A stretch of 64,000 bases of DNA from Candidatus Iainarchaeum sp. (GTDB lineage Archaea; Iainarchaeota; Iainarchaeia; Iainarchaeales; Iainarchaeaceae). The position numbers and the translations under genes are program-made. This document shows positions 1 through 64,000 of the stretch, one piece after another. The stretch is taken from contig JACQPB010000039.1 in assembly GCA_016202305.1 (NCBI GenBank), positions 6,661 through 70,660 on the forward strand, in the 5' to 3' direction. Within the stretch, counting starts at the first letter, position 1. The number at the start of each line of letters is the position of its first letter. The notes under the pieces are model-generated. The model did no database searches. It saw only the letters and a list, made by a program, of their open reading frames with translations, and was not told where the DNA came from.

Positions 1-15
1 GCAAGGCGCGCCACC

Positions 16-405
16 GTGGAAGCCAAGCTGGGAAGCATGCAGCTAAGGCTCATGATTCCGAAGAGCCAGCGCAGCACGGAACACGAAGCCACGATAAAGA
101 AACGCCTCAGGGCGCACTTCAAAAAACACCTTGGGCAGCTTGAGGCGCAGAAGGCCGGCACTTTCAGGAACGGCGCGCTCCTCACGCTCGCAGGCTTCGC
201 CATACTCCTCGCAGCCACCTACATATCGGCAAAATGGGACGCGGGCCTTGGAGCCAGCTTCATGCTTGTGATATTGGAGCCAAGCGGCTGGTTCACTATA
301 TGGACAGGCATGGAAATGGCATTCTACAAGTCACACAAAGAGAAAAGGGAACTTGAATTCTATGGCAAAATGTCCAGGGCGGAAATAATATTCGTGGAAT
401 ACTGA
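16..405 (+). CDS. hypothetical membrane protein (129 aa, GTG start)
   Basis: ORF with two hydrophobic stretches (ALLTLAGFAILLAATYI; FMLVILEPSGWFTIW). No family recognised. Confidence 0.4.
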   Translation: MEAKLGSMQLRLMIPKSQRSTEHEATIKKRLRAHFKKHLGQLEAQKAGTFRNGALLTLAGFAILLAATYISAKWDAGLGASFMLVILEPSGWFTIWTGMEMAFYKSHKEKRELEFYGKMSRAEIIFVEY

Positions 406-433
406 CTGAACCGATTTTATTCCTTTTGCATGG

Positions 434-1129
434 ATGCATGGGTATATGCCATCAGTTACAATAGGCGTCACCGCGCCGCACACCATACCCGCGCACTTCC
501 TCACCCCGTTCCTCGCGCTCCTGAACCATACGGGCCAGAAAGTCGGCAACGTGAGCGTTTCCATGAGCACGCACTACTGCACTTATGAAGCGAGGAACAT
601 CTGCGCAAGGGCCGCGATAAAGAACGGCTCCGATTACCTCTTCTTCCTCGACGCGGACATCCTCGCGCCACCGGACACCATCGAGAGGCTCGTCGCGCGC
701 GACAAGGACATCATATCAGGGCCTTACCACCTCAAGTCCATACCATACAGGCCGCTCGCGTACATGAAAAGCGGGAAGGAAGGCGAGTACAACATGTGCA
801 CGGACATAGAGGAGGAAAAGCTCTATGAAGTAGACGGCGTCGGGGGAGGATGCCTCCTCATAAAAAGGCACGCGCTCGAGAAAGTCGGGGACCCCTACTT
901 CAGCTTCGCGCTCAACGGCAAGAACATAGGGGAGGACCTCTACTTCTGCAGCAAGGCACAGAAAGCGGGATGCGGCATATGGTACGACAACACCATACCG
1001 GAAGTCAAGCACTTCGGCGCGGCCATAGGATTCAACGACTTCAAGGCATGGAACTTCCACATCAAGCGCGGGGCAGTAAAATTCAACGCTGGAAGCGAAA
1101 ACCCTAACACTACGAAAAACAAGGAATGA
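434..1129 (+). CDS. family-2-like glycosyltransferase (GT-A fold)
   Basis: Motifs SDYLFFLDADILAPPDTIERL (DxD), GGGCLLIKRHALEKVGDPYF and GEDLYFC. Start is ambiguous (ATG at 434 or 446). Confidence 0.6.
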   Translation: MHGYMPSVTIGVTAPHTIPAHFLTPFLALLNHTGQKVGNVSVSMSTHYCTYEARNICARAAIKNGSDYLFFLDADILAPPDTIERLVARDKDIISGPYHLKSIPYRPLAYMKSGKEGEYNMCTDIEEEKLYEVDGVGGGCLLIKRHALEKVGDPYFSFALNGKNIGEDLYFCSKAQKAGCGIWYDNTIPEVKHFGAAIGFNDFKAWNFHIKRGAVKFNAGSENPNTTKNKE

Positions 1130-1218
1130 ATAGGCGCGACAGAAACTGCCGCAATTGAAAATGGACAAAAATGACGGCCGCGCTCCGGAAAAGGGGAACG
1201 CGGCGCGAAAATGGTTTT

Positions 1219-1335
1219 TCAGCGGCGCTTCTTCGCGCGCTTGTGGCCGGTCTTTGGCCCCTTCTTGGCCCCTGCCTTCTCAAGCTTCAGGCCTAGCCTC
1301 TCGAGCACCTTGCCAATCCTCTTCAAATCAACCAT
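1219..1335 (-). CDS. 38-aa highly basic micro-protein (MVDLKRIGKVLERLGLKLEKAGAKKGPKTGHKRAKKRR)
   Basis: Hand-translated; too short for the ORF track. ATG at 1335 is preceded by GAGGTGA 6 nt upstream. TGA stop at 1219-1221. Confidence 0.4.
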   Translation of the reverse strand: MVDLKRIGKVLERLGLKLEKAGAKKGPKTGHKRAKKRR

Positions 1336-1427
1336 GTGTTTTCACCTCTTTTAACCGAAAAATTGCACATAGCAACGCTTAAGAGGTATATAAAGGTAAT
1401 GTATAAGGGAAATGAAAGAGGGATTCA

Positions 1428-2156
1428 ATGCCGCCGAAAATGCCGATGCACAGAAGGCCAGGCCTCAGGGCAAGGGTCGCATGGGGGATGATGAGCCTTG
1501 CAAGGCCGCGCGGCTTCGCGGGAAGGACGGCGATGCCACAGCGCCAGGCATTGCACATGGCGCGGGGCCGGGGCCTTGCCGGCACTATTTTGGGCAGCCT
1601 CTTCGGCATGGGCCGAAGCCGCGCGGAAATGCCCTCACGCATCCCCGAACATGGATTGAGAGAAGTGAACCTGGCGGGCAACCCTGAAAGCGAAATCGCG
1701 ATGAACATGCGGGCGCACGCGCAGATGCTTGAAGACGCGAAGGCAAGGGCCGCGAACGAAATGAAAGACCTGATGAACAGCCGCGGATTCCTGAAGCGCA
1801 ACCCGAACCTGCCGCGCGAGGCCGCGATGACCATTTTCGAGCTGAGGTACCTCTTCTTCACCGCGCTGCAAAAGGGCGACGTGAAGAACCTCAAGGAATT
1901 CCGCAGCCACCTCGCAAAATGGATAGGGAAAGCGAGGAGGAACCCGCAGAACCCTGAAGTCGCGGCCTTCCGGAACCTCCTGAATGCTGCGCAGAGGGAA
2001 GTGCCGGCAGAGCGCATGGCCGGAGCGCTCGGAATGAGCCTCGAGCGCTCGTTCGACCAGCGCGAAACCAAGGAGCTGAACGAAAGGATAATACCCAACG
2101 TGCTCAAGGCCAAAGAGGGAGAAAACCCCGGCGACGAAATGGCCACCACGGAATGA
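1428..2156 (+). CDS. hypothetical protein (242 aa)
   Basis: The C-terminal two thirds look like a normal charged, helical protein (…MLEDAKARAANEMKDLMNSRGFLKRNPNLPREAAMTIFELRYLFFTALQKG…). GTATATAAAGG lies about 35 nt upstream of the ATG. The antisense ORF 1379..2149 is S/R/L-rich junk. Confidence 0.45.
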   Translation: MPPKMPMHRRPGLRARVAWGMMSLARPRGFAGRTAMPQRQALHMARGRGLAGTILGSLFGMGRSRAEMPSRIPEHGLREVNLAGNPESEIAMNMRAHAQMLEDAKARAANEMKDLMNSRGFLKRNPNLPREAAMTIFELRYLFFTALQKGDVKNLKEFRSHLAKWIGKARRNPQNPEVAAFRNLLNAAQREVPAERMAGALGMSLERSFDQRETKELNERIIPNVLKAKEGENPGDEMATTE

Positions 2157-2223
2157 ACAGGCGACGGCAGGAAAATTGAAATGAGGGGGGAATTATATAG
2201 GGCTTTGGGCGTAATTGTTTTTC

Positions 2224-2442
2224 ATGGATGCTCGTGTAAAGGAGCTTGTTAGGGAAGTTTTAGATGAAATATGGTTAATCAGGGCCAGGAAGGCTAAAAT
2301 GCCAAGGTCTCTTGAGGAAGCAAAGGGCGATTTGAAGGATGCCTCACACATAGCAAACAGGCTTTACGGCTTTGGCCACCCGCAGCCCAAAGCCAGCGTA
2401 TTTCTCTCAGCAACCTTTTTAAAGCGTTCACCGGAAGAATAA
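2224..2442 (+). CDS. small hypothetical protein (72 aa from MDARVKE…)
   Basis: ORF with AATTATATAG about 30 nt upstream of the ATG, so possibly leaderless. No family recognised. Confidence 0.35.
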   Translation: MDARVKELVREVLDEIWLIRARKAKMPRSLEEAKGDLKDASHIANRLYGFGHPQPKASVFLSATFLKRSPEE

Positions 2443-2496
2443 TTGAGCCAGAAAAACGGCAATAAGGGCGTTTTTTGCGCATTTTAAGTGGTTTTC

Positions 2497-3267
2497 ATGG
2501 GACTGAGGCCAGGGCACTGCTATAACACTACAAAGGACAGGCCGTACACGAGGCATGCCGTCACGGTGCACAACAGGAACTACATAGGCGCGGTTCCGGG
2601 CCTGAGGACAAGGCAGTTCAACATGGGCGACGGCATGAAGCAGTTCGACACCATAATTGACCTCATAGCCGACACGGGGCCGCTAGGCGCGCAAATCAGG
2701 GACAACTCGCTCGAGAGCGCGAGGCTCATGATAAACAGGGCCATGATAAAGAAGGTCGGCAAGGAAGGATTCTTCATCAAGCTCAGGATTTACCCGCACA
2801 ACATACTTCGCGAGAACAAGCAGGCGCAGGGGGCGCACGCGGACAGGATACAGAAAGGGATGAGCCACGCATTCGGCAAGACAATAGGAAGGGCCGCAAG
2901 GATAAGGGACGGGCAGGTGATTTTCTCGTCGCTCGTGTTCGAGGCGGACGCCCAGAAAGCGATGGACGCCATGCTCATGGCAAAGTCAAGGTTCACGTGC
3001 AGAGTACACGTGCGCGTCGGCAAGGATGTTGAAAGCATAGGCACCAAGCCCAAGAAGACGAGGGACCTCATCAAGGAAGAGGAAGAGGCGAAGGCCGCGG
3101 CGGCCACGGGAGCGGCAACGGAAGGCGCGGCGGCACCTGCAGCTGAAGCCGGAAAGGAAGGAGCGAAAGGGCCTGCAGCGGGGGCCGCAAAAGCCCCGGC
3201 AGCGGCCAAGGCAGACGCGAAAGCCGCGGAAAAGAAGCCCACGAAGAAGGAAGAAGCGAAGAAGTGA
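2497..3267 (+). CDS. rpl10e: 50S ribosomal protein L10e/uL16 with a ~74-aa Ala/Lys/Glu-rich C-terminal tail
   Basis: N-terminus MGLRPGHCYNTTKDRPYTRHAVTVHNRNYIGAVPGLRTRQFNMG plus …YPHNILRENKQA…GADRIQKGM…, which are typical uL16(L10e) strings. The tail is KEEEEAKAAAATGAATEGAAAPAAEAGKEGAKGPAAGAAKAPAAAKADAKAAEKKPTKKEEAKK. Confidence 0.9.
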   Translation: MGLRPGHCYNTTKDRPYTRHAVTVHNRNYIGAVPGLRTRQFNMGDGMKQFDTIIDLIADTGPLGAQIRDNSLESARLMINRAMIKKVGKEGFFIKLRIYPHNILRENKQAQGAHADRIQKGMSHAFGKTIGRAARIRDGQVIFSSLVFEADAQKAMDAMLMAKSRFTCRVHVRVGKDVESIGTKPKKTRDLIKEEEEAKAAAATGAATEGAAAPAAEAGKEGAKGPAAGAAKAPAAAKADAKAAEKKPTKKEEAKK

Positions 3268-3303
3268 ATAGGAAGTTAATTGCTTTCCCACAACTGTTCT
3301 TGT

Positions 3304-4314
3304 ATGCCTGAACTGATTGTAGACCTCGCAGAGGCAAGGAAATTCCTGCAGGAGAAGGGCGCGGGCACATGCATAGTGCAGATTCCAGAGGGCCTCAAGG
3401 GAAAGACAACGTGGATAATCGACGAGCTGAAGGGAAGCTGCGACAATGTTTTCGTGAAGATGGACCCGTGCTACGGCGCATGCGACCTGCCACTGCACGA
3501 CATGAAGGCCCTCAACGCAGATGCGATAATACACATCGGGCACGGCCCGATACACCGCAACAAGAACATCTTATACATAACATGCCGGTATGACCTGAGC
3601 GAACAGGAAATAAGGGAAAACGCCAACCGCCTCCTCAAGGAGCTCGGCAAGCGCGGCGCGAGGAACATCGCGCTTATTGCGAACGCGCAGTACCAGCACG
3701 CCCTTCCGGCCCTGAAAAAAATCCTATTCGAGAACGGCATTGCGGCGCACATAGGGGCCGGCACGTCAAGGATAGCCTCGGAAGGGCAGGTGCTCGGATG
3801 CAATTACACGGTTGTAGAGAGCATACAGGCCGGCATTGACGCGAACGTGTACTTCGGCGACGGCCACTTCCACCCACAGGGCCTCGTTTTCAGCACGACA
3901 AAGCCCGTCATTGCCGTGAACCCGCTGCACGGCACGGTCGAGGAAATTTCCGAGAAAAACAGGGACAGGCTCATGCGGAAGAGGTTCGCGGCAGTGGCGA
4001 AAGCCAGCGAAGCCAAGAGCTTCGGCATAATACTCTCGGTCAAATCAGGCCAGAGGCAGAAGGAAAAGGCGCTGGAGCTGAAGAAGGCCATAGAGCGCGC
4101 GGGAAGGAAGGCATACCTCCTCGAAATGGACCTCGTGGTCGAAAGCTACATGGCCGGAGTGAAGGTGGACTGCCTCGTGAACACCGCGTGCAACAGGATT
4201 GTGCTGGATGATGCCGAGAACTGGAAAAGGTTAATTATAAATCCAACAGAGTGCCTAATAGCAATAGGCGAAAAGAAATGGGAAGAATGGAAGCCGGATG
4301 AATTCCTGCACTGA
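3304..4314 (+). CDS. dph2: diphthamide synthase subunit Dph2 (2-(3-amino-3-carboxypropyl)histidine synthase)
   Basis: IVQIPEGLKGKTTWIIDELK…VFVKMDPCYGACDLPLHDMKALNADAIIHIGHGP, plus length and architecture typical of archaeal Dph2. ATG at 3304 is preferred over TTG at 3280. Confidence 0.8.
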   Translation: MPELIVDLAEARKFLQEKGAGTCIVQIPEGLKGKTTWIIDELKGSCDNVFVKMDPCYGACDLPLHDMKALNADAIIHIGHGPIHRNKNILYITCRYDLSEQEIRENANRLLKELGKRGARNIALIANAQYQHALPALKKILFENGIAAHIGAGTSRIASEGQVLGCNYTVVESIQAGIDANVYFGDGHFHPQGLVFSTTKPVIAVNPLHGTVEEISEKNRDRLMRKRFAAVAKASEAKSFGIILSVKSGQRQKEKALELKKAIERAGRKAYLLEMDLVVESYMAGVKVDCLVNTACNRIVLDDAENWKRLIINPTECLIAIGEKKWEEWKPDEFLH

Positions 4315-4323
4315 GGTGATTGC

Positions 4324-4725
4324 ATGGCACGCCCTCAACCAAGAATTTCGGTAACACGCCGAACAGCGATTAGAAAGATTCAAAGAAAAATAAGCGAACT
4401 CAGGCCTATACCAAGCACAAGACGAAGGATTATAGCTGCACGCAGGAAGAAAATCCCAATAGGAAAGCAATTCAGGATAGAAAATGAGGAATTTATACTT
4501 GATGGCTATGGCCGAGCGTATCCACTTGCAAATCCAGAAACGCCACTCTCGACAATAATAGTGCCAACACCTCACTTGTCGGCCAAATTCAGGACATTTA
4601 TAGAATCGCCTAAAGGCAAGTTCATAGAAATCGCGAATGGAAAACTAAAGATGGTGTATGATGAAAACACCCTTGATACACTACATTTCTTTAAGGGCCA
4701 GCGCTACAAGGAACACTCTGACTGA
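4324..4725 (+). CDS. hypothetical protein (133 aa, Arg-rich N-terminus)
   Basis: ORF in a locally A+T-richer stretch. No family recognised. Confidence 0.4.
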   Translation: MARPQPRISVTRRTAIRKIQRKISELRPIPSTRRRIIAARRKKIPIGKQFRIENEEFILDGYGRAYPLANPETPLSTIIVPTPHLSAKFRTFIESPKGKFIEIANGKLKMVYDENTLDTLHFFKGQRYKEHSD

Positions 4726-4780
4726 CAATTGTAATAAAACCTAAACTTTCTGCGTGCCCCCCCACCCGAAAAAATCAAGT

Positions 4781-5701
4781 TCAAAAGTCTATATGATACG
4801 GGTTCGGCCTCTCGTAATCATCGTGCCCGCGCTGGCCCTTCCTCTTTTTCCTCTTCTTCACTGCACGCGGCTGCGCAGAAGCGGCATCATCCCCGGGCTC
4901 GGAGGTTTCCGGCGCGGAAACAGCGCCAATATCCCGAATCACTGTGCCAGTGAAGGCCGAGCCATTGATGTAATTCGAGAAATTCTGCATGTCATTGCCG
5001 TTAAGGACGACGGCCGGAATCCTGCTCCGCTGGAGGATGAGGCAGCAGGCGAGGTCGAGCACCACATTCTGGCCCGGAACCGAGCCGGCGGCAACAATGA
5101 GCGAAACGAGCTGGCCGTACCCTATCTCCTCAAAGCGCTTCGCACCGGCATTGTCGGCAGGGTTTGAATCATAGATGCCGTCAACATTCGTCAGGTTAAC
5201 GAAAACCGCGCCGAGGTGCTCCGCGAGCAGAGCGCCCACAGAATCCGTCGTAAAGAAAGGCATGATGCCGCCGAACACCGGGATTTTCCCAGAATCCAGC
5301 ACGGCGCTGGCGCGCGTGATGTCAGTGAGCACTTCCCTATGCGCGGAAGGAACGGCATTCGCGACAAGCATTGCGTTCGCGCGCGTGATGTGTATGCCGA
5401 GCAAATCAAGGCCGAAATTGTTCTGCGAAAACGAGCGCATTGCCTCGACATAATTGCGCGCGGCCCTGCCGCCCCCGACAACGAGAACGAAGCGCTTTCC
5501 GGAGGAATGGAGCGAGCTTATCATGTCAGCTATTGCGCGGATTTTTTCCGCATTTGGGCCGGCATCATCCGCAATCAGGCTGCCGCCTATCGAAACCACG
5601 AAAAGGCCGGAGGAAGAATCAGGCCTGTATGGCTGCGCCCTCCTGTCCATGTGCTCCTGCGCCTGCATTTCCTCATGCACAGTCTCGAAAATGTCGAACA
5701 T
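4781..5701 (-). CDS. pyrH: archaeal-type uridylate (UMP) kinase with a basic C-terminal extension
   Basis: LFVVSIGGSLI…GKRFVLVVGGGRAARNYVEAMRSF…LLGIHITRANAMLVANAV…PVFGGIMPFFTTDSVGALLAEHLGA (amino-acid kinase fold). The extra tail is …AVKKRKKRKGQRGHDDYERPNPYHIDF. Confidence 0.8.
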   Translation of the reverse strand: MFDIFETVHEEMQAQEHMDRRAQPYRPDSSSGLFVVSIGGSLIADDAGPNAEKIRAIADMISSLHSSGKRFVLVVGGGRAARNYVEAMRSFSQNNFGLDLLGIHITRANAMLVANAVPSAHREVLTDITRASAVLDSGKIPVFGGIMPFFTTDSVGALLAEHLGAVFVNLTNVDGIYDSNPADNAGAKRFEEIGYGQLVSLIVAAGSVPGQNVVLDLACCLILQRSRIPAVVLNGNDMQNFSNYINGSAFTGTVIRDIGAVSAPETSEPGDDAASAQPRAVKKRKKRKGQRGHDDYERPNPYHIDF

Positions 5702-5748
5702 GCCGACCTAACAAATGTCAGCCCGGATATTTAATCGTTGCCCCGCAG

Positions 5749-6132
5749 TCATTTGCGGCGGAAAATGCGCAAATACCATGGCTTTTTTGGCGGTTGCTGA
5801 ACCGGAGGGAGATGGGCACGAGCCAGTTCAATGGCTTCAGGGTACTGCGTGCCCTGCAATGAATCAGGGGCACGGTACTTTCCGAGCGATTCCTTGAGCC
5901 CTTCCAGCGCATAAGTGGCAGCCATGTCGAACCTCACGCCCCGCCGCTTCTGGCCATCGAGGAAACCAGGCAAATGGGGGAGAAATTCTGGATTGGCCAT
6001 TTGCACGAACAGCCTTATCTGTTCGAGCCGCTCAACACTCAAGGGATGCTTGAGGCCCTGCGTGGCTTGACTAATTTGAGCCATAAGCTGGCCCTCGAAT
6101 TTGCGCCTCGCGTCTCCCTCTGCATCTGCCAT
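5749..6132 (-). CDS. hypothetical protein (127 aa)
   Basis: ORF with ordinary composition. No family recognised. Confidence 0.45.
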   Translation of the reverse strand: MADAEGDARRKFEGQLMAQISQATQGLKHPLSVERLEQIRLFVQMANPEFLPHLPGFLDGQKRRGVRFDMAATYALEGLKESLGKYRAPDSLQGTQYPEAIELARAHLPPVQQPPKKPWYLRIFRRK

Positions 6133-6296
6133 GCATTATATACATATGCGAATGCGGGATAAAAGTTTTCCTGTCAACCGGGAAGCACGAATACGGGCAA
6201 AGAAGGGCAATAAAAAGTATTTTAATGCGAAAGGGGCAACTTATTATCATGGCTTCAAACGCTTTTGTTTGACCTGTTTCTGAATTAATCTGCCTA

Positions 6297-7958
6297 GTGA
6301 TGGCCATGGCGATTGCTGTTGACACGAGTGCCTCGGAAGAAGTCATTTTCAAAAAGAAGCTCAAGAAGCTCGAACAGTATAAGGGCCGCGGCACGGAGCT
6401 GATAAGCGTCTACATACCGCCAGGAACGGACAGGAGCGCCGTGATGGGCCAGCTCTCGGAGGAAGTGAGCCAGAGCGGGAACATCAAGAGCCCACAGACG
6501 AGGAAGAACGTGCAGGGCGCGCTGCGCAAAATCATAAACTTCCTCAAGCAGATAGACTTCGGCATACCCGCCAACGGCCTAGTCGTGTTCGCAGGCAACA
6601 TATCCGAAACAGAGGGAAGGGCGGACCTGAGGCTGTTCACCATAAGGCCGATAAAGGAGCTGCGCACGAAGCGCTACTGGTGCGACTCGGAATTCCACCT
6701 CGAGCCACTGAAGGAAATGGCGAGGCCGAGCAACGCATACGGCCTCATAACCATAGACAAGAGCGAGGCCACGATAGCGATACTCGTCGGAAAGAGGTAC
6801 GAAATACTTGGCCACTTCACATCAGGGTACAGCGGGAAGATGAGGGCCGGGGGGCAGTGCATAGCGCCTGGCACTAGTGTCATGCTTTCAGATGGCAGGG
6901 AATTGAAAGCGGAAAGCATTGATGTGAATGGCGCCCTGAAAAGTGCGGATTTGGCGCAAATGAAAATCGCGGATACAGCAATAAACGCGAAATGGGAAAA
7001 AAGAAAGAAAGAGTGGCTATCCATAACAACAAAAAACCCGGAAAGGAAACTGGATTGCTCAAGAGAACACGCCATTTTCGCATGGGAAAGCGGCAGGATT
7101 CATGAAAAAGAGGCCAGCAAACTGAACGCGGGGGAATTTTTAGTGGCCTATGACAGGAACATGGACAGATTTGTCCCTGCGGAAATAAGCAGGATAAAAG
7201 CGAATACGGGGCAAACAAGAATGATTGACTTCAGCACCGCATCAAGAAACTTCATCGCCAACGGCCTTGTGGTTCACAACTCCGCCCAGCGCTTCGAGCG
7301 CCTGCGCGAGGAGGCCGAGCAGGAGTTCTACAAGCGCATAAGCGGGAAATCTAACGCCGCGTTCCTGCCATACGGCGAGAAGCTCCAGGGCCTGATAGTG
7401 GGCGGCCCGGGCATGACCAAGCAGTTCTTCCTCGAAAAGGACATGCTCGACCATCGGCTGAAGGGCAAGGTGCTGGCAACGCTCGACACATCTTATACTG
7501 ACGAATCCGGCATACGCGAGCTGATGCAGAAATCCGAAACCGTGCTCAAGGACACCGACCTCATGAAGGAGCGCGCGGCAATGAACGACTTCTTCACGCG
7601 CCTCGCGAAGGACGGCCTCGCGACATACGGCGAGAAGGAAGTCTTCAAGGCGCTTGAAATGGGCCAGGCGGAAAAGGTGCTGGTCAGCGAGGGCATAGAC
7701 TGGGTGGTGTACAAGGTGCAGAACGTCTCCAACGGGGAAGTGAAGACCATAGTGGACAAGGACAACACATTCTCGGAGACGGGCTTCAGGGGCGAGCACG
7801 TGGAAGTGATAGAGGAGGAAGAATACATCGATTACATGATGGAAAAGGCCTCGCAGACATCCGCGAAAGTGGAAGTGGTTTCCATAGAAACGCCTGAAGG
7901 CGAGCAGTTCTACAAGGGCTTCGGCGGCCTCGGTGCGATACTGAGGTACAGGCTGTGA
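6297..7958 (+). CDS. prf1: peptide chain release factor aRF1, interrupted in frame by a mini-intein
   Basis: KLKKLEQYKGRGTELISVYIPPGTD…NIKS(P)QTRKNVQ…GLVVFAGNI…YWCDSEFHLEPL… then …GKMRAGGQ|C…HN|SAQRFERLREE. The protein is 553 aa, or 412 aa once the 141-aa insert is removed. Confidence 0.9.
   Translation: MMAMAIAVDTSASEEVIFKKKLKKLEQYKGRGTELISVYIPPGTDRSAVMGQLSEEVSQSGNIKSPQTRKNVQGALRKIINFLKQIDFGIPANGLVVFAGNISETEGRADLRLFTIRPIKELRTKRYWCDSEFHLEPLKEMARPSNAYGLITIDKSEATIAILVGKRYEILGHFTSGYSGKMRAGGQCIAPGTSVMLSDGRELKAESIDVNGALKSADLAQMKIADTAINAKWEKRKKEWLSITTKNPERKLDCSREHAIFAWESGRIHEKEASKLNAGEFLVAYDRNMDRFVPAEISRIKANTGQTRMIDFSTASRNFIANGLVVHNSAQRFERLREEAEQEFYKRISGKSNAAFLPYGEKLQGLIVGGPGMTKQFFLEKDMLDHRLKGKVLATLDTSYTDESGIRELMQKSETVLKDTDLMKERAAMNDFFTRLAKDGLATYGEKEVFKALEMGQAEKVLVSEGIDWVVYKVQNVSNGEVKTIVDKDNTFSETGFRGEHVEVIEEEEYIDYMMEKASQTSAKVEVVSIETPEGEQFYKGFGGLGAILRYRL
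6858..7280 (+). other. mini-intein (141 aa, no endonuclease domain) inserted between GGQ and Ser of aRF1
   Basis: Begins with Cys (TGC 6858-6860: CIAPGTSVMLSDG…) and ends …NFIANGLVVHN (AAC 7278-7280), followed by Ser+1. Removing it restores the conserved GGQSAQRFERL. The DNA is visibly more A+T-rich than the flanks. Confidence 0.85.
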
Positions 7959-9265
7959 AAGTGCCGGAAAGCCTGACAAAAATGATTCCCATGACCGGCA
8001 TAAAGCACTACACCACGACGACAAAGGGAATCGGCGGCCAGATAAAGCGCAGGATTTCCGACTTCATCGTGCGCGAAACGACGCCAGAAGGCAGGCACCT
8101 CTCGAACGAAGTGTTCGGGGAGTGGGAGCCGCCGCGCGAGCAAAAGCTTGAAGTGCCATGGCAGCCGGAAGGCACGGAGTACCTGCATGTCACGATGGAG
8201 AAATTCAACCTCGACACGAACGAGGCGCTACGCAGGGTTTCACGAGCGCTCTATGTGTCCCCCAAGCGCATAGGGTACGCCGGCATGAAGGACAGGCGCG
8301 CAATAACCGTGCAGAGGATTTCCATATGGAACCCTGACGCGCAGAGGCTTGCCGCATTCAGGAGCAGGTATGTGTCGCTCCGCGAGCCGGAGTGGAGGCA
8401 GGGCAGGATAGAGATAGGGGACCTGAAAGGCAACGGATTCGAAGTGACTGTGAGGGGAATAGAAATGGGGGAGGAAGAGCTGCGCCGCACCATAGGGGAA
8501 TGCTTCTCGGAAATGACCACGCATGGAGTGGCGAACTACTTCGGCGAGCAGAGGTTCGGGGGAGCACGCGAAATAACGCACCGCGTGGGAAAAGAATTCA
8601 TAAAAGGCAACCTCGAGGGAGCGGTCATGCTCTACCTGACAGGAGAGAGCAAGAGCGAAGAGCAGGAAATAGCCGACGCGAGGAAGAGCCTCGCGGAAAA
8701 CAAGGATTTCGCACGCGCACTCAGGGAATTCCCGGCCAAGTTCAGGTACGAGCGCTCCATACTGCACCACCTGAGCGTGCACCCCCGCGATTTCGTCGGC
8801 GCTTTCCAGAAGCTGCCGAAGCACCTAACATACTTGTTCACGCACGCCTACCAGAGCTACATATTCAACGAAATAATCAATGCGCGCATCGAAACCGGCA
8901 TCGGCCTCGGACCATGCGAAGGCGACATCCTTGAGGATGGAGAGGCAACGGCGGCATTGCCGGGGTTCGACTCGGCCCTCGCGGAAGGAAGGCCCGGAGA
9001 GGCGGAAAGGAGCGTGCTAGAAAAGGAAGGAGTGAAGCCCGAGGACTTCAGGGTGAAGAGCTTCATGGAGCTGAGCTGCAGCGGAGGGAGGAAAAAAATA
9101 GTGCTCAGGCCGCATGAGCCGAGGCTCATTGGCATTTCTGCAGACGAATGTAATGAGGGCAAAATCAAGGCAAAAATAGGGTTTTGGCTCGAAAAAGGCA
9201 ATTATGCGACAACAATACTCAGGGAGCTACATAAGCTGCCCTATACACAGGAAAAAAACCCGTGA
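7955..9265 (+). CDS. truD: tRNA pseudouridine synthase TruD/Pus7 family
   Basis: GIGGQIKRRISDFIVRE…, YAGMKDRRAITVQRISIW, NYFGEQRFG. The GTG start overlaps the aRF1 stop (GTGA). Confidence 0.85.
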   Translation: MKVPESLTKMIPMTGIKHYTTTTKGIGGQIKRRISDFIVRETTPEGRHLSNEVFGEWEPPREQKLEVPWQPEGTEYLHVTMEKFNLDTNEALRRVSRALYVSPKRIGYAGMKDRRAITVQRISIWNPDAQRLAAFRSRYVSLREPEWRQGRIEIGDLKGNGFEVTVRGIEMGEEELRRTIGECFSEMTTHGVANYFGEQRFGGAREITHRVGKEFIKGNLEGAVMLYLTGESKSEEQEIADARKSLAENKDFARALREFPAKFRYERSILHHLSVHPRDFVGAFQKLPKHLTYLFTHAYQSYIFNEIINARIETGIGLGPCEGDILEDGEATAALPGFDSALAEGRPGEAERSVLEKEGVKPEDFRVKSFMELSCSGGRKKIVLRPHEPRLIGISADECNEGKIKAKIGFWLEKGNYATTILRELHKLPYTQEKNP

Positions 9266-9361
9266 AACGAGAAAAATGCCTGAATGCAGGCCAAAAAATG
9301 CTTGTTTTCCCCGTAAAATAGCTTAAAATATACCTTTCATCCGGAAATTCATGCGAATGGC

Positions 9362-10027
9362 CTATCGGCACGAGAGAGCCTGCCTCAAAGGAGAAGCAGA
9401 ATCAGCGGCTTGAAGGCCCTCGAACTTTTTCCCGTCAACCACGATGGCTGGCACTGAAGAAACCTCATACCTCTCCTTGAGAACCTCGACAACCGGAATC
9501 CCGAGGTCGGAAGGAACGGCAAAAACCCTCATGCCGGGACATTCTGCATGCATTGAGTCAAGAACCTTGCCCTGCGAGATGCAGTCGGCACAATAATCCC
9601 GGTCAGAGTAGAAGAAGAGCACGGGATTTACCTCATACGAGCCGCACCCGCGGATGGCCTTCTCTATGTAAAGGTAGAGCTCGATGTTCTGGTTGAGGTA
9701 CTTGCGCTTCAGCAGCTCATAATCCGCGAAAAGGCTCTGCGCCCTCGCTGCCTCGAGGTCAGAAAGCGCCTTCTGGATTCGCAAGACCTGCACATCAATG
9801 GTTTTCGGGAGGACGGCACAGATTTCGCCGCTGTCGGAAAACACGGACTCGTACAGGAGCAGCTGCTGCGTGGACTGGGAGTCAAGGGCCGCCTCCTCGA
9901 GCGACCTGCTTATTCCCGATATGCGCGAATCGTCTATGTAGCGTGTCACGGCAATCCCGCCGGCGAGCAGAACCAGAGTGAGAATGAAGGCCTTGAGGTA
10001 CTTGTCCATAAACGAATCACCATGCAT
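9362..10027 (-). CDS. membrane-anchored thioredoxin-fold protein (CxxC)
   Basis: N-terminal TM (LKAFILTLVLLAGGIAV), a CADC motif, and C-terminal …VSSVPAIVVDGKKFEG resembling thioredoxin/glutaredoxin-like proteins. Start at 10027 or 10009. Confidence 0.5.
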   Translation of the reverse strand: MHGDSFMDKYLKAFILTLVLLAGGIAVTRYIDDSRISGISRSLEEAALDSQSTQQLLLYESVFSDSGEICAVLPKTIDVQVLRIQKALSDLEAARAQSLFADYELLKRKYLNQNIELYLYIEKAIRGCGSYEVNPVLFFYSDRDYCADCISQGKVLDSMHAECPGMRVFAVPSDLGIPVVEVLKERYEVSSVPAIVVDGKKFEGLQAADSASPLRQALSCR

Positions 10028-10200
10028 AATTACTGAATTGATTTCCGTGAACTACCCACCGCTGAAGCAATTAGTGTCCCTTAAGAGGGCAACCGCTGCG
10101 ACGCCATGGCTTCTTGCTTCATCGAATCACCTTGCCAAAATTTGGTATTGGATGGTTCTCTTGCAAGGGCAGGTCCCCTGCCCATGAACTTATTTAATAT
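10024..10200 (-). ncRNA. candidate omega (right-end) RNA of TnpB copy 1, including a guide-like 3' tail
   Basis: DNA blocks are conserved between the two copies even where the protein C-termini diverge: GCCCTTGCAAGAGAACC, GGCAAGGTGATTCGATGAAGCAAGAA (26/26), GGTAGTTCACGGAA. Sequence beyond the right end differs (ATCAATTCAGTAATTATGC here). Confidence 0.4.
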
Positions 10201-11316
10201 ATTTACGGCGGAATTATAATCCCTATCCATTACAACACCACAATCGCCACATTTGTAAGTGCGTTGCCATAAAGGCATTTCCTTCAAGGAGCCGCACCTG
10301 CTACATGTTTTCGTGGTGTTCCTTGGGCTTATTTTTGCGAGTTCGCAACCAGCGCTTCCAGCCTTGTACGCGAGCATTTGCAAAAACCTTGCCCAAGAAG
10401 AATCCATGATATTCCGCGCATTCCGAGCGGAATGCACCATTCCAATGATATTCAAATCCTCAACCACAATCGTCCTGCAACCCTTCACGTATTTTGCGGA
10501 AAGCTTGTGCAAAAAATCATTCCGGCACCGCTCAATCTTTTCATGAACCTTCGCAACCGCCAGCCTAGCTTTTTTCCTGTTGCTGCTGCCTTTCCTCTTC
10601 CTCGCCAAATCCCTCTGCGCGAGCGCAAGGCGCTGCGCATGCTTGCCAATGTTATGCGGATGGGAAATCTTGTTTCCCTCACTGTCCACCAAATAATTAT
10701 TGATGCCAAGGTCGAGGCCAAGAACCTTCTCCCCGCACACCCTCTTCGGATTGGCATCGGTTATGAGTATTGCGAACCATTTCCCCAAGCGATTCTTCAA
10801 AGTAACCTGCTTTATGCGCCCCTCGACAGGCCTGTGCACCTTGATTTTTATGTTGCCGATTTTACTCAAATGCAAAATACCCTTCTTGCTTTTCACCATT
10901 TCGAGTTTGAAGCCAAACTGGTTATAGGAAAATGTCTTGAACCAATCTTTTCCCTTGAATCTCAAAGCGCCAACCTTCCGACCTTTTTTCTTAAGCGCTT
11001 TCAGTGAGCGCAGGTTAGAAAAAAGCCTGTAAGATTCCAACTGCAATGCCTTGGAATGCACCTCATTGAACTCCGACCTCGCTTTCTTCAATTTGACAAG
11101 CTCATGCTGCACCTTGTTCCTACTTGCTTTTCCTGTGCGCAATTTTTCCAGCAAAAAATTATAGGCTTGCCTACAAAGCTCCAGTGAATGCACCAAACCA
11201 AGTGCCTGAACCCTATTAGGGTACAGCCTGAACGCATAACTAATCAAAACCCCACACCAAAAACAAAACCGCGCCAGTCACCTTATAAGCCCAAGGAGAC
11301 GGTTCATTGCCGGTGC
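10043..11316 (-). mobile_element. TnpB-only IS200/IS605-family (IS1341-like) element, copy 1
   Basis: Ends were inferred by comparison with copy 2 (55082..56355). Similarity starts at TTCCGTGAACTACC (right-end side) and stops after TCATTGCCGGTGC (11304-11316, left-end side). No tnpA is present. Both copies come out at 1274 bp using these hand-derived ends. Confidence 0.7.
10081..11247 (-). CDS. tnpB: TnpB (IS605 OrfB-type RNA-guided endonuclease), apparently intact
   Basis: FRLYPN…, LGLDLGINNYLV (RuvC-I), IVVEDLNI (RuvC-II), CSRCGS…CGDCGVVMDRDYNSAVNIL (zinc finger plus RuvC-III). TTG start at 11247. Confidence 0.85.
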   Translation of the reverse strand: MISYAFRLYPNRVQALGLVHSLELCRQAYNFLLEKLRTGKASRNKVQHELVKLKKARSEFNEVHSKALQLESYRLFSNLRSLKALKKKGRKVGALRFKGKDWFKTFSYNQFGFKLEMVKSKKGILHLSKIGNIKIKVHRPVEGRIKQVTLKNRLGKWFAILITDANPKRVCGEKVLGLDLGINNYLVDSEGNKISHPHNIGKHAQRLALAQRDLARKRKGSSNRKKARLAVAKVHEKIERCRNDFLHKLSAKYVKGCRTIVVEDLNIIGMVHSARNARNIMDSSWARFLQMLAYKAGSAGCELAKISPRNTTKTCSRCGSLKEMPLWQRTYKCGDCGVVMDRDYNSAVNILNKFMGRGPALAREPSNTKFWQGDSMKQEAMASQRLPS

Positions 11317-11447
11317 CAATCAACTGCAAAGTCGGCACTCGTGAAGATTGCCGTGAGAATTATCGCATTGAAGTATTTTTCCGCCAATTTTCGAGCATTC
11401 TTTTGCTGGCCTATCCTTTGCAAAGCCCCCACTTTGCCGAGGTTATT

Positions 11448-12845
11448 TCACCAAGTGTAATGGCTCGCGTTGATTTCCTTAAAAAAGCTAGTGAAGTACA
11501 CCGCGGAAATGAAGAGCCCGTAAATGAAAAGGAAAAAAATTATCTGCGGAATCTTGAAGACGCTTATGTCCTCATCCACGAACTTGTGGCTTATGTAAAC
11601 TAGCATAGAATACATGAGTATGGTAAGGCCATAAAAGTAGATGCTCGAGTTCACGCCAGCGAAAGTCGGCAGCAGGCCGAAAAAACTGCCGTTGATGCCC
11701 ACCCATGAAACGAAAAACCCGAAGTAGTTCATCACGTTCTCGACATTGGCGGCAACCGTGACGACAAGGACAAGGATGGCTATGGCCTCGATGATGAGCG
11801 AGAACGGGAAACTGAACATCCCGAACTCGCCGTAATCAGGATTGAACAGCAGCTCCCTGTACTTCGCGGTGTTCGCGAACTTGCCCCTGTACCAGCGCGT
11901 CCTCTGCCTGAAAAGATGCCTGATGGTAGTGGGAACCTCCGTGTAAATGTGCGCATCCGGGGCCGCGACAATCCGGTAATGGCGCTTCTGCAGCCGCAGC
12001 GCAATCTCCATGTCCTCGGTTATGTTCTCCTCATCGAAGCCACCGATGTCCTCGAGGACTGCCCTCCTGAAAACGCTCATAGGCCCCGGAGTCACGAAAA
12101 CCCCGTTAATCTCTGAGAGCACGCTCTGGAAAAAACCGAAAGCGACGAGATATTCAATCTCCTGGATTTTCCCGATGAAGCCATCGGGATTCGAGGCCCT
12201 CACAAGGCCGGTGACAGCGCCGACGCCCTCGCCGAAATGCGGAACCATCTTCATCAGGCAATCTCTGTCTGGAAAAGTGTCAGAATCAATCGTGGCCACT
12301 ATGTCGCCCTTCGCGAGCCTGATTCCTGAATTCAGGGCAGCGGCCTTGCCCCCGTTCCTCGCCTTTGAAATCACCTCGATTCCCTTGATGCGGGAAAGAA
12401 TCGCCTTGGAATCATCAGTCGAGCCGTCATCCACCACTATTATCTGCTTTGCCAGCGGATACTCGAGCGACTTCGCCGCATCAACGCACGCAGCGAGGGC
12501 CTTCGCGCCATTGTAATTGGGTATCACGATGGAAACACGCGGCCACTCGCTTATTGTAGGCTTGGGCTTGGAGCGAAAATCGAAGTACGCAAAAAGAAAG
12601 ACCGCATTGATGAAGACAAGCACGATGTTGAAGAACACAATCACCCAATAAACCGAAATCATCTTCACGAGCATGTAAATGAGCCCGAAAACGAGAAGGA
12701 AAACCGCAAAAGTGCGAAGCCTCACGCGCATCCAGAGTATTGGGCCGAGAGGAGTTAAAAGGGTTGCTGGAAGAAAGGGCTTGTTTGAAAAATCCTGAGC
12801 GTGGGCTTTTGTTAAAAAAGCCCGCATTGGCAAATTGAAAGACAA
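11448..12845 (-). CDS. integral-membrane processive family-2 glycosyltransferase (cellulose/chitin-synthase-like)
   Basis: VSIVIPNYNGA…IIVVDDGSTDDS…DSDTFP…ITEDMEIALRLQ…FRQRTRWYRG (QxxRW), with multiple TM helices at both ends. Start is TTG 12845 or ATG 12827. Confidence 0.8.
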   Translation of the reverse strand: MSFNLPMRAFLTKAHAQDFSNKPFLPATLLTPLGPILWMRVRLRTFAVFLLVFGLIYMLVKMISVYWVIVFFNIVLVFINAVFLFAYFDFRSKPKPTISEWPRVSIVIPNYNGAKALAACVDAAKSLEYPLAKQIIVVDDGSTDDSKAILSRIKGIEVISKARNGGKAAALNSGIRLAKGDIVATIDSDTFPDRDCLMKMVPHFGEGVGAVTGLVRASNPDGFIGKIQEIEYLVAFGFFQSVLSEINGVFVTPGPMSVFRRAVLEDIGGFDEENITEDMEIALRLQKRHYRIVAAPDAHIYTEVPTTIRHLFRQRTRWYRGKFANTAKYRELLFNPDYGEFGMFSFPFSLIIEAIAILVLVVTVAANVENVMNYFGFFVSWVGINGSFFGLLPTFAGVNSSIYFYGLTILMYSMLVYISHKFVDEDISVFKIPQIIFFLFIYGLFISAVYFTSFFKEINASHYTW

Positions 12846-13043
12846 AGCCTCTTCAACCCTTCAAAAATGGATTTGCAGTATTTTTATCGTTGGCATCATA
12901 GTTCAGATTATTATTGGGCTGATTTTGTTGTTGATAATATTTAGCCCTGGATTCCAACAGTTTGCAGCAAGTGTTGAATAACCCCCCCCCGGTCACAGAC
13001 CGGCGGAATTCTTTAGTAAATTTTAGCAAACTTACCAATCAAA

Positions 13044-13706
13044 TTAAGATTGGCATGAAATTAGCGTCGCATTTTTGGCTCCATGAATCTCTTGTATTGT
13101 TTTGTTGTATCTGAGCCAGAATAGTATGTGGGAATTTTGTGGGGTGTAGTGTGTCATGTAGTATTCGATGGATTTTTCGTAAGCGGCCTGCGATTTCTCA
13201 TATGCGTCTTGGACTGTATTTCCTTTGATTAGCGATATTGGCGCAAGGTTGGCGGCAGTTAGAAAGTGTTCTGCTATTCTGTCTTTTTTTGGGGTAGTTG
13301 ACCTATCTTCGCTATGCAGTAAGACAAAATCTTGATTATATCCGATAAATGCTTTTGCCCCGGCTTTGACGCTTCTTGGGCCTAAAATGCTTGCTGAACT
13401 GCAAGACAAAGAGTGTACAATTGCTGATTGCAGAATGTTTTCGTTTTCTCCTGCTTTTACTAGAATTTCTAGATTGTCACCAGTTATGCAATCCGGGCTG
13501 CCATGTCCATTAAATGCGATTAGGGCTGGTTTGTGTTTTTCAATTCTTTTTTCCAGAGCTTCTCTTGTAACGTTTTCTTTGAGTTCGTGCACTTGCATGT
13601 TTCTTGCTTTCGCCTCATCGCTTATGCTATCCGACCATGCGGACAAGTAGGAAGTTGCAAGGTCAAAATTTGGTTTAGTAACCAGAATGCAACCGGGGTT
13701 CGACAA
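13044..13706 (-). CDS. hypothetical protein with a caspase/CHAT-like His…Cys arrangement (220 aa)
   Basis: …KPALIAFNGHGSPD… and …SAIVHSLSCSSASILG… resemble the HG / hydrophobic-x-x-C catalytic dyad context of clan CD peptidases. A+T-rich islet. The assignment is an inference only. Confidence 0.45.
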   Translation of the reverse strand: MSNPGCILVTKPNFDLATSYLSAWSDSISDEAKARNMQVHELKENVTREALEKRIEKHKPALIAFNGHGSPDCITGDNLEILVKAGENENILQSAIVHSLSCSSASILGPRSVKAGAKAFIGYNQDFVLLHSEDRSTTPKKDRIAEHFLTAANLAPISLIKGNTVQDAYEKSQAAYEKSIEYYMTHYTPQNSHILFWLRYNKTIQEIHGAKNATLISCQS

Positions 13707-13710
13707 AAGT

Positions 13711-13908
13711 TCACCCCTTGAATTGCCTTAAATTGTCCATATAGACTTTTACGACAAGTTCCCCTAATTTAGTTTCTTGTTCCACTTCCTTCATCAAACC
13801 CCACTTGTCAAAAGTGCCTTGCCCGCCTATTGACATCCTTAGCCCGGGGGGCATTGTCTGCAATCTCGCCAACACTATCTCCTTTTCCTCTTTAGAAAAC
13901 ATTTGCAC
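13711..13908 (-). CDS. small hypothetical protein (65 aa), paralogous to the C-terminal half of the upstream 126-aa protein
   Basis: Shared pattern VL…P…I.G.(G/E)TF..W…E(I/V)…T.LG with residues ~70-126 of ORF 13916..14296. Confidence 0.45.
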   Translation of the reverse strand: MQMFSKEEKEIVLARLQTMPPGLRMSIGGQGTFDKWGLMKEVEQETKLGELVVKVYMDNLRQFKG

Positions 13909-13915
13909 ACCCCAA

Positions 13916-14296
13916 TTAAATTATTCTTAATTTTAATAATCGTTCTCCGATTATTTTCCCTAATTGCGTTTTACTTTTTATCTCTAAATAACTTCGCGCC
14001 CATGTAAACGTCTCGCCTTCTATTACTATTACCGGCAATTTTCTTTCTTCAAGCGGAAGATTCGCATATACCAGCACGAATCTTTCATAATACGAAAGTT
14101 TTTTAGGGCCTGTGATACTGGATTTCTCTTTTGAATCTTCTGGAGAAAGAACTAACGAATCACCCTTTAATTCTGTTTTGAGCGAGATTCCTTGGGCCCA
14201 TTTTAATTCTTTGATGTTTTCTTCAGGGATGATTATGCTCCATTTTACATATTCTTTGTCTTTTGTTCTCCTGGATATATGTTTTTGTAGTTTCAT
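13916..14296 (-). CDS. hypothetical protein: AbrB/SpoVT-like N-terminal domain plus an uncharacterised C-terminal domain (126 aa)
   Basis: N-terminus …VKWSIIIPEENIKELKWAQGISLKTELKGDSLVLSPED resembles swapped-hairpin AbrB/MazE DNA-binding domains. First gene of a three-gene A+T-rich islet. Confidence 0.45.
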   Translation of the reverse strand: MKLQKHISRRTKDKEYVKWSIIIPEENIKELKWAQGISLKTELKGDSLVLSPEDSKEKSSITGPKKLSYYERFVLVYANLPLEERKLPVIVIEGETFTWARSYLEIKSKTQLGKIIGERLLKLRII

Positions 14297-14449
14297 GGAC
14301 GCTACCTAATATGAGGTTTTAGTATATAAACGTTAGGCATCTAAAATGACAAATATTAGGCACCTCAAACAAATTTCTGGATAAACTGTTTAAATCTCTA
14401 TTCTTTTTCGTAACAGTTCTACGTTTTCCGGTTAAGGGATTGATTAGGT

Positions 14450-15067
14450 CTACTTGACTTTTATGAGAACCGAGTTCACCCTCTCGATGATGGCCCCGGT
14501 GTCAGGGTAAATCGCGCTCATCACCACGAAAGAGGAACTATAAAGATTCTCGTAAGAGGAAGGGTAAATGTGAATGCTGCCCTGCCCGAAAACCGCGCGC
14601 GGAGAGCCGAGCTTCGCGTCGGGAAGGGAGATGAGCACCATGAAGGCGCGCGCGTCGGCAAGAAGCCTCCCGCATTCGTCTGAAGTCAGCTCCTTGCTCG
14701 TGCGGACATCGCCAAGGTTAGACTCGCAGCGCTTTATGCCGCCGTTAGAGTCAAGGACGCGCCCTATTATCACGACCTCCTTCGCCTGCGCGGAAAGCAC
14801 GGTCGAATACAGCGTGAGCACGGAAGTCACCTGGCCGTTCCCCTGCCCTGAATCCGTGAACTCGGGCGAAACCACGAAAGAGCCCGCAGACCTCGCGTCC
14901 CCGATGGAAACAGAAGGCTCCGCATAATTGGAGACAAAATCAACGCCGCCGACACTCGAATGGTACTTGTAGCCCAGAAACCCGAAGCTCGAAAACACGA
15001 AATAGCCGAGGACAACCAGTATGACAAGAAGCACAGGGGTTAGGTAAAAGTAAATCTTCCCGCCCAT
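14450..15067 (-). CDS. hypothetical N-terminally anchored/secreted protein (205 aa)
   Basis: N-terminal TM (IYFYLTPVLLVILVVLGYFVF). No family recognised. Confidence 0.5.
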   Translation of the reverse strand: MGGKIYFYLTPVLLVILVVLGYFVFSSFGFLGYKYHSSVGGVDFVSNYAEPSVSIGDARSAGSFVVSPEFTDSGQGNGQVTSVLTLYSTVLSAQAKEVVIIGRVLDSNGGIKRCESNLGDVRTSKELTSDECGRLLADARAFMVLISLPDAKLGSPRAVFGQGSIHIYPSSYENLYSSSFVVMSAIYPDTGAIIERVNSVLIKVK

Positions 15068-15499
15068 GGAAAAAGAGTTCTGCGAAAAGAGTTAAAAGGG
15101 TGATGCAGGAGGAAAAAAGAACCGCGACCGCAACACGCCGAAAACTCGCGGAAAGCCAGAGACAAACTAGAATTGATTTGTCAAGAGCACCATGTGAAGG
15201 ACATTAGAAGGTTCTGGATTCTAAGCCGCGGCCAGTGTAAAAAAATGACTTTCTTTGGCAAAATGAGCCAACATAGCGTTCCAGTAAGTATTGACGCAGC
15301 CAATGCGAAATAGAATTGTTGGGAATACTGAAAGGCAACTAATAGACTAACAAGCGCGGAAGGGAAAAACGCACCCCGAACATTTGCAGTATTTTCTCAA
15401 AATTTCTGTTAGCAGTTACGTTACTATACAGTCAAATGTATAGATGTTGTACAATCAAATGTATAGAGCGGTTCTTGTGGATGCGAAAATACCAAAAGA

Positions 15500-15552
15500 G
15501 TGCAAAAAAAGAATGAAAAAAATAGGAGAATTGGGAAGCGGCTTTTGGCCGC
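15500..15552 (-). terminator. putative terminator of the S-layer-like gene (hairpin plus oligo-T tracts)
   Basis: On the minus strand, GCGGC-CAAAA-GCCGC (15538-15552) lies directly after the stop. It is followed by T-runs (complement of A-runs at ~15503-15510 and ~15516-15522). Archaeal termination at oligo-T is established. Confidence 0.4.
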
Positions 15553-15576
15553 CCCCCAATGTATTCATCATTGAAT

Positions 15577-18500
15577 TTAATCCAGCGCGTCTATAGCGTC
15601 TATCAATTCCTGGACGGCTTCTCCTGTCTGCTTAGCAGTGTAACCTGCGAGCCAGATGTTGCCTGAGGCGTCAACCTCTGCAATTACCGGGCTACTTGGC
15701 GAAGTCAGCCTGTCCTTGAGTTTTGATGCGAGCTTGTTGACTATCTGGCCACCTATTACTATGTTGTGGCCTGCTGGTGCGTCCGTGTCAACGTAGACCA
15801 GATTGGCTACGTTTGCCGGCGTGAATGCCGATGCCGGGGTAGCGCTGCATACAGCCGCCGCAGGCTTGCCGCCTGTTACGCTGCATGTACCGCCATGTAC
15901 GCCCGTCACTGTAACGGTTGCGCCTGCACTGGTCTTTGCCGATTCACCTGCAATGGCCTTGAGGGTCACTGGCGAACCGCCTGAAACCACCTTGTTCGCA
16001 TCCCGGCCGTAGACGTAGAGAATGACATCCTCTGCATTCTGCGGCGAAGATATGGTCGTGCCTGTATCCGTGCCATCGAGCTTTACCTTTGTGCCAGCAT
16101 CAGTGTATGCGGCCTGTAGGTAGCTCGTGTTGGAGCCGTTTGTCAGGCTCCATGTTGGAGCGCCGTTGTAGTCCACGTTGGTTGCGTAGCCTGTCAGGTT
16201 GTTGTTCGGGAATGAACCAAGGCTTCCGCCGTTGGCGTTATTCACGAAGACGCTGATTCCGCCCCTGCTCACTGCATCGGCAATCCTGAACTCCGACACG
16301 AAGTACGCGTTGCTGTTGTTGAACGCCGCTCCGCCGTTGAAGTCCGTGGATGGCGGTACGAATACACCGACATCCCTTGCTGTGCCATCTGTATTAGTGG
16401 CACGGCCCATGAGATTGCCGTCCTGCGCACCATCACCATCGGCGAATGTTGCCGGAAGACCTGCTACCTCAGTGTAGGATGAGTCAGTCGGGTATGTAGT
16501 TCCAAGGTACTTTATTGCCTTGTCGTACTGCACCACATTGCTTTCGCTGCTACCCAAGGTGTCTGCGCTCATCAGGAACCAAAGTTTTGAAGACCTTGGA
16601 GCCACAGCATAGTAGAACAATCTACTATCCGATGTACCTGAAAGGCCTGCGTTCACGGAAACGGGGGTAGTGCCGACGGAATTACCATCGAACACAGCAT
16701 CCTGCGTGAAGTACAGCTTACCGTATGACTGGTCAGTTGTGTCCCCGCCCTTGTTGTATATCAGCTTCGATGCCTGGTTGGCCACCGTATCAGTGGAGGT
16801 GTACGCTGATGTCTTTGTCAGGATTATTTCACCATCAACGTTAATTCCGGCGTCGTGGGTTGTTGACACGACGTTCTGGTCATAGACATGGTACCTTACT
16901 CCATCGACATTGAATACTGAGCCGACAACGAGGTTGAAGTCTGCAGCTGATGGAGTGTCAGGACCTTGCCTGCGCATCAATCCAACGCCCTCCACTGTTA
17001 TCTGCAGATTGCCGTCAGCAGCGTCAGTGCCGGCAGCATTGGTCAATGTCCAAATCCTGCCATTGATGCGGTCAGAGCTATTGACAACGAAGTTAAGGTC
17101 CAGCTTTCCTGAGCCTGTTGAACCGAAGTTCTGGTCCCAATAGATGGTCTTGCCATCAAAGGTGAACTCACCATGGTTCCTACCTGGCACAGTAGTATCG
17201 GTAGGAGCAGTGCTATCTTCTGCCACCGCGAAAGGCAGAGTATGGTCTGCCTCGTCCTTACCCTTGAACTTTATACCACCATATGCCCTAGCGGAACCAT
17301 CAAGACCGTTCAGAATGCCTGCATCCCTTCCTATCAAAATCTGAGCCCTTGACTCCTTTCCTTCGAAGCCCAGGAACTCAACCTTGGCGAAGCCCTTTCC
17401 GAGTGTGCCTGCTGGCAGACTCTGCCCAAAGAGCGCCGAAGTACCGGCATGCCCAGTGAGTGAATCACCCGCATTGCTCGGGTACAAGGGGCCCAAGGAA
17501 GTAGTGTCCGTTGTCCACTTGTCAGTATCGTTGGCTATCCTTATCTTCTGCAGGAAGTTGCCCGGAGAGGTTATAGTCACTAGGTACGGGAAACTGCTTG
17601 CAGTAGATGTAGAATCATACGGGTAGCCCTTGTTGTGGTACAACACAAGCGTATCCGTTCCAGCGGTCACATCAATGTAACCCTGCTGTGTGGACTCTGC
17701 CCTTCCGATGTTGTTTACGAAGAGGTTGCTTTTAAGGACTGCGTCACCGTTCTTCGTGAACAAATCCCTGAGATTGTTGTTATTTGCAGTTGAGGTCACG
17801 CCAGACTGGCTGGTTATTACCGTGCCCTTGCTGTCAATCAAATCGAACTTAGCTTCGTAGGTAGCTGTCGGACCCGTGCTTGTCAGGCTTATGAACTTCA
17901 CGCTCACTGCCTGGCCGGCATAAGCGCCGTCACCTTCGAGGCCATCTATTGTATCGCCCTCGAACTTCGTCACCTTAGCGGCACTCTTCACGAGAGTAAC
18001 GTTAGGGTTCGCGCCATTGAGAGTGGCACTGCTGAGCTCATATTGCTCACCGAAGAGAATCAGCTTCACGCTGTCATTCGAGCCTGAAGTGAAACTCGTA
18101 TTGCCCATGTCAAGGCCTGTAGTGCCGTTTATTATTGACTCGTAGTAGAACTGGCCTCCCGATATCGTTGCGAAGAGGTCCTTTACACCGCTTCCGGTGG
18201 TGTTCTGCTTTGCATCAGCAACCACACCAATTCTTTCCTCTATAGTGGGATTCGTGGCGTTGTTGTCAACCTTCTGCTTCACAGCCGCATTATGGAGATA
18301 AGACAACTGACCGCTCTTCAATACGTTAGTGTCATTTCCAGTCGAAATTTCCGGAGCACTGGTACTGCCGGTCTGCGAATCCAACCTTCCCTTGAACCTG
18401 TAGGAAGAACTGGAGCTTATGGAAACCGTTCCGCCAACCGTGACGTCAATCGTCAGGTCAGCAAGATTAACGCTTCCTGAAGCGCCTGTACCGCCATTGG

Positions 18501-18762
18501 CATCAGCATTGACTTTTACGTCAACTGTCTTGCTGGTACCAGCCTTGGAGGCTATCTTTGCCGCGAGGTTACCCGCCCAAATACCATCTGAAACCTGAGC
18601 ATCTGAACCAACCACGATGTTCACGATCGGAGCACCGGTAGCTGAATCGAATATGTCAGACTTCTTTATGTCAATTGCTGCAACCATAGGGGCCGCTGCT
18701 GTTCCCAGCAATGCTGCACCTGTCGCTATGGCAGCTAACTTTTTCACATTCAAGCCTTTCAT
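15577..18762 (-). CDS. large secreted surface (S-layer-like) protein
   Basis: Signal-like N-terminus MKGLNVKKLAAIATGAALLGTAAAPMVAA, then >1000 aa rich in T/S/G/N/D/A with almost no Cys. ATG at 18762 is preceded by GTGAGGTGA, with a TATTTAAATAAG box further upstream. Confidence 0.7.
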   Translation of the reverse strand: MKGLNVKKLAAIATGAALLGTAAAPMVAAIDIKKSDIFDSATGAPIVNIVVGSDAQVSDGIWAGNLAAKIASKAGTSKTVDVKVNADANGGTGASGSVNLADLTIDVTVGGTVSISSSSSYRFKGRLDSQTGSTSAPEISTGNDTNVLKSGQLSYLHNAAVKQKVDNNATNPTIEERIGVVADAKQNTTGSGVKDLFATISGGQFYYESIINGTTGLDMGNTSFTSGSNDSVKLILFGEQYELSSATLNGANPNVTLVKSAAKVTKFEGDTIDGLEGDGAYAGQAVSVKFISLTSTGPTATYEAKFDLIDSKGTVITSQSGVTSTANNNNLRDLFTKNGDAVLKSNLFVNNIGRAESTQQGYIDVTAGTDTLVLYHNKGYPYDSTSTASSFPYLVTITSPGNFLQKIRIANDTDKWTTDTTSLGPLYPSNAGDSLTGHAGTSALFGQSLPAGTLGKGFAKVEFLGFEGKESRAQILIGRDAGILNGLDGSARAYGGIKFKGKDEADHTLPFAVAEDSTAPTDTTVPGRNHGEFTFDGKTIYWDQNFGSTGSGKLDLNFVVNSSDRINGRIWTLTNAAGTDAADGNLQITVEGVGLMRRQGPDTPSAADFNLVVGSVFNVDGVRYHVYDQNVVSTTHDAGINVDGEIILTKTSAYTSTDTVANQASKLIYNKGGDTTDQSYGKLYFTQDAVFDGNSVGTTPVSVNAGLSGTSDSRLFYYAVAPRSSKLWFLMSADTLGSSESNVVQYDKAIKYLGTTYPTDSSYTEVAGLPATFADGDGAQDGNLMGRATNTDGTARDVGVFVPPSTDFNGGAAFNNSNAYFVSEFRIADAVSRGGISVFVNNANGGSLGSFPNNNLTGYATNVDYNGAPTWSLTNGSNTSYLQAAYTDAGTKVKLDGTDTGTTISSPQNAEDVILYVYGRDANKVVSGGSPVTLKAIAGESAKTSAGATVTVTGVHGGTCSVTGGKPAAAVCSATPASAFTPANVANLVYVDTDAPAGHNIVIGGQIVNKLASKLKDRLTSPSSPVIAEVDASGNIWLAGYTAKQTGEAVQELIDAIDALD

Positions 18763-18923
18763 GTTTTGCTTCACCTCACAAATCACATCAAAAGGTTCTA
18801 CATTGGCCGATGCGTAAGCATGGCCGTTTGTAGGCTCTTATATTCCATCGCTCCACTTATTTAAATACCTTTCGGTTTCGGAAATCGATACCCGCTATTA
18901 ATAGCCAAAACAAGCCCAAATTT

Positions 18924-19206
18924 AAGGCTTTAAGGGAAGTCGGCTTTGGCAATGGACGAAGAAGCCATACTTTCCGCTCCTTTGGCCACCCTGAAAAACA
19001 ACCGTTTCGGCGGTTGGGAGCGACCCGGTGCCCATTGGGCACTGGGCCTCGTACCTGAAGGTACAAGGCGGCTATCTCGGCTTGGGCCGAGATAGGCCAT
19101 ATAATGAAGGATTACTATGAAAAATCCTGCTTTTTCGGCGTTTGCCGTGTATGCCCGGCAAAACCAAGCAGGAGCACACCGGAACAAAAGTCAACTATTA
19201 AGCCCT
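18924..19206 (+). ncRNA. rnpB: candidate RNase P RNA (reduced, type-A-like)
   Basis: 5' GGCUUUAAGGGAAGUCGGC (compare universal GAGGAAAGUCC). …CCAUAUAAUGAAGGA… (compare CCUAGAUGAAUGA). 3' GGAACAAAAGUCAACUAUUAAGCC (compare ACAGAA…GGCUUA), where UUAAGCC can pair with the 5' GGCUU(U)AA as P1. Perfect hairpins at 19028-19042, 19051-19064 and 19072-19095. No credible ORF. Confidence 0.5.
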
Positions 19207-19511
19207 GGACCCGATGGCCGAACCGTTTACCAGCAGCCTCCATTAAGCCCATTAAAGTCACATAATGAACCGCCAGTGCATATTACTGGCCACCACCGGC
19301 ATTATATATTCATATTATAGAAATTGGAGCTTTGGGGGTCTGAGCAGGAATATACTCCCGCCCCCAAAAAAGCCAAAAAGACCAAAAAGCCCAGGCTGTT
19401 TGCACTTGGCGGCCCAACCAGATTTGCGGGAAATGACCAAATGGCGACCACCCCTCCCCTGCAATACATGGCCTTCGCAAAACAAGGGCCTTGTGCCTCA
19501 AAACAGGAAAA

Positions 19512-20183
19512 TCAGCCTTTGGGCGAGTAAAGCGACTTCGAAAAGCTCGCCAATTCGTCCTTCGCCATGGACTTAAGCATCTCGTTGTTATAGGCCTGTA
19601 TCATGTCGGCCATTTCCATGAGCGCATCCTGCAAATCATCCATTGGAATGGTAATCTTCGCGGGCTTGAGCACCTCGACAGAAGTCGGCCCATAAAAGTA
19701 CATGAACCGCACGATTGACGAAAAATCCTTTATGCTGAGGTTCACGTCAAGGTAAGCGGTGTAATGCGAGCCGTCCTTTATCGGCTCGGCACGGATAACG
19801 TCATAAACCGTGAAATTCTTCTCCTTCCTGAGGCCGGCCTCGATGCCAGCCATCTGCTTCCTGAGGAACGCCTCCTCGACGCCCTTCGCCTCGAGCGTGG
19901 CCTTCAGGCGCAGGTCAAAAGGGTCCTTCTCCTGAATCTCCTTGCGCCTCTTGACAGCATCAACGACAGCGTCAGCCAGATGGTAGCGCTGCGGATAGCC
20001 CTCAAGCCTGAGAAGCTTAAGCCTGACCATGTGCTTCAGGCTCTCGTTGAGCTCATCGAAAGGGATGCCGAGCTGCCTGTTAAGCTCCTCCGCGGTCTTC
20101 GGCGCATGCAGCAGGAGCACTGCAATCCTCTTCTGGTCAGGGGTAAAACGGGCCACGCGGAAAACCAAGCAAAATACAGCCAC
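19512..20183 (-). CDS. hypothetical protein with an N-terminal winged-HTH-like domain (223 aa)
   Basis: …QKRIAVLLLHAPKTAEELNRQLGIPFDELNESLKHMVRLKLLRLEG… looks like a wHTH. The rest is unassigned. GTG start. Confidence 0.5.
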   Translation of the reverse strand: MAVFCLVFRVARFTPDQKRIAVLLLHAPKTAEELNRQLGIPFDELNESLKHMVRLKLLRLEGYPQRYHLADAVVDAVKRRKEIQEKDPFDLRLKATLEAKGVEEAFLRKQMAGIEAGLRKEKNFTVYDVIRAEPIKDGSHYTAYLDVNLSIKDFSSIVRFMYFYGPTSVEVLKPAKITIPMDDLQDALMEMADMIQAYNNEMLKSMAKDELASFSKSLYSPKG

Positions 20184-20413
20184 AATGATATATAATAGTC
20201 TTTTTAGGGCTTTGGGACGGAAAAAGATAGTGACCTGACAGTGCCAATCAAAACCCTCAAAGCCAAGGACATTTTCGGCAAGCTCAAGATGAAAAAGCCA
20301 ATAGCGGAACTGATGACGGAAATAGACACTGAGCTTGATTCCAGATTCGGGAAGTGAACAACCAGAAGGGCAGACGTGCCCTATAAATTCCTTTCAAGCA
20401 TAATTTACTTGCC

Positions 20414-21691
20414 ATGAAAGAATACAACCTCGACCTGCAAATCCACGGAAAATACGCCGGCGGAGTCAGCAAGAACATGGAAATACCGACAATGGCAGAG
20501 CAGGCAAGGCTCAAGGGCCTCGACGTGCTAGTGACCGGCGACATACTCCACGCGAAATGGGCCGAGCACGTGAAGAAAAGCATCGAAGAGGAAAGCAACG
20601 GCATTTACCGCGACAGGGAAGGCAAGTGCGGCTTCATAATCGGCGGCGAAATAGAGGACAACAAGAGGATACACCACCTCTTCTACATGCCATCGCTCGA
20701 AAGCGCGCAGGAATTGCGCGGAAAAATCCTCGGAACAGGGGCATTAGACTGCGTGATGTGCGGGCGCCCGAAACTCAGGCTGACAGCAGAGCAGTTCGCC
20801 GAGCGCGTCCATGATGCAGGAGGCATATTCGGGCCGGCCCACTCGTTCACCCCTTACACCGGAGTATACGCATTCTTCGACTCCCTGAAAGACGCCTACG
20901 GAGGAATGCACAGGCACCTGAGCTTCATAGAGCTCGGGCTTTCGGCTGACACCGACATGGCCGACACCATTTCGGAAAACCACGGCTACTCGTTCCTGAC
21001 AAGCAGTGATGCACATTCGCCCTGGCCCAACCGCATAGGGCGCGAATTCATGCGCACGAAAATGGACGAGCCAGGATTCAATGGCCTCAAGAAAGCCTTC
21101 GCGGACAGGGAAGGCGGCACGATAACGCTCAACGCCGGCCTCGACCCGCGCGAAGGCAAGTACCACTGCACGGCATGCAACTCGTGCTTCTCGAAATACT
21201 CGATGGCGCAGGCGGAGCAGGCAAAATGGAAATGCCTGAAGTGCGGCGGCCCTGTCAAGCGCGGCGTGCGCGACAGGATTGCGATGCTCGCGGACACGCC
21301 CGAAGGGAAACACCCCGCATTCAGGCCGAAGTACATGCACCTGCTCCCGCTCGCGGAAATAATACAGCTCGCCACCGGCGCGAAAGGCGTGCAAACCAAG
21401 GCCGTGCAGTCGCGGTGGATAAGCGTCGTGGAAAAATTCGGGAACGAGATAAACGCGCTCGTGGACGCAAAGGAAAGCGAACTGATTGAAGCCGACAGGG
21501 AAGTGGGGGAAAACATAGCGGCATTCAGGAAAGGCCTCGTCCTCTACATACCCGGAGGCGGCGGAGAATACGGCAGGCCAATAATATGCCGCACGCAGGA
21601 AGAGCTCGAAAGGAAGAAAAACGAGCTGAAGAAAGAGCTGAGCGGGATATCCGAAATAGCGCAGCAGAGCACGCTGGGCCGATTCGCGTGA
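20414..21691 (+). CDS. PHP-domain/zinc-finger protein of the endonuclease Q (TIGR00375) type
   Basis: DLQIHGKYAGGVSK…, GPAHSFTPYTG, ELGLSADTDMAD, SSDAHSPWPNRIGREF, NAGLDPREGKYHCTAC…WKCLKCGGPVKRGVRDRI, as I remember them from Pyrococcus EndoQ. Confidence 0.65.
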   Translation: MKEYNLDLQIHGKYAGGVSKNMEIPTMAEQARLKGLDVLVTGDILHAKWAEHVKKSIEEESNGIYRDREGKCGFIIGGEIEDNKRIHHLFYMPSLESAQELRGKILGTGALDCVMCGRPKLRLTAEQFAERVHDAGGIFGPAHSFTPYTGVYAFFDSLKDAYGGMHRHLSFIELGLSADTDMADTISENHGYSFLTSSDAHSPWPNRIGREFMRTKMDEPGFNGLKKAFADREGGTITLNAGLDPREGKYHCTACNSCFSKYSMAQAEQAKWKCLKCGGPVKRGVRDRIAMLADTPEGKHPAFRPKYMHLLPLAEIIQLATGAKGVQTKAVQSRWISVVEKFGNEINALVDAKESELIEADREVGENIAAFRKGLVLYIPGGGGEYGRPIICRTQEELERKKNELKKELSGISEIAQQSTLGRFA

Positions 21692-21757
21692 AAATTCATG
21701 GCAAACCACGGAAACCGGCGGATTTCCAGACAACACTACGCTTGAAACAAGCCCTAT

Positions 21758-21982
21758 TTAATGACCCAAGGCACTCCTAATTTTACGCACAAGGAGATCA
21801 TCCCAAGCGGCCCCTTTAGAGTTGAGCATTTGCACTATTTGCGCATCAGTTATTTGGCCACGTTTACCTTCCAATTCTGAAAAAACTTTGCCAGCTATTC
21901 GCAGGGTATTTTCCGAATACGGGTCGCCATGCTCATACTTGTCCTCTCTGGCCCTTTGGAATCTGGGATGAGGCAAAGGCAT
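21758..21982 (-). CDS. small hypothetical protein (74 aa from MPLPHPRF…)
   Basis: Internal ATG with GGAG 4 nt upstream. The longer 149-aa reading has an implausible N-terminus. Confidence 0.3.
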   Translation of the reverse strand: MPLPHPRFQRAREDKYEHGDPYSENTLRIAGKVFSELEGKRGQITDAQIVQMLNSKGAAWDDLLVRKIRSALGH

Positions 21983-22260
21983 AAAACTCCGTTGAATATA
22001 CGTATTTCCAGAATTTAAGCTTATTGCGGGCCTTATGGCCTTCAGGAACCCGCCCTTCCGGCCTTGCCTGCATTTCACGCCCCCGGAACCGGAAAAAGAA
22101 TTTGCCGAGCATTGGAACCAAATTTTCGGAAAATTCGGAAAAGGGAAGAAGAAAAATGAATAAACAGTGCAGCACCAAAAGCCTGTTTGCCATCCCACCA
22201 AATGCAATATGCCCCACGGAGCGGGGATTTACCAACCGCGCGGGAGCGCAAATATGAATG

Positions 22261-22342
22261 TGTTATGTAGAAGTCAGCTATACGACGATTTTTGACAGGC
22301 CAGTAGCGGAAACCGACAAGAAAACACCACTTCTACATAACA
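22261..22342. repeat. perfect 14-bp inverted repeat with a 54-nt spacer
   Basis: TGTTATGTAGAAGT (22261-22274) and ACTTCTACATAACA (22329-22342). Confidence 0.8.
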
Positions 22343-22479
22343 GCATCTTGTTCGGGGCAGGCCAACACAAACCCGTGCAACACCAACCCGCCAAAAAAAC
22401 ATGGCATGCCCAACACACGGATAACCAAGGGCCGCACTGGCGGCATCAAGGCCCTGAAACTATATAGCAGTTAAGGGCT

Positions 22480-22584
22480 GTTGGTGACATCAAGGTGCAA
22501 GCTGGTGACAAGCGAAACCAGGTTGGTGACATGAAAATGTGCGCTAGTGGCAAAAAAGGCCCATTTCACGGAGCGCTGGTGACA
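22480..22584. repeat. iteron-like array: five G(C/T)TGGTGACA-type boxes, four of them at exact 21-bp spacing
   Basis: Cores at 22482, 22503, 22524, 22545 (variant TAGTGGCA) and 22577. Only the ~10-nt core is conserved. An A+T-rich stretch (CTATTATAATATGATGATTT) follows. Confidence 0.7.
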
Positions 22585-22848
22585 AATCTGCTATTATAAT
22601 ATGATGATTTCCTGTTAACGTGCAGCGGAAAAAAAGCCGTGAAAAGAGGCCAATTATTCTCCCGCTCCGCACACGATTTTACAACGCTCCAACAGCACGG
22701 AAACAGGGAAAACGAAAGCTGCGGCTCTGTGGCCAAAATAGAAGCGGCGCCTTCCCACCAGCCGGCATTCAGGAAAAAAGAATCGGTTGGCACATAAATC
22801 AGGCGCTACTAGCGGCCTTCGGACTTGTTCTTTCCCCGCTTTATTACT

Positions 22849-23094
22849 TTACGCGCTACTCCCTTTAGGGCGGCTGGGATATTTTGAACCAGGGTACGGA
22901 GTACTAGCCTTAAGTGCATTTATAGGTGTTTTTGAAAGCTGGACAATCAGGCCTTGCTTAGTGCGTTTGATTTGTTTTATTGGGAGCATAACTTTTTTGC
23001 CTTTGGCCGTTACATATGGCACATTAGGAGAAATACGCAAGCGCCTAGGAGTGCCCTTAGGAACTACATGGGCAGGGGGTTTCGTAGGCTTCAT
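22849..23094 (-). CDS. hypothetical very basic Lys/Pro-rich protein (81 aa)
   Basis: The ORF starts 31 nt downstream of the PAC2-like gene on the same strand. It could instead be a shadow of the overlapping plus-strand ORF. Confidence 0.3.
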   Translation of the reverse strand: MKPTKPPAHVVPKGTPRRLRISPNVPYVTAKGKKVMLPIKQIKRTKQGLIVQLSKTPINALKASTPYPGSKYPSRPKGSSA

Positions 23095-23125
23095 AGTTAA
23101 CAGTACGATTCCCGGCTATTTAAAT

Positions 23126-23902
23126 TTACCGCACATAAGAAAGGCTCGACGAATTGTCATCAGGCTCGTCGAACTGCTTCGTGAGGTCGGCAAAGGCCTT
23201 CTCTATGTCCTTGGCCTCCTTCTCCATCTGCGCCATCTCCACCTTGAAGCCGTACTTCGCAATCAGCATCTCCAGGACTTTCTTTGCGGCCCCTGGGTCG
23301 CCGTACACGAGCCGCGAATTTGTCTCGCCCATGAGGCAGGCGCCCTCGATGCCCTCCTCCCTCCCGATGCCTAGCAAAAGCCCCGCAACACCGCTGATGA
23401 GGCCCACGGGCTTGTCGCTGATTGCCCCGAGCTTCTTCCACTCCTCGAGCTTCTTCTTGCTAGTAGCCGCAACCACTACGCGCGGCTCGAAATGCATCCG
23501 CCTGTCGCCGACATTGATGCCTGCGAGCGTGCAAATCTCGGTGACGCCACGCCCCTTCACCGCGGCAACGATGGCCCGCGCAAACTCGAAGTGCTCCTCC
23601 ATGGAGCCGGCGCGCGAATCAAGCGCAGGCTGCACCGGCCCGGAAAGGAAAACGAAATCCTTCTTCCCGAAACTGACGCAATGCAACTCGTCCTTGATGA
23701 GCCCGACGATGCCATCGCTCGTCTGCACGCTCGGCGGGAAAAAATCTGAAGTTACCTCCGCGACCTTCTCAGCCTTGAACTGCCTCAGCATATAGTCAAC
23801 GCAGATTTTGCCCACGAGGCCTATCCCCGGAAGACCGGTGAAAAGCACGGCATCCCTGAAACGCACATCCTTCGAAAACCTGATTGCGGTCGGCACAAAC
23901 AT
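23126..23902 (-). CDS. PAC2-family (archaeal proteasome-assembly-chaperone-like) protein
   Basis: …AVLFTGLPGIGLVGKICVDYM…, …VFLSGPVQP…, …ISGVAGLLLGIGREEGIEGACLMGET…, characteristic of PAC2/DUF75 proteins. Confidence 0.7.
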   Translation of the reverse strand: MFVPTAIRFSKDVRFRDAVLFTGLPGIGLVGKICVDYMLRQFKAEKVAEVTSDFFPPSVQTSDGIVGLIKDELHCVSFGKKDFVFLSGPVQPALDSRAGSMEEHFEFARAIVAAVKGRGVTEICTLAGINVGDRRMHFEPRVVVAATSKKKLEEWKKLGAISDKPVGLISGVAGLLLGIGREEGIEGACLMGETNSRLVYGDPGAAKKVLEMLIAKYGFKVEMAQMEKEAKDIEKAFADLTKQFDEPDDNSSSLSYVR

Positions 23903-24064
23903 TCACTTCCCAGCCTTTACCTCGATTACCATGCCGACATAGGCACAGGCATTGCACGAATACTTCGGGTTCAGCCCGAACGCGTCATTGTCGTCCCCGG
24001 AAAAAACCCTGACATCCGGCGAACGGCAGCGCATGCATACCTTGACAAACCCATCACGCGCCAA
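23903..24064 (-). CDS. small zinc-ribbon protein (~53 aa, TTG start assumed)
   Basis: Hand-translated: (L)ARDGFVKVCMRCRSPDVRVFSGDDNDAFGLNPKYSCNACAYVGMVIEVKAGK, with CxxC…CxxC. It fills the gap between aIF2-alpha and the PAC2-like gene. The start codon is uncertain. Confidence 0.35.
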   Translation of the reverse strand: MARDGFVKVCMRCRSPDVRVFSGDDNDAFGLNPKYSCNACAYVGMVIEVKAGK

Positions 24065-24069
24065 CCAAC

Positions 24070-24846
24070 TCACCCCGCCTCGACCTTCTCGAACCCTGCC
24101 TTTCCGCCGAATGACAAAGCGGCTGAAATGACCTCGTCCGAAACCGCCTTCAGCACCTTCTCCGCACTCTTGTAATCCACGGAAGTCACCTTCACGGCAT
24201 ACATGCCGGAACCCTCGTAGAAAATCTGCACCTTCTTCCCGCCCTTCCTCTGCCCCGCGGCCAGCGACTTCTTCACGCCCTCAACTCCCTCCGGCCCGGC
24301 AACCGAAACTGAAAGGCGGCCCCTCACGGCCTTCTCCGGCATCTCGAAATTGCTCTCAACGAGCTCAATGAGCGGCCCGACCCACTTCTTCGGCACGTCA
24401 CCGGCTGCCGGCTCGCCATCGACAAGCAGCTTCTGGAAAGCCCCGTACAGCGAATCATACTTCTGCAGCAGCGGCTCCGCGACCTCGCTCCACGCGCTCT
24501 CCGGCGAGCCACCGACCTTCTGCGCGAGCATCTCTATAAGCTTCTGCGCCCTCTTCCCCTGCTTGTACTCCTCAATCTTCGACCTCTGCGCATTCGGCGA
24601 AATCTTCGTGAGGGAAATGTCCACCTGCTTCTTGTGTCTGTCAAGCCCTATGACCTTGCCCGCGCGGATCTGGCCCTCCTTGACGAAATTCCTGATGTTC
24701 TTCACCCAGCTCGAACTAACATTTGAGATGTGCACGAAGCCCTGCAGGCCCTCGTACTCGAGCAGCTCCACGAACACGCCGTAATCCAGCACCTTGGAAA
24801 TGCGGCCAATCACTATCTCGCCATGCTCGGGAAAATCATCAGACAA
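24070..24846 (-). CDS. eif2a: translation initiation factor aIF2 alpha subunit
   Basis: S1 domain: PEHGEIVIGRISKVLDYGVFVELLEYEGLQGFVHISNVSSSWVKNIRNFVKEGQ…, with a typical length of 258 aa. Confidence 0.9.
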   Translation of the reverse strand: MSDDFPEHGEIVIGRISKVLDYGVFVELLEYEGLQGFVHISNVSSSWVKNIRNFVKEGQIRAGKVIGLDRHKKQVDISLTKISPNAQRSKIEEYKQGKRAQKLIEMLAQKVGGSPESAWSEVAEPLLQKYDSLYGAFQKLLVDGEPAAGDVPKKWVGPLIELVESNFEMPEKAVRGRLSVSVAGPEGVEGVKKSLAAGQRKGGKKVQIFYEGSGMYAVKVTSVDYKSAEKVLKAVSDEVISAALSFGGKAGFEKVEAG

Positions 24847-24873
24847 AAAACAACACCGCCAAAAACACGCGAC

Positions 24874-25425
24874 TCATGACCTGACCTCTGCGAGCTTCCG
24901 CGCAGAAAGCAGCTTTGCGACCTTCAGGGGCAAAATCACGACCCTGCCCTTCTGGAAAGGCCCGTACTCCTGCATGTCAGCACCCACAAAGCCGGGCACG
25001 TCAGAGAGAATCTCGACGGAAAGGGTATTTAAATCCTTCCCGGAATCCGGCGCGGAATCGCCGGAAAATATGCCGGAAAGCAGCTTCCCGTGCTCATTCA
25101 GCAAACCGAGAAACTCGCGGTAAAGCTTCCTCTCCTGCACGGCCATGCCCTCCTCCCCGCCCTCGCTCGTGCGCGAAGCGACAAGCGCCCTGTTCATTAT
25201 CTTCTTCGTCCGCAGCGCAAAAATCTCCTCGACCATCTTCTTGAGGTTCGTGAAATCGCGCGCCTTTGTCGAGGAAAGGTCCCGCAGGGAATCGAGATAG
25301 CCCTTCTTCTCGCCCACTATGAAAGAATGCAGGTCATTATAGAACTCGTTGCCCACATCCACGAGCTTCGAGGAATTCTTCTCAAGGCGATGAATCCGCC
25401 GCACCTCATCATAATCCAGCTCCAT
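24874..25425 (-). CDS. GINS-like replication factor subunit (Gins51/15-type)
   Basis: Start (25425) directly abuts the priS stop codon (25426-25428), an arrangement known in archaea. …YDEVRRIHRLEKNSSKLVDVGNEFYNDLHSFI… resembles the GINS A-domain. The identification is by context and pattern only. Confidence 0.5.
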   Translation of the reverse strand: MELDYDEVRRIHRLEKNSSKLVDVGNEFYNDLHSFIVGEKKGYLDSLRDLSSTKARDFTNLKKMVEEIFALRTKKIMNRALVASRTSEGGEEGMAVQERKLYREFLGLLNEHGKLLSGIFSGDSAPDSGKDLNTLSVEILSDVPGFVGADMQEYGPFQKGRVVILPLKVAKLLSARKLAEVRS

Positions 25426-26751
25426 TCAAACCCCTCCCGGCACCGCCACGCCACTGCCGGAAACCCCTGAAAGCGAGGCGCTGCCCCTCGCCAGCAGGTA
25501 AAAAGCCGCAAAAGCCGGAAGCACCGCGCCTTCGCCGCCGAACGGCCCGAAAAACTTCCCACCGAGGTAAAACCTCGGCGCGACCGCGGAGGCAAGGGAA
25601 ACGTCGCCGGAAGGCAGGGCAAGGCACTCGTCGAGCGGCGCGAAACCCTTCAGGCCATCGACAGCAACCTCCTCCGCAAGAAGCCCCGTGGAGCCATGAA
25701 TCGTCCCGGGAACCCGCACAATCTTGTTTATGTCCACGGAAGTCTGCCTGTCGACCTCCAGCGTATCCATGTTCGTTTTCCGCAAGGTGGGCTCGACCTT
25801 TAAATCGGCGACAATGCAGGCCATGCACGATTTCCAGAACCTGTTCGTCGGAACTTCTTTTGTAGAAAACGCGAGCAAACCTTTGTCCATATGAGAAAGT
25901 ATCCTATGCTTTTCTTTTAATAGCTTCTTAGCCGAGGATTCCCTGATTCCACCCATCAACCCGAGCCTTGACGCGTCCCCGGACTCGAAAACCCTCTCGA
26001 ACTCCGCCAATATCCTCTTCGCCCACCCGCTCGCGCCTGACTTTTTAGGGCAGACAAAAAAACCCGACTCCCTGTTCTCCTTCCCCCTGCCCGCAACATA
26101 CGAGAACCCCAGCGAATCCATGTCAAGGCCTGTCGCGGTAAGATAATCAAGCAGCTCGAGCCTCGCGGACCTTGAAAGGCCCTGCACTTCACCCGACCGC
26201 ACATGTATGTGGAAGCCCTTGCTGCCAGAAAAATTCACGGCGATGCCGCCCGAAAGCCCGAAATCGTCCTGCAGGAAAGAAATCAGCCTCAGCGACTGCC
26301 TCTTCGCCTCCCCGAGACACTCAGGGCAAACCCACTCCTCGACATCGGCCGCGGAGCCGCACTTGCTGCACCTGAGCGCCCTCCCGGCCCCGGAAGCGCC
26401 GCACGATTCCGACCTGCATTTCCACGAATCGTGGGATTTCTTGCAATCCGTAGGCAGCTCGTCCGCATCAAACTCGTAGATTAGGTCCGCGCCGAGCATC
26501 CGCTTGGCCTCCATCGGCCTCGCAGAAGGAAGCTCGTACCTCGCGCACGAATACGAAATGTAGAAAGGCGCCTTCTCGCGCAGGAAAGAATTCATCTCAG
26601 CATGCGAACGGAAAGAAAGGTGGCGCGCCGAAATCTTCCTCCCGAAATCGCCTATCCCGAACTCCCGCATGGAAACGTCAGGCACGGAATTTATCTCCCG
26701 CGAAGAGTAAAAACCGCGCAGGAGCCCCCTGAGGAAAACCTCCGCCCCCAT
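25426..26751 (-). CDS. priS: DNA primase small (catalytic) subunit PriS
   Basis: …MREFGIGDFGRKISARHLSF…APFYISYSCARYE…GADLIYEFDADE…VNFSGSKGFHIHVR…IVRVPGTIHGSTGL. There is a Cys cluster. ATG at 26751 is preferred over the 26835 extension. Confidence 0.85.
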   Translation of the reverse strand: MGAEVFLRGLLRGFYSSREINSVPDVSMREFGIGDFGRKISARHLSFRSHAEMNSFLREKAPFYISYSCARYELPSARPMEAKRMLGADLIYEFDADELPTDCKKSHDSWKCRSESCGASGAGRALRCSKCGSAADVEEWVCPECLGEAKRQSLRLISFLQDDFGLSGGIAVNFSGSKGFHIHVRSGEVQGLSRSARLELLDYLTATGLDMDSLGFSYVAGRGKENRESGFFVCPKKSGASGWAKRILAEFERVFESGDASRLGLMGGIRESSAKKLLKEKHRILSHMDKGLLAFSTKEVPTNRFWKSCMACIVADLKVEPTLRKTNMDTLEVDRQTSVDINKIVRVPGTIHGSTGLLAEEVAVDGLKGFAPLDECLALPSGDVSLASAVAPRFYLGGKFFGPFGGEGAVLPAFAAFYLLARGSASLSGVSGSGVAVPGGV

Positions 26752-26995
26752 GAAAAAGCACAGGGGAAAAACAGTTAATAAAGGAAACAGAAATGCCGGC
26801 ACGAAAAATGCCGGCAGCCGGGAAAGCCCCGGCACAAATTATAGCAAACAGAGAAAACAATCCGGCAAAATTCCCGTGTTCCTTGTCCCCCACTGGGGAC
26901 GAGGCTTAGCAGAGCTTTGCTCTGCCAAGTGCCATCTGTCAAACCGCGCCAAAAACAGAAAGGCTTTTCGCGGTTTGGTATTAAGGCAGTCGGAA

Positions 26996-27064
26996 TCATT
27001 TCCTCCTTTTCGACTTTCTTTTCTTGGCGGTCTTCCTCTTTGCCTTCTTCCTTTTTGCAGCCAT
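26996..27064 (-). CDS. 22-aa poly-basic micro-ORF (MAAKRKKAKRKTAKKRKSKRRK)
   Basis: Hand-translated. GGGAGGT lies 8 nt upstream of the ATG at 27064. It sits between the priL terminator-like T-runs and priS. Confidence 0.3.
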   Translation of the reverse strand: MAAKRKKAKRKTAKKRKSKRRK

Positions 27065-27153
27065 TTTGTTTACCTCCCGCAGAATATTCCGGAACTCTCC
27101 GAAAAAAAATCAGAAGTATTACGCGATGAGTGTATTTAAGCTTTTAGTTTCGC

Positions 27154-27191
27154 AAAAAAAATCGCCAGAAAAAAAATCGGAGGGAAAAAAA
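27154..27191 (-). terminator. three oligo-T tracts directly downstream of priL
   Basis: On the minus strand: T7 (27191-27185), T8 (27176-27169), T8 (27161-27154), starting 6 nt after the priL stop. Confidence 0.45.
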
Positions 27192-27196
27192 CCCCG

Positions 27197-28255
27197 TCAG
27201 CCGTATTTTTCCTCCGAAGTGGCCCGCTGTGGCCAGGCATTCACCTTCAGCACCTCGCGAGAATAGAACTGCACCGGATGCGACACCGGGCAGTTGGCCA
27301 CGCAGAGGGCGTAGGAGCGCATCTTGTCGCAGCTCGGTGAGGAGTATCCTTCCCCGGCGGAAGTTTTTTTTCCGCAAATGCTCCCCACCTGGTATCGCGT
27401 GGTGCTCTCGCTGAAGTTGGGCGTGTTTTTGTAAGCGGCGATTATTTGCTCGGCCCCCATGCCCACCGAATTAAGGAAAGTTGCCATGGCGAACCTCGCC
27501 GTGTGGCTGACGTTCACTCCCGCGGCCAACTCACCGTATATTTTCGCCATGCAGGGAGGGAACGCTTCGGGCCTTATTTCGCCGAAATCCTCCCTGGAAA
27601 AACTTTTTCTCACGGCCTGCGAGAATTCGCCCTCAAGCGATGCAGCCTCGGCAACGAAGGACTTCGGCACGCCCTTGACATCCAAGGGAAACGACTGCCT
27701 GAGCTCATTTTCCGCTACCGCGGAAATAAACCTGATGAATTCGTCGGAAGTCAGGATTACCCGGCCCTTCCTGACTCTTTGGTTTACGAGTTTCCCGGAA
27801 ACCGAGCCTGCATCAGCACGGAGGAAATCCGCCAAGGCCACCTCCGCAAAAAAATCCGGGGTTTCGGAAGGGACGGATTTTATTTTCATTTCATCGGCGA
27901 TGCCGAACAGGAATTTGTGCGATTTCTCCGAATCGTCACGGAGATGCGAAACCGCCGATTTCCCGACCATGCCACAAAACCGCCTGTAGAGCTCGAGCCT
28001 GTTAATCAGCGACACGAGTATTTTGGCCACTGGAAAAGCCAGGACCTCTTCGCTCAGCACTTCCGAATGCTCGCCGCCGGGAGGCCTGTACGGCTTTTCA
28101 GAAAATGCCGCGGCGACCATTGCACGCGCCCTCCGCATCACAGGCTCTGGCACTTCGAGCAGGGAAAAACCAGATTCCGCGACCACGGCCCTCGCCACGG
28201 GTAGGAAAGGGTATTTCTGCGCCTGCCTCAGCTCCTGAATCGTGAAAGAACCCAT
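27197..28255 (-). CDS. priL: DNA primase large subunit PriL
   Basis: …FPPCMAKIYGELAAGVNVSHTARFAMATFLNSVGM…TTRYQVGSICGKK…YSSPSCDKMRSYALC… (Fe-S domain pattern). Confidence 0.85.
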   Translation of the reverse strand: MGSFTIQELRQAQKYPFLPVARAVVAESGFSLLEVPEPVMRRARAMVAAAFSEKPYRPPGGEHSEVLSEEVLAFPVAKILVSLINRLELYRRFCGMVGKSAVSHLRDDSEKSHKFLFGIADEMKIKSVPSETPDFFAEVALADFLRADAGSVSGKLVNQRVRKGRVILTSDEFIRFISAVAENELRQSFPLDVKGVPKSFVAEAASLEGEFSQAVRKSFSREDFGEIRPEAFPPCMAKIYGELAAGVNVSHTARFAMATFLNSVGMGAEQIIAAYKNTPNFSESTTRYQVGSICGKKTSAGEGYSSPSCDKMRSYALCVANCPVSHPVQFYSREVLKVNAWPQRATSEEKYG

Positions 28256-28546
28256 ATGCCAGCACCCGTACTATACATATTAATCTGGACAGAACTTGCT
28301 AAAAAGAAAGCCGTGGGCAAAGCGCATGAAGCGCCCTCCTATTAAGAGCCGGTTCCACTAAGGGCACGTCCCAGTAGGTTGACGATTGTGCAAAGACTGG
28401 TGGCTGGGGCGATTGTATGACCTGCTACGAGTCTACTGGGATATAGGCTCTAAGGCGCGGCCGACACTTTAATGGGCCCTTGGCCAGCAGCCCAATCTTA
28501 CTGAATGGGCTTATAACTGCCACCCAATCACGGGCCACGAAGCCGG

Positions 28547-29269
28547 TCACAGCAGCATATGCGCAAGGTAGAACCGTATTTCGCTCTTCCCTATGCTGTA
28601 CGAAACCTTCATGGGCGAATCGGTCTTCAGCTCCAGCAGGACGCCCGAATCCGGGTCAGCCTCCTTCACGATGTTCTGGAGATAAGTCAGCGAGTACTTC
28701 GCGGTGACGTCCTCCCTGGACTTCACCTTCAGGCCGCGGGCACTCGCGGAATTCACGTTCAGCGTTCCGGCAGAGCCCTTCGACTCTATGAAGAACTTGT
28801 CGCCTTTGACCCTGAGCATGACGCTCGAACTGAAAAGCGATGCGTCCTTCAGCGCCTCCTTGAGGAGCCTCGCGTTGATTTCAACCGAGGAATCATACTT
28901 GGCCTCCGGAATCCTGAGTTCGCCCTCGGAAATGTCTATGAGCGGCACCTTGAACGAGCGCTCCATCTCGCCCTTGAGGATTACCCTGAACTCCGACTCG
29001 GAGAGGTCGAGGACCACCCTGTCTTCCGGAAGGGCGCGCGACACAATCTTGCTGAGCTCCGCAAGATTGATTCCCACAAAAGCAGGCTCGACATCGAAAG
29101 AATCGAACACCGACTTCTCTATGAGATAATCCACGAGGAGAACCTGGCTCCGGTCAATCGCGCGGAAATGCACGCCCTTGTCATTGAACCTGAAATTGCC
29201 CTCAGGTATGAACGATGAGATGGCATCTATGCTTGACCTGAGGAACTGCACATCCTTGAGCTCTATCAT
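28547..29269 (-). CDS. pcn: PCNA sliding clamp, paralog 1 (atypical C-terminus …FYLAHMLL)
   Basis: Full-length PCNA-like pattern (…IDAISSFIPEGNFRFNDKGVHFRAIDRSQVLLVDY…KYSLTYLQNIVKEA…MKVSYSIG…). ATG at 29269 (MIELKD…). Confidence 0.85.
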   Translation of the reverse strand: MIELKDVQFLRSSIDAISSFIPEGNFRFNDKGVHFRAIDRSQVLLVDYLIEKSVFDSFDVEPAFVGINLAELSKIVSRALPEDRVVLDLSESEFRVILKGEMERSFKVPLIDISEGELRIPEAKYDSSVEINARLLKEALKDASLFSSSVMLRVKGDKFFIESKGSAGTLNVNSASARGLKVKSREDVTAKYSLTYLQNIVKEADPDSGVLLELKTDSPMKVSYSIGKSEIRFYLAHMLL

Positions 29270-29334
29270 CCTTACCCAAAGAATCTTCCACAATACGCTT
29301 TAAATCACTTTTCGCGCCAAATGCAATGATTCAC

Positions 29335-29781
29335 ATGAGATTCTACGTAGGCTCCGACCACGCCGGGTTCAGGACGAAAGAAGCCCTGAAAAAAGCCCTC
29401 GGAAAGAAAGGCATCAAAACCATAGATGTGGGCACTTTCAGCGATGAATCCGCCGATTACCCTGATTTCGCCCTGAAAGTGGCCAAGAAAGTGGCGCGTG
29501 ACAAGGGCTCGCTGGGCCTCCTCGTGTGCGGCACTGGAATAGGCATGAGCATGGCCGCGAACAAGGTTAAAGGCATAAGGGCCGCGAACCCCTTTGACGC
29601 ATACACGGCGCGCGTGGCGCGGGAGCACAACGATGCTAACGTACTGTGCCTCGGCGGCCGGACATACGGCGCAGCGGCCGCGAAGAGGATACTCGCCGCA
29701 TTCCTGAAGGCGAGGCCGAGCGCGGACAAGAGGCACAGGAGGCGCGTGGTGAAAATTATGGAGATTGAGGGGAAATGTTAA
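29335..29781 (+). CDS. rpiB: ribose-5-phosphate isomerase B (RpiB/LacAB family)
   Basis: MRFYVGSDHAGFRTKEALKKAL…DYPDFALKVAKKV…GLLVCGTGIGMSMAANKVKGIRAA…AREHNDANVLCLGGR. Confidence 0.85.
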   Translation: MRFYVGSDHAGFRTKEALKKALGKKGIKTIDVGTFSDESADYPDFALKVAKKVARDKGSLGLLVCGTGIGMSMAANKVKGIRAANPFDAYTARVAREHNDANVLCLGGRTYGAAAAKRILAAFLKARPSADKRHRRRVVKIMEIEGKC

Positions 29782-31034
29782 AAGAAAAATTTTCTGGAAT
29801 TAAGACAAACGCAATAATTGCAGCTTCAGTTCTCCTAATTTTTTTGGCCGGGTGCTCTTCACCACCCGCTGTGAGCGTACCCACCTTTAGCGGTGAAGAA
29901 CTGGTTTTCACATGCGGAACATTAGATAAGAAAGGAGGGCACTATAAACTAGGAAATGATTTAGAACTCGGAGGAATAGCCAGAGTTAAAATCAACAATA
30001 CGTGCCTAATCATTGCCATGGACGACATCACTGTTGATTGCGATTACAAAAAAATCTCCGCAGATAATCCTATGGAGGGCCGGGGGATACTTGCAAGCAG
30101 CGTCAGCAATGTGACGATAAAAAACTGCAGCATAGAAGGTTACGGAACTACCACAACCGGCACCATAGATCCACGTGGGAGTGGGGCGGCATTTTATGGA
30201 AATGGAATAAGATTTGAATCTGTAACAAACGGTAAAATAATGGGCAGTAAAACAAAAAGCAATTCCTCTGGAATTCGTATTGTGGGCGGTAATGACAACG
30301 AATTGCTCAACAACGAAGTGAACGATGGGATAGCCATAACTACCGGTGTAAACAATACAATATCGAATAATAAAATTGGGTCTGGGGGAATTTCTGTTTC
30401 TGAGGGGCGTGATAATCGCATTACAAAAAACGAAATGACAAACGGAGGTGGCATAAGGTTAACAGCAACATCCTCGAATTTTGTAAGTGAAAACACTATT
30501 TCGAAAACGGAGGGAGCGATGAGTTTATACGCAAGCAATAAAAATCAAATTACAAAAAATTCTATTGTCGACACGGTTGAAGTAGGCCTCAAAATTGAAT
30601 CGTCAGAAGACAATAGCTTTTCCGAAAATGAGATTCAATTCAATGGGCAGGAAGGAATGGTTGTCAGCGGCACAAGCAAGAATAACAAGTTCCGGAAAAA
30701 CAAGATATGCGGAAATTTTTCCAGCCGGACAAACCCATTGAGATTCTGCAAGAACACGCCAAGCATAAACCAAGATGTCTGCAAAGACGAAGAATACTAT
30801 TTGGCCGGACAAATAGACTACTGTGAACGTAATCCGCAGTATTTCACATGTAACTTCCAGATAGCCGATTTTTCATGTTCGGAAGCACAGATAGACATGG
30901 GCGGAAACCAGTGGAATATTGGAGACGAAAACCTCTGCGGACTTACACGCTCCTCAAAATGCCAGGATATTGAACAAGAGCCAAAGGACTTGTTTGAAGA
31001 ATATAGGAAAAAGCGTGAGATAGCGACCCGATAA
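29775..31034 (+). CDS. secreted/lipobox-type protein with right-handed beta-helix (PbH1/NosD-like) repeats
   Basis: Signal …LLIFLAGCSSPP. Repeated N-x-[IV]-x-x-N units (NVTIKNCSIEG, NELLNNEVNDG, NTISNNKIG, NRITKNEMTNG, NFVSENTIS, NQITKNSIV…). Cys-rich C-terminus. A+T-richer DNA. Confidence 0.6.
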   Translation: MLKEKFSGIKTNAIIAASVLLIFLAGCSSPPAVSVPTFSGEELVFTCGTLDKKGGHYKLGNDLELGGIARVKINNTCLIIAMDDITVDCDYKKISADNPMEGRGILASSVSNVTIKNCSIEGYGTTTTGTIDPRGSGAAFYGNGIRFESVTNGKIMGSKTKSNSSGIRIVGGNDNELLNNEVNDGIAITTGVNNTISNNKIGSGGISVSEGRDNRITKNEMTNGGGIRLTATSSNFVSENTISKTEGAMSLYASNKNQITKNSIVDTVEVGLKIESSEDNSFSENEIQFNGQEGMVVSGTSKNNKFRKNKICGNFSSRTNPLRFCKNTPSINQDVCKDEEYYLAGQIDYCERNPQYFTCNFQIADFSCSEAQIDMGGNQWNIGDENLCGLTRSSKCQDIEQEPKDLFEEYRKKREIATR

Positions 31035-31077
31035 GCTTAAGTAAGGAAAGTATTACTTGTATTACTTAGTGGTTTTC

Positions 31078-31341
31078 ATGTATATCGGCACTTCAAGGGT
31101 GACTTCAAAGGGCCAGCTCACCATACCAAACGAGATAAGGAAGAAGCGGGGGTTGAGCGACGGCATGAAGGTAATTGTCATAGACACAGAAGCAGGGGTT
31201 CTGGTGAAGAAGGCCTCCGACCTCAAGGAAATATTCGCCCCTTTCGAGGAAATCGCAAAAAAGGAAAAACTCAATAGGGGCAAACTTGCCGGAGAAATAC
31301 AGGCCGAAAAACTCAGGACGCTCGGGCTTTTCCGCAAGTAG
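31078..31341 (+). CDS. AbrB/SpoVT-domain antitoxin (VapB-like)
   Basis: MYIGTSRVTSKGQLTIPNEIRKKRGLSDGMKVIVID…. It overlaps the downstream PIN gene start. Confidence 0.7.
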   Translation: MYIGTSRVTSKGQLTIPNEIRKKRGLSDGMKVIVIDTEAGVLVKKASDLKEIFAPFEEIAKKEKLNRGKLAGEIQAEKLRTLGLFRK

Positions 31342-31769
31342 TGGTTCGAATGCCCATAATACTCGTCGACACTAACGTGCTGCTCTCCGGCCTTTTTTTC
31401 AGGGGAAACGAAAGGAGACTGCTCGAGCAATTCCTTCTTGGAAAAATCACTCTTGTGCTGCCTGAGCATGTGCTGATGGAGGCCACTAACATAATCAAGA
31501 GGAAGTCCAATAAACTCGGAAACACAGAAAATGCGACAGCTATGCTGTCGCTCATAACCGAAAAATGCGTCGTGGTCAGGACAGCCGAGTACGCCCACAA
31601 CCTTGAAAAAGCCGAACAACTAATAAGGGATAAAAAAGACGCACCCATACTCGCCGCCTTAATGTCAACAGGACACGATTATTTCGTGAGCGGGGACAAG
31701 GACTTCGAGGCGCTCAATCTACGCACGCACATAAGCGTACGCAAATTATTGGAATTGATTGGAAAGTAA
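31341..31769 (+). CDS. PIN-domain toxin (VapC-like)
   Basis: …IILVDTNVLLSGLFF…, …DKKDAPILAALMSTGHDYFVSGDKDF… (PIN acidic residues). GTG at 31341 or ATG at 31350. Confidence 0.75.
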   Translation: MVRMPIILVDTNVLLSGLFFRGNERRLLEQFLLGKITLVLPEHVLMEATNIIKRKSNKLGNTENATAMLSLITEKCVVVRTAEYAHNLEKAEQLIRDKKDAPILAALMSTGHDYFVSGDKDFEALNLRTHISVRKLLELIGK

Positions 31770-31814
31770 AAATACCCAAGCTCGACAAAACGCCCTGCCC
31801 AAAACGCTAAAAAT

Positions 31815-32561
31815 TCACTCGCTCTCTATCCTCGGCGCCAGGAAATACACGAACTTAGCCTCGCCGACGGAATAAGAAATTTCCACTGGCGCGTTGGTCT
31901 TGAGCTTCACCGTGACTTCGGTGTCGGAAGACGAAGCCTTCAAGATGCTCACTAGATAGTCCAGCGGGAACATGGCCCTTGTTTCGGCTCCCGCGGTGAG
32001 AGACACGAGCGACTTGTCCTTGTTGGAGTACACATTCTCGAGGTTGCCCTTGCTAGAGCTGGCCTTCAGCACGAATGAATCGTTCTCCACTGAAAGCACC
32101 ACATGGGTCGAAATGAGGTTCGCGTCCTTGAAGCTATCCTGCAGGGCGTCCGCCTTCACTTTCACCTCGGCGTCAAAATCGATGCGCGGCAGCGGCAGCT
32201 CCGCGGTGCTGAGGTCGAGCAGGGGTATCAGGAAAGCCCTCCTCGCGGCGCCGGAAAAAACGACGTTCAGCTTCGAGCCTTCCCCTGAAACCGAAAGCGA
32301 AAGGGAATCCCCGGACTTGGCCCTGCCCATTATCTGGGTGAAATAGTTCAGGTCGGCACCGAGCTTCGCGGGCTCCTTCACGTCGAATTTCCTGAAAGCC
32401 TTCCTCGGAATAGAGAAGTCTACAAGCGAAATCTGCGACGGGTCCGTCGCCTTCAGGCTCAGACCCTTGTCATCCACGATGAATTCGGCCTCGTCCACGA
32501 GCGCGGACAGGCCGTCAACGAACTTCTTGAAAAGCGAAGCATCCTCGTAAACGATTTCCAT
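31815..32561 (-). CDS. pcn: PCNA sliding clamp, paralog 2 (canonical …YFLAPRIE C-terminus)
   Basis: MEIVYEDASLFKKFVDGLSALVDEAEFIVDDKGLSLKATDPSQISLVDF…MFPLDYLVSILKA…VEISYSVGEAKFVYFLAPRIESE. Confidence 0.85.
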   Translation of the reverse strand: MEIVYEDASLFKKFVDGLSALVDEAEFIVDDKGLSLKATDPSQISLVDFSIPRKAFRKFDVKEPAKLGADLNYFTQIMGRAKSGDSLSLSVSGEGSKLNVVFSGAARRAFLIPLLDLSTAELPLPRIDFDAEVKVKADALQDSFKDANLISTHVVLSVENDSFVLKASSSKGNLENVYSNKDKSLVSLTAGAETRAMFPLDYLVSILKASSSDTEVTVKLKTNAPVEISYSVGEAKFVYFLAPRIESE

Positions 32562-32643
32562 AAAAAAACCTTCCTGAACCCGCGGCGTGGCGGAAAATGG
32601 GCATTTCCCGGACTAAATAATAGAACAACGGAACCATTTATAA

Positions 32644-33354
32644 CTATTGACCCGCGCTTCCGGACAGCAGCCTCGGCAGGTCATCAAAAATGACGAGTTT
32701 TACATAACCCACGATTGGAATGTGGAAAACATGCTTTCCCCGCAGGCTTTCCACCGGCACCAGCTCCGGGTTTATGCAGTTCTTCGCCGTGTATTCCTTC
32801 GGGCACGCCTCGTCAACATGCGGATTGTTGTCCCCGAAAGTCACGAGGAAATCCCCGTCCGGCGCCTTCAGCCTGAGCACGGCACGGTGTATTATGTCCT
32901 CGCCCTGGAGCGCGGAATAGTAGACTACGATAGGCCCTGACTTGTCAAGGGCGATTTCCTTCCCACCTATTTCCAGCGACGACTGCCTCACCCCGAACTT
33001 TGCGCTCGGCTCGAAGCCCGGCTGGGCAAAGTCTAGGAGCGCCCTGCCCCTCAAAGGGAAATCGACGGAAGCCTCGGCAACGGCAATGTCTGCAGCGCGG
33101 GTGAGTATCACGACATCGCCCCTGTAAAGCACCGGCTCCATCGAGCCGGAATAGACAATCACAAGCGGCGTACTCGTCCCGAGAATCCCGGCCAGCACAA
33201 AATTGTAGAGCACGAAAGCGAAAACGAAGGCCGAAACAACATTCACGAGCAGCTCAATGCGCCCGTCATGCCCCGGGTTGACGGCAGGCATCACGTAAAG
33301 GTCAACATAAGTGAATGGGTCAAGCCACTTGAGCGGTTCAAGCAATCCCGGCAT
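32644..33354 (-). CDS. signal peptidase I (S26, archaeal/Sec11-type)
   Basis: TM helix then …VIVYSGSMEPVLYRGDVVIL… and …LVTFGDNNPHVDE…. Confidence 0.75.
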   Translation of the reverse strand: MPGLLEPLKWLDPFTYVDLYVMPAVNPGHDGRIELLVNVVSAFVFAFVLYNFVLAGILGTSTPLVIVYSGSMEPVLYRGDVVILTRAADIAVAEASVDFPLRGRALLDFAQPGFEPSAKFGVRQSSLEIGGKEIALDKSGPIVVYYSALQGEDIIHRAVLRLKAPDGDFLVTFGDNNPHVDEACPKEYTAKNCINPELVPVESLRGKHVFHIPIVGYVKLVIFDDLPRLLSGSAGQ

Positions 33355-33393
33355 AAAAGTGAAAGAGCATTATATAATTAAAAATTGGGAAGG

Positions 33394-33669
33394 TCACTTA
33401 ATCGCTTTCTTCACTTTCTTGCCAAAGTCCTCAAGCTCGCCCTCTATTTCCTTCGCCGCCTCATCGAGAACTTTCTTGGGAGACCTGCCGTTAGTGCGGA
33501 GAATGAACCTCGCCTTCTTGTCGGTCGGATGGTCGAGCATGTATGAAACGAACTGCACGTCCTTGCTCGCGATAAGCTTGCTCTTCAGAAGGCCCGGAAA
33601 AGTATGCCTCTCGCCATCGAGCACGAACTCGACGAGATCCTTGCCATCTTTCAAAACCGTCAGCTTCAT
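33394..33669 (-). CDS. rpoL: DNA-directed RNA polymerase subunit L (Rpo11)
   Basis: MKLTVLKDGKDLVEFVLDGERHTFPGLLKSKLIASKDVQFVSYMLDHP…ARFILRTNG. Adjacent to csl4, as in many archaea. Confidence 0.85.
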   Translation of the reverse strand: MKLTVLKDGKDLVEFVLDGERHTFPGLLKSKLIASKDVQFVSYMLDHPTDKKARFILRTNGRSPKKVLDEAAKEIEGELEDFGKKVKKAIK

Positions 33670-33673
33670 GGCC

Positions 33674-34237
33674 TCACCTAAGGGAATACTCCGTCGAAAC
33701 CTTCCTCGTTTCCGCGTCCCCTGTAGTAGGGTCGCGCAATGCGCCGTCTATGAGGTGAAGCGGCTTCCTCGACCTTATCCCGAAAGCCTTTATCACGCCG
33801 AACTCCGCGTCCTTTGTTTCAAGCTCGATGCCGTAAGGCGCCACCTGAATGATGCGGGCCCTTATTATGTCGCCAATCCTGAACATTTCATCAGTGCTGC
33901 GCACATACCCGTTAGCAATGTTGAACACGGCGAGCGAACCGTTCCTGTCATGAACGACTCTCTTCACGCCGTCCTTCTCCGCGCTTTTCAGCTCCACGAG
34001 CACCGCATTCTGCTTGACAAGCGTCACTATTCCAGTCACGGTGCAACCTCGCTCAAGGATACGCACCTCACGCGTCGACTTTCGTATGCCAGCCTCATGA
34101 TTGGCCTCATCGACCTCTGGAACGCCGATAACCTCGGAATAAACTGCACCATCATTCTCGAAAGCGTGCTTTCCGGCCATGAACTCCTCTTCATAGCCGA
34201 TGAAACTGCCCGGATAGACGATTGAACCCTTCTTCAA
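33674..34237 (-). CDS. csl4: exosome RNA-binding subunit Csl4 (S1 domain; Cys-less C-terminal ribbon)
   Basis: …IVYPGSFIGYEEEFMAGKHAFENDGAVYS…GCTVTGIVTLVKQNAVLVEL…FNIANGYVRSTDEMFRIGDIIRARIIQV…. Confidence 0.75.
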   Translation of the reverse strand: MKKGSIVYPGSFIGYEEEFMAGKHAFENDGAVYSEVIGVPEVDEANHEAGIRKSTREVRILERGCTVTGIVTLVKQNAVLVELKSAEKDGVKRVVHDRNGSLAVFNIANGYVRSTDEMFRIGDIIRARIIQVAPYGIELETKDAEFGVIKAFGIRSRKPLHLIDGALRDPTTGDAETRKVSTEYSLR

Positions 34238-34316
34238 AAAAAATCCCCCAAAAACAGGTTATAGAAAAGAATCTCCCCCAGAAATGTATTTAAACCACTA
34301 TGGCTGTCTTGCTTCT

Positions 34317-35291
34317 ATGGTACTGGAATCCATACTTGACCTTCAAAAGGCCGAAAAACACCCATATTACCTGTTTTTTGCATCATTCGCCATTTCCAGC
34401 ATAGCGATGTTCCTCGCCTACAAGACCTTCCCGAACAGCAGCTCCGTCCTCGCCATAGAGCTGGTGACCGTGGCCTTCATGCCAATAGTGCACAACCTCT
34501 TCATAAAAGAGGAAGAGGAAGAAGCCATGCCGCTTGAGGACACGCCTTTCGCCTTCATAACCAAGCACTTCAACGTCATACACATATTTGGGTGGATATT
34601 CCTGGGCATGGTGTTCACCTACACATTCTGGGCCACTGTACTGCCAGAAACCCACGACAACTGCACGGGCATAACCTGCGAACTGCCCCCGAAAAGCCTC
34701 ATCTTCGAGGAGCAGCGGAAGGTATACACCGGCATAACAGGGAATGCCACTATCGGCAGCGAGCAATGCTTCAGCGACGAATCAAGAAGCTTCGGCGACT
34801 GCTTCATGTTCATCTTCACCAACAATGCATGGGTCATGTTCCTCGCCATACTGTTCTCTTTCATATGGGGCGCCGGCGCAATCTCGCTCCTCAACTGGAA
34901 CGCCTCCGTGATAGGCCTCTTCATCGGCACGGAAATAATAGGCAAAAGCCTCACCGCCGGCCTCTCCCGCGCACTCAGCTACCTGCCTCACGGCCTCCCG
35001 GAAATAATAGCGTACTTTGTCGCCGCAATCGCCGGCGGAATACTGTCCGCGGCAATCTCGAAACAATCCTTCGCGAAGGACGAGATAAGGCTTGTGCTCA
35101 TAGACACGTTCTTGCTCGTCGTGCTGGCCTCGGTCACGCTGTTCATAGCCGGCTTCATCGAAGCCGCGGGAATATTCGGATACTGGGAAGCGGCTGGCGC
35201 GGGAGTGATAGCCTTTTTCGCGCTCTACGCGATGCTCTACCTGCCTTCAGTAGGGAAGCGCATAGACACCGTCAGGAGAATCAATCTCTGA
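34317..35291 (+). CDS. SpoIIM-like (DUF95) integral membrane protein
   Basis: Six or more TM helices and …LSYLPHGLPEIIAYFVAAIAGGIL…, characteristic of the family. Confidence 0.5.
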   Translation: MVLESILDLQKAEKHPYYLFFASFAISSIAMFLAYKTFPNSSSVLAIELVTVAFMPIVHNLFIKEEEEEAMPLEDTPFAFITKHFNVIHIFGWIFLGMVFTYTFWATVLPETHDNCTGITCELPPKSLIFEEQRKVYTGITGNATIGSEQCFSDESRSFGDCFMFIFTNNAWVMFLAILFSFIWGAGAISLLNWNASVIGLFIGTEIIGKSLTAGLSRALSYLPHGLPEIIAYFVAAIAGGILSAAISKQSFAKDEIRLVLIDTFLLVVLASVTLFIAGFIEAAGIFGYWEAAGAGVIAFFALYAMLYLPSVGKRIDTVRRINL

Positions 35292-35310
35292 GCCGAAATG
35301 CCGACCTGTA

Positions 35311-36327
35311 TTATTTCCCGCCCTTCTTCTCCACCCCGGAAAGCGACTTCACTATCGGCGCGTACTTCCGGAAAAGCGATTCAAGGTCCTCATGCGAAAG
35401 CGCATTGCCCTTCGTCAGGGAGCGCGCAAGGTTCGTGAGCTCCATAGGGAAAATTATCTTGGTGCTGCTGCCCTCCCCGAGCTTCTCCAGCGCCTTCACG
35501 TAATAGTAGGCGAGCGTCTTGTCGTCAAGCTGCGCCGCCGCAGACCTCACCGCCTCTATTTCCGCCTGCTGTCCCTGGGCGCTCTCTATGCGCGCCAGCT
35601 TCTTCTGGATTGCGGCCTTTTGCTCATGCATCGCATCAAGAACGGTTTTTGGAATGTTAATGTCCTCTATCACCGCGCCCTCCACGGAAACGCCCCACTT
35701 GGTGGAAATCAGGGCCAGTTCCTTCTTGAGCGCATCATTCAGCTGCGCGACATTCGAAACAAGCTCGTTGAGCGTCATCCCGCCCGCCTTGTCCCTTATC
35801 ATGCCCTTCACAAACAGCACCGAAGCCTTCACCCAGTCGTCAATCTCCACGATACTGTTCGCGACGGAAGCGTTGTCCTTGTTCACTTTCAGGTAAATGA
35901 CGGCATCAATCTTCAATTCTATGCTATCCTTGGTGACAACATCCTGCGGGGGTATGTCTATGGTCTTCGTCCTCAAATCCACTTTCTCATGCCTCTCGAA
36001 AGGCGGGAAAACCAGCGCCCACCCCGGGCCGCCAACCCTGTTGAACTTGCCGAACCTGAAAACGACGGCCCGCTCATAATCGTTGAGCTTCAGCAGGTAT
36101 TCCATCCGCGAAGCGATTGCAAGCAGCACGATGAACAGCAGCGCAATGGTGACTTGAGGCGACAACAGCCTCGAACCGGAAAAAATGAGGTAAGCCAGCC
36201 CCGCAAGGGCAACCACCAAAACAAGGAAAATGCCCTGCTTCCTGTAGTCATCGGTCTCATGGCCATGCCCGGAATGCCCGCCCTCGTGCCCTTCCGCCCC
36301 TGAATGAGAATCCCCATGAGACGCCAT
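35311..36327 (-). CDS. SPFH/band-7 (stomatin/prohibitin-like) membrane protein with a His/Gly-rich N-terminus
   Basis: …YERAVVFRFGKFNRVGGPGWALVFPPFERHEKVDLRTKTIDIPPQDVVTKDSIELKIDAVIYLKV…. N-terminus MASHGDSHSGAEGHEGGHSGHGHE. Confidence 0.8.
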   Translation of the reverse strand: MASHGDSHSGAEGHEGGHSGHGHETDDYRKQGIFLVLVVALAGLAYLIFSGSRLLSPQVTIALLFIVLLAIASRMEYLLKLNDYERAVVFRFGKFNRVGGPGWALVFPPFERHEKVDLRTKTIDIPPQDVVTKDSIELKIDAVIYLKVNKDNASVANSIVEIDDWVKASVLFVKGMIRDKAGGMTLNELVSNVAQLNDALKKELALISTKWGVSVEGAVIEDINIPKTVLDAMHEQKAAIQKKLARIESAQGQQAEIEAVRSAAAQLDDKTLAYYYVKALEKLGEGSSTKIIFPMELTNLARSLTKGNALSHEDLESLFRKYAPIVKSLSGVEKKGGK

Positions 36328-36458
36328 CAAATCGCCAGACAACCAAAAAACGCTGTTCCTGCTATACACCACAGCCAGCAACCGCTCCACTACAATTATT
36401 ATATATAAATAAAGGCATATAAATAGGCTATCAAAGCCTAAAGCACGGACATGGTCAC

Positions 36459-37694
36459 ATGGAAAAGAAAGAGAGCATACTCGTTTTGTGCGTTGACAGG
36501 GACAACGACCTCGGAAAAAAGACCGGGATTCCGGGGCCCGTGATAGGCAAGGACGCCTGCATCAAGGCGGCAGCGAGGCTGGCCCTCGCCGACCCCACGG
36601 ACTCGGACTCGAACAGCATGTTCGGGGCGGTGAGGAAATATGAGGAAGTCAAGGAATACGCGGCCGCCGAAGTGGCCTTCCTGACAGGAGTGGGAAAAAC
36701 AGGCTTCGAATCCGACAGGAAAGTCTCCCAGCAGCTCGACATTGTCCTGGAGCAATTCCCCGCGACGGGGATAGCGCTCGTTACTGACGGGGCGGAAGAC
36801 GACGAAGTAATACCGATATTACAGGGAAGGGCCCCGATAGTTTCGAAGGAAACGATAATAGTTTCACAGGCTTCCGAGGTGGAGAGCACTTACTACACGA
36901 TAAAGCACGCCCTCCAGGACCCTGACTTCCAGAGGACATTCATATTGGTGCCCGGAATAGTGGTGCTTTTGTGGGGAATACTGGCATTCATGAATGCGCA
37001 GGAGCTCTTCTTCAGGAGCTTCCTCGTGGTGGTGGGAGCTTACCTTATCCTCAAAGGCACGGGCATTGAGGAGCGCATCGCAGGCGCAGTCTCCAGCGTT
37101 ACGAGCAGCATTTCCCTGCAGCGCGTCAGCTTCCCTTTTTACCTGATGACAATACTTTTCTTCATGTTCGGGGCATACGCATCTTTCGCCGAATTCAGCA
37201 TCCGGGACAGCAGCATAGTCTCCAGGATTTCCGAATCGGTGGGGCAGATGCTGCTCTTCCTCGCGCTCACGGCCATATCGTTTGTCGCGGGAAAAAGCGT
37301 CGACGCGATACAGCTCAAGCGCGCATACAACATCAGGAAGTATTTCCTCTCAGGCTCGGCGGTGCTCATACTCTGGTTCATACTCGACTCCGCGAGGCAG
37401 GTCATGGTCGGCAAGCCATACGCAGACATCACATGGTTCGCCACGAACGCAATCGCGAGCTTCATGCTCGGCCTCGCGGCATACAAGCTCTCACAGGCGC
37501 TGGACCTGAGCAAGAAAATAACGAAACTCCTTATAGGCCTCCCGGTCTATGCGAAGGACGGCAGGTGGATAGGCCTTGTGGAGTCAATCAACGCAAAGGA
37601 AAGCATAGAGTACAAGAACAGGCAGACCAACAAGACCGCAAAGCTGGAATCCGGCGACTTCGTGTTCAGCGAAGGAAGAATACTGATAGTGTGA
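36459..37694 (+). CDS. DUF373-family archaeal membrane protein
   Basis: N-terminus …ILVLCVDRDNDLGKKTGIPGPVIGKDACIKAAARLALADPTDSDSNSMFGAV… followed by multiple TM helices. Confidence 0.55.
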   Translation: MEKKESILVLCVDRDNDLGKKTGIPGPVIGKDACIKAAARLALADPTDSDSNSMFGAVRKYEEVKEYAAAEVAFLTGVGKTGFESDRKVSQQLDIVLEQFPATGIALVTDGAEDDEVIPILQGRAPIVSKETIIVSQASEVESTYYTIKHALQDPDFQRTFILVPGIVVLLWGILAFMNAQELFFRSFLVVVGAYLILKGTGIEERIAGAVSSVTSSISLQRVSFPFYLMTILFFMFGAYASFAEFSIRDSSIVSRISESVGQMLLFLALTAISFVAGKSVDAIQLKRAYNIRKYFLSGSAVLILWFILDSARQVMVGKPYADITWFATNAIASFMLGLAAYKLSQALDLSKKITKLLIGLPVYAKDGRWIGLVESINAKESIEYKNRQTNKTAKLESGDFVFSEGRILIV

Positions 37695-37817
37695 AAGAGG
37701 GCCAGAAATCGGCCATGGCCATTTGTGCTGCTACTCTCCGCAGTGGCTTCCTGCTTAGCCAAAAAGCATTCGCGCATGATGGCGGTCGGCCAAGCACAAG
37801 CACCCCTGAAAACGGCT

Positions 37818-39242
37818 TCACGCCGGCAAAACCTTGTTGCTAGGCAACTGCACCTTTGTACCCGACTCGAACTTCAGCAGCCTGCCGAGGCTCTTCAGCA
37901 AATCCGACTTGGCGCCAGTGTTCACGAAAGCGTTCTCAAGCACATCGGAAATGGTGGCGACTGGGATTACCCTTATGGCCTTCGCGGCATCCTCAGTCAG
38001 GACGACATCCTGCATATTCGAAACCGGGATTATGACTTCCTTGAAACCGGCCTTTATCGCCGCGGAAATCTTCGCTGTCACGCCCCCGACAGGAAGCACT
38101 TCGCCGCGCACGCTCAGCGAACCAGTCATCGCGAGGTTTTGCTTCACCGGAATCTTCTCAAGCGCAGAAACGACGGCTGTCGCGACGCTCACCGAGGCGG
38201 AATCGCCCTCGACACCGCTATAAGACTGGAGGAACTGTATGTGCAGGTCCTGCTTCGAGATGTCCTTGCCGGAAATCTTCTTTATGATGGCGGAAACGTT
38301 CTGGACCGCTTCCTTCGCAATCTCACCTAGCTTGCCTGTGGCTATCAGCTTGCCCTCGCTGCTTGACTGGGCCGGCGCAATCTCCGCCTCAATAGGCATT
38401 ATGAGGCCCGCGTCGCCGTCAGCCATCACGGCCAGGCCGTTCACGCGGCCCACGGCCGAACCCTCGCGCAGGTAAACGTCATAATCCTTCTTTTCGTCGA
38501 TTATCTTGGAAACCATCTGCTGCTCGAGCGTCTTCGCGGTCATCTTCGCCTCAAGCACATCCTGGCGCATCACAAGCTTGTGAGACTTCTCCACAGCGAT
38601 GTCACCCGCGGCCCTCACGATGCCGCCCAGGTCGCGCAACTTGAGCGTGAGCCTGCTCTTCCTGCCGGCGCGGCGCCTCGCCTCGAAAATTATTTCCTTC
38701 ACGGCCTCCATGTCAAAATGCGGAATCTTCCCGTCGTTCGTGACCTCCTGCGCCACGAACTGCACAATCCTGTTCCTGTTCTCTTCCGTGTCCTCCATGT
38801 CAAGGTTCATGTAGATTTCATACCCGTACCCGCGAATCCTGCTCCTCAAGGCAGGATGGACTTTTTCCAAATCCTCATAATTTCCCGCGGCCACCAAAAC
38901 AAAGTCGGTGGGAATTGGATCGGTCCGAGTCATCGCACCCGAACTCATCTCGCTCTGGCCCGTGATTGAATACTTCTTCTCCTGCATCGCGGTGAGGAGC
39001 TCCTGCTGGCTCTTCATGGAAAGCGTCGCAATTTCATCAAGGAAAAGCACGCCGCCGGAACTCTTGTGGATTAATCCCGGTTCAATGCGCAGGTGCGGTG
39101 GGGTCCCGAGGCCGCCGGAATTGTGGACAAGGATATCCTCGACGAAAAGATTGCCCGTCTCGGTAGTGACATTGTATACGTGGCCCCTGAAAGGGCGCTT
39201 ATGGACGGAAGTCACCTGCTCGTCTTTTGCCTTGAAATCCAT
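37818..39242 (-). CDS. lonB: LonB protease C-terminal fragment: 41-aa C-intein half plus C-extein (rest of AAA+ module and Ser-Lys protease domain)
   Basis: [41 protein letters not shown]|[30 protein letters not shown]…[10 protein letters not shown]…[23 protein letters not shown]…[14 protein letters not shown]…. Confidence 0.85.
39120..39242 (-). other. C-terminal half of a split intein (blocks F/G, …VHN followed by Ser+1)
   Basis: It begins at the ORF's own ATG (39242) and ends with AAT (Asn) at 39120-39122. The next codon, TCC (Ser), starts the conserved SGGLGTP. Confidence 0.8.
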
Positions 39243-39260
39243 GTTAGACTATTGGTTGCA

Positions 39261-39271
39261 AAATTATTAAA
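39261..39271 (-). promoter_or_regulatory. TATA-like box for the LonB C-fragment (possible leaderless transcript)
   Basis: On the minus strand, TTTAATAATTT lies with ~21 nt between the box and the ATG at 39242. No SD is visible. Confidence 0.4.
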
Positions 39272-39565
39272 TAGGTTGTATTGCGCCCTATGTTGGCGAT
39301 TTGTTGGCGGAAAAGGACAGGTGGAAGTGTAAAAAATGTGGCGTTGAGATAGGGGCCATAACCAGTATTTGCATGACGGAATGTGCGATGACTGCTTCTT
39401 CACGGAATATTTTCCGGAAGATGAAAAGGCACGCAGGAAAAGGCTTGTTATACTTCCGCATAAATAAAAATTGAAGGAATGTTTGCTTGCAAACTTATAA
39501 CAATGGCCGTTTCAATAATGGAACGTGTGTTTCAAGGCGGGAATAAATCAGGATACCGACACAAC

Positions 39566-39638
39566 TGGGAGCGGCAGGACTCGAACCTGCAACCCCTGCC
39601 ACATCGGGGCAGTGCACTAGCCATTGTGCTACGCTCCC
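39566..39638 (-). tRNA. tRNA-like gene with a canonical 73-nt cloverleaf; anticodon by position is GAU (Ile) but the anticodon loop is atypical (CCGAUGU)
   Basis: Hand fold: GGGAGCG-UA-GCAC-AAUGGCUA-GUGC-A-CUGCC-CCGAUGU-GGCAG-GGGUU-GCAGG-UUCGAGU-CCUGC-CGCUCCC-A. All stems are perfect. CCA is not encoded. Confidence 0.7.
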
Positions 39639-39651
39639 ACTCTAAATAAAC

Positions 39652-39984
39652 TTACAACCAGACGTTATTTGATAAGCCCAGCCTCTTCAACCTCGCCCTT
39701 GTTCCCCCGTGCCGCCCCTGCAATATTTTTGTGATTTCCTCTATCGTTTTTCCGGCATTGTACAAATCTGCGAGTTGTTTTTCCTGGGCATCGTCCCAGG
39801 GCTCGTATGCGTTTGGGGTTTCCTGCATGTCCCGCAGGGGCTTTTCATATGCAAGTTGCCGCTTCAATTTCAGGAGCAAATCCATATATTGCCTGAGATT
39901 TGCCCTGTTCTGCCGGCGTTGCCTGACCAGATACATTAGTTTGTTTTTGAGTTCACTCACTTTATCCACATTGCAATCGCCCAT
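39652..39984 (-). CDS. small protein with a C-terminal helix-turn-helix (110 aa)
   Basis: …WDDAQEKQLADLYNAGKTIEEITKILQGRHGGTRARLKRLGL (HTH pattern). It starts 4 nt after the LAGLIDADG ORF stop and ends 13 nt before the tRNA. Confidence 0.45.
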   Translation of the reverse strand: MGDCNVDKVSELKNKLMYLVRQRRQNRANLRQYMDLLLKLKRQLAYEKPLRDMQETPNAYEPWDDAQEKQLADLYNAGKTIEEITKILQGRHGGTRARLKRLGLSNNVWL

Positions 39985-39988
39985 TGGT

Positions 39989-41029
39989 TCAATTCGGCAC
40001 GACTTTTTGGCCAGTAGGGGGCAAGCCCATGTTGTCGTGCGGGTAGGTTGCCTCTTTCACTCTGCTCTCGAGCCTTTCCTTTTTGTCTTTGGCGTACCGC
40101 AAACCGAACTTTTTGTTGAATTTTATTACTTTTTCTCGATGAGTTTGGAAGAATATCCTGTAACAATAACTTGTGTGCCCATCCTTCCTTTGTGTTGGCT
40201 GGCATAATTCTTTTCTGAGGTTTGGCGTTGTGGCCAAGCCAACTTTGGCGCACAGCTGCTTTAGCTCCTGAAGGTATGCCCTATGCTCGTTTTCAAGCAT
40301 ATCAATTTTGCTCAAGCCTAAGGCAAAGTCTGTGAACCTCTTTGCCCAAGACCACCGGGGGTCGCCTCTAAACCGTGGAACGGAAACTTCCGAGGCAAGC
40401 AAGCCGTCAAGGAAAGCAATCTTCTTTGTGTACGCCAAACCAAACACGTACCTTGGCAAGGCATACTTTGTTGAAACTTTGCTTCCTACAGGAGCACCGA
40501 GAGCTGCAAAAAAACGAACAACTGCACGGTCATAACACCGGATATTCCATGAATGACCATATTCCCCGCCTTCTACAATCTGCGTTTTTCCTTCTGCAAA
40601 TGGAAAAATGCTCAGCAAATCGGAGTGCCACAGGTCAACATCCTTTTTGTCGGAAGAAATGAATGCAATCGTGTTGAAACGAATATCAATGCCGCCATCG
40701 CCAAACAAGGTGCCGAGGATATTGAAAATAATTTTGGAATCCTTGTGGATTTGATAGAACGGAAGCAAACCTGCATCTTTCAGTTTTTGGACAACTTTGA
40801 GAGGCAGCGGAATTGCGCGCTTTTCACCTTTGGTGTGCCACCAGCGGGTCATTCCGTTTTTTACTCCGAGAATCTTTGCGGCTTTCTTGTAGCCTATTTC
40901 GGGATTTTCAGCAATGAGCTTCTGGTACTCGAAGTATTTCTTGCAGGAAAATTGTTCCTCTGCAGAATATGTGTTGATTATGTCCTGTTCGGTTATAATG
41001 GGTTGCTTTACAACCATGCCTGCAATCAT
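39989..41029 (-). CDS. free-standing double-motif LAGLIDADG homing-endonuclease-like protein with an N-terminal HTH
   Basis: NILGTLFGDGGIDIR (motif 1) and KIAFLDGLLASEVSVP (motif 2). N-terminal …IGYKKAAKILGVKNGMTRWWH. ATG at 41029 (MIAGMVV…) is preferred over the 41149 extension. Confidence 0.75.
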   Translation of the reverse strand: MIAGMVVKQPIITEQDIINTYSAEEQFSCKKYFEYQKLIAENPEIGYKKAAKILGVKNGMTRWWHTKGEKRAIPLPLKVVQKLKDAGLLPFYQIHKDSKIIFNILGTLFGDGGIDIRFNTIAFISSDKKDVDLWHSDLLSIFPFAEGKTQIVEGGEYGHSWNIRCYDRAVVRFFAALGAPVGSKVSTKYALPRYVFGLAYTKKIAFLDGLLASEVSVPRFRGDPRWSWAKRFTDFALGLSKIDMLENEHRAYLQELKQLCAKVGLATTPNLRKELCQPTQRKDGHTSYCYRIFFQTHREKVIKFNKKFGLRYAKDKKERLESRVKEATYPHDNMGLPPTGQKVVPN

Positions 41030-41124
41030 TTCACAAACCCCCTCTTTAGAAGCAGATTGGTTCGTTTGCCCCTTGCTCGCAAAACAATTGCCAGTGACAG
41101 AAGATATATTGCTTTGCAGACAGG

Positions 41125-41137
41125 TCATTGCCGGTGC
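41125..41137 (-). promoter_or_regulatory. solo copy of the TnpB-IS left-end 13-mer (GCACCGGCAATGA on the minus strand) with a downstream A/T box, upstream of the LAGLIDADG gene
   Basis: The plus strand reads TCATTGCCGGTGC, identical to 11304-11316 and 56343-56355. It is followed (minus strand) by CCTGTCT…AATATAT at the same spacing as CCTCTCT…TTATAAG in the IS copies. Confidence 0.5.
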
Positions 41138-41139
41138 CG

Positions 41140-41286
41140 TCATTCCCAATCACCGCCCTCTGAAAAGTTTTTCAGAATCCAGAGCTCCCTGTCCGTCAGC
41201 TCCTCACCATTCTCGGCCGAGCGCACTGTCTCAATGATTTCCTCCACTGTCGGAAGAACTATTTTCAATTCTTTCAAAAACTCCAT
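41140..41286 (-). CDS. 48-aa acidic micro-protein (MEFLKELKIVLPTVEEIIETVRSAENGEELTDRELWILKNFSEGGDWE)
   Basis: Hand-translated. GGAGGTGG lies 5 nt upstream of the ATG at 41286. TGA stop at 41140-41142. Confidence 0.35.
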   Translation of the reverse strand: MEFLKELKIVLPTVEEIIETVRSAENGEELTDRELWILKNFSEGGDWE

Positions 41287-41290
41287 TCGA

Positions 41291-41437
41291 GCCACCTCCG
41301 GGAAAGGAATTTTTTCCGGAGATTTTTTTTCGCGGGCGGGGGCATTAAATCCTTTGCCCCTCCTCCGCGCATCAAGAGGGGGAAAGGTTTAAGCATCCCG
41401 ACCGCGCAAAATTCGGAAAAAATTCCGAGGAGGTGGC
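41291..41437. repeat. long-range inverted repeat (9 + 13 bp) that can pair the micro-ORF SD with an upstream anti-SD
   Basis: GCCACCTCC (41291-99) pairs with GGAGGTGGC (41429-37). GGAATTTTTTCCG (41306-18) pairs with CGGAAAAAATTCC (41414-26). Confidence 0.7.
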
Positions 41438-41497
41438 GAGAGTTTGAAATAAAGAGTTCTTCTCAAAAGAGGAATTCGAGGGGAAGAATTACTCCGG

Positions 41498-42529
41498 TCA
41501 TTTGGCAATTGCAAGCAATTGTTCCCTTATGAGTTTGATGAGCCTGTCGCCAGCAGAAATTTTTGCAGCCTCTTTTTCAGCATCGGAGACATCCACCTTG
41601 TGCTCGGGAGTGAGGGATATTTTCTTTTGGCCGAGGCTTATGTCCACGAGTTCGCCTTCGTGCGACCTCCTGTTCAAAGAAAGTATCCTCGAAAGCACCG
41701 GCTTGCCGTTTTTGTAGCCTAGAGTGTAAATCTTCTCTTCGGCAGGGAGCATTATCGCTTCGTATCCCTTCTCCACTTTGATTATTTCTTTCGGATATTT
41801 CTGCCTCATTTCGTCCCAAAGCTCTGCAAAGGGCTTTTTCATGAATTCAGGCGCGCTATTGCCTTCTTTTTTATTTTTGAGCTTTATATAAAGCTCATTG
41901 AAGCCATAATGGCACTGAAGCGGGTCATGCCTCACATCACCAAGCAGCGCTCCCGCCCTCGCCCCCGTGGCCTCGAAGAAAGGCGCAACCTTTTTGCCCG
42001 CGTTGTTGACGAGTAGCTTGGGGACCACGATGCCGACCTTCATGCGCATCTGCGACCCTAGCGCGAACCCAATCATGAGGAAGCCGCCGAGAATGAGGGT
42101 GGCCGCGTACACGACATCTGGGACAAGCTTGAGCGCCCATATCACGTAACTGAGGAGGAACCAGCCCATCGGCAGGATTATGCCGATTACGCGCATGTTG
42201 TCGTCCTGCGCCCTGCTCTCCAGCCTCGCCTGCTCCAGTATCCTCTGGCCATCGCCCGCCTTGACGGACTTCACGGCAGGATTGTTCTGGTCCTCGTCGT
42301 TCGGGTACACCAGCACGTCCAGGAGCTTCTGCACCGGCATTATCTCCGACATCGCCTTCGCAATCATCGACTTTCCAGTGCCCGGAAGGCCCACAAGAAG
42401 CACGTTCCTGCGCTGGACCGCCGCCTTCCGGATGAGTTCCGCGGCATTTTCCTGCCCGACAATCTGCTCGAGCAGAAGCTTCGGCACCGGAACATCCTTC
42501 GTGGAGGAAAGCTTGAGGAAATCAGGCAT
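41498..42529 (-). CDS. lonB: LonB protease N-terminal fragment: N-extein (Walker A plus membrane anchor) plus 138-aa N-intein half, ending in a stop
   Basis: …EQIVGQENAAELIRKAAVQRRNVLLVGLPGTGKSMIAKAM…, two TM helices, …FFEATGARAGALLGDVRHDPLQ|CHYGFNELYI…LVDISLGQKKISLTPEHKV…LLAIAK*. Confidence 0.85.
   Translation of the reverse strand: MPDFLKLSSTKDVPVPKLLLEQIVGQENAAELIRKAAVQRRNVLLVGLPGTGKSMIAKAMSEIMPVQKLLDVLVYPNDEDQNNPAVKSVKAGDGQRILEQARLESRAQDDNMRVIGIILPMGWFLLSYVIWALKLVPDVVYAATLILGGFLMIGFALGSQMRMKVGIVVPKLLVNNAGKKVAPFFEATGARAGALLGDVRHDPLQCHYGFNELYIKLKNKKEGNSAPEFMKKPFAELWDEMRQKYPKEIIKVEKGYEAIMLPAEEKIYTLGYKNGKPVLSRILSLNRRSHEGELVDISLGQKKISLTPEHKVDVSDAEKEAAKISAGDRLIKLIREQLLAIAK
41501..41914 (-). 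other. N-terminal half of a split intein (Cys1, block-B-like TPEH)
   Basis: Cys codon TGC at 41912-41914 directly follows the conserved DVRHDPLQ. There are 138 aa to the TGA at 41498-41500. Confidence 0.8.
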
Positions 42530-42716
42530 ATTTTATATACATCCCACACGGACTTAAATAGGTTGGTGGTGCAAGGGAAAAAAGCCCTGTGAGGCACACA
42601 CTTTGGGGCACAAATTTGACGGAGCTCTCACGCATTCAAGGCTTTCGGGAAACGTCAGTTACCCCATCCGCCCCCCGACGTCAGGCTTATATTCCACCCA
42701 ATTGTCAATTACACAT

Positions 42717-43466
42717 ATGAAACAAGGGCCTGTCAAAGGGCGGCGCTCGAACAGAGAGCGCATGTGGAAGCCCGGAAGATTCCAGTCAATGATTCCCGAT
42801 GAGGTTATGTACACTGCAGGAATCAAGGCGCTTGTCAGGCGCATGCAGGGAAGAAAGGCCGGAGGCCTAATAAGCGACTTTTTGCGTGCACGAAGAGGGC
42901 TGCGCGCAACAGGAGTGAAAATAGCGGGTGCCGGAAAGCTTGTAGTTGAAGACATAACCAACCGCGTGGATGGGTATACCGGAAATGCATTCTACAAAGT
43001 CACCCTCGGCAGGCGGTCATTTTTTGTCAAGGAGTATGAAAGGGGAAAGGCGCGCGAGAAACTCAGGCCCCAATATGACCTCGCTGCACAGCAGATGTCG
43101 GCCATGAGGGAGGCGAGCGCACTGATTGCAAAAGCCGAACTCCCCAATGTGGCCGTTGCGGAATACAGCCTCGGCTATACAGGGAAGACCCACTCGTGGA
43201 TTGTGAGCGACTTCTATGAGGGAGAAACTGTCGGGTGGGCAAGAGCGCATATCCCTAATGAAATCTTGCCTATAGAATCTGGCTCGCCTACAACTATTCC
43301 GTGGGCAAGAGCGCATATCCCTAATGAAATCTGGGTGCAGACGGAGCTTGCAACCTCCATTCTGAGGGCAAAGGGCTTTGTGGACGTCACAGCAGTTAAT
43401 ATGCTCTGGTGCCCGAAACTGGAAAAAATCGTCATTATCGATTTGCGCAAAGTCCGGCTTCCGTAA
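42717..43466 (+). CDS. hypothetical protein, possibly with a kinase-like fold (249 aa from MKQGPVKG…)
   Basis: …FYKVTLGRRSFFVKEY…, …WIVSDFYEGE…, …KIVIIDLRK… loosely recall small atypical kinases. It contains an internal 22-aa partial duplication. Confidence 0.4.
   Translation: MKQGPVKGRRSNRERMWKPGRFQSMIPDEVMYTAGIKALVRRMQGRKAGGLISDFLRARRGLRATGVKIAGAGKLVVEDITNRVDGYTGNAFYKVTLGRRSFFVKEYERGKAREKLRPQYDLAAQQMSAMREASALIAKAELPNVAVAEYSLGYTGKTHSWIVSDFYEGETVGWARAHIPNEILPIESGSPTTIPWARAHIPNEIWVQTELATSILRAKGFVDVTAVNMLWCPKLEKIVIIDLRKVRLP
43235..43332 (+). repeat. perfect 32-bp direct repeat 66 bp apart (in frame) inside the kinase-like ORF
   Basis: GTGGGCAAGAGCGCATATCCCTAATGAAATCT at 43235-43266 and 43301-43332. 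It encodes WARAHIPNEI twice. Confidence 0.85.
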
Positions 43467-43538
43467 CAGCCGTAGCCCCATCGCGCCGCGCTTTCATGCA
43501 GACAACCGGCGGCCATAGCTGTGTTTTTAATTCGTTAG

Positions 43539-44468
43539 ATGGAAAATCAATCCATGGCCGAACCCATAAAAATCGTCTTCCTCGGCACGAGCGCGAGCGT
43601 GCCAACGAAAGAGAGGAACCTCAGCAGCGTCGCAATCAGGTTCGAGGGCGAATGGCTGCTCTTCGACGCCCCCGAAGGCACGCAGAGGCAGATGATGATG
43701 GCCAAGACGAGCTACCTCAAGATAAACCACCTCTTCATATCGCACCTCCACGCCGACCACATACTCGGCCTCGGAGGCCTGCTCGCCACCATGAACATAC
43801 ACGGGCGCGACTGGCCGCTGACTGTATACGGCCCGAAAGGGATAGACGAAGCGGTAAGGGCCTCGACCGAACTCGCGATGCTCCAGCCCGGCTTCGAGGT
43901 GAAGTGCGTGCAGTCAAGGAAAGGGACCGTGCTCGAAACCGACAAGTTCACAATCTCTGCCGTGCCGCTCGACCACGAAATACCGTGCTTCGGCTACATT
44001 TTCACGGAGCGCGACAAGGCCGGGGAATTCGACAGGCAAAAAGCCGTTTCCCTCGGCATCCCGATAGGGCCGCTGTTCAGCGACCTGCAGAAAGGGAACA
44101 AGGTCAAGGTCGGCGGAAATACCGTAAGGCCGGAGGACGTCATGGACACATCCAAGGCGCGCAGGGGAAGGAAAATATCCATAATATTCGACACGCTCCC
44201 GTCGCAGGGCTACATGAAGGCGATAAAAGACTCGGACATACTCATACACGAATCCTCGTTCCTCAGCGACATGAAGGCACGCGCGGAGGAAACCAAGCAC
44301 TCCACGGCCCTCGACGCCGCAAGGGCCGCGAGGCAGGCGAAATGCAAAAAGCTCGTGCTGTTCCACCTCAGCGCAAGGCACAAGGAAAACGAGAAGTTCG
44401 AGAACGAGGCCCGCGAGGAATTCCACGACGTGACAGTCGCGAAAGACCTGATGGAGATGGATCTCTAG
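43539..44468 (+). CDS. rnz: ribonuclease Z (tRNA 3' endonuclease, metallo-beta-lactamase fold)
   Basis: IKIVFLGTSASVPTKERNLSSVAIRFEGEWLLFDAPEGTQRQM…INHLFISHLHADHILGLGGLL…. Confidence 0.85.
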   Translation: MENQSMAEPIKIVFLGTSASVPTKERNLSSVAIRFEGEWLLFDAPEGTQRQMMMAKTSYLKINHLFISHLHADHILGLGGLLATMNIHGRDWPLTVYGPKGIDEAVRASTELAMLQPGFEVKCVQSRKGTVLETDKFTISAVPLDHEIPCFGYIFTERDKAGEFDRQKAVSLGIPIGPLFSDLQKGNKVKVGGNTVRPEDVMDTSKARRGRKISIIFDTLPSQGYMKAIKDSDILIHESSFLSDMKARAEETKHSTALDAARAARQAKCKKLVLFHLSARHKENEKFENEAREEFHDVTVAKDLMEMDL

Positions 44469-44512
44469 GGAGCCGCGGCAGAGGCCCGATCGCCGCTTGG
44501 CTGTTGACAATT

Positions 44513-45232
44513 ATGCAATCCATAATCCTCGCAGGGGGACGCGGCACCCGCCTCGCGCCGATAACAGACGTCGTCCCGAAATGCCTCGTGGAAATAAAGG
44601 GCCGGCCCATGCTCGAATGGATACTCGAGAAAATAATCGCCGCAGGCATCAATGAAGTGAACCTCATAGTGGGATACAAACGCGAAATGATAGAGGAGCA
44701 CTTCGGCCCGGAATTCGAAGGCGTGAAAATAAACTACTTCCTGCAAAAAGAGCAGCTCGGCACCGCACACGCGGTAAGCCTCTGCGAAAGGCACATGAAA
44801 GGGGATTTCCTGCTCGCCAACGGGGACGTGATAATTGGCACACGTGAATACGAAAAACTCACGCGGGCCAGGACGAAGAGGCCGTGCGGAATAGTGCTCG
44901 CGAGGAAAGTCAGCGACCCGTCAAGGTTCGGCGTGCTGAAAGTGTCAGGCGCGGAAGTCGTGGACATAATCGAGAAGCCACGGCCGGGAAAAGAGCCGGG
45001 CAACATAGTCAGCACCGGCACCTACATGCTCGGAAAAGACATATTCGGCTCGGTAAGGCAGACCTCCCCGTCCAAAAGGAACGAATTCGAGATAGTCGAC
45101 TCGCTCCTCAACTACATCGCCACCGGAAAAAGCATAGAATACAGGATGTGCAAAGGGCCGATAGTGGACATATCGTCATTCGAGGACCTCGTGGCCGCGA
45201 ACAACCTCCCGGAAAAAGAATTCCCCCAATGA
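44513..45232 (+). CDS. sugar-phosphate nucleotidyltransferase (NTP-transferase domain)
   Basis: MQSIILAGGRGTRLAPITDVVPKCLVEIKGRPMLEWILEKI…EQLGTAHAV…. It is the last third of the long track ORF 43409..45232. Confidence 0.8.
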   Translation: MQSIILAGGRGTRLAPITDVVPKCLVEIKGRPMLEWILEKIIAAGINEVNLIVGYKREMIEEHFGPEFEGVKINYFLQKEQLGTAHAVSLCERHMKGDFLLANGDVIIGTREYEKLTRARTKRPCGIVLARKVSDPSRFGVLKVSGAEVVDIIEKPRPGKEPGNIVSTGTYMLGKDIFGSVRQTSPSKRNEFEIVDSLLNYIATGKSIEYRMCKGPIVDISSFEDLVAANNLPEKEFPQ

Positions 45233-45316
45233 ATGCGCGGCCGCGCGCAAGGCCGAATTCCCGGCGAAGCCCACAAAACGTAGCAGAATAAATATATGTT
45301 CCGGCCTTATGTAATC

Positions 45317-45760
45317 ATGAAATCCCAAGCCCTCATTCTAGGCATATTTTTAATGGCCGCCATTGTTCTTTCCGGATGCACAACCGCCCAGCAAGGAGCG
45401 CAGGGGCCTACAGGCCCGCAGGGTGAACGAGGAGCAATCGGCCCTTCTGGGCCTAGTGGAGCACAGGGTTTACCTGGAATTTCTGGATACGAAATTGTAA
45501 GAAAGGAGGTGAGCACTAGCAATAAACAATTTAAGATATTGAAGGTTGAGTGCCCACAAGGAAAAAAGGTTATTGGCGGAGGCTGTAGTTTCAGCGGAAC
45601 GGATGAAAGCTTAGTTATTGTGTCAAGCAACCCAACATATCCTAATTTGTCTTCAGGATACACGTATGGCTGGAATTGTGCTGGCCATAATCAATTCACC
45701 GATTTTCCGGGCTCTTTTGAACTTTGGGCGTTTGCAATCTGCGCAAATGTAGAATCGTGA
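45317..45760 (+). CDS. secreted/lipobox protein with a collagen-like G-X-Y tract and a Cys-containing C-terminal domain
   Basis: [21 protein letters not shown]… then [31 protein letters not shown] (about 10 uninterrupted GXY triplets). Confidence 0.55.
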
Positions 45761-45762
45761 TT

Positions 45763-45918
45763 ATGGTGCCGAGGCTAAAGTGCTCCTTATTGGCCGTCTT
45801 TATTTTCTTATCCCTGAGCGGTTGCGCGCAAGACCCGACAATACAGGCCACTATCTATGTCGCCAGTGACAACGGCACCCCGGTTCAAGGCGCATCTGTC
45901 AGCGCATATTCACACTAG
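45763..45918 (+). CDS. small lipobox-type hypothetical protein (51 aa)
   Basis: MVPRLKCSLLAVFIFLSLSGCAQD…. Short, with weak support. Confidence 0.25.
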   Translation: MVPRLKCSLLAVFIFLSLSGCAQDPTIQATIYVASDNGTPVQGASVSAYSH

Positions 45919-45965
45919 CCTTGTACCAAGACAGACATTACAACAAGTAGCGCTATATGCAAAAA

Positions 45966-46649
45966 TCAAGTCCTGAAAACCTGCCCCGGCTTCATGATCA
46001 CTGGAACTGTCTTCAGTATGCTGTTCTCGATGCGCGCCTTGAAATCCATCGGGTCGGCGGCAATTGACTCGAAGGAATTGTAGTGCATCGGTATCACATA
46101 CTTCGGCTTCATCGTCTTGGTGGCCCTCACCGCATCAACGACATCCATCGTGGAGCTGCCGCCAATCGGCAATATCGCGACATCGCTCTTTATCTCGGAG
46201 AACGAGTCCATCAGCGCGGTGTTGCCGGCAAAGAAAAGCGTTTCGTCGCCTTTCGTGAACTCGAAGCTCAGGGGATAGAACGAGTTCGGGTAATGCGCGC
46301 CGCGCACAGAAACCAAAATCCCGCGCATGTTGAACCTGTCCCCCACTTTCACCGCATGCTTCAGGTGCGAAGGGATGTTGAGGTCGTTCAGCACGGACTC
46401 GTGCCCCACGACCATTGCGCTGTCGCGCCCCGCAACGAGCTCCACGAGTTTCCTGTCAAAATGGTCGAAGTGCTCGTTGCTTATGAAGACCGCGTCAATG
46501 CCGGTTATCCTGTCAGGGGAAACCGGGCACTTCACGGCACACTTCACGCTGTTTTCCCCCTGCGGCAATTCTATGAAAGGATCCACAAGGATGCACACAC
46601 CGGGAAAAGTGATTTTAAAGAACGAGTGCCAGAAAAATTGTATCTTCAT
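45966..46649 (-). CDS. metal-dependent hydrolase, beta-lactamase fold (UPF0173-like)
   Basis: MKIQFFWHSFFKITFPGVCILVDPFI…IDAVFISNEHFDHFD…. ATG at 46649 is preferred over the 46775 extension. Confidence 0.7.
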   Translation of the reverse strand: MKIQFFWHSFFKITFPGVCILVDPFIELPQGENSVKCAVKCPVSPDRITGIDAVFISNEHFDHFDRKLVELVAGRDSAMVVGHESVLNDLNIPSHLKHAVKVGDRFNMRGILVSVRGAHYPNSFYPLSFEFTKGDETLFFAGNTALMDSFSEIKSDVAILPIGGSSTMDVVDAVRATKTMKPKYVIPMHYNSFESIAADPMDFKARIENSILKTVPVIMKPGQVFRT

Positions 46650-46792
46650 ATTACCACGGGACAATGAATAGAGGAAACTTTTGGTATTTAAGTCTTTCCC
46701 GGAGAGAAATAGCCGAAAATCAGGAAAATTATGCGCATTCCGCCAGGAAAGGCCGCACATTGCATGGCCAAGCAAGGTTTAATTAAACTTCA

Positions 46793-47599
46793 ATGGATTA
46801 TTTTAGCATGAAGAAATGCGCGGCCCTGCTGGCAATCGCCATGATTCTCATCATTTCTGCGCCCGGCTTTGCAGTGAAACTGAAAAACGTACAGATAACC
46901 GTAAGCCTCGACAATGAAGGGAAAGGCAGTGTCACGGAGAGTTACCAACTCGAATTCGAAACCCTTTCAGAAGTGCAGAGCTTTGAGAAGACCGCCAGGG
47001 AAAACTCCTCGAGCCTCAGGGCATGGGAGGCTGACTATGGCTTTTTCTATCCACACTTCGAAAAGCCCCTCGGCGGAATAAAGGATTCCACTTCAATAAG
47101 CGTCAGCGAAGAATCCGGCAACATCACGCTCAAGTATTCGCCCAATGAAACATTCGCGCGCATCGAAGGAAGGGAGCAGAGGAGCGACGTCTATGCCATT
47201 GACTACAGGCAGCTCCAGCAGTTCAATGCCGGCGGCACCATAGTGATACCGGAAAACACCACAATCAATATAGTCCTGCCGAGCAACTCGGAAATCAATG
47301 CTGCAAAGCTTCCCCCGAAAGCCTCGGTGAACGGGAACACTGTCACGCTGACAGGAATACAGAGCAACTCCATCACGGTGGAATACCGCGTGTTCAAGCC
47401 AATCGCCCCGAGAAGCGACGACCTCGTGTACCAGATATCGAACTGGTACATACTCTTCCCCGCAGTGCTGATAATACTTGGCATACTTTACCTGAAGCGC
47501 GAGGAAATAGAGGAGAAGATTGAGTCATATCTCGTGGAGCACTCCGATATGAGCGGAAAGCAGAAAACCGACAAGGATTTCGAGCTGAAGATGGACTGA
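46793..47599 (+). CDS. hypothetical secreted protein with a C-terminal TM anchor (268 aa)
   Basis: Signal MKKCAALLAIAMILIISAPGFA. C-terminal helix WYILFPAVLIILGILYL. Confidence 0.5.
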   Translation: MDYFSMKKCAALLAIAMILIISAPGFAVKLKNVQITVSLDNEGKGSVTESYQLEFETLSEVQSFEKTARENSSSLRAWEADYGFFYPHFEKPLGGIKDSTSISVSEESGNITLKYSPNETFARIEGREQRSDVYAIDYRQLQQFNAGGTIVIPENTTINIVLPSNSEINAAKLPPKASVNGNTVTLTGIQSNSITVEYRVFKPIAPRSDDLVYQISNWYILFPAVLIILGILYLKREEIEEKIESYLVEHSDMSGKQKTDKDFELKMD

Positions 47600-47671
47600 C
47601 AGCGGGAACGCCGGTTGAACTATGGCAATGGCCTAACCATGATGGATGCATTCCTGCCACGGCAGGAACAC

Positions 47672-48097
47672 TTAACCCTGTTTTCCGGCTGCGCCGGCTT
47701 TACGGCTTTTTATTTCCCTGTGCGCTACACCCCTGAAAGGAGCGCCCATCCTCGAAAGGATGTTCTGCACGGCATAATCATCGGTCAGCACGATGAAGCC
47801 CTGCCCGCGCGCGAGGAACTCGGAAGCGAGGGCAATCAGGGAAATGTCTGCACGGCTCAGGCACCTGGAAAGGCCCGAGGACTTGGCAATGGTCTTCTCC
47901 ACTGAAATGCCGCAAGGGTCCTGTATGGAAAGCAGCCCCTGGGAAAACGCGTTCTCCGCAAGCATCCTGCTCCTCATGTCCCGCCACTCGGCAAAGACTT
48001 CCGAAGTGGTGAAATACAGGTTCCCGGGCTCGAACGAGAAATTCTCGTTGTTGAAAAGAGCCGGGGAGTCCAGTATGAAAACCTTCTTTTTTGGCAT
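47672..48097 (-). CDS. PIN-domain protein (Nob1-like, lacking a zinc ribbon)
   Basis: MPKKKVFILDSPALF… and …FIVLTDDYAVQNIL… match the PIN acidic pattern of Nob1-type nucleases. Confidence 0.5.
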   Translation of the reverse strand: MPKKKVFILDSPALFNNENFSFEPGNLYFTTSEVFAEWRDMRSRMLAENAFSQGLLSIQDPCGISVEKTIAKSSGLSRCLSRADISLIALASEFLARGQGFIVLTDDYAVQNILSRMGAPFRGVAHREIKSRKAGAAGKQG

Positions 48098-48158
48098 ATG
48101 CAGGAATTGCCAATCCTACGTTTTTAATTCTATTGATTCATTATATGGAAGTGGTTCC

Positions 48159-49637
48159 ATGGACCTGAGGACCGTCGCTTCATCGCTCAGCGACATAGAA
48201 AAAAAGACTCTCACGGCGCTCTCCGGGCAGGAAAAGACGCCCGAGGAAATAGCCAACGAGGCCGGAATGAACACCGACTCTTCGCGCAGGGCGGTACAAT
48301 GGCTCATGGAGAAGGGGCTTGCGGGCGTCTCGGAAATCAAATCCGGCAAAATCATCTTTACACCCCTCGGCGAGAAATACTTCAGGCACGGCCTGCCTGA
48401 AGAAATGATACTTGCATCCCTGCACGGAGGAGCAGGCACGCTGGAATTCCGTGAAATAATGGAAAGAAACAACATGTCGAAAGAGGAGTTCAGCGCAGGC
48501 CTCGGAAAAATCAAGCCAAAGAATTTCGTCGCGGTTGTTACGGAGGCGAATGACGCGGGAGGGAAAACCGCGAAACTCTCGCTCACGGAAGTTGGAAAAT
48601 CCTATGACCCGCAGGATAACCGGGAAAGGAAGGCCATGGAGGAGATTGCCGCCAAGGGAAACGCGCAGGACAGGGAAGCGCTGAAAGAGCTGCGCATGCG
48701 CGGCATCTGCTCGGAGAAAGAGGAAACCACCAGGAAGGTTTCCATCACCAGGGAAGGAGAAGCCGTGAAAACGCTCCCGGAATTTTCCATGCAACGGGCC
48801 TACAACGTCCTCGACCCCGTGCCGCGGATGCACATAGGGAAGAAGCAGCCATATGTGCAATTCCTGAACATCATAAGGCGCAAGCTCACCGAACTCGGAT
48901 TCGTGGAAATGGAGGCGCCGCTCATCGTGCATGAATTCTACAATTTCGACGTGCTTTTCCAGCCCCAGAACCACCCCGCGCGGACATGGACAGACACCTA
49001 CAGGCTCAAGGCACCGGAGCACGGCAGGCTCGCCGACAGGAAGAGCGTGGGAGCCGTGAAAGCCGCGCACGAAACGGGCGGTGTTTCGGCATCGAGCGGA
49101 TGGAAATACACATGGCTCGAGGAAATAGCCTCGAAAGTCATGCCCACGGCACACGGCACCGCGCACAGCGGGAGACAGCTCACGAAAGGCGTGCGGGTGC
49201 CCGGCAAGTACTTTGCAATAGCGAGGTGCTTCAGGCCGGATGTCCTGGACGCGACGCACCTGATAGAATTCAACCAGATGGACGGATTCATAATAGGCGA
49301 AGACCTCAATTTCACGCACCTCCTGGGGATGCTCGAGCAATTCGCGCGCGAGATTGCAGGCGCCAGTGAAGTGAAGTTCATACCGGATTATTACCCTTTT
49401 ACAGAACCCAGCTGTCAGCTTTCGGCGAAACACCCCAAACTCGGCTGGATAGAGCTCGGAGGCGCAGGCATGTTCAGGCCGGAGATACTCGAAAACCTCG
49501 GCATAAAAGGGCAGGCCATCGCGTGGGGGATAGGGATAGACAGGCTCGCTATGTTCAAGCTCGGGATAAATGACATAAGGCACCTCTTTTCGGACAACCT
49601 CGAGTGGCTGAGGAAAACGCCGCTCGTGATGGAGTGA
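48159..49637 (+). CDS. pheS: phenylalanine--tRNA ligase alpha subunit
   Basis: …FQPQNHPARTWTDTY…, …MPTAHGTAHSGRQL…, …FAIARCFRPD…, …FNQMDGFIIGED…, …GAGMFRPEILENLG…. The ATG at 48159 is in frame within track ORF 47793..49637. Confidence 0.9.
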   Translation: MDLRTVASSLSDIEKKTLTALSGQEKTPEEIANEAGMNTDSSRRAVQWLMEKGLAGVSEIKSGKIIFTPLGEKYFRHGLPEEMILASLHGGAGTLEFREIMERNNMSKEEFSAGLGKIKPKNFVAVVTEANDAGGKTAKLSLTEVGKSYDPQDNRERKAMEEIAAKGNAQDREALKELRMRGICSEKEETTRKVSITREGEAVKTLPEFSMQRAYNVLDPVPRMHIGKKQPYVQFLNIIRRKLTELGFVEMEAPLIVHEFYNFDVLFQPQNHPARTWTDTYRLKAPEHGRLADRKSVGAVKAAHETGGVSASSGWKYTWLEEIASKVMPTAHGTAHSGRQLTKGVRVPGKYFAIARCFRPDVLDATHLIEFNQMDGFIIGEDLNFTHLLGMLEQFAREIAGASEVKFIPDYYPFTEPSCQLSAKHPKLGWIELGGAGMFRPEILENLGIKGQAIAWGIGIDRLAMFKLGINDIRHLFSDNLEWLRKTPLVME

Positions 49638-49643
49638 ATCGGA

Positions 49644-51299
49644 ATGCCGACAATAGAGTTCAGCAAAAAGGACATGGAAAGCCTCCTTGGGAAAAAACTT
49701 TCGTGGAACGAGCTCGAGGATGCCCTCATGTACGTCAAGGGGGAAATTGACGCAAAGGACGGCGACAACGTAAAAGCCGACGTCAAGGAAACGCTTCGCC
49801 CCGACATCTGGAGCGCCGAGGGCATAGCCAGGGAACTGCGGGCCCGCACGGGCATGGAAAAAGGCCTCCCGAAGTACAAGGCAGCAAAGGCAAAAATATC
49901 CTGCACCATAGAGAAGAGCGTCGAGAAGGCCAGGCCTTTCATTGCATGCGCAGTGATAAGGGACGTGAAAGTCACGGACGATTTGCTGCTGCAGATGATA
50001 CAGCTCCAGGAAAAAGTCGGCACCACGTTCGGCAGGAAGAGGAAAGAGGCAGGGATAGGGCTGTATGACTTCGACAGGATGACGCCGCCGATATATTACA
50101 GGGGCTGCAGGGATGACGAGATAGAGTACATACCCCTGGACTTCAGGGCGAAGATGCGCCCGAGCGAGATACTCGCCGAGCACCCAAAAGGGAAGGAATT
50201 CGGACACTTGCTGAAAGGCTCGGACCTCTATCCTATCGTCATTGACTCCGCAGGGGTTGTCGCCTCCATGCCCCCGATAATAAACTCCGAAGCCACTGGG
50301 AAAGTGACGGAAAAAACCCGGAACATATTCATAGAGTCGACAGGCTACGACTGGGAAAAGGCCAACATTGCGCTGAAAGTCATGTGTATGGCCCTCGCGG
50401 ACAGGGGAGGAAAGATAGAGGCTGTGAAGATAAACTTCCCTAAAACCGGAGCATACCCCAAGAGCCCGGCGGAAACACCGTTCTTCATGACAAAAAGCAT
50501 AGAAGTGGAGCCGGTGCACGTCAGGAAAATCAGCGGCCTGGACATAAGCGACAAGGAGATGATTGTGCTCCTGGAGAAGGCGAAATATTCCGTTAAAAAG
50601 AAAGGCAAGAAGCTCAGGCTCGAATACCCGGACTACAGGAACGACATCATGCACCCTGTTGACGTAGTGGAGGACATACTCATAGGATACAATTACAACA
50701 GGATAAGGCCGCAGCGCCCCAAAATGAGCGTGATTGGCGAGGAGCGGAAAGAGACTTCCTACCTCGACAAGGCACGCGACGCCTGCGTCGGCCTCGGCCT
50801 GCAGGAAGTACTCACATTCAACCTCACCTCGCGCGAAAAACAGGAAACCATGGCTGGCCTCGGCAGAGAGGAATACGTGGAAATAGCCAACCCTGTTTCC
50901 GCGAACTGGAGCATACTGAGGAAAAGGGCCTATCCGGAACTCCTTGAGTTCCTGGGAAAGAACAGGGGCGTTGAATACCCCCACAGGATATTCGAAATAG
51001 CCACGACGCTAGAGATTGACAATTCCACGGACACGAAAACGAGGGAGAGAAAAAAACTGTGCATAGCGCTCGCGGGAAAAGGATACGGGTTCACGGTCAT
51101 CAAGTCAATATTCGAGGCGGTGTGCCGCGAACTCGGAAAGAAATGCTCGCTGAGTGAAACCACGCACCCATCCCTCACGGCAGGCAGGGCCGCCGAGATA
51201 AAGGGCGACTCCTCCGGCTTCATCGGGGAACTCTCGGACAAGGTGCGGGCAAACTTCGGCATAGAGCAGCAGGTAATACTCCTCGAAATGGAACTGTGA
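49644..51299 (+). CDS. pheT: phenylalanine--tRNA ligase beta subunit (archaeal type)
   Basis: MPTIEFSKKDMESLLGKKLSWNELEDALMYVKGEID…ETLRPDIWSAEGIARELR…. It follows pheS by 6 nt. Confidence 0.9.
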   Translation: MPTIEFSKKDMESLLGKKLSWNELEDALMYVKGEIDAKDGDNVKADVKETLRPDIWSAEGIARELRARTGMEKGLPKYKAAKAKISCTIEKSVEKARPFIACAVIRDVKVTDDLLLQMIQLQEKVGTTFGRKRKEAGIGLYDFDRMTPPIYYRGCRDDEIEYIPLDFRAKMRPSEILAEHPKGKEFGHLLKGSDLYPIVIDSAGVVASMPPIINSEATGKVTEKTRNIFIESTGYDWEKANIALKVMCMALADRGGKIEAVKINFPKTGAYPKSPAETPFFMTKSIEVEPVHVRKISGLDISDKEMIVLLEKAKYSVKKKGKKLRLEYPDYRNDIMHPVDVVEDILIGYNYNRIRPQRPKMSVIGEERKETSYLDKARDACVGLGLQEVLTFNLTSREKQETMAGLGREEYVEIANPVSANWSILRKRAYPELLEFLGKNRGVEYPHRIFEIATTLEIDNSTDTKTRERKKLCIALAGKGYGFTVIKSIFEAVCRELGKKCSLSETTHPSLTAGRAAEIKGDSSGFIGELSDKVRANFGIEQQVILLEMEL

Positions 51300-51413
51300 A
51301 TGCAGGCGCCCAGATTCAAAATAATCGAAATAAAATACAAAAAGCAATTAAAGAATTTGCCGACATGCATGTTTTTAATATGTATAGTATGTAAAAAGTA
51401 GGTAGGTGGCTTT

Positions 51414-51680
51414 GTGTACGAAGGAATCACTTCGGTAGGCGAACGCGGACAGATAACTCTTCCAAAGGCCGTGCGGACAGCCAAGGGGATAAAATCCAAG
51501 GACAAGGTCATTGTGAAAATTGAAGACGAAAAAATAACAGTGGAGAAGGCAATGAGCCGCAAGGAAAAAGACAAGCTCATGGAAGAAGGCTACAAGAAGC
51601 TCGCGGCCATAGGGCTTTCCATAGAGGATGAAATGAAATACACCAGCAAAGAGTCGGACAGGTTTTTGGATGACTATTAA
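51414..51680 (+). CDS. AbrB/MazE-type antitoxin
   Basis: …VGERGQITLPKAVRTAKGIKSKDKVIVKIEDEKITVEK…. It overlaps the mazF-like start by 11 nt. GTG start. Confidence 0.7.
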   Translation: MYEGITSVGERGQITLPKAVRTAKGIKSKDKVIVKIEDEKITVEKAMSRKEKDKLMEEGYKKLAAIGLSIEDEMKYTSKESDRFLDDY

Positions 51681-52014
51681 GCGCGGCAATGTTGTGCTTG
51701 TTGACCTTGAGCCGGTGAAAGGCTCCGAGCAGGGCAAGACAAGGCCATGCCTCATAATCCAGAACAACAAGGGCAACGAAGTCAGCCCTACCACAATCAT
51801 TGCCGCAATCACTTCAAAAGCAGAAAAGGAGTACCCATTCACGGTGCATGTGACGGCGGGTGACGGCAACCTGCCAAAGGATAGTGCAGTTCTTTGCAAT
51901 CAAATCAGGACAATTTCCTCAAAAGACAGAATCATAAAAACTCTCGGTTCATTGAAACCCGAAATAATGAAAAAAGTGGACACAGCCCTTAAAACGAGCA
52001 TGGCATTGGATTAG
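51670..52014 (+). CDS. mazF: MazF/PemK-family endoribonuclease toxin
   Basis: IKRGNVVLVDLEPVKGSEQGKTRPCLIIQNN…TIIAAITS…VLCNQIRTISSKDRI. Confidence 0.85.
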   Translation: MTIKRGNVVLVDLEPVKGSEQGKTRPCLIIQNNKGNEVSPTTIIAAITSKAEKEYPFTVHVTAGDGNLPKDSAVLCNQIRTISSKDRIIKTLGSLKPEIMKKVDTALKTSMALD

Positions 52015-52101
52015 AAATACCTTCAAAAGCTCAGTTTTTCGATTCGTCTCCGCCATAAATGGCCATGGTTCTCCCGGTCGATAGCCCGCTGATGCCAATC
52101 A

Positions 52102-53481
52102 TCAAAACAGCCTTGTCTGCCCCGCACCCTCATGAGCGTCTGCCTTGGACTCTTCTTTTTCCGGGCTTTCCGGCGCGGGAGAAACCTGCGCCAGGAACTT
52201 CGGCCTTGCACCCTCTTCCCTGATTGCGGCAGCCTCTTCGAGAACGGACTGCACTTTCTTCGTGTCGGGACCCGCATCAAGGAGGAAAGCTATTTCCTTC
52301 TCGTCGAGGCCGAAAGATGCGGAAAGCGCGACAGCATTTTCCCTGCTCCTGAAAACAAGCTTGAGGAAAGGCAGGTCGGATGAAATCACCTTCCTCGCGG
52401 AAGAGTTCGTCTTCCCCCCGATTTTCAGGCCGAGCCCCTTCTTCAAGGCCCTCAGGCCGGATGTCCGTGACAGCATCGAAAGGAGGCCAGGAAACTGGTA
52501 CATCACGAAATCGTAAGACGGCTTCCTCTTAGAGAGCGCGACGCCCTCGCACGCGAGCCCCGTGCTGTACCTCAGGAAGCCCCAGTTCTGCCGCCTGTAA
52601 ATCCTGCCGTTGAATATATCGGCACGCGAAAGCCTGTCAAACGCCAGCGCTATGTCACCCACATCACTGTACTGCCTCGGGATGTTCTCCTCCACCCAGT
52701 TGAACAGCATTTCCGAGGAAAGGTCCGACTCCATGCGCGCATCCCGCGCCCCTGCGAAGCTGTCGCCCTTGAAAATAGCCTTCATGACGCTGAAAACCTT
52801 CTGCTGCCTCTCGCGCGACGAAACTAGCGACACGCCGGAATTAGTGACCCTGCTGCCCATGGCGAGAGTCTGCAAATCCAGGAGCGCAGAACGCATGTCG
52901 CCGCCGCAGCCCCTGGCAAGGCCCTTCACAGCGCCCTCCTCGGCCTGAGAGCCCTCGGCGGAAAGTATCTCTTCAAGGCGCTTCGCAATCGAAAGGTAAT
53001 TTATCTTCTTGAACTCTAAAGCCCTGCATATGAACCGCAGGGCCGAAACAGATTTGTCGGAAAAAATGTCCGTCGCCGTGAGGATGACCGGGTTGCACGA
53101 GTCCTTTATCAAGGAAGAAATTGCGGAAGCCCCACCGCGGTCCTCCCTGCTGAGCGCATCCACCTCGTCTAGCAATATGAGGCGCTTCGAGCCGAAGAAA
53201 GCCATGTTCTGCGATGCCGCGCCCACGATTCGCTCTATCGCGGCCTTCGAGCGCAGGTCCGAGCTGTTCAGCTCCACGACCTGCCAGCCCAACCCGGCCG
53301 CGAGAAGATAGGCGAGGCACGTCTTCCCAGAACCAGTCTGGCCCCACAGGAGAAGCGGCGGCTGCCTCTCCCCGGAATCCCACTTCTTCGCCCACGCGAA
53401 CGCCTGCTCCACGATCTCGGAATTCCCGATGAATTCCGCGGCGCTTTTCGGGAAATACTTCTCGGGCCACAGCTGAGACAT
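52102..53481 (-). CDS. rfcL: replication factor C large subunit
   Basis: MSQLWPEKYFPKSAAEFIGNSEIVEQAFAWAKKW…PPLLLWGQTGSGKTCLAYLLA…LILLDEVDAL…. ATG at 53481. Confidence 0.8.
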   Translation of the reverse strand: MSQLWPEKYFPKSAAEFIGNSEIVEQAFAWAKKWDSGERQPPLLLWGQTGSGKTCLAYLLAAGLGWQVVELNSSDLRSKAAIERIVGAASQNMAFFGSKRLILLDEVDALSREDRGGASAISSLIKDSCNPVILTATDIFSDKSVSALRFICRALEFKKINYLSIAKRLEEILSAEGSQAEEGAVKGLARGCGGDMRSALLDLQTLAMGSRVTNSGVSLVSSRERQQKVFSVMKAIFKGDSFAGARDARMESDLSSEMLFNWVEENIPRQYSDVGDIALAFDRLSRADIFNGRIYRRQNWGFLRYSTGLACEGVALSKRKPSYDFVMYQFPGLLSMLSRTSGLRALKKGLGLKIGGKTNSSARKVISSDLPFLKLVFRSRENAVALSASFGLDEKEIAFLLDAGPDTKKVQSVLEEAAAIREEGARPKFLAQVSPAPESPEKEESKADAHEGAGQTRLF

Positions 53482-53657
53482 GAAAATAATCCATGCGGAA
53501 GAGAATAAAACAGGAACCACGGCCGATGCAGCCCCGCAACACACACCATTCCCTGTTTACATGGCTTTTGACGGCCTTGGCGCACGCCGCCGGAAAAATA
53601 CGCCACGGAAAACACGCGGCCTGGCCAATCGTGCCCCTGAACCGCGGCGGAGAGACA

Positions 53658-54821
53658 CTACGCCTTCTGAAGAAGCGATTCAATCTCCTTCAGCAGGAAA
53701 TTCCCCGGAACCAGCGAGGAATACTCCTTGGTCTTCCCCCTGTTCCCGAGCGTCACCGACTTTCCGGCCACGAGGCCGCGCTTCTCAAGAGTGGAAAGAA
53801 TGGTGCGCAGGCGCCTCTCCTTCAGGGCGCCGGAATCAGAGCCGGAATAAGAATCGTAAATGCTTCCCGAAGTCATGGGCTGCCTCTCCGCTATTATCTT
53901 CAGCAACCTCAACTCATCCTTCTCCAGGTACTTCAAAGACTTGAGCATAGAAACCGCGTCGACATCATCGAACGCCTGTCTCAGGTGCACGGTGCCGACA
54001 GCCTTGGAGTTGGAACGCTCCGCAATCCTCCCTGCCTTCAGCAGCGATTCGAGCGCAACCCTGGCATCACCGCCCAGCCTGGCGGCATGGGCCGCGGCAA
54101 CGCCTATGACTTCAGCCGGCAATGCGCCCTTCGCAAAGGCCAAAACGGCCCTTTCGGAAAGAATGGCCTTCAGCTGCTCCGGCGAATACGACTCGAAAAT
54201 AACCGCCTCTTCGGTAAGCGAGCTCCTTATGCGGGAATCGAGCCTCGAAACCAGGGAAACGTCATTCGAAATCAGCACCAGGCCTATGTGCCGCTTCTCG
54301 TACTCCATCACGCGAAGGAGGTCGTAAAGCAGCTTAGCGTTTGCCTCTGAAAGAAGAATCTGGTCCACCTCGTCAAGCACCACAACAGGCGTGAACCCGC
54401 ACTTGCGCAGCGACTCAAGCATGTCATTGAATATCTCGTCGGTTGCGAGGCCGCGTCGCGGAACCGCGGAGCCGAGGAAATTCGCAATCGCGCTGAGGAC
54501 GGACACACGCGAATTGTACTCGAAACAGTTGAGGTAAAGGCTTTTCACCGAGCCTGACTCCTCCTGAAGCTCGCGCAGGACATACTTGGCGCACGCGGTC
54601 TTCCCGACGCCTGTCGGGCCAGCGAGGAAAACATTCAGCGGCTTCCTGCCCGCGAGGAGCGGCTCGAAGCAGTACGCGAGCGACTTCAGCGCCTTATCCC
54701 TGAAAGGCAGCTTTTCCGGAATGAAATCCGGATACAGAAAACGCTCGTCGAGGAAAATCCCGTGCTCCCTCACCTGCGCCGAAAACAGTTTTCCCATGAA
54801 TAAGTGTATGCCATTTGCCAT
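53658..54821 (-). CDS. cdc6: Orc1/Cdc6 replication initiator
   Basis: …LYPDFIPEKLPFRDKALKSLAYCFEPLLAGRKPLNVFLAGPTGVGKTACAKYV…VVVLDEVD… plus a C-terminal winged helix (…TILSTLEKRGLVAGKSV…). Confidence 0.9.
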   Translation of the reverse strand: MANGIHLFMGKLFSAQVREHGIFLDERFLYPDFIPEKLPFRDKALKSLAYCFEPLLAGRKPLNVFLAGPTGVGKTACAKYVLRELQEESGSVKSLYLNCFEYNSRVSVLSAIANFLGSAVPRRGLATDEIFNDMLESLRKCGFTPVVVLDEVDQILLSEANAKLLYDLLRVMEYEKRHIGLVLISNDVSLVSRLDSRIRSSLTEEAVIFESYSPEQLKAILSERAVLAFAKGALPAEVIGVAAAHAARLGGDARVALESLLKAGRIAERSNSKAVGTVHLRQAFDDVDAVSMLKSLKYLEKDELRLLKIIAERQPMTSGSIYDSYSGSDSGALKERRLRTILSTLEKRGLVAGKSVTLGNRGKTKEYSSLVPGNFLLKEIESLLQKA

Positions 54822-54839
54822 ATTAAAAGTGACCCCTCC

Positions 54840-54852
54840 GCACCGGCAATGA
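54840..54852 (+). promoter_or_regulatory. fourth copy of the 13-mer GCACCGGCAATGA (plus orientation) with TTATAAAG 17 nt downstream, 19 nt upstream of the cdc6 start
   Basis: Exact 13/13 match to the IS left-end terminal motif, inverted relative to 56343-56355. It is followed by GGTGTCC…TTATAAAG. Confidence 0.5.
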
Positions 54853-54920
54853 GGTGTCCCGAAAGGCAGTTATAAAGGAACAACAAAAGCATGTCCAAGG
54901 CCCTGGCAGGAACACTGCCG

Positions 54921-54970
54921 GGGAGTTAAGGGCCGCCTCACCGCTTCTCATCAAACCCCCCTTAACTCCC
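54921..54970. repeat. perfect 12-bp stem hairpin (26-nt loop) in the cdc6/IS intergenic region
   Basis: GGGAGTTAAGGG (54921-32) pairs with CCCTTAACTCCC (54959-70). Confidence 0.8.
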
Positions 54971-55062
54971 GCACCAATCCCCGCGGCCTGAGCAGAATGG
55001 GCCTTTGCAGGCGAATTGCCGGGCTGGTATAACTACTGGCCGGCCGGAAAATGCAAACCTGA

Positions 55063-55240
55063 CCAAAATGAAAAGCTTAAATTCCGTGAACTACCATCCC
55101 CTGAAGGGGTTGGCGTCACTTGACACTGCCAACCGCTCCACAAGCGTGGTTTCTTGCTTCATCGAATCACCTTGCCCGATAAGGGTAGAGGGCGGTTCTC
55201 TTGCAAGGGCCGGCACCCGGCCCGTGTATTTGTTTAGGAT
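55063..55240 (-). ncRNA. candidate omega RNA of TnpB copy 2, including a guide-like tail
   Basis: Same conserved blocks as copy 1 (55151-55176 is identical over 26 nt). The flanking guide-like sequence TTTAAGCTTTTCATTTTGG differs from copy 1. Confidence 0.35.
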
Positions 55241-56355
55241 GTTTATGGCCGCATTGTAATCACGGTCAAGCTCAACGCCACAATTGCCGCAACTATAAAT
55301 GCGCTGCGAAAGAGGCATTTCCTTCAAGGAGCCGCACCTGCTGCAGGCTTTCGTGGTGTTTCTTGGGTTTACTTTTGCGAGCTTGCAACCAGCGCTTCCA
55401 GCCTTGTACGCGAGCATTTGCAAAAACCTTGCCAAGAAGCATCCATGATATTCCGCGCATTCCGAGCAGAACGCGCCATTCCAGCAATGTTCAAATCCTC
55501 AACAACAATCTCCCTGCACTTCCTTACATAAATAGCGGAGAGCTTGTGGAGAAAATCGTTTCGGGAGCGCTCAATCTTTTCGTGAACCTTTGCAACCCAC
55601 AGCCTCGCCTTTTTCCTGTTGCCACTCCCTTTCTTCTTCCTCGCCAAATCCCTCTGTGCGAGCGCAAGGCGCTGCGCATATTTATCAACATTGTGAGGAT
55701 GCGCAACCTTGTCCCCGTCACTGTCTACCAAATAATTATTGATGCCAAGGTCGAGGCCGAGAACCTTCTCACCGCACATCCTCTTTGGAGTGGCATTGGT
55801 TATGAGTATTGCGAACCATTTGCCCAAGCGATTCTTCAAAGTAACCTGCCTAATGTTGCCCTCAACCGACCTGTGCACCTTGATTTTTATGCTGCCGATT
55901 TTGCTCAGGTGCAGAATGCCTTTTTTGCTTTTCACCATCTCAAGCCCGAAGCCGGACTGGTTATAGGAAAATGTCTTGAACCAATCCTTCCCCTTGAACC
56001 TCAAGGCACCAACCTTCGTTCCATTCTTCTTCAATCGCCTCAATGAGCGCAGGTTCGAAAAAAGCCTGTCACACTCAGGCTGCAAAGCCTTCGAATAAAC
56101 TTCATTGAATTCAGGCCGCACATTCTTCAATTCCACAATACTATGCTTTACCGCCCCAACATCAATTTTTCCGGATAGCGACTGCTGGTTCAATTTTTCC
56201 AAGAGGAAATTATAGGCCTGCCTGCAAAGCTCAAGCGAGCGCTCCAAGCCAAGCGCCTGAATTCTATTAGGGTACAGCCTGAACACATAACTCAACATAC
56301 AGAAAAAGCCTGCGCCGAAACTTATAAACCCCTTGAGAGAGGTCATTGCCGGTGC
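55082..56355 (-). mobile_element. TnpB-only IS200/IS605-family element, copy 2 (tnpB frameshifted)
   Basis: Same terminal sequences as copy 1 (TTCCGTGAACTACC… / …TCATTGCCGGTGC). It is inserted ~260 bp upstream of cdc6. Confidence 0.7.
55091..56298 (-). pseudogene. tnpB: tnpB with a 1-nt deletion in a C/G run (frames 55369..56298 and 55091..55435)
   Basis: Copy 1 reads CCTTGCCCAAGAAG; copy 2 reads CCTTGCCAAGAAG (~55427-55436). The protein therefore switches from …NIMDASWQGFCKC… to the frame encoding ARFLQMLAYKAGSAGCKLAKV…CSRCGS…CGNCGVELDRDYNAAINIL. The true ATG is at 56298 (MLSYVFRLYPN). Confidence 0.75.
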
Positions 56356-56380
56356 GCAAACCCAACCTTTAAAACAATTT

Positions 56381-56707
56381 ATGGGCAATCTTTCTGTCAT
56401 GAGCCACGACGAACAGGGGCATGATAACGGCCACGGAGAGGGCAAGAAGGGCGACAAGGACAAGAGCTTCATGGTAGACAGGTTCCTCGGAAGAATCGGG
56501 GATTATATCGCCGGCGGAATCGCAAAGCTCGTGGCCTTCATCCTGATAATCATGACTGTCGGCGCGCTCGTAGGATATGTCATCGCCCAAAGGCAGGCCC
56601 CGTTCCTCCTCGTTTTCCTGCCCGCGACTCTTGGAATAATAGCATACTATGAAAGGGACATAGCCGTGCTGCTTTTCGTTGCGTTGCTCCTTTTTGTCGT
56701 TTTCTGA
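56381..56707 (+). CDS. small membrane protein with a His/Gly/Lys-rich N-terminus (108 aa)
   Basis: MGNLSVMSHDEQGHDNGHGEGKKGDKDK… then three hydrophobic helices. It lies upstream of the ArsR-like gene. Confidence 0.4.
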   Translation: MGNLSVMSHDEQGHDNGHGEGKKGDKDKSFMVDRFLGRIGDYIAGGIAKLVAFILIIMTVGALVGYVIAQRQAPFLLVFLPATLGIIAYYERDIAVLLFVALLLFVVF

Positions 56708-56718
56708 GTGAAACACGT

Positions 56719-57426
56719 ATGGATGGAATACCAATTTCGCAGCCGGAATTCAAGGCGCTTTCATCCGAGTCAAGGGCAAGGATACTCAAGTTCCTGCAGG
56801 AAAGGAACCACACGCTCTCGGAACTCGCCGCAAAAACAGGCATGGCCGCACCCACGGTAAAGCAGCACATGGAAGTGCTGGCGGAAAGCGGCCTTGCGGA
56901 GATGAAGGACGAGGGCAGGAAGTGGAAATACTATTCACTCACGAGGAAAGGCCAGGCACTCCTCGGAACGGGAAGATCTGCACACCCCAACATCCTGATA
57001 GTGCTTTCAGCGGCCCTCGGGATAGCCCTCATAGGCCTCATGCTGCTCATAACCACTGCAAGCGTATTCCAGGTGGGAAGCCCCTCCGCACCTGCCAGCG
57101 GAGCCGGAAATTATGCGGAAACGCCGCAGATTACGGGCGGCATTCAGGCGGAAAATTCGATAAGCGCGGCAACAGGCAGTGAAAAGAGCATTTCAAGGGC
57201 AGACAGCAGCGCCGGAAAGGAAGGCGTGATAGCCGATTGCAGGCCGCTTTTCCCGATAGAGAAATCAGAGGCAAGCGGGGAAATGTCGGCATCGGAGTAC
57301 TACGCACAAAAATGCCACGAATCCCTGGCAAAAGAAGGATGCAGGAATCTGGACTTCTACAATTCCTCAACATTCGCATTCGGCGACGGGGACGGGAAGC
57401 CGGACTGCGAATGGAAAGGCGAATAG
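56719..57426 (+). CDS. ArsR-family winged-HTH regulator fused to a TM helix and a Cys-containing extracytoplasmic tail
   Basis: …FKALSSESRARILKFLQERNHTLSELAAKTGMAAPTVKQHMEVLAESGLAEMKDEGRKWKYYSLTRKG… then ILIVLSAALGIALIGLMLLITT. Confidence 0.7.
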   Translation: MDGIPISQPEFKALSSESRARILKFLQERNHTLSELAAKTGMAAPTVKQHMEVLAESGLAEMKDEGRKWKYYSLTRKGQALLGTGRSAHPNILIVLSAALGIALIGLMLLITTASVFQVGSPSAPASGAGNYAETPQITGGIQAENSISAATGSEKSISRADSSAGKEGVIADCRPLFPIEKSEASGEMSASEYYAQKCHESLAKEGCRNLDFYNSSTFAFGDGDGKPDCEWKGE

Positions 57427-57564
57427 GCCCCCACACCCTCCGCCCCCCTCTATAACTCCCGCAAACCCGGCGGAAGCCGCGCCCTCACGACAATCTATCG
57501 GCAGGGGTTGCCGTGCCCTAATCTCGTACGGATTTTTATTGGTTTTGAGTCACTATCAGCCTTC

Positions 57565-58182
57565 ATGAACGACCGCGAAAGGAACGACCTGATAATCAGC
57601 TGGTTCACCGTGAGTTTCGCTTTTGCATGGATTGGACTCAAAGTATTCAGCATCGGCGGAGCAGGGGAGTTCTTGAGCCAGCTGGCAATAATGCTTGTAG
57701 CCGTCGGCACCGGGTTCATACTGCACGAGCTTGCGCACAAATATGTCGCAATACACTATGGCGCACACGCGGAATTCAGGGCATGGAGAATAGGGCTCCT
57801 GCTTGCCTTGGGACTGGCAGTAATCTCGAACGGCGGCTTCGTCTTTGCCGCACCCGGAGCCGTGTATGTCGTGGGCAACAATATAGGAGTAAGGAAAAAC
57901 GGCATAATTTCACTTGCTGGACCGGTTGCAAACCTCCTTATAGTCTTGGTCTTTGGGTTGGCATTCGCGGCAATGAATCCCTCGGGCTTCGCGGAACAGG
58001 CAATGCTGGCGACAATGTACGTGAACTTCTTCCTCGCTGCGTTCAACATGCTCCCGATATTCCCGCTGGACGGCAGCAAGGTTTTCTACTGGAGCAAACT
58101 CGCGTGGTTTGCGACAATTGCAATTGCCGCAGCGGGCGTGCTCCTGTTCCCCATAATAGTTGCAGTGTTGAAGGTAGTCTGA
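57565..58182 (+). CDS. M50-family (site-2-protease-like) membrane metalloprotease
   Basis: …GFILHELAHKYVA (HExxH) and …NMLPIFPLDGSKV… within multiple TM helices. Confidence 0.7.
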   Translation: MNDRERNDLIISWFTVSFAFAWIGLKVFSIGGAGEFLSQLAIMLVAVGTGFILHELAHKYVAIHYGAHAEFRAWRIGLLLALGLAVISNGGFVFAAPGAVYVVGNNIGVRKNGIISLAGPVANLLIVLVFGLAFAAMNPSGFAEQAMLATMYVNFFLAAFNMLPIFPLDGSKVFYWSKLAWFATIAIAAAGVLLFPIIVAVLKVV

Positions 58183-58205
58183 AACCGCCAAAAAATTGTA
58201 ATGAG

Positions 58206-61200
58206 TTACCTCACATAGCTCGGCTTGAACGCCTGCGCCACGGAGTGCTTGAAGCCGTCGTACGCCTCAGTAGTTTCCTTCGAAATCGACGGAAGGATTT
58301 TCTTGAGCGCGGCCTCGAAGTGCGACATCCTGACCTCAGCGGGCCTGAATCCCGCCTCCTGCATGGAAACCAGCGCGGCCTCACGGATGAGCCCTTCGAG
58401 GTCGGCGCCGCTGTACCCATCGGTTTTTGACGCGAGAGCGAAAATTGTGGGATAAACAAGGAGTTCTTTAAGTTCCTGTTTTTCAGGAATTTCCCCAAGC
58501 GAATCAAAGAATTTTTTCCTGTCTTCAGTGCTTTTCTTGTCCGTCAGCCTGGAAAACAATTCTTTCACTTTCTTGGAAATGCCTGGCGAATACTCTTTTG
58601 CCAGCCAATCCAGCTCATTGTCCGAAAGAGAAAACTCGATTGGAACGTCCTTCGAATGTATCTTCAGGATAAGCTTCCTCGCCTCGAAGTCCGGTGCGGG
58701 GACCTTTATTATCTTGTCAACCCTCCCCGGCCTCAGAAGCGCCGGGTCAATCAAGTCTGGTCGGTTGGTGGCCGCAACGAAGACAACCCCCTTTAGCTCC
58801 TCGATGCCGTCAAGCTCCGTGAGAAGCTGGTTCACCATCCTTTCCCCGACACCGCTGTCTGTGGAGGAGCCACGGCGTGCGGCAATGCTGTCAATCTCGT
58901 CGAAAAAAACGACAACGGGGGAAACCTGCCTCGCGCGCTGGAAAACCTTCCGGATGCCTTTTTCGCTGTTGTGCGCAAATATTCCGCCAAAACCGGCAAC
59001 AAAATTCTGGCAAGGTTCAACGGAAACGTCATAGACAAAGCCAGAATACGTGATTTCTTTTATTTGTTCTACTTTGTCCCAGTAAATATCCGATTCGACA
59101 AGTTTCCACAAAGAGGAGTATTTTTCCCTCTGTAAGTCGATAGTGCATAATGCTTCTCTGAGTTTCTTCACGCCAACAGAATTATTATGCGGATAAGAAC
59201 CGAAAGCCGTTTCAAGAACTTCGGTCAATTTATCACATATTGGGATGACGTTGCTCCGCGCCCAAGACTTTTCCCCGATATATTTTCCGATAAGCATATT
59301 TCTCCTGGAATCAATAAATCCTACGTTGAGGAATTTCCTGAAATTATCAACCCCGAATATCTGCACCCTGTGACTTATGCTCCCGCTCCATTCGCGTTTT
59401 TCCCTGCATGAGGCAACTATCCCGAGTTTCAGGAAAAGATACAATAAATCATTAGCCAGGCTTTTACTAACAGTTGTTGCCTCGATAACATATCTTCTTT
59501 CAGATTTTGTAATGGAGCCATCGCCGCTAAAATAGCCTTTCAGGAAATTATGAACTTGCTCGTTTGAACCCGCGAACAAAAATCCTGGAACACTTTTGTT
59601 GAAAGCACCTGTCTTGAGGCCGAAAACCTTTTCCAAAACATGCTTGAAAATGCAGGAATTTATTACGGCGCCGGTTTCCGTGAAAGTCGCTTTCAGGCCA
59701 AAACTCGACAATATTTTTGACAAATCCGACCTTATTTCCGGGTTTGCATTGGTAATCCGCACAATGTCTCTATTGAAATCGTCTTCAGCAACAAACAAAC
59801 CGAGCAACCTACATAAACCTGAGTTGACATTCAGCAGAACGGGCAGGTGACTTCGCGCACCTTTAACCCCAATAGTCACGCTTGTGAAATCCGGAGTAAA
59901 TCCAAGCCCCGAAATGAGTTTTGCGAACCTTGTCGTCTCCACCGGAAGATTTTTCCCGGTTATATCAGACAAATATTTTTTACTCAGACCGAGACCTTGC
60001 GACACCTTGTCCAGGCCATGCTGTTCTTTTGCCCTCAGGATGTTTTCCCTCAGATTTCCAAGTACGAACCCGCTTTTATCCCTGAAATCATCAAACAAAT
60101 TTATTTGGCGGCGGTCCAAAGAAATGTTTGGAACCCTGGAAGGGACTGCTATAACACTTTTCCCCGCGACAAGATCTTCGGTAGCAATTGATTCTATTTC
60201 CGTGCCAACCAGGCCGAACAATGAATGCTTATCAGTAACTCTTATTGCCCTTCCTGTTTTCGTTTTCACTTCAAGCATTCTGCCGTTCAATGAGTGTTTT
60301 ATGTGGCCATTTATCCTGGAAAAAAGGGCCTTGCCATCAGAATCAAACGTAACTACCTGAACATCCAATTTCTCCTCTACGATTTTTCCTATCTTTTCCC
60401 TGAAAATCTTCTTTCCGTCAAAAACCAGGAGTTCCTCATCGTAAGGCAAACTTTCCCCAACCCACATGCTTATGAGCTGCGGCCCCTTGATGCTGATGAA
60501 ATTGGCTTCAGACTCTGTAGCTATTGCCTTTGCCACGGCTGTTTTTCCACAGCCCGGCGGGCCATAAAGAAGTATGCCGCGCGGAGGCTTTATGCCCATT
60601 TTCTGGAAGCTCTCAGGGTGCTTCAGCGGCCACTCTACAGCCTGCCTGAGCTCGCTCTTAAGCTCCTCAAGGCCGCCGATGTCCTGCCATTTGACATTCG
60701 GAACCTCGATGGAAACCTCGCGGAGCGCCGAAGGCTGGACGTCCTTCAGGGCCTCGAGGAAATCGTCACGCTTCACCTCAAGGCTCTCAAGAACTTCCGG
60801 CGGAATGGTCTCCTCCTCGAGGTTTATTTTAGGGGCCTTGGGGTCGTCAGGATTGAGGTACCTGCGCAGCGCCTTCATCGCGGCCTCCTTCGCGAGCGAC
60901 TCCAGATCAGCGCCGACGAACCCGTGCGTTATTCCCGCGAAATAATCAAGGCCTATGTTCTTGGAGAGCGGCATCCCGCGCGTGTGAATCGTGAGAATTT
61001 CCATGCGCCCCTTCTTGGACGGCACCCCTATTTCAATCTCGCGGTCAAAGCGCCCGGGCCTCCTGAGGGCCTCATCAATGCTGTTCACCCTGTTAGTGGC
61101 GCCAATCACTATCACCTGGCCGCGGGACTCCATGCCGTCCATCGCGGAGAGTATCTGCGCCACGACACGCCTTTCAACCTCGCCCACTACCTCGTCGCGC

Positions 61201-63518
61201 TTCGGGGCTATGGCGTCAATCTCGTCGAAGAAGATGATTGAGGGCGCGTTCTTCTCCGCCTCCTTGAACACCTCGCGGATGCGCTCCTCCGCCTCCCCGA
61301 CGAACTTTGAATTATGCAAAACCATCAGGGAGTGTCCTGCAAGGAAATTATTGAAAGGTTCAACGGTGAGGTCAAATAACTCTTTTTCGCCTTCTTCGCT
61401 AATGTCCGTAACTTTTGCCCATCTAAGCTCGGCGTTGACCAAACACTCCAGAGGCTTGTCGTCTTTTCCGAAAAGGGAGTAAATCTCCTTGAGCTTTCTT
61501 ACAGTCAATGGAGCCCTTCCTGAAATATACCTCTCTGTCGGCCATTCTGGAAGGGTTTTGCCATAAACAAGATTTTTTTTCGATTTTATTTTTTTGAGCA
61601 GAGGGCTTATATCAGGGATTCCCAAATCATCCCCTTTCTTCTTTCTCCCCGTATACCATTTCCTGATGATGGAATATTTTTCCGTGTTGGACTCTACCAC
61701 TTCGGCAAATATCTCTCTCGACCTGTTGCCTACAAATGTCAGTGCCCACATGTCCGAGAGTTTTGTCTTCCAAGGCTTGATTTCAGCTATTAGCCCGAGC
61801 TTTTTACCCAGAACTGAGAGCTGCTCAAGTACAGTCCTTGTAATGGAATAAATCCTTATAGTAGGATAGCCGCCAACGCCCCTGCTCGTGGTACCGTCAC
61901 CTTCCCAAAAACCCCTTATAAAAGAGGCGATTTCTGATTTAGGAAGTGAAAAAAACCATTCTGGAAGCGAGTAATCGCCTTTTCTTCCTATCGGGCTGCC
62001 CAGGACCTCAGAGAAGAAATGCCGCAGAGTCCTTGAATAGCAATGTACGCGATTGTTCTTAATTTTCGGTTCGATAGCGAAGGCTGATTCGCATAGCTGT
62101 GCGAATTCACCGAGCAGAACCGGGTCATTGTTTGAGAAATGCAGGCCATCCTCTGTTATATTCCCTTCAGAATACATGAAACCCAGTATCCTCATCAACT
62201 CTGGAGAGGTTTTCTGCGGAAGCGAAACAAAATTTTCAGCCCTGCTGCGTTTCCTATGGTCAATTTTCACCCCAAGAACTTCCTTATTTTTGGAAGCTAT
62301 ATGGAGTTTTTTTACCCCGTCAGGAGTTTTTACGAATGTTGCATCTGGAAAGCCACTCAAATAATCTCCGAATTCATGACTCTTGCCCTCAGGCAGCGCT
62401 GATGCAATGGCAATTTTATCCCCGGCCTTCAACTCAGAGGCGGTCTTCCATACAATGCAGCCAAAAGAATCCAGCATGGCAAAAGGTTGATTGGAAGAGA
62501 CTACAACCTCATCGCCAAGATGGGTTTTAACCTTATAAGTGTTTGCCCGCAACTTTGTGAGATGGGTTACTTTTCCTTTCTCGATTTTGAGGTCATTATT
62601 TAGCGAGTATACCGAAAGCGGCTCTTTGAGCTCCACAATCTTTAGCTTCCCGTCATTTACCAAAGTGCCACTTTCCAAAGCCTTGCTAAACATTTCCTCT
62701 GCCCTCTCAAAGCCTTTAGGGTTTGTCAGGATCTGTGTGTTGCCCTCAACACACATTATGCTGGGGCTGGAAATCGAAATGAAGTGCGCCTGCGTCTCGT
62801 TCGCCACGGCCTTCGCAAGAAGCGTCTTTCCAGTTCCAGGAGGGCCATAGAGAAGCACGCCCTTGGGAGGATTGATGCCAAGGCGCCTGAAAATCTCAGG
62901 ATGCCTCATGGGCAGCTCTATCATCTCCCGTACTTTCTGGACCTGTTCATCGAGCCCGCCGATGTCCTCGTAGGCTATGCGCGGTATGCCACCGAGGGAA
63001 TCCTTCACAGGCTCCTCCTTGAGTATGAACTGCGTGAAATCCGTGACCTTTACGATGCCCCTCGGATTCGTGTCCACGACCTGGTAAATGAAGCCCGAAC
63101 CGAAGACGCTTATCAGCACCCTGTCGCCCTTGTTCAGGGGCCTGCCGATAAAGTTCTTCTTGAGAATGCGGTCATACCCGGACGCGATTATCCTCACTTC
63201 CTGAGTAGGGGCGAGAACCACGCGCTTGGCCTCCCCGAAGTCAGCCTTCTGAATAACCACTTTCTCCCCGAGGCCCACACCGGCATTCCGCCTGATTAGG
63301 TTGTCCATCCTTATGAGCGCCTTGCCCTCGTCCTCAAGACGTGCCGGCCACACAATGGCGGCCGTCCTCTGCGGCCCTATGACCTCGACAATGTCCCCGG
63401 AAGTTATGCCGAGCTCCTCCTTCGTCTTGCGGTCAAGTGTTATTATGTTGCGGCCGACATGAGAAGGGTCGGGCTCCTCCACACGAAGGCTCAACTGCGG
63501 CTTCTTTCCCAGGCCCAT
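58206..63518 (-). CDS. cdc48: Cdc48/VCP-like double-AAA+ ATPase carrying two in-frame inteins
   Basis: N-domain (…[28 protein letters not shown]…); D1 [20 protein letters not shown]…[12 protein letters not shown]; D2 [20 protein letters not shown]…[12 protein letters not shown]. Likely ATG at 63518 (MGLGKK…). Confidence 0.9.
58968..60452 (-). other. Cdc48 intein 2 (495 aa, D2 module, Ser1, LAGLIDADG-type domain)
   Basis: …[12 protein letters not shown]|[13 protein letters not shown]…[11 protein letters not shown]…[11 protein letters not shown]…[14 protein letters not shown]|[17 protein letters not shown] at 60450-52. AAC at 58968-70. Confidence 0.8.
61311..62753 (-). other. Cdc48 intein 1 (481 aa, D1 module, Cys1, LAGLIDADG endonuclease domain)
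   Basis: …[10 protein letters not shown]|[10 protein letters not shown]…[10 protein letters not shown]…[10 protein letters not shown]…[15 protein letters not shown]|[18 protein letters not shown] at 62751-53. AAT at 61311-13. Confidence 0.85.
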
Positions 63519-63651
63519 GAAAGTAAGGATTAAGGTAACAAATAATAACATAACTCATTGTAAAGCCGCGGCGCAAAAAGCCGATGAATCGGCTATGTTG
63601 AAATGTCGCTTTGAGTAATCATTTTAACCTCCATTGTTATTAAAACTGTTT

Positions 63652-63797
63652 GGGGAGTGCCTCCAACAAATACGGCTATCCGCAGTCTCTGTTCGAGCTG
63701 CACTAGGAACATTTGGTTTGGAGGAGAGCACGCGCTAATCGAGACAGGCAGTCAAAAGCTGCAGATTCATCAGAGCGTCTTTGCTCTCTCACTCCCC
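63652..63797. ncRNA. structured element (three-way junction), candidate IS110-family bridge-RNA-like ncRNA
   Basis: P1 is GGGGAGTG (63652-59) with CACTCCCC (63790-97). P2 is CCTCCAA (63660-66) with TTGGAGG (63718-24). P3 is AGAGCA (63725-30) with TGCTCT (63782-87). The stems abut with almost no junction nucleotides, and each arm encloses ~50 nt with further local pairing. The strand is undetermined. Confidence 0.3.
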
Positions 63798-63810
63798 AAA
63801 TTCTTGTTCC

Positions 63811-64000
63811 TTAACAAGCATCAATGAATTTTTCCCTCCTCTTGAGCATGAAAAACATTGTCGTCAACATTTTTCGCGCAACAGCAATAATCGCTTTACT
63901 TACCCCAATCTTCCTTTTTTTCTTCAAAAAGAATTTCCTCAGCTTTCCTTTTTTGCGCACAGCAACCCATGCGCACTGAGTTAGCACCCAACGAAGTTCC
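63811..64000 (-). CDS. IS110-family (DEDD) transposase/recombinase, C-terminal end only (runs off the window)
   Basis: Hand-translated: …ELRWVLTQCAWVAVRKKGKLRKFFLKKKRKIGVSKAIIAVARKMLTTMFFMLKRREKFIDAC*. This matches the …A..A.R….lk.fy…..GK..k.AivAvARKll… C-terminal pattern of the family. TAA stop at 63811-13. Confidence 0.6.
   Translation of the reverse strand, partial: ELRWVLTQCAWVAVRKKGKLRKFFLKKKRKIGVSKAIIAVARKMLTTMFFMLKRREKFIDAC

Follow-up and report, generated by a model that had tools for sequence, protein, structure and literature searches.

Several independent inteins within one gene are best known from ring ATPases. According to two surveys (PMC10643990; PMC4760082), the MCM genes of Haloarchaea and Thermococci (sites a-e) and the DnaB genes (sites a-c) carry inteins with their own endonucleases in conserved motifs of one hexameric AAA+/RecA-type motor, the sites may be only a few residues apart, and the presence or absence of each intein varies among relatives. 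The DPANN archaea are barely sampled by the MCM and DnaB surveys, and the Cdc48/VAT unfoldase is placed outside the top 15 archaeal intein hosts of 2016 (PMC4760082). Cdc48 is already a recognised intein host, since the CDC48 ATPase of Anaeramoeba is described as carrying an intein (PMC10710043); this case resembles ours in the host gene, but the host is a eukaryote and the intein a single one. Here we describe a gene for a Cdc48/VAT-type double-ring AAA+ unfoldase of Iainarchaeota (DPANN), located in a stretch of 64,000 nucleotides that was analysed as a whole and is named the window in the following. Like the MCM and DnaB genes it combines several inteins within one motor, but here the sites are distributed over two modules that are paralogues within a single polypeptide, and it is the substrate-gripping pore loop 1, not the P-loop, that they bracket. 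Our main reading, to which we assign a probability of about 0.92, is that two class-1 LAGLIDADG inteins of different families invaded this gene independently, by the mechanism set out below. The presence of two large LAGLIDADG inteins at neighbouring, non-identical sites of D1 and D2 had been claimed in an earlier note on this DNA, and it is upheld alike by HMM matches, by extein junctions that are exact and by relatives whose alleles lack an intein.

The open reading frame at 58206..63551 (window numbering; this and all other features of the gene lie on the minus strand) encodes a Cdc48/VAT precursor of 1781 amino acids plus stop, with Pfam matches to CDC48_N, CDC48_2, two AAA domains and AAA_lid_3. 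The exact precursor protein was not found on record in the public collection. Met12 (ATG at 63518) is probably the true start, which would shorten the precursor to 1770 aa; the N-termini of relatives lie 8-10 residues upstream of LSLRVEEPD, and the first ATG of the frame is overlapped by an AT-rich, promoter-like stretch. The conceptually spliced extein comprises 805 aa and matches VAT (5g4f) at E 1.8e-231, gapless at both junctions, so that the extein alignment which the earlier note had proposed as a check bears out the borders; matches to VAT and p97 range from E 1e-231 to 1e-197. As in Thermoplasma VAT, p97 and Cdc48 (5g4f and others), a double-psi-barrel N domain, two AAA modules D1 and D2, Walker A/B motifs and pore loops are found, which identifies the protein as a type II AAA+ ATPase. 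It differs from VAT in its two inteins and in a lineage-specific helical insertion of approximately 64 aa within the D2 lid (58437..58631). The inteins divide it into three parts. The N-extein (aa 1-266, 62754..63551) holds the N domain and D1 as far as ...SPSIM, including the D1 Walker A motif GPPGTGKT (62823..62846). The middle extein (aa 748-1033, 60453..61310) begins with D1 pore loop 1, SKFVGE (61293..61310), continues through the D1 Walker B motif (61215..61238), the D1-D2 linker and the D2 Walker A motif GPPGCGKT (60540..60563), and ends with D2 pore loop 1, SMWVGE (60453..60470). The C-extein (aa 1529-1781, 58209..58967) runs from SEKGIR... to the C-terminal ...KPSYVR and contains the D2 Walker B motif (58890..58913). 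Tyr264/Tyr265 of VAT pore loop 1 align with F269-V270 of the window extein, and Trp541/Val542 with W549-V550. In the same window, a natural split intein seems to divide the gene for LonB.

The interval 58968-62753 to which the earlier note had pointed reaches from where intein 2 ends to where intein 1 begins, and the sizes, the Cys1 of intein 1 and the junctions given there are correct. Intein 1 (481 aa, aa 267-747, 61311..62753; delimited by Pfam, PDB sequence matches and family alignment) has the junctions ...SPSIM/CVEGNT...VLHN/SKFVGE, the slash marking the splice point, and sits between Met266 and Ser267 in extein numbering, directly before D1 pore loop 1 S-K-F-V-G-E. The HMM check for splicing blocks finds the Pfam domain Intein_splicing in both inserts, each time running to the last residue, with E 1.2e-18 for intein 1 and E 7.8e-19 for intein 2. 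Intein 1 also matches LAGLIDADG_3 (E 3.8e-16), with motif 1 LGFMYSEGN (62160..62186) and motif 2 IRGFWEGDG (61893..61919), and its PDB sequence matches are the VMA (E 1.8e-12), PI-PfuI and PI-PkoII inteins. The family alignment gives Cys1, the F-block Asp, the terminal HN and the +1 Ser as splicing residues. Block B reads S-S-N-Q (62487..62498), the Gln falling in hhalign on the block-B His column of the b-site family described below, so that intein 1 departs from class-1 inteins at a position whose His the first splicing step normally requires. This lowers its canonical status and not its membership among the inteins, which stands because natural exceptions without block-B His are known. The missing histidine escaped the earlier note, which dwelt on Ser1 of intein 2.

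Intein 2 (495 aa, aa 1034-1528, 58968..60452; delimited by Pfam, family alignments and its match to PI-PkoII, E 6e-28) has the junctions ...MWVGE/SLPYDE...FAHN/SEKGIR and is placed between Glu552 and Ser553 of the extein, directly after D2 pore loop 1 S-M-W-V-G-E. It matches LAGLIDADG_3 at E 5.4e-24. In an alignment of 58 family members the columns of Ser1, T73-x-x-H76, D475, H494-N495 and the +1 Ser are all at least 98% conserved, with T73 and H76 of block B T-D-K-H (60225..60236) conserved in 58/58. A Ser instead of Cys at position 1 had been noted before and is indeed present, but it is no oddity, as 57 of the 58 members share it. The EDD found in place of GDG at the end of LAGLIDADG motif 1 (59778..59807) is likewise there, as AEDD; the family norm, however, is ...AEG[DS], which leaves one substitution, G224D, with the catalytic Glu223 kept. 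Residue 224 is Gly in 57/58 members and Asp in the window copy alone. The idea of a degenerating endonuclease derived from this motif is weakly supported: a near-invariant Gly beside the catalytic Glu has become Asp, and the endonuclease may therefore be dead, but the domain is of full length and both catalytic acidic residues, E223 and D311, are present and conserved in the family, motif 2 reading LKGYFSGDG (59517..59543). By sequence, the closest solved structures are PI-PkoII (2cw7) and the Pyrococcus V-ATPase inteins (7qsu/7qss), which share with both window inteins the HINT domain and the inserted two-motif LAGLIDADG endonuclease, but which differ in host (DNA polymerase, V-ATPase A) and appear only distantly similar.

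Both inteins belong to widespread families, as seen in comparative data that consist of metagenome-assembled genomes throughout. A scan for relatives of intein 2, with one genome per species, found 150, of which the best 80 were kept, corresponding to 78 loci; together with L001, which shares one contig with L003, 79 loci were examined. A b-site intein is present at extein position 552 (D2b) in 29 of these 79 loci (28 distinct contigs, L001 and L003 being on the same one) and at position 272 (D1b) in 28. Members of this family, inserted at GE/SE in D1 or D2, are present in 57 or more species genomes, the majority of them from DPANN archaea. Its hallmarks, namely a Ser1-Leu-Pro start, T-D-x-H, an ...AGFGG..HN end and insertion right after the G-[EQ] of pore loop 1, are all shared by intein 2, which is 81% identical to its counterpart in L002 and 72-74% to those in L001, L004 and L010. 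Between D1b and D2b inteins the identity is 40-50%, and the two sets interleave in the tree. The rarer a-site family is found at [ML]/SK in D1 or D2, right before the pore-loop-1 S-K, and is recognised by a Cys-Val start, S-x-N-Q-P-F in block B and an ...NF[LM][AG]G....HN end, hallmarks that intein 1 has in common with the D2a members L033, P0045, P0077 and P0121. At D1a, intein 1 is 85.7% identical to that of P0027 and 54-59% to those of L009, L015 and L016; after these, it matches best the D2a intein of L033 (129-137 bits; 27% identity along the full length).

The Gln in place of the block-B His is the least ordinary feature of the a-site family, intein 1 included. Among 19 a-site inteins the position is occupied by Gln in 17 and by His in two, and since S-x-N-Q-P-F is kept in these 17 at both D1a and D2a, down to 27-31% intein identity, the alignment marks it as a selected family trait and not a lesion. 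The nearest parallel is the small natural group of Tko CDC21-1 intein orthologues, which lack the block-B histidine and have Leu(-1) (PMC6333167, citing Tori et al. 2012). Like this group, intein 1 and the 17/19 a-site inteins lack the block-B His and have at -1 a bulky amino acid, which may be Met, Leu or Ile. They differ from it in their host, Cdc48 instead of MCM, in their family and in the residue that replaces the His, here Gln in a conserved S-x-N-Q-P-F.

The pair of D1a and D2b inteins recurs in four other Iainarchaeota genes (L009, L015, L016, P0027), and Cdc48 genes of this phylum contain up to three inteins each, at about nine sites overall. Intein-free D1a alleles with identical protein context in the ten residues on either side of the site are found in L001, L002, L004 and L010, while L005 and L017 read FIPISSPSIM before it; intein-free D2b alleles are found in P0024, P0028 and P0029. 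Compared with P0027, the window gene is 84% identical in the extein, 86% in intein 1 and 66% in intein 2, whereas with L002 it is 81% identical in both extein and intein 2, and intein 1 is absent there. Judged from these identities, extein, intein 1 and intein 2 have discordant histories. The inteins account for 54.8% of the frame, in keeping with the earlier estimate of more than half of the 1781-aa product, and they are A+T-richer than their surroundings as was claimed, with a G+C content of 0.445 (intein 1) and 0.427 (intein 2) against 0.562 in the exteins, and a GC3 of 0.47 and 0.45 against 0.71. The G+C content is lower in inteins than in exteins at 56/57 related loci.

It is conceivable, although unlikely, that the inteins are domesticated switches, retained because conditional splicing in response to redox state, temperature or stress regulates the unfoldase via both pore loops. 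Each intein adjoins pore loop 1 of its ring, intein 2 has intact splicing residues next to a possibly impaired endonuclease, and published work proposes regulatory roles of inteins in ATPases (PMC10643990, PMC4760082). Variable presence of each intein among closely related genomes, a foreign-like composition and retained endonuclease domains fit selfish mobile elements better, however, and insertion at conserved functional motifs is a general rule for inteins that needs no regulation. We consider it very unlikely that the gene is a decaying Cdc48 pseudogene with an unspliceable precursor, even though intein 1 has Gln in place of the His that many inteins are described as requiring (PMC6333167) and G224D is unique to intein 2. 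The 5.3-kb frame is free of interruptions, the exteins are 81-88% identical to those of relatives with Walker A/B and pore-loop motifs intact, S-x-N-Q-P-F is conserved as a selected trait, and G224D lies in the endonuclease, which is dispensable for splicing.

Whether one intein jumped from D1 to D2, or in reverse, within the window gene and the copies then diverged was decided by comparing them directly, as the earlier note had suggested. Intein 1 and intein 2 are 23% identical over 304 aa (approximately 70 bits, E 5e-17), in the endonuclease and C-terminal part only. This detectable similarity, the location of both sites within the conserved segment that follows Walker A in each of the paralogous modules, and transfers between paralogous sites within each family in other lineages (D1b and D2b at 40-50%; D1a and D2a as best non-allelic matches) would speak for such a spread, but the similarity is at background level, equal to that towards MCM inteins and towards inteins of the Cdc48 sites 239 and 320. 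The sites, moreover, are not homologous positions: in the D1/D2 alignment M266 of D1 corresponds to I546 of D2 and E552 of D2 to E272 of D1, which sets them six residues apart and not five as first reported. The hallmarks differ as well, with Cys1 and S-x-N-Q in intein 1 against Ser1 and T-D-K-H in intein 2, and close relatives have one intein without the other, so that intragenic spread is highly improbable. Since their similarity does not exceed that to inteins of other sites, the two are not specially related and belong to separate families that arrived by independent invasion. A chimeric assembly with mis-joined low-GC inserts of another organism, which the abrupt change of G+C content at the borders of the inteins might suggest, is practically negligible, as both inserts keep the frame and have junctions exact to the codon, their removal giving back a perfect Cdc48 sequence, the same architecture is present in four independent assemblies, and the GC gap is general (56/57 loci).

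For the two independently acquired inteins we propose that the precursor of 1781 aa (or 1770 aa) would be translated whole and that each intein would excise itself in the four standard steps, namely an N-S or N-O acyl shift at Cys1 or Ser1, transesterification to the +1 Ser, cyclisation of the Asn in the terminal HN and a final O-N shift, leaving the 805-aa unfoldase, whose activity would need both splicing events because each intein adjoins a pore loop. At the DNA level, each intein would spread, or would once have spread, through gene conversion after its endonuclease has cut intein-free alleles. Each family has colonised the homologous sites of D1 and D2 in different lineages. The D1 b-site of the window gene reads GE/A and, lacking a +1 nucleophile, cannot host a b-site intein. 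A wider reading, for which we see even odds, is that the a-site inteins form a second, larger natural class-1 lineage that splices without block-B His, the Asn-Gln of S-x-N-Q-P-F and the bulky -1 Met or Leu driving the first acyl shift; that, together with the b-site intein, unfoldase activity hinges on two independent splicings, which restore pore loop 1 in each ring; and that Cdc48 is an unrecognised intein hot-spot of DPANN archaea, its genes having as many as three inteins each over about nine sites, and two of its intein families having each hopped between D1 and D2.

Since both inteins belong to separate and already widespread families, the window gene is a neat but ordinary instance of something already known and changes no concept. 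Its value is that of a clean, fully annotatable multi-intein gene. NCBI gene calls for its relatives begin at an internal Met just upstream of an intein, and correct junctions matter for DPANN proteome predictions because automatic annotation mishandles such genes. Splice junctions free of cysteine, with Ser1 and Ser+1 as in intein 2, are of interest to protein engineers. The a-site family, in which Gln replaces the block-B His and the -1 residue is bulky, lends itself to testing in nature the compensation idea put forward by Friedel et al. 2018, and two families, each at homologous sites of two paralogous modules constitute a natural data set on the retargeting of homing endonucleases to paralogous sequences.

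The Cdc48/VAT precursor is encoded by an ORF of 1781 aa (58206..63551, -) that contains two inserts, intein 1 of 481 aa (aa 267-747; 61311..62753, -) and intein 2 of 495 aa (aa 1034-1528; 58968..60452, -), with the junctions ...SPSIM|CVEGNT...VLHN|SKFVGE and ...MWVGE|SLPYDE...FAHN|SEKGIR, respectively. Both inserts contain the Pfam domains Intein_splicing and LAGLIDADG_3, and CDC48_N, CDC48_2, two AAA domains and AAA_lid_3 are found in their flanks. Joining the three extein pieces, with the first site in its intein-free form reading TTCATTTCGATTTCCAGCCCCAGCATAATG|TCAAAGTTCGTCGGGGAGGCGGAGGAGCGC, gives an 805-aa protein that matches Thermoplasma VAT (5g4f) with an E-value of 1.8e-231 and p97/Cdc48 with about 1e-197. 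The alignment to VAT is gapless across both junctions (VAT side lsingpeimskyygqseq and vlskwvgesekair), which lie where the earlier note had placed them. Together with the Pfam domains, this shows that the two-intein Cdc48 is real and well delimited, in support of the main reading of the earlier note, and it is a further case of a known phenomenon. Multi-intein genes are frequent in archaea (PMC10643990), and ATPase motifs are favoured intein sites (PMC4760082). The proposals that the inteins make up more than half of the ORF and are A+T-richer than the exteins hold as well, with a share of 54.8% and G+C contents of 0.445 and 0.427 versus 0.562. The exact protein had no match in the public collection searched; its nearest relatives, in intein as well as extein, come from Candidatus Iainarchaeum/Diapherotrites MAGs of the DPANN (Nanobdellati) lineage, and the taxonomic placement is based on them. 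In the region 63495..63551 (-), the ORF has its first ATG (63551) within an AT-rich promoter-like stretch, directly past a terminator-like hairpin. Since the proteins of relatives start near Met12 (ATG at 63518, MGLGKKPQ...), the true precursor probably comprises 1770 aa. A separate observation concerns the D2 lid, where a Lys/Glu-rich insertion of ~64 aa (58437..58631, -) that is absent from VAT is predicted to be helical; it coincides with a local G+C dip and is not intein-like, and similar variable insertions are present in the D1 and/or D2 lids of relatives (locus L001, database homologue P0024).

The two AAA modules D1 and D2 of the extein align with 48% identity over 251 columns, pairing M266 of D1 with I546 of D2 and E272 with E552 (numbering of the spliced extein). 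The distance between the two insertion sites is therefore six residues, which corrects the earlier figure of five. In VAT, the substrate is gripped by Tyr264/Tyr265 of NBD1 and Trp541/Val542 of NBD2 (Ripstein et al.), with which F269-V270 and W549-V550 of the extein align, respectively. By this alignment, the six residues between both positions are pore loop 1. Intein 1 is located directly ahead of the D1 loop (IM|SKFVGE), designated the a-site, and intein 2 directly past the D2 loop (SMWVGE|SEK), designated the b-site. Following the established class-1 mechanism, both HINT domains of the precursor would fold, and the -1 residue would become linked as a thioester to Cys1 in intein 1 and as an oxyester to Ser1 in intein 2; attack by the +1 Ser, cyclisation of the terminal Asn and an O-N shift would then lead to the peptide bond. 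Thereby both pore-1 loops would be rebuilt in the 805-aa unfoldase, and before both splicing events the subunit would be missing the native pore loop of one ring.

The earlier note had raised intragenic spread and independent invasion as possible origins of the pair. An intragenic duplication was rejected after comparing the inteins in identity matrices and in an all-against-all BLAST: the two inteins share 23% identity over 304 residues (about 70 bits), which is the background for LAGLIDADG inteins of the Cdc48 gene and near the similarity of either one to an MCM intein. Since their likeness does not exceed this background, both are, as judged from sequence, independent invaders belonging to different families. 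Compared with the window, locus L010 is 87.8% identical in the extein and 74.5% in intein 2, and L002 81.0% and 81.2%, respectively, intein 1 being absent from both; homologue P0027 is 84.3% identical in the extein, 85.7% in intein 1 and 66.3% in intein 2, and L009, L015 and L016 about 74-75%, 54-59% and 52-55%, respectively. Thus presence or absence varies between close relatives, and the inteins have histories that are discordant with each other and with the host, as would be expected for independently homing elements. Regarding composition, GC3 is 0.47 and 0.45 in the inteins versus 0.71 in the exteins, and the G+C content is below that of the extein in 56 of 57 related-locus inteins (mean difference 0.059), the gap in the window being among the largest of the 57 loci. 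Low G+C as proof of a recent foreign origin holds only partly, because GC3 is reversed in low-GC hosts: across these 57 loci (within L001-L077), intein GC3 is above that of the extein in low-GC hosts, for example the very AT-rich L001-L004, and below it in GC-rich ones, so that the inteins are of intermediate composition everywhere. At the D1 a-site (D1a), compared between the window and L001-L017, the four occupied alleles (window, L009, L015, L016) all encode the +1 Ser (61308..61310 in the window) by TCA, and eight of the nine empty alleles encode it by AGC/AGT. This may reflect co-conversion of the flanks or a target preference, in a small sample of phylogenetically non-independent alleles.

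The combination of an intein at D1a with one at the D2 b-site (D2b) also occurs in three Iainarchaeum MAGs (L009, L015, L016) and in the 1707-aa P0027, and the architecture of this gene is therefore not unique. In the 79 loci examined, inserts that have intein junctions and a length of 140 aa or more lie after extein residues 239, 266, 272, 289, 320, 337, 546, 552 and 618, of which 239 lies inside Walker A (GPPG|C...HN|TGKT) and 618 is paralogous to 337. Inteins at the further sites (239, 289, 320, 337 and 618) were present in DPANN genomes (L024, L025, L069, L028, L032, L059, L062, L074, L077), and the first three of these carry three inteins in a single gene, with L025 having a 147-aa mini-intein at the D1 b-site (D1b). 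In L049 both D1 sites (266 and 272) are filled by full-size inteins with just SKFYGQ between them, and L066 probably has both occupied, too. Cdc48 was not among the top 15 archaeal intein hosts in a 2016 survey (PMC4760082), and the sample of a 2023 intein table covered only two DPANN genomes (PMC10643990); on archaeal Cdc48 inteins our literature search yielded only a passing mention, in an Anaeramoeba paper. Five homologues (P0002, P0004-P0006, P0008) begin 2-7 residues ahead of the intein, as if the gene were split there, but the contig of L001 has one continuous ORF of 1291 aa (4210..8085, GCA_024653905.1 JANLGZ010000070). The public annotation of intein-bearing Cdc48 (L001; P0004-P0006, P0008) uses an internal Met start (MWVGE|SLP...), and the resulting ~690-aa proteins are therefore truncated annotation artefacts and not split genes.

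Using intein 1 and intein 2 as queries, phmmer found no additional inteins in the window, and an apparent split intein in the archaeal LonB protease gene was spotted by eye only. This gene is in two pieces (37818..42529, -): the ORF 41498..42529 (-) encodes the LonB N-part and an intein N-fragment of ~140 aa with Cys first and a T-P-E-H motif (...GDVRHDPLQ|CHYGFNEL...TPEH...stop), and the ORF 37818..39242 (-) a 41-aa intein C-fragment and the LonB C-part, which starts with SGGLGTPPH... Between the halves there are tRNA-Ile(GAT) (39565..39639) and a 386-aa ORF (39989..41149) with LAGLIDADG-like motifs and no Pfam match. Unsplit LonB homologues read DPLQ|SGGLGTP, the contig of L080 has a matching layout with the halves 3.7 kb apart, and at least 60 of the 120 best database matches of the C-half open with a matching intein C-fragment. 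This interruption, with its "fractured gene" layout, appears to be a natural split intein of wide occurrence; no paper describing it was found in the literature search. Furthermore, the window has two ORFs for IS200/IS605-type TnpB (OrfB_IS605) that resemble each other in their N-terminal regions (55369..56472, - and 10084..11277, -), and one of them lies downstream of the Cdc48 gene at a distance of 1.7 kb.

For intein 2, scanning with an alignment of the intein and its homologues, each species being represented by a single genome, gave 150 relatives, of which the best 80, corresponding to 78 loci, were retained and assigned to sites by aligning each ORF to the window extein. Among these best 80 of 150, 29 loci are occupied at D2b, after residue 552 (28 distinct, as L001 and L003 come from a single contig), and 28 at the homologous D1b, after residue 272. 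The hosts are Iain-, Micr-, Woese-, Aenigmat-, Nano- and Pacearchaeota, Methanosarcinales and Hadarchaeales. The site after the pore loop is also occupied in FtsH-like bacterial single-AAA proteins with a HEAGH metalloprotease motif from Myxococcales and delta-proteobacterial MAGs (L073, L075, L078, L079; SKWVGE|SLPW...LVHN|SEENLRR), whose inteins are 28-30% identical to intein 2. Since D1b and D2b inteins share 40-50% identity over the last 200 residues and are interleaved in a neighbour-joining tree, the b-site family has moved between the paralogous sites. Of the splicing residues, Ser1 and Asn495 are present in 57 and Thr73, His76, Asp475 and His494 in all of the 58 members; of the endonuclease residues, Glu223 is present in 55 and Asp311 in 57. 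The Ser start of intein 2, pointed out in the earlier note, is thus present but not peculiar to this copy, as it is a trait of the family. Likewise, its "EDD" motif does differ from that of the relatives, but only by one G-to-D change with the catalytic Glu intact: Gly224 is found in 57 of 58 members, the sole exception being the Asp of the window copy. G224D is a plausible endonuclease lesion, and a degenerating endonuclease, resting on this one substitution, is a possibility. The D1 b-site of the window reads GE|AEE, a position with Ser in every D1b-occupied gene, and would be unable to take a b-site intein, since the +1 nucleophile is missing.

The a-site family is rarer. With intein 1, a word-indexed search gave only two allelic relatives, and when 1.84 billion representatives were searched exhaustively, 12 proteins reached E <= 1e-30. 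Among the members at D1a are L009, L015, L016, L049, P0027-P0031 and P0033-P0036, and among those at the homologous D2 position (D2a; LL|C...HN|SKWVGE) are L033, P0045, P0077 and P0121. The best non-allelic match of intein 1 is the D2a intein of L033 (full length, 129-137 bits), compared with 70-86 bits for inteins at every other site. All a-site inteins have the motif S-x-N-[Q/H]-P-[F/L] where the block B T-x-x-H is expected, with Gln at the His position in 17 of 19 sequences, including the window, and His in two (L015, P0028). In a profile-profile alignment of both families (probability 100%, E 2.5e-45) this Gln falls on the His76 column of the b-family. The -1 position of a-site inteins is invariably taken by a bulky residue (Met, Leu or Ile), and steric bulk at -1 has been proposed to be able to compensate (PMC6333167). 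As the Gln is kept across D1a and D2a and across hosts with intein identities as low as 27-31%, and as the host ORFs are intact and well conserved, we infer that the His-less a-site inteins splice. The missing block-B His in the a-site family and the movement of both intein families between paralogous sites are the two most useful leads.

What the first reader, a model, noticed from the sequence alone, without database searches (positions are those of the whole stretch)
63552..64000. Partial IS110-family element whose 3' non-coding end forms a tight three-way junction (bridge-RNA-like), abutting the cdc48 promoter region
The last 63 codons of an IS110-type DEDD recombinase run off the window (stop at 63811). 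Only 14 nt downstream begins a ~146-nt segment (63652-63797) that folds into three directly abutting helices (8, 7 and 6 bp). Two of them cap ~50-nt arms with internal pairing and loops. Established work from 2024 shows that IS110-family elements encode a structured bridge RNA in a non-coding end, with two internal loops that specify target and donor DNA. The position and two-arm architecture fit that idea. The element end lies ~100-250 nt upstream of the cdc48 start, so it may also supply or disrupt its promoter.
Basis: partly seen in the sequence, partly recalled or inferred. Interest (0 to 1): 0.6.

Follow-up and report, generated by a model that had tools for sequence, protein, structure and literature searches.

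The report
Archaeal IS1111-type element with bridge RNA
The end of this window holds the tail of a broken jumping gene of the IS110/IS1111 kind in a small uncultured archaeon. Its non-coding tail encodes a two-loop guide ("bridge/seek") RNA that spells out the insertion site and the element's own ends, a mechanism described in bacteria in 2024, so this is a well-supported but ordinary new example.

Summary

**What is there.** Window 63592-64000 (minus strand) is the right part of an IS1111-group (IS110-family) element. This copy is dead. Its recombinase gene has a -1 frameshift about 14 nt beyond the window and is split by a second IS further on.

**The RNA.** The 219-nt non-coding right end folds as a closing helix plus two arms, each a large internal loop capped by a hairpin.
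- Ten relatives (45-83% protein identity) keep the fold: 92.5% of cells are paired, against 37-52% in slid controls, and 15 pairs show compensatory changes.
- The loop strands co-vary with the DNA.
  - Arm 1, 5' side, is complementary to core plus right target flank. In a test over eight target types, only the true pairing of 40,320 permutations reaches the observed score.
  - Arm 1, 3' side, repeats left flank plus core.
  - Arm 2 repeats the element's right end plus core and partly complements its left end.

**Boundaries.** Empty target sites in the same genome fix the boundaries. The subterminal inverted repeats lie 5 nt plus the 2-nt core from the left end and 3 nt from the right end.

**cdc48.** The element ends 73 nt upstream of the cdc48 start, and the conserved TATA-like box is retained.

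**Limits and verdict.** No expression data could be obtained. This is a new member of a known kind.

The parts
63811..64000 (-). Last 62 codons plus stop (63811-63813) of the IS110-family (IS1111-group) recombinase pseudogene. The reading frame is broken by a 1-nt deletion at about window 64014, just outside the window. The N-terminal third is separated by a second IS.
63790..63800 (-). P1, 5' strand of the closing helix of the bridge RNA (UUUGGGGAGUG).
63724..63789 (-). Arm 1, the target-binding loop. It comprises a closing stem (63783-63789 / 63724-63729), an inner stem (63774-63779 / 63731-63737), a large internal loop and an apical hairpin (63748-63762).
63764..63772 (-). Right-target guide UGAUGAAUC. 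GAUGAAUC is complementary to the top strand of core-G plus right flank ATTCATC. That flank is shared by the three independent insertion sites of this subtype.
63738..63747 (-). Left-target guide strand CUGUCU-CG-AU, in the same sense as left flank + core + the first two nt of the left end. The match is weak for this copy (3 of 8 flank positions plus the G of the core). It is clear in relatives, and A versus pyrimidine at the first core position (AG versus YG) agrees in all 10.
63661..63723 (-). Arm 2, the donor-binding loop. It comprises a closing stem (63718-63723 / 63661-63666), an internal loop and an apical hairpin (63681-63702, with a U.G pair invariant in 10 of 10).
63703..63717 (-). 5' strand of the donor loop (ACCAAAUGUUCCUAG). 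It is partly complementary to the left end G-ATGACAT. One position co-varies with the left end in three relatives.
63673..63679 (-). Left-donor guide AUAGC-CG, in the same sense as the last 5 nt of the element plus the core.
63649..63659 (-). P1, 3' strand (CACUCCCCAAA).
63610..63648 (-). Conserved tail between the RNA fold and the inverted repeat (…AAUGGAGGUUAAAAUGAUUACUCAAA…). Its function was not established. It could hold an outward-facing promoter element.
   Evidence: conservation only
63595..63609 (-). Right subterminal inverted repeat GCGACATTTCAACAT. Its partner ATGTTGAAATGTCGC lies at the left end on contig C16.
63592..63594 (-). The three terminal nucleotides (AGC) beyond the inverted repeat. 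This is the last base of the element.
63590..63591 (-). Core dinucleotide CG at the right junction.
63583..63589 (-). Right target flank ATTCATC (host DNA), matched by the guide at 63764-63772.
63539..63554 (-). TATA-like box of cdc48 (GTTATGTTATTATTTG). It is conserved in relatives that lack the element and is retained here, 37 nt from the element's end. The cdc48 ATG is at 63516-63518.

Best explanation
Window 63592-64000 is the right (3') part of a site-specific insertion sequence of the IS1111 group of the IS110 family, about 1.26 kb long when intact. It is inserted between an NFACT-like gene and cdc48 in a small archaeal genome. Earlier notes of this scan call the organism a DPANN archaeon (Iainarchaeota/Diapherotrites); I did not check that.

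**The RNA.** The 219-nt non-coding right end encodes a bridge (seek) RNA on the recombinase-sense strand. A closing helix carries two arms.
- Arm 1 is the target-binding loop. Its 5' strand pairs with the top strand of core + right target flank. Its 3' strand has the sequence of left flank + core, so it would pair with the bottom strand, and it is followed by AU, the first two bases of the element's left end.
- Arm 2 is the donor-binding loop. Its 3' strand has the sequence of the element's last 5 nt + core, usually followed by the first base of the right flank. Its 5' strand partly pairs with the element's left end.

**Inferred mechanism.** From IS621 and ISEc11 (not shown here): a DEDD/Ser recombinase tetramer holds this RNA. 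The RNA aligns the joined ends of the excised circle with the target, and strands are exchanged at a 2-nt core (YG or AG in this clade) without a target duplication.

**State of this copy.** It cannot move by itself. Its recombinase gene has a 1-nt deletion and is split by another IS. Its RNA gene, inverted repeat and right junction are intact.

**Shown:** family membership, boundaries, conserved fold, guide/DNA co-variation.
**Inferred:** transcription, RNA-protein complex, chemistry.
For: **Family.**
- The intact sister copy (C7:29069-30052) hits PF01548 and PF02371.
- It aligns with the IS621 and ISCro4 recombinases. IDT, LEA, KTDKVDA and YQSG fall on their catalytic D, E, D, D and S.

**IS1111 hallmarks.**
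- A 15-bp subterminal inverted repeat lies 5 nt + core from the left end and 3 nt from the right end.
- The right end is long (219 nt) and the left end short (about 50 nt before the ATG).

**Boundaries.**
- Uninterrupted targets of the sister subtype exist in the same genome (C3:10272, C7:21157 and variants). They read ...GACTTT-CG-CGGTTTGATATAA.
- The occupied sites read ...GACTTT-TG-ATGACATG... and ...CATAGA-CG-CGGTTTG.
- So there is no duplication beyond the core.
- The three right ends of the window's subtype (C23, C28, C56) share sequence only up to ...CATAG(C)-CG-ATTCATC and then diverge.

**Fold.**
- z = -3.67.
- Across 10 members: 39 pairs, 92.5% of cells paired against 37-52% slid, 15 pairs with double changes against 1-4.

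**Guides.**
- The longest exact complementary run between the arm-1 5' strand and its own right junction is 8, 8, 9, 5, 9, 6, 8 and 9 nt for eight target types. Non-cognate pairs average 3.3, with a maximum of 5. Only 1 of 40,320 permutations reaches the observed sum.
- One of these pairs was a blind prediction. The guide UGCCGGUG of L066 has its own flank cut off by the contig end. A same-guide element found later with the covariance model (G105:C60) has the flank CACCGGCA.
- The first core base in both same-sense strands (arm 1 3' strand and arm 2 3' strand) is A in the four elements with AG junctions and a pyrimidine in the six with YG junctions.
- AUAG(A/C) + core in arm 2 equals the element end in all members.
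- The order (top-strand match 5' of bottom-strand match, overlapping at the insertion point) and the 3' location agree with IS1111 seekRNAs and bridge RNAs (PMC11187229; PMC11208160).
- The extra bases after the core resemble the handshake guides of IS621 (PMC11208158).
Against: - There is no expression or RNA-protein evidence.
- Rfam 15 gives no hit, and published IS1111 bridge-RNA models could not be run.
- The opposite strand folds almost as well (z = -3.12). The strand is assigned from the invariant U.G pair, from 15 G.U cells against 6 would-be G.U cells on the other strand, and from precedent. It is not measured.
- The left-target guide match is weak for this copy (3 of 8) and for three relatives. 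Left flanks are T-rich, so fixed-register identity is only 4.4 against 3.2 for non-cognate pairs.
- The donor-loop 5' strand is imperfectly complementary to the left end in all but one member.
- Only 10 sequences were used, and several are closely related. The effective number in the model is 1.63.
Confidence: 0.88

Rival explanations
1. The conserved right end is a DNA-level feature only, such as recombinase-binding sites or structured DNA next to the subterminal repeat. No functional RNA is made, and target choice is by protein-DNA contacts.
For: There are no expression data. The subterminal repeats are obvious protein-binding candidates. Both strands fold about equally well.
Against: - Compensatory changes keep helices that have no relation to the ends (15 pairs).
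- The variable loop segments track each element's flank over 5-9 nt. A protein-only recognition model does not predict that.
- Relatives of this family are shown experimentally to use such RNAs (PMC11187229, PMC11208160).
Confidence: 0.04
2. The fold acts on the plus strand (antisense to the recombinase), for example as an antisense regulator of the transposase 3' end. Alternatively it acts as a cis element affecting cdc48 transcription, and not as a guide.
For: The plus strand folds with z = -3.12. The element sits 73 nt upstream of cdc48 in the same orientation.
Against: - The pair at alignment columns 110/132 is U.G in 10 of 10 on the recombinase-sense strand. It would be C-A on the other strand.
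- The same RNA occurs next to unrelated genes in every relative, so it is not tied to cdc48.
- Guide polarity and order match IS1111 seekRNAs only on the sense strand.
Confidence: 0.04
3. The structure is merely the intrinsic terminator or 3'-UTR stabiliser of the recombinase mRNA. The matches to flanks arise because the 'flank' is really part of the element.
For: It begins 10 nt after the stop codon. Conserved flank sequence can be mistaken for element sequence, a caveat stated in PMC11187229.
Against: - Empty sites show that the matched right-flank bases pre-exist in uninterrupted targets.
- The three sites of this subtype diverge right after the 7-nt flank.
- The fold is a 150-nt two-arm junction with no U-tract, not a terminator hairpin.
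Confidence: 0.02

Closest known systems
IS1111-group insertion sequences with a 3' seekRNA (ISEc11, ISPa11, ISKpn4, ISPst6; Siddiquee et al. 2024, PMC11187229)
   Same: - DEDD recombinase of about 330 aa with the GL-P----SG motif.
- Subterminal inverted repeats with short terminal extensions.
- Long non-coding region downstream of the gene.
- The RNA segment complementary to the top strand lies 5' of the one complementary to the bottom strand, and the two overlap at the insertion point.
- Close relatives are naturally retargeted by changes confined to the guide segments.
- Targets include palindromic repeats.
   Different: - The host is an archaeon with a roughly 1-Mb genome.
- Protein identity to the solved bacterial relatives is low (E about 1e-19 to ISCro4/IS621).
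- The core here is YG or AG.
- The RNA here has a clear second, donor-type loop inside one closing helix. The 82-nt short seekRNA was sufficient in ISEc11.
- Nothing here is tested experimentally.
IS621 / ISCro4 bridge recombinases and bridge RNA (IS110 group; Durrant et al. 2024, PMC11208160; Hiraizumi et al. 2024, PMC11208158)
   Same: - Two internal loops, each with one strand pairing with the top strand and one with the bottom strand on either side of a 2-nt core.
- Target loop and donor loop are separately variable.
- Extra bases after the core match the partner DNA, like handshake guides.
- The catalytic D, E, D, D and S residues align.
   Different: - In IS621 the RNA is in the left end, upstream of the gene, and the inverted repeat is 2-3 bp. 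Here the RNA is in the right end and the repeat is 15 bp.
- The order of the guide strands within the loop is reversed.
- The core is CT in IS621.
ISPpu9 of Pseudomonas putida with the Ssr9 small RNA downstream of the transposase, and solo ssr9 copies (PMC12288879; abstract only, seen)
   Same: - An IS110-family element inserted in palindromic repeats.
- An RNA gene downstream of the transposase.
- Additional copies of the RNA gene without a transposase. Compare G105:C60, C28 and C56 here.
   Different: That system is bacterial. I read only its abstract. Whether the solo copies here are expressed or used is unknown.

Membership tests
IS110 family (DEDD/Ser recombinase) | N-terminal RuvC-like DEDD domain (PF01548) and C-terminal Transposase_20 domain (PF02371) | tested here: met
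   - The intact sister copy on C7 hits both: PF02371 at E = 2.9e-25 and PF01548 at E = 4.6e-17.
- The window's own 62 aa alone give no hit. They align along the contig with that gene at 76% nucleotide identity.
- The first 84 residues of this copy lie on contig C16.
IS110 family (DEDD/Ser recombinase) | Catalytic D, E, D, D and the Ser of the G--P----SG motif | tested here: met
   - In the alignment to IS621 (8wt6) and ISCro4 (9t56), IDT/IDT, LEA/IEA, KTDKVDA/KTDTVDA and YQSG/YESG are aligned.
- The broken copy on C23 keeps KTDKVDA and GLAPRISQSGEK.
IS1111 group | Subterminal inverted repeats of 7-17 bp with short terminal extensions | tested here: met
   The repeat is ATGTTGAAATGTCGC / GCGACATTTCAACAT (15 bp). 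It lies 5 nt + core from the left end and 3 nt from the right end.
IS1111 group | Long non-coding region at the right end, short left end | tested here: met
   There are 212-228 nt from stop codon to element end in 10 members, and about 50 nt from the left end to the ATG.
IS1111 group | Site-specific insertion without target duplication | tested here: met
   Empty and occupied sites of the sister subtype differ only by the element. Three sites of the window's subtype share the 9-nt CG-ATTCATC.
Bridge RNA / seekRNA | Conserved structured RNA with internal loops flanked by helices | tested here: met
   RNAalifold gives a consensus structure. Pair counts show 92.5% paired and 15 pairs with double changes, and the controls are far lower.
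Bridge RNA / seekRNA | Loop strands complementary to both strands of the target around the insertion point, changing with the target | tested here: met
   - Right-flank guide: 1 of 40,320 permutations reaches the observed score. One pairing was a blind prediction that was then confirmed.
- Left-flank guide: clear in 6 of 10 members, weak in 4. A versus pyrimidine at the first core position agrees in 10 of 10.
Bridge RNA / seekRNA | Second loop matching the donor (element ends) | tested here: met
   - AUAG(A/C) + core equals the right end in all members.
- The 5' strand is partly complementary to the left end, and one position co-varies (U/C/A with A/G/T).
- The left-end half is imperfect.
Bridge RNA / seekRNA | The RNA is transcribed, binds the recombinase and is required for transposition | not testable with these tools
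Bridge RNA / seekRNA | Match to a curated covariance model | tested here: not met
   In Rfam 15 the only match up to E = 10 in 63000-64000 is a chance-level RT-6 hit at E = 3.9. Rfam evidently holds no model of this clade. The published IS110/IS1111 models were not available.

The most novel reading that the evidence does not exclude
Dead or transposase-less copies keep an intact bridge-RNA gene and right end. Examples are this one and the solo RNA + right end in G105:C60, a genome in which no recombinase homologue was found. Such orphan guide genes could be used in trans by a related recombinase. Here that would be the intact C7 type, 77% identical over the stretch compared, with near-identical RNA stems. 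They would then act as RNA-guided, non-autonomous hitch-hikers or as a reservoir of alternative target specificities. Separately, the conserved A/T-rich box in the right end could be an outward archaeal promoter that now reads into cdc48.
Probability: 0.12. Interest if true: 0.55.

Novelty: new member of a known kind. Interest (0 to 1): 0.3.

Why it matters
- It extends the RNA-guided IS1111 mechanism, by sequence evidence only, to a small archaeal lineage where such elements are rare. The RNA model hits 4 of 215 genomes of the phylum.
- It gives a compact (about 150 nt), naturally retargeted set of at least eight guide/target pairs with defined ends and cores. That set could serve as comparative material for bridge-recombinase engineering.
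- For annotating this genome, it explains a contig break, a pseudogene and several short repeats.
- It shows that the cdc48 promoter region is probably intact.
- It does not reveal a new mechanism.

Tried and rejected
1. **My own error.** Everything derived from it was discarded and redone from the real sequence.
2. **Rfam search** of 63000-64000 at E <= 10 gave only a chance-level hit.
3. **Collection scans.** The genome contigs and metagenome-contig scans with the recombinase gave mostly about 28%-identical Acidobacteriota elements, which I did not examine or use. Only two close loci came back. The useful relatives came from the protein search plus contig look-ups. One look-up returned no DNA.
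4. **Empty site of the window's own insertion.** I looked in same-family genomes. The intergenic DNA is too diverged (about 75% identity in the gene, none upstream) to reconstruct it. Only the promoter box and the neighbouring gene are conserved.
5. **Ideal predicted target of this subtype** (CTGTCT-CG-ATTCATC). It is not present among the six CGATTCATC sites of the genome.
6. **A conserved mini-ORF** (MITQSDIST) after a GGAGG in the tail was considered and rejected. It is not kept in L065, L033 or L071.
8. **Covariance-model search** of the order and phylum added only one full and one partial new instance.

Full report
**Observation**

The minus strand of 63811-63999 is an ORF open at its 5' end, 62 codons long, with its stop at 63811-63813.

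The window is C23:6661-70660 of a 1.04-Mb, 56-contig assembly, and the contig runs 689 nt further. Beyond the window the frame continues in another phase. It aligns at 76% nucleotide identity with an intact 328-aa gene on contig C7 (29069-30052). That gene hits Pfam DEDD_Tnp_IS110 and Transposase_20. Its IDT, LEA, KTDKVDA and YQSG motifs align with the catalytic D, E, D, D and S of the solved IS621 and ISCro4 bridge recombinases.

The copy at the window is dead.
- A 1-nt deletion lies at about window position 64014.
- The gene is cut after about residue 84 by another repeated element. The contig end reads the C-terminus of an rve-type integrase, and that sequence is shared with the end of C25.
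- The first 84 residues and the left end lie at the end of contig C16.
- C16 also ends with the NFACT-like gene that precedes cdc48 in relatives. So C16 and C23 are the two sides of one insertion.

**The fold**

The 228 nt from the stop codon to 63583 fold on the recombinase-sense strand at -72.1 kcal/mol, z = -3.67, and none of 200 shuffles folds as well. The fold has three parts (coordinates).
- A closing helix: 63790-63800 with 63649-63659.
- Arm 1: 63724-63789.
- Arm 2: 63661-63723.

The opposite strand folds nearly as well (z = -3.12).

**Relatives**

- Close relatives are few in reference genomes: one locus in genome contigs and one in metagenome contigs.
- A protein search found about 35 proteins of 45-83% identity, mostly on contigs of 1.2-2.5 kb.
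- Seven loci with DNA were fetched. One more came from a same-family genome (L033).
- With the C7 copy, that gives 10 complete right ends of 212-228 nt.
- RNAalifold returns the same three-way junction. Each arm has a closing stem, a large internal loop and an apical hairpin. Arm 1 has an additional inner stem.
- On my 39-pair structure, 92.5% of cells are standard pairs, against 37-52% with partners slid by 1-3 columns. 15 pairs carry changes on both sides, against 1-4 slid and 4.1 +/- 1.6 in shuffles, with 0 of 500 shuffles reaching the observed value.
- One pair is U.G in all ten sequences, which favours the recombinase-sense strand.

**Boundaries**

The three right ends of the window's subtype in this genome (C23, C28, C56) are identical up to ...CATTTCAACATAG(C)-CG-ATTCATC and then diverge completely.

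For the sister subtype, uninterrupted targets exist in the same genome. Examples are C3:10272 and C7:21157, which read ...TATCAAACCGCG...GCCGAAAGACTTT-CG-CGGTTTGATATAA. This is a palindromic intergenic repeat with further variants. Occupied sites read ...GACTTT-TG-ATGACATGTTTGAAATG... and ...CATTTCAACATAGA-CG-CGGTTTGATATAA.

It follows that:
- the element runs from ATGACATG... to ...CATAGA/C;
- it has a 2-nt core and no other duplication;
- its 15-bp inverted repeats are subterminal, 5 nt + core from the left end and 3 nt from the right end.

This is the IS1111 hallmark, as is the long right end (PMC11187229; PMC11208160).

In window coordinates the element ends at 63592, the core CG is 63590-63591 and the right flank ATTCATC is 63583-63589. 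The structure therefore lies inside the element.

**Guides**

Sequence differences between subtypes are concentrated in the internal loops.

*Arm 1, 5' strand.* It is complementary to the last base of the element + core + right flank.
- This copy: GAUGAAUC against G-ATTCATC.
- L064 / L033: GCAACCCAU against A-TG-GGTTGC.
- C7 type: CAAACCGU against A-CG-GTTTG. This is the junction on C53. The C7 junction has one more CG, in a CGCG context.
- L070: CGCCCCUU against A-AG-GGGCG.
- L071: GUUUGCUUC against GA-AG-CAAAC.
- L069: one G.T pair.
- L065: one mismatch.

Over eight target types, cognate longest exact runs are 5-9 nt. Non-cognate runs average 3.3, with a maximum of 5. Only the true assignment of 40,320 permutations reaches the observed sum.

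One pair was a blind test. L066 is cut at its last base, so its flank was unknown. A same-guide element found later with my covariance model (G105:C60) has the flank CACCGGCA opposite the guide UGCCGGUG.

*Arm 1, 3' strand.* It has the sequence of the last 4-5 bases of the left flank + core + AU. Examples are L067 UGUUU-UG-AU = TGTTT-TG-AT and L069 UUUUU-AG-AU. The flank part is weak in this copy (3 of 8) and in three relatives. The first core base is A exactly in the four elements with AG junctions.

*Arm 2, 3' strand.* It is AUAG(A/C) + core in every member, equal to the right end. The next base equals the first base of the right flank in 7 of 9.

*Arm 2, 5' strand.* It is only partly complementary to the left end G-ATGNC. 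N co-varies (U/C/A with A/G/T) in three members, and L071 is a perfect 6-mer.

The order (top-strand match 5' of bottom-strand match, overlapping at the insertion point) is the one reported for IS1111 seekRNAs. The extra bases after the core resemble the handshake guides of IS621.

**Mechanism (inferred)**

The inference comes from IS621 and ISEc11; none of it is shown here. A recombinase tetramer carries the RNA. The donor loop holds the joined ends of the excised circle and the target loop holds the target. Strands are exchanged at the core. This copy lacks a working recombinase.

**cdc48**

In relatives without the element, cdc48 is preceded by a conserved CAATTAGTTATATTCTTATT box about 20-35 nt before the ATG. 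Here the box (63539-63554) and the ATG (63516-63518) are retained, 37 and 73 nt from the element's end. Disruption of the promoter is therefore unlikely. Whether the right end supplies an outward promoter is untested.

**Distribution and novelty**

The covariance model hits 4 of 215 genomes of the phylum held. Two of these hits are remnants without a recombinase gene.

Bridge RNAs were predicted in 93% of IS1111 elements of ISfinder. Earlier notes of this scan report similar archaeal elements; those are leads, not evidence.

I found no paper on this clade. The mechanism is the known one, so this is a new member of a known kind.

**Limits**

- There are no expression data.
- Rfam has no matching model.
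- The sample is small and partly redundant. The effective sequence number is 1.63.
- The taxonomic label (DPANN, Iainarchaeota/Diapherotrites) comes from earlier notes and a record title, 'MAG: archaeon'. I did not test it.

Noticed in passing
G000 contigs C3:10272, C7:21157, C7:30687, C7:35960, C44:52806, C53:7202 (not in the window); also the right flank of L071: A palindromic intergenic repeat, GCTATCTATCAAACCGCG-(about 19 nt)-CGCGGTTTGATATAA, recurs in this genome and is the target of the sister subtype. A related element in another assembly (L071) is inserted at a different position of the same kind of repeat. Its arms end in TATA-like TTTGATATAA, so it may be a promoter-bearing or REP-like repeat of these archaea.
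   Followed up: partly
C23:71209-71349 (beyond the window), C25:32860-33000, C16:130956-131087: The IS110-type element is itself split by another repeated element. One side ends with the C-terminus of an rve-type integrase (…YNKKRLHSAIGYKPPAEFE…). The other side is a repeat also found at the ends of contigs C21, C15, C54 and C36. These are nested insertion sequences, and they explain the contig breaks.
   Followed up: partly
C28:34952-35037 and C56:8656-8721 (not in the window): Two further right-end remnants of the window's subtype, 86 and 67 nt long, sit at different sites that share only CG-ATTCATC. Each abuts another repeat family (C28 tail: six contigs; C56 tail: C26, C9). All three copies of this subtype in the genome are therefore broken.
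   Followed up: partly
L086 (G105:C60:1150-1302 and flanks): A same-genus genome in which no recombinase homologue was found carries a complete bridge-RNA gene plus right end. Its guide still matches its flank.
   Followed up: partly
window 58206-63518 (minus strand): The cdc48/VCP-type AAA ATPase gene is 1,770-1,781 codons long. It contains two large intein-like insertions, one in each ATPase domain.
   Followed up: no
window 63610-63648 (minus strand): A conserved …AAUGGAGGU(A/U)AAAAUGAUUAC… box lies between the RNA fold and the right inverted repeat in nearly all family members. Its function is unknown. It may be an outward promoter used at the circle junction.
   Followed up: no
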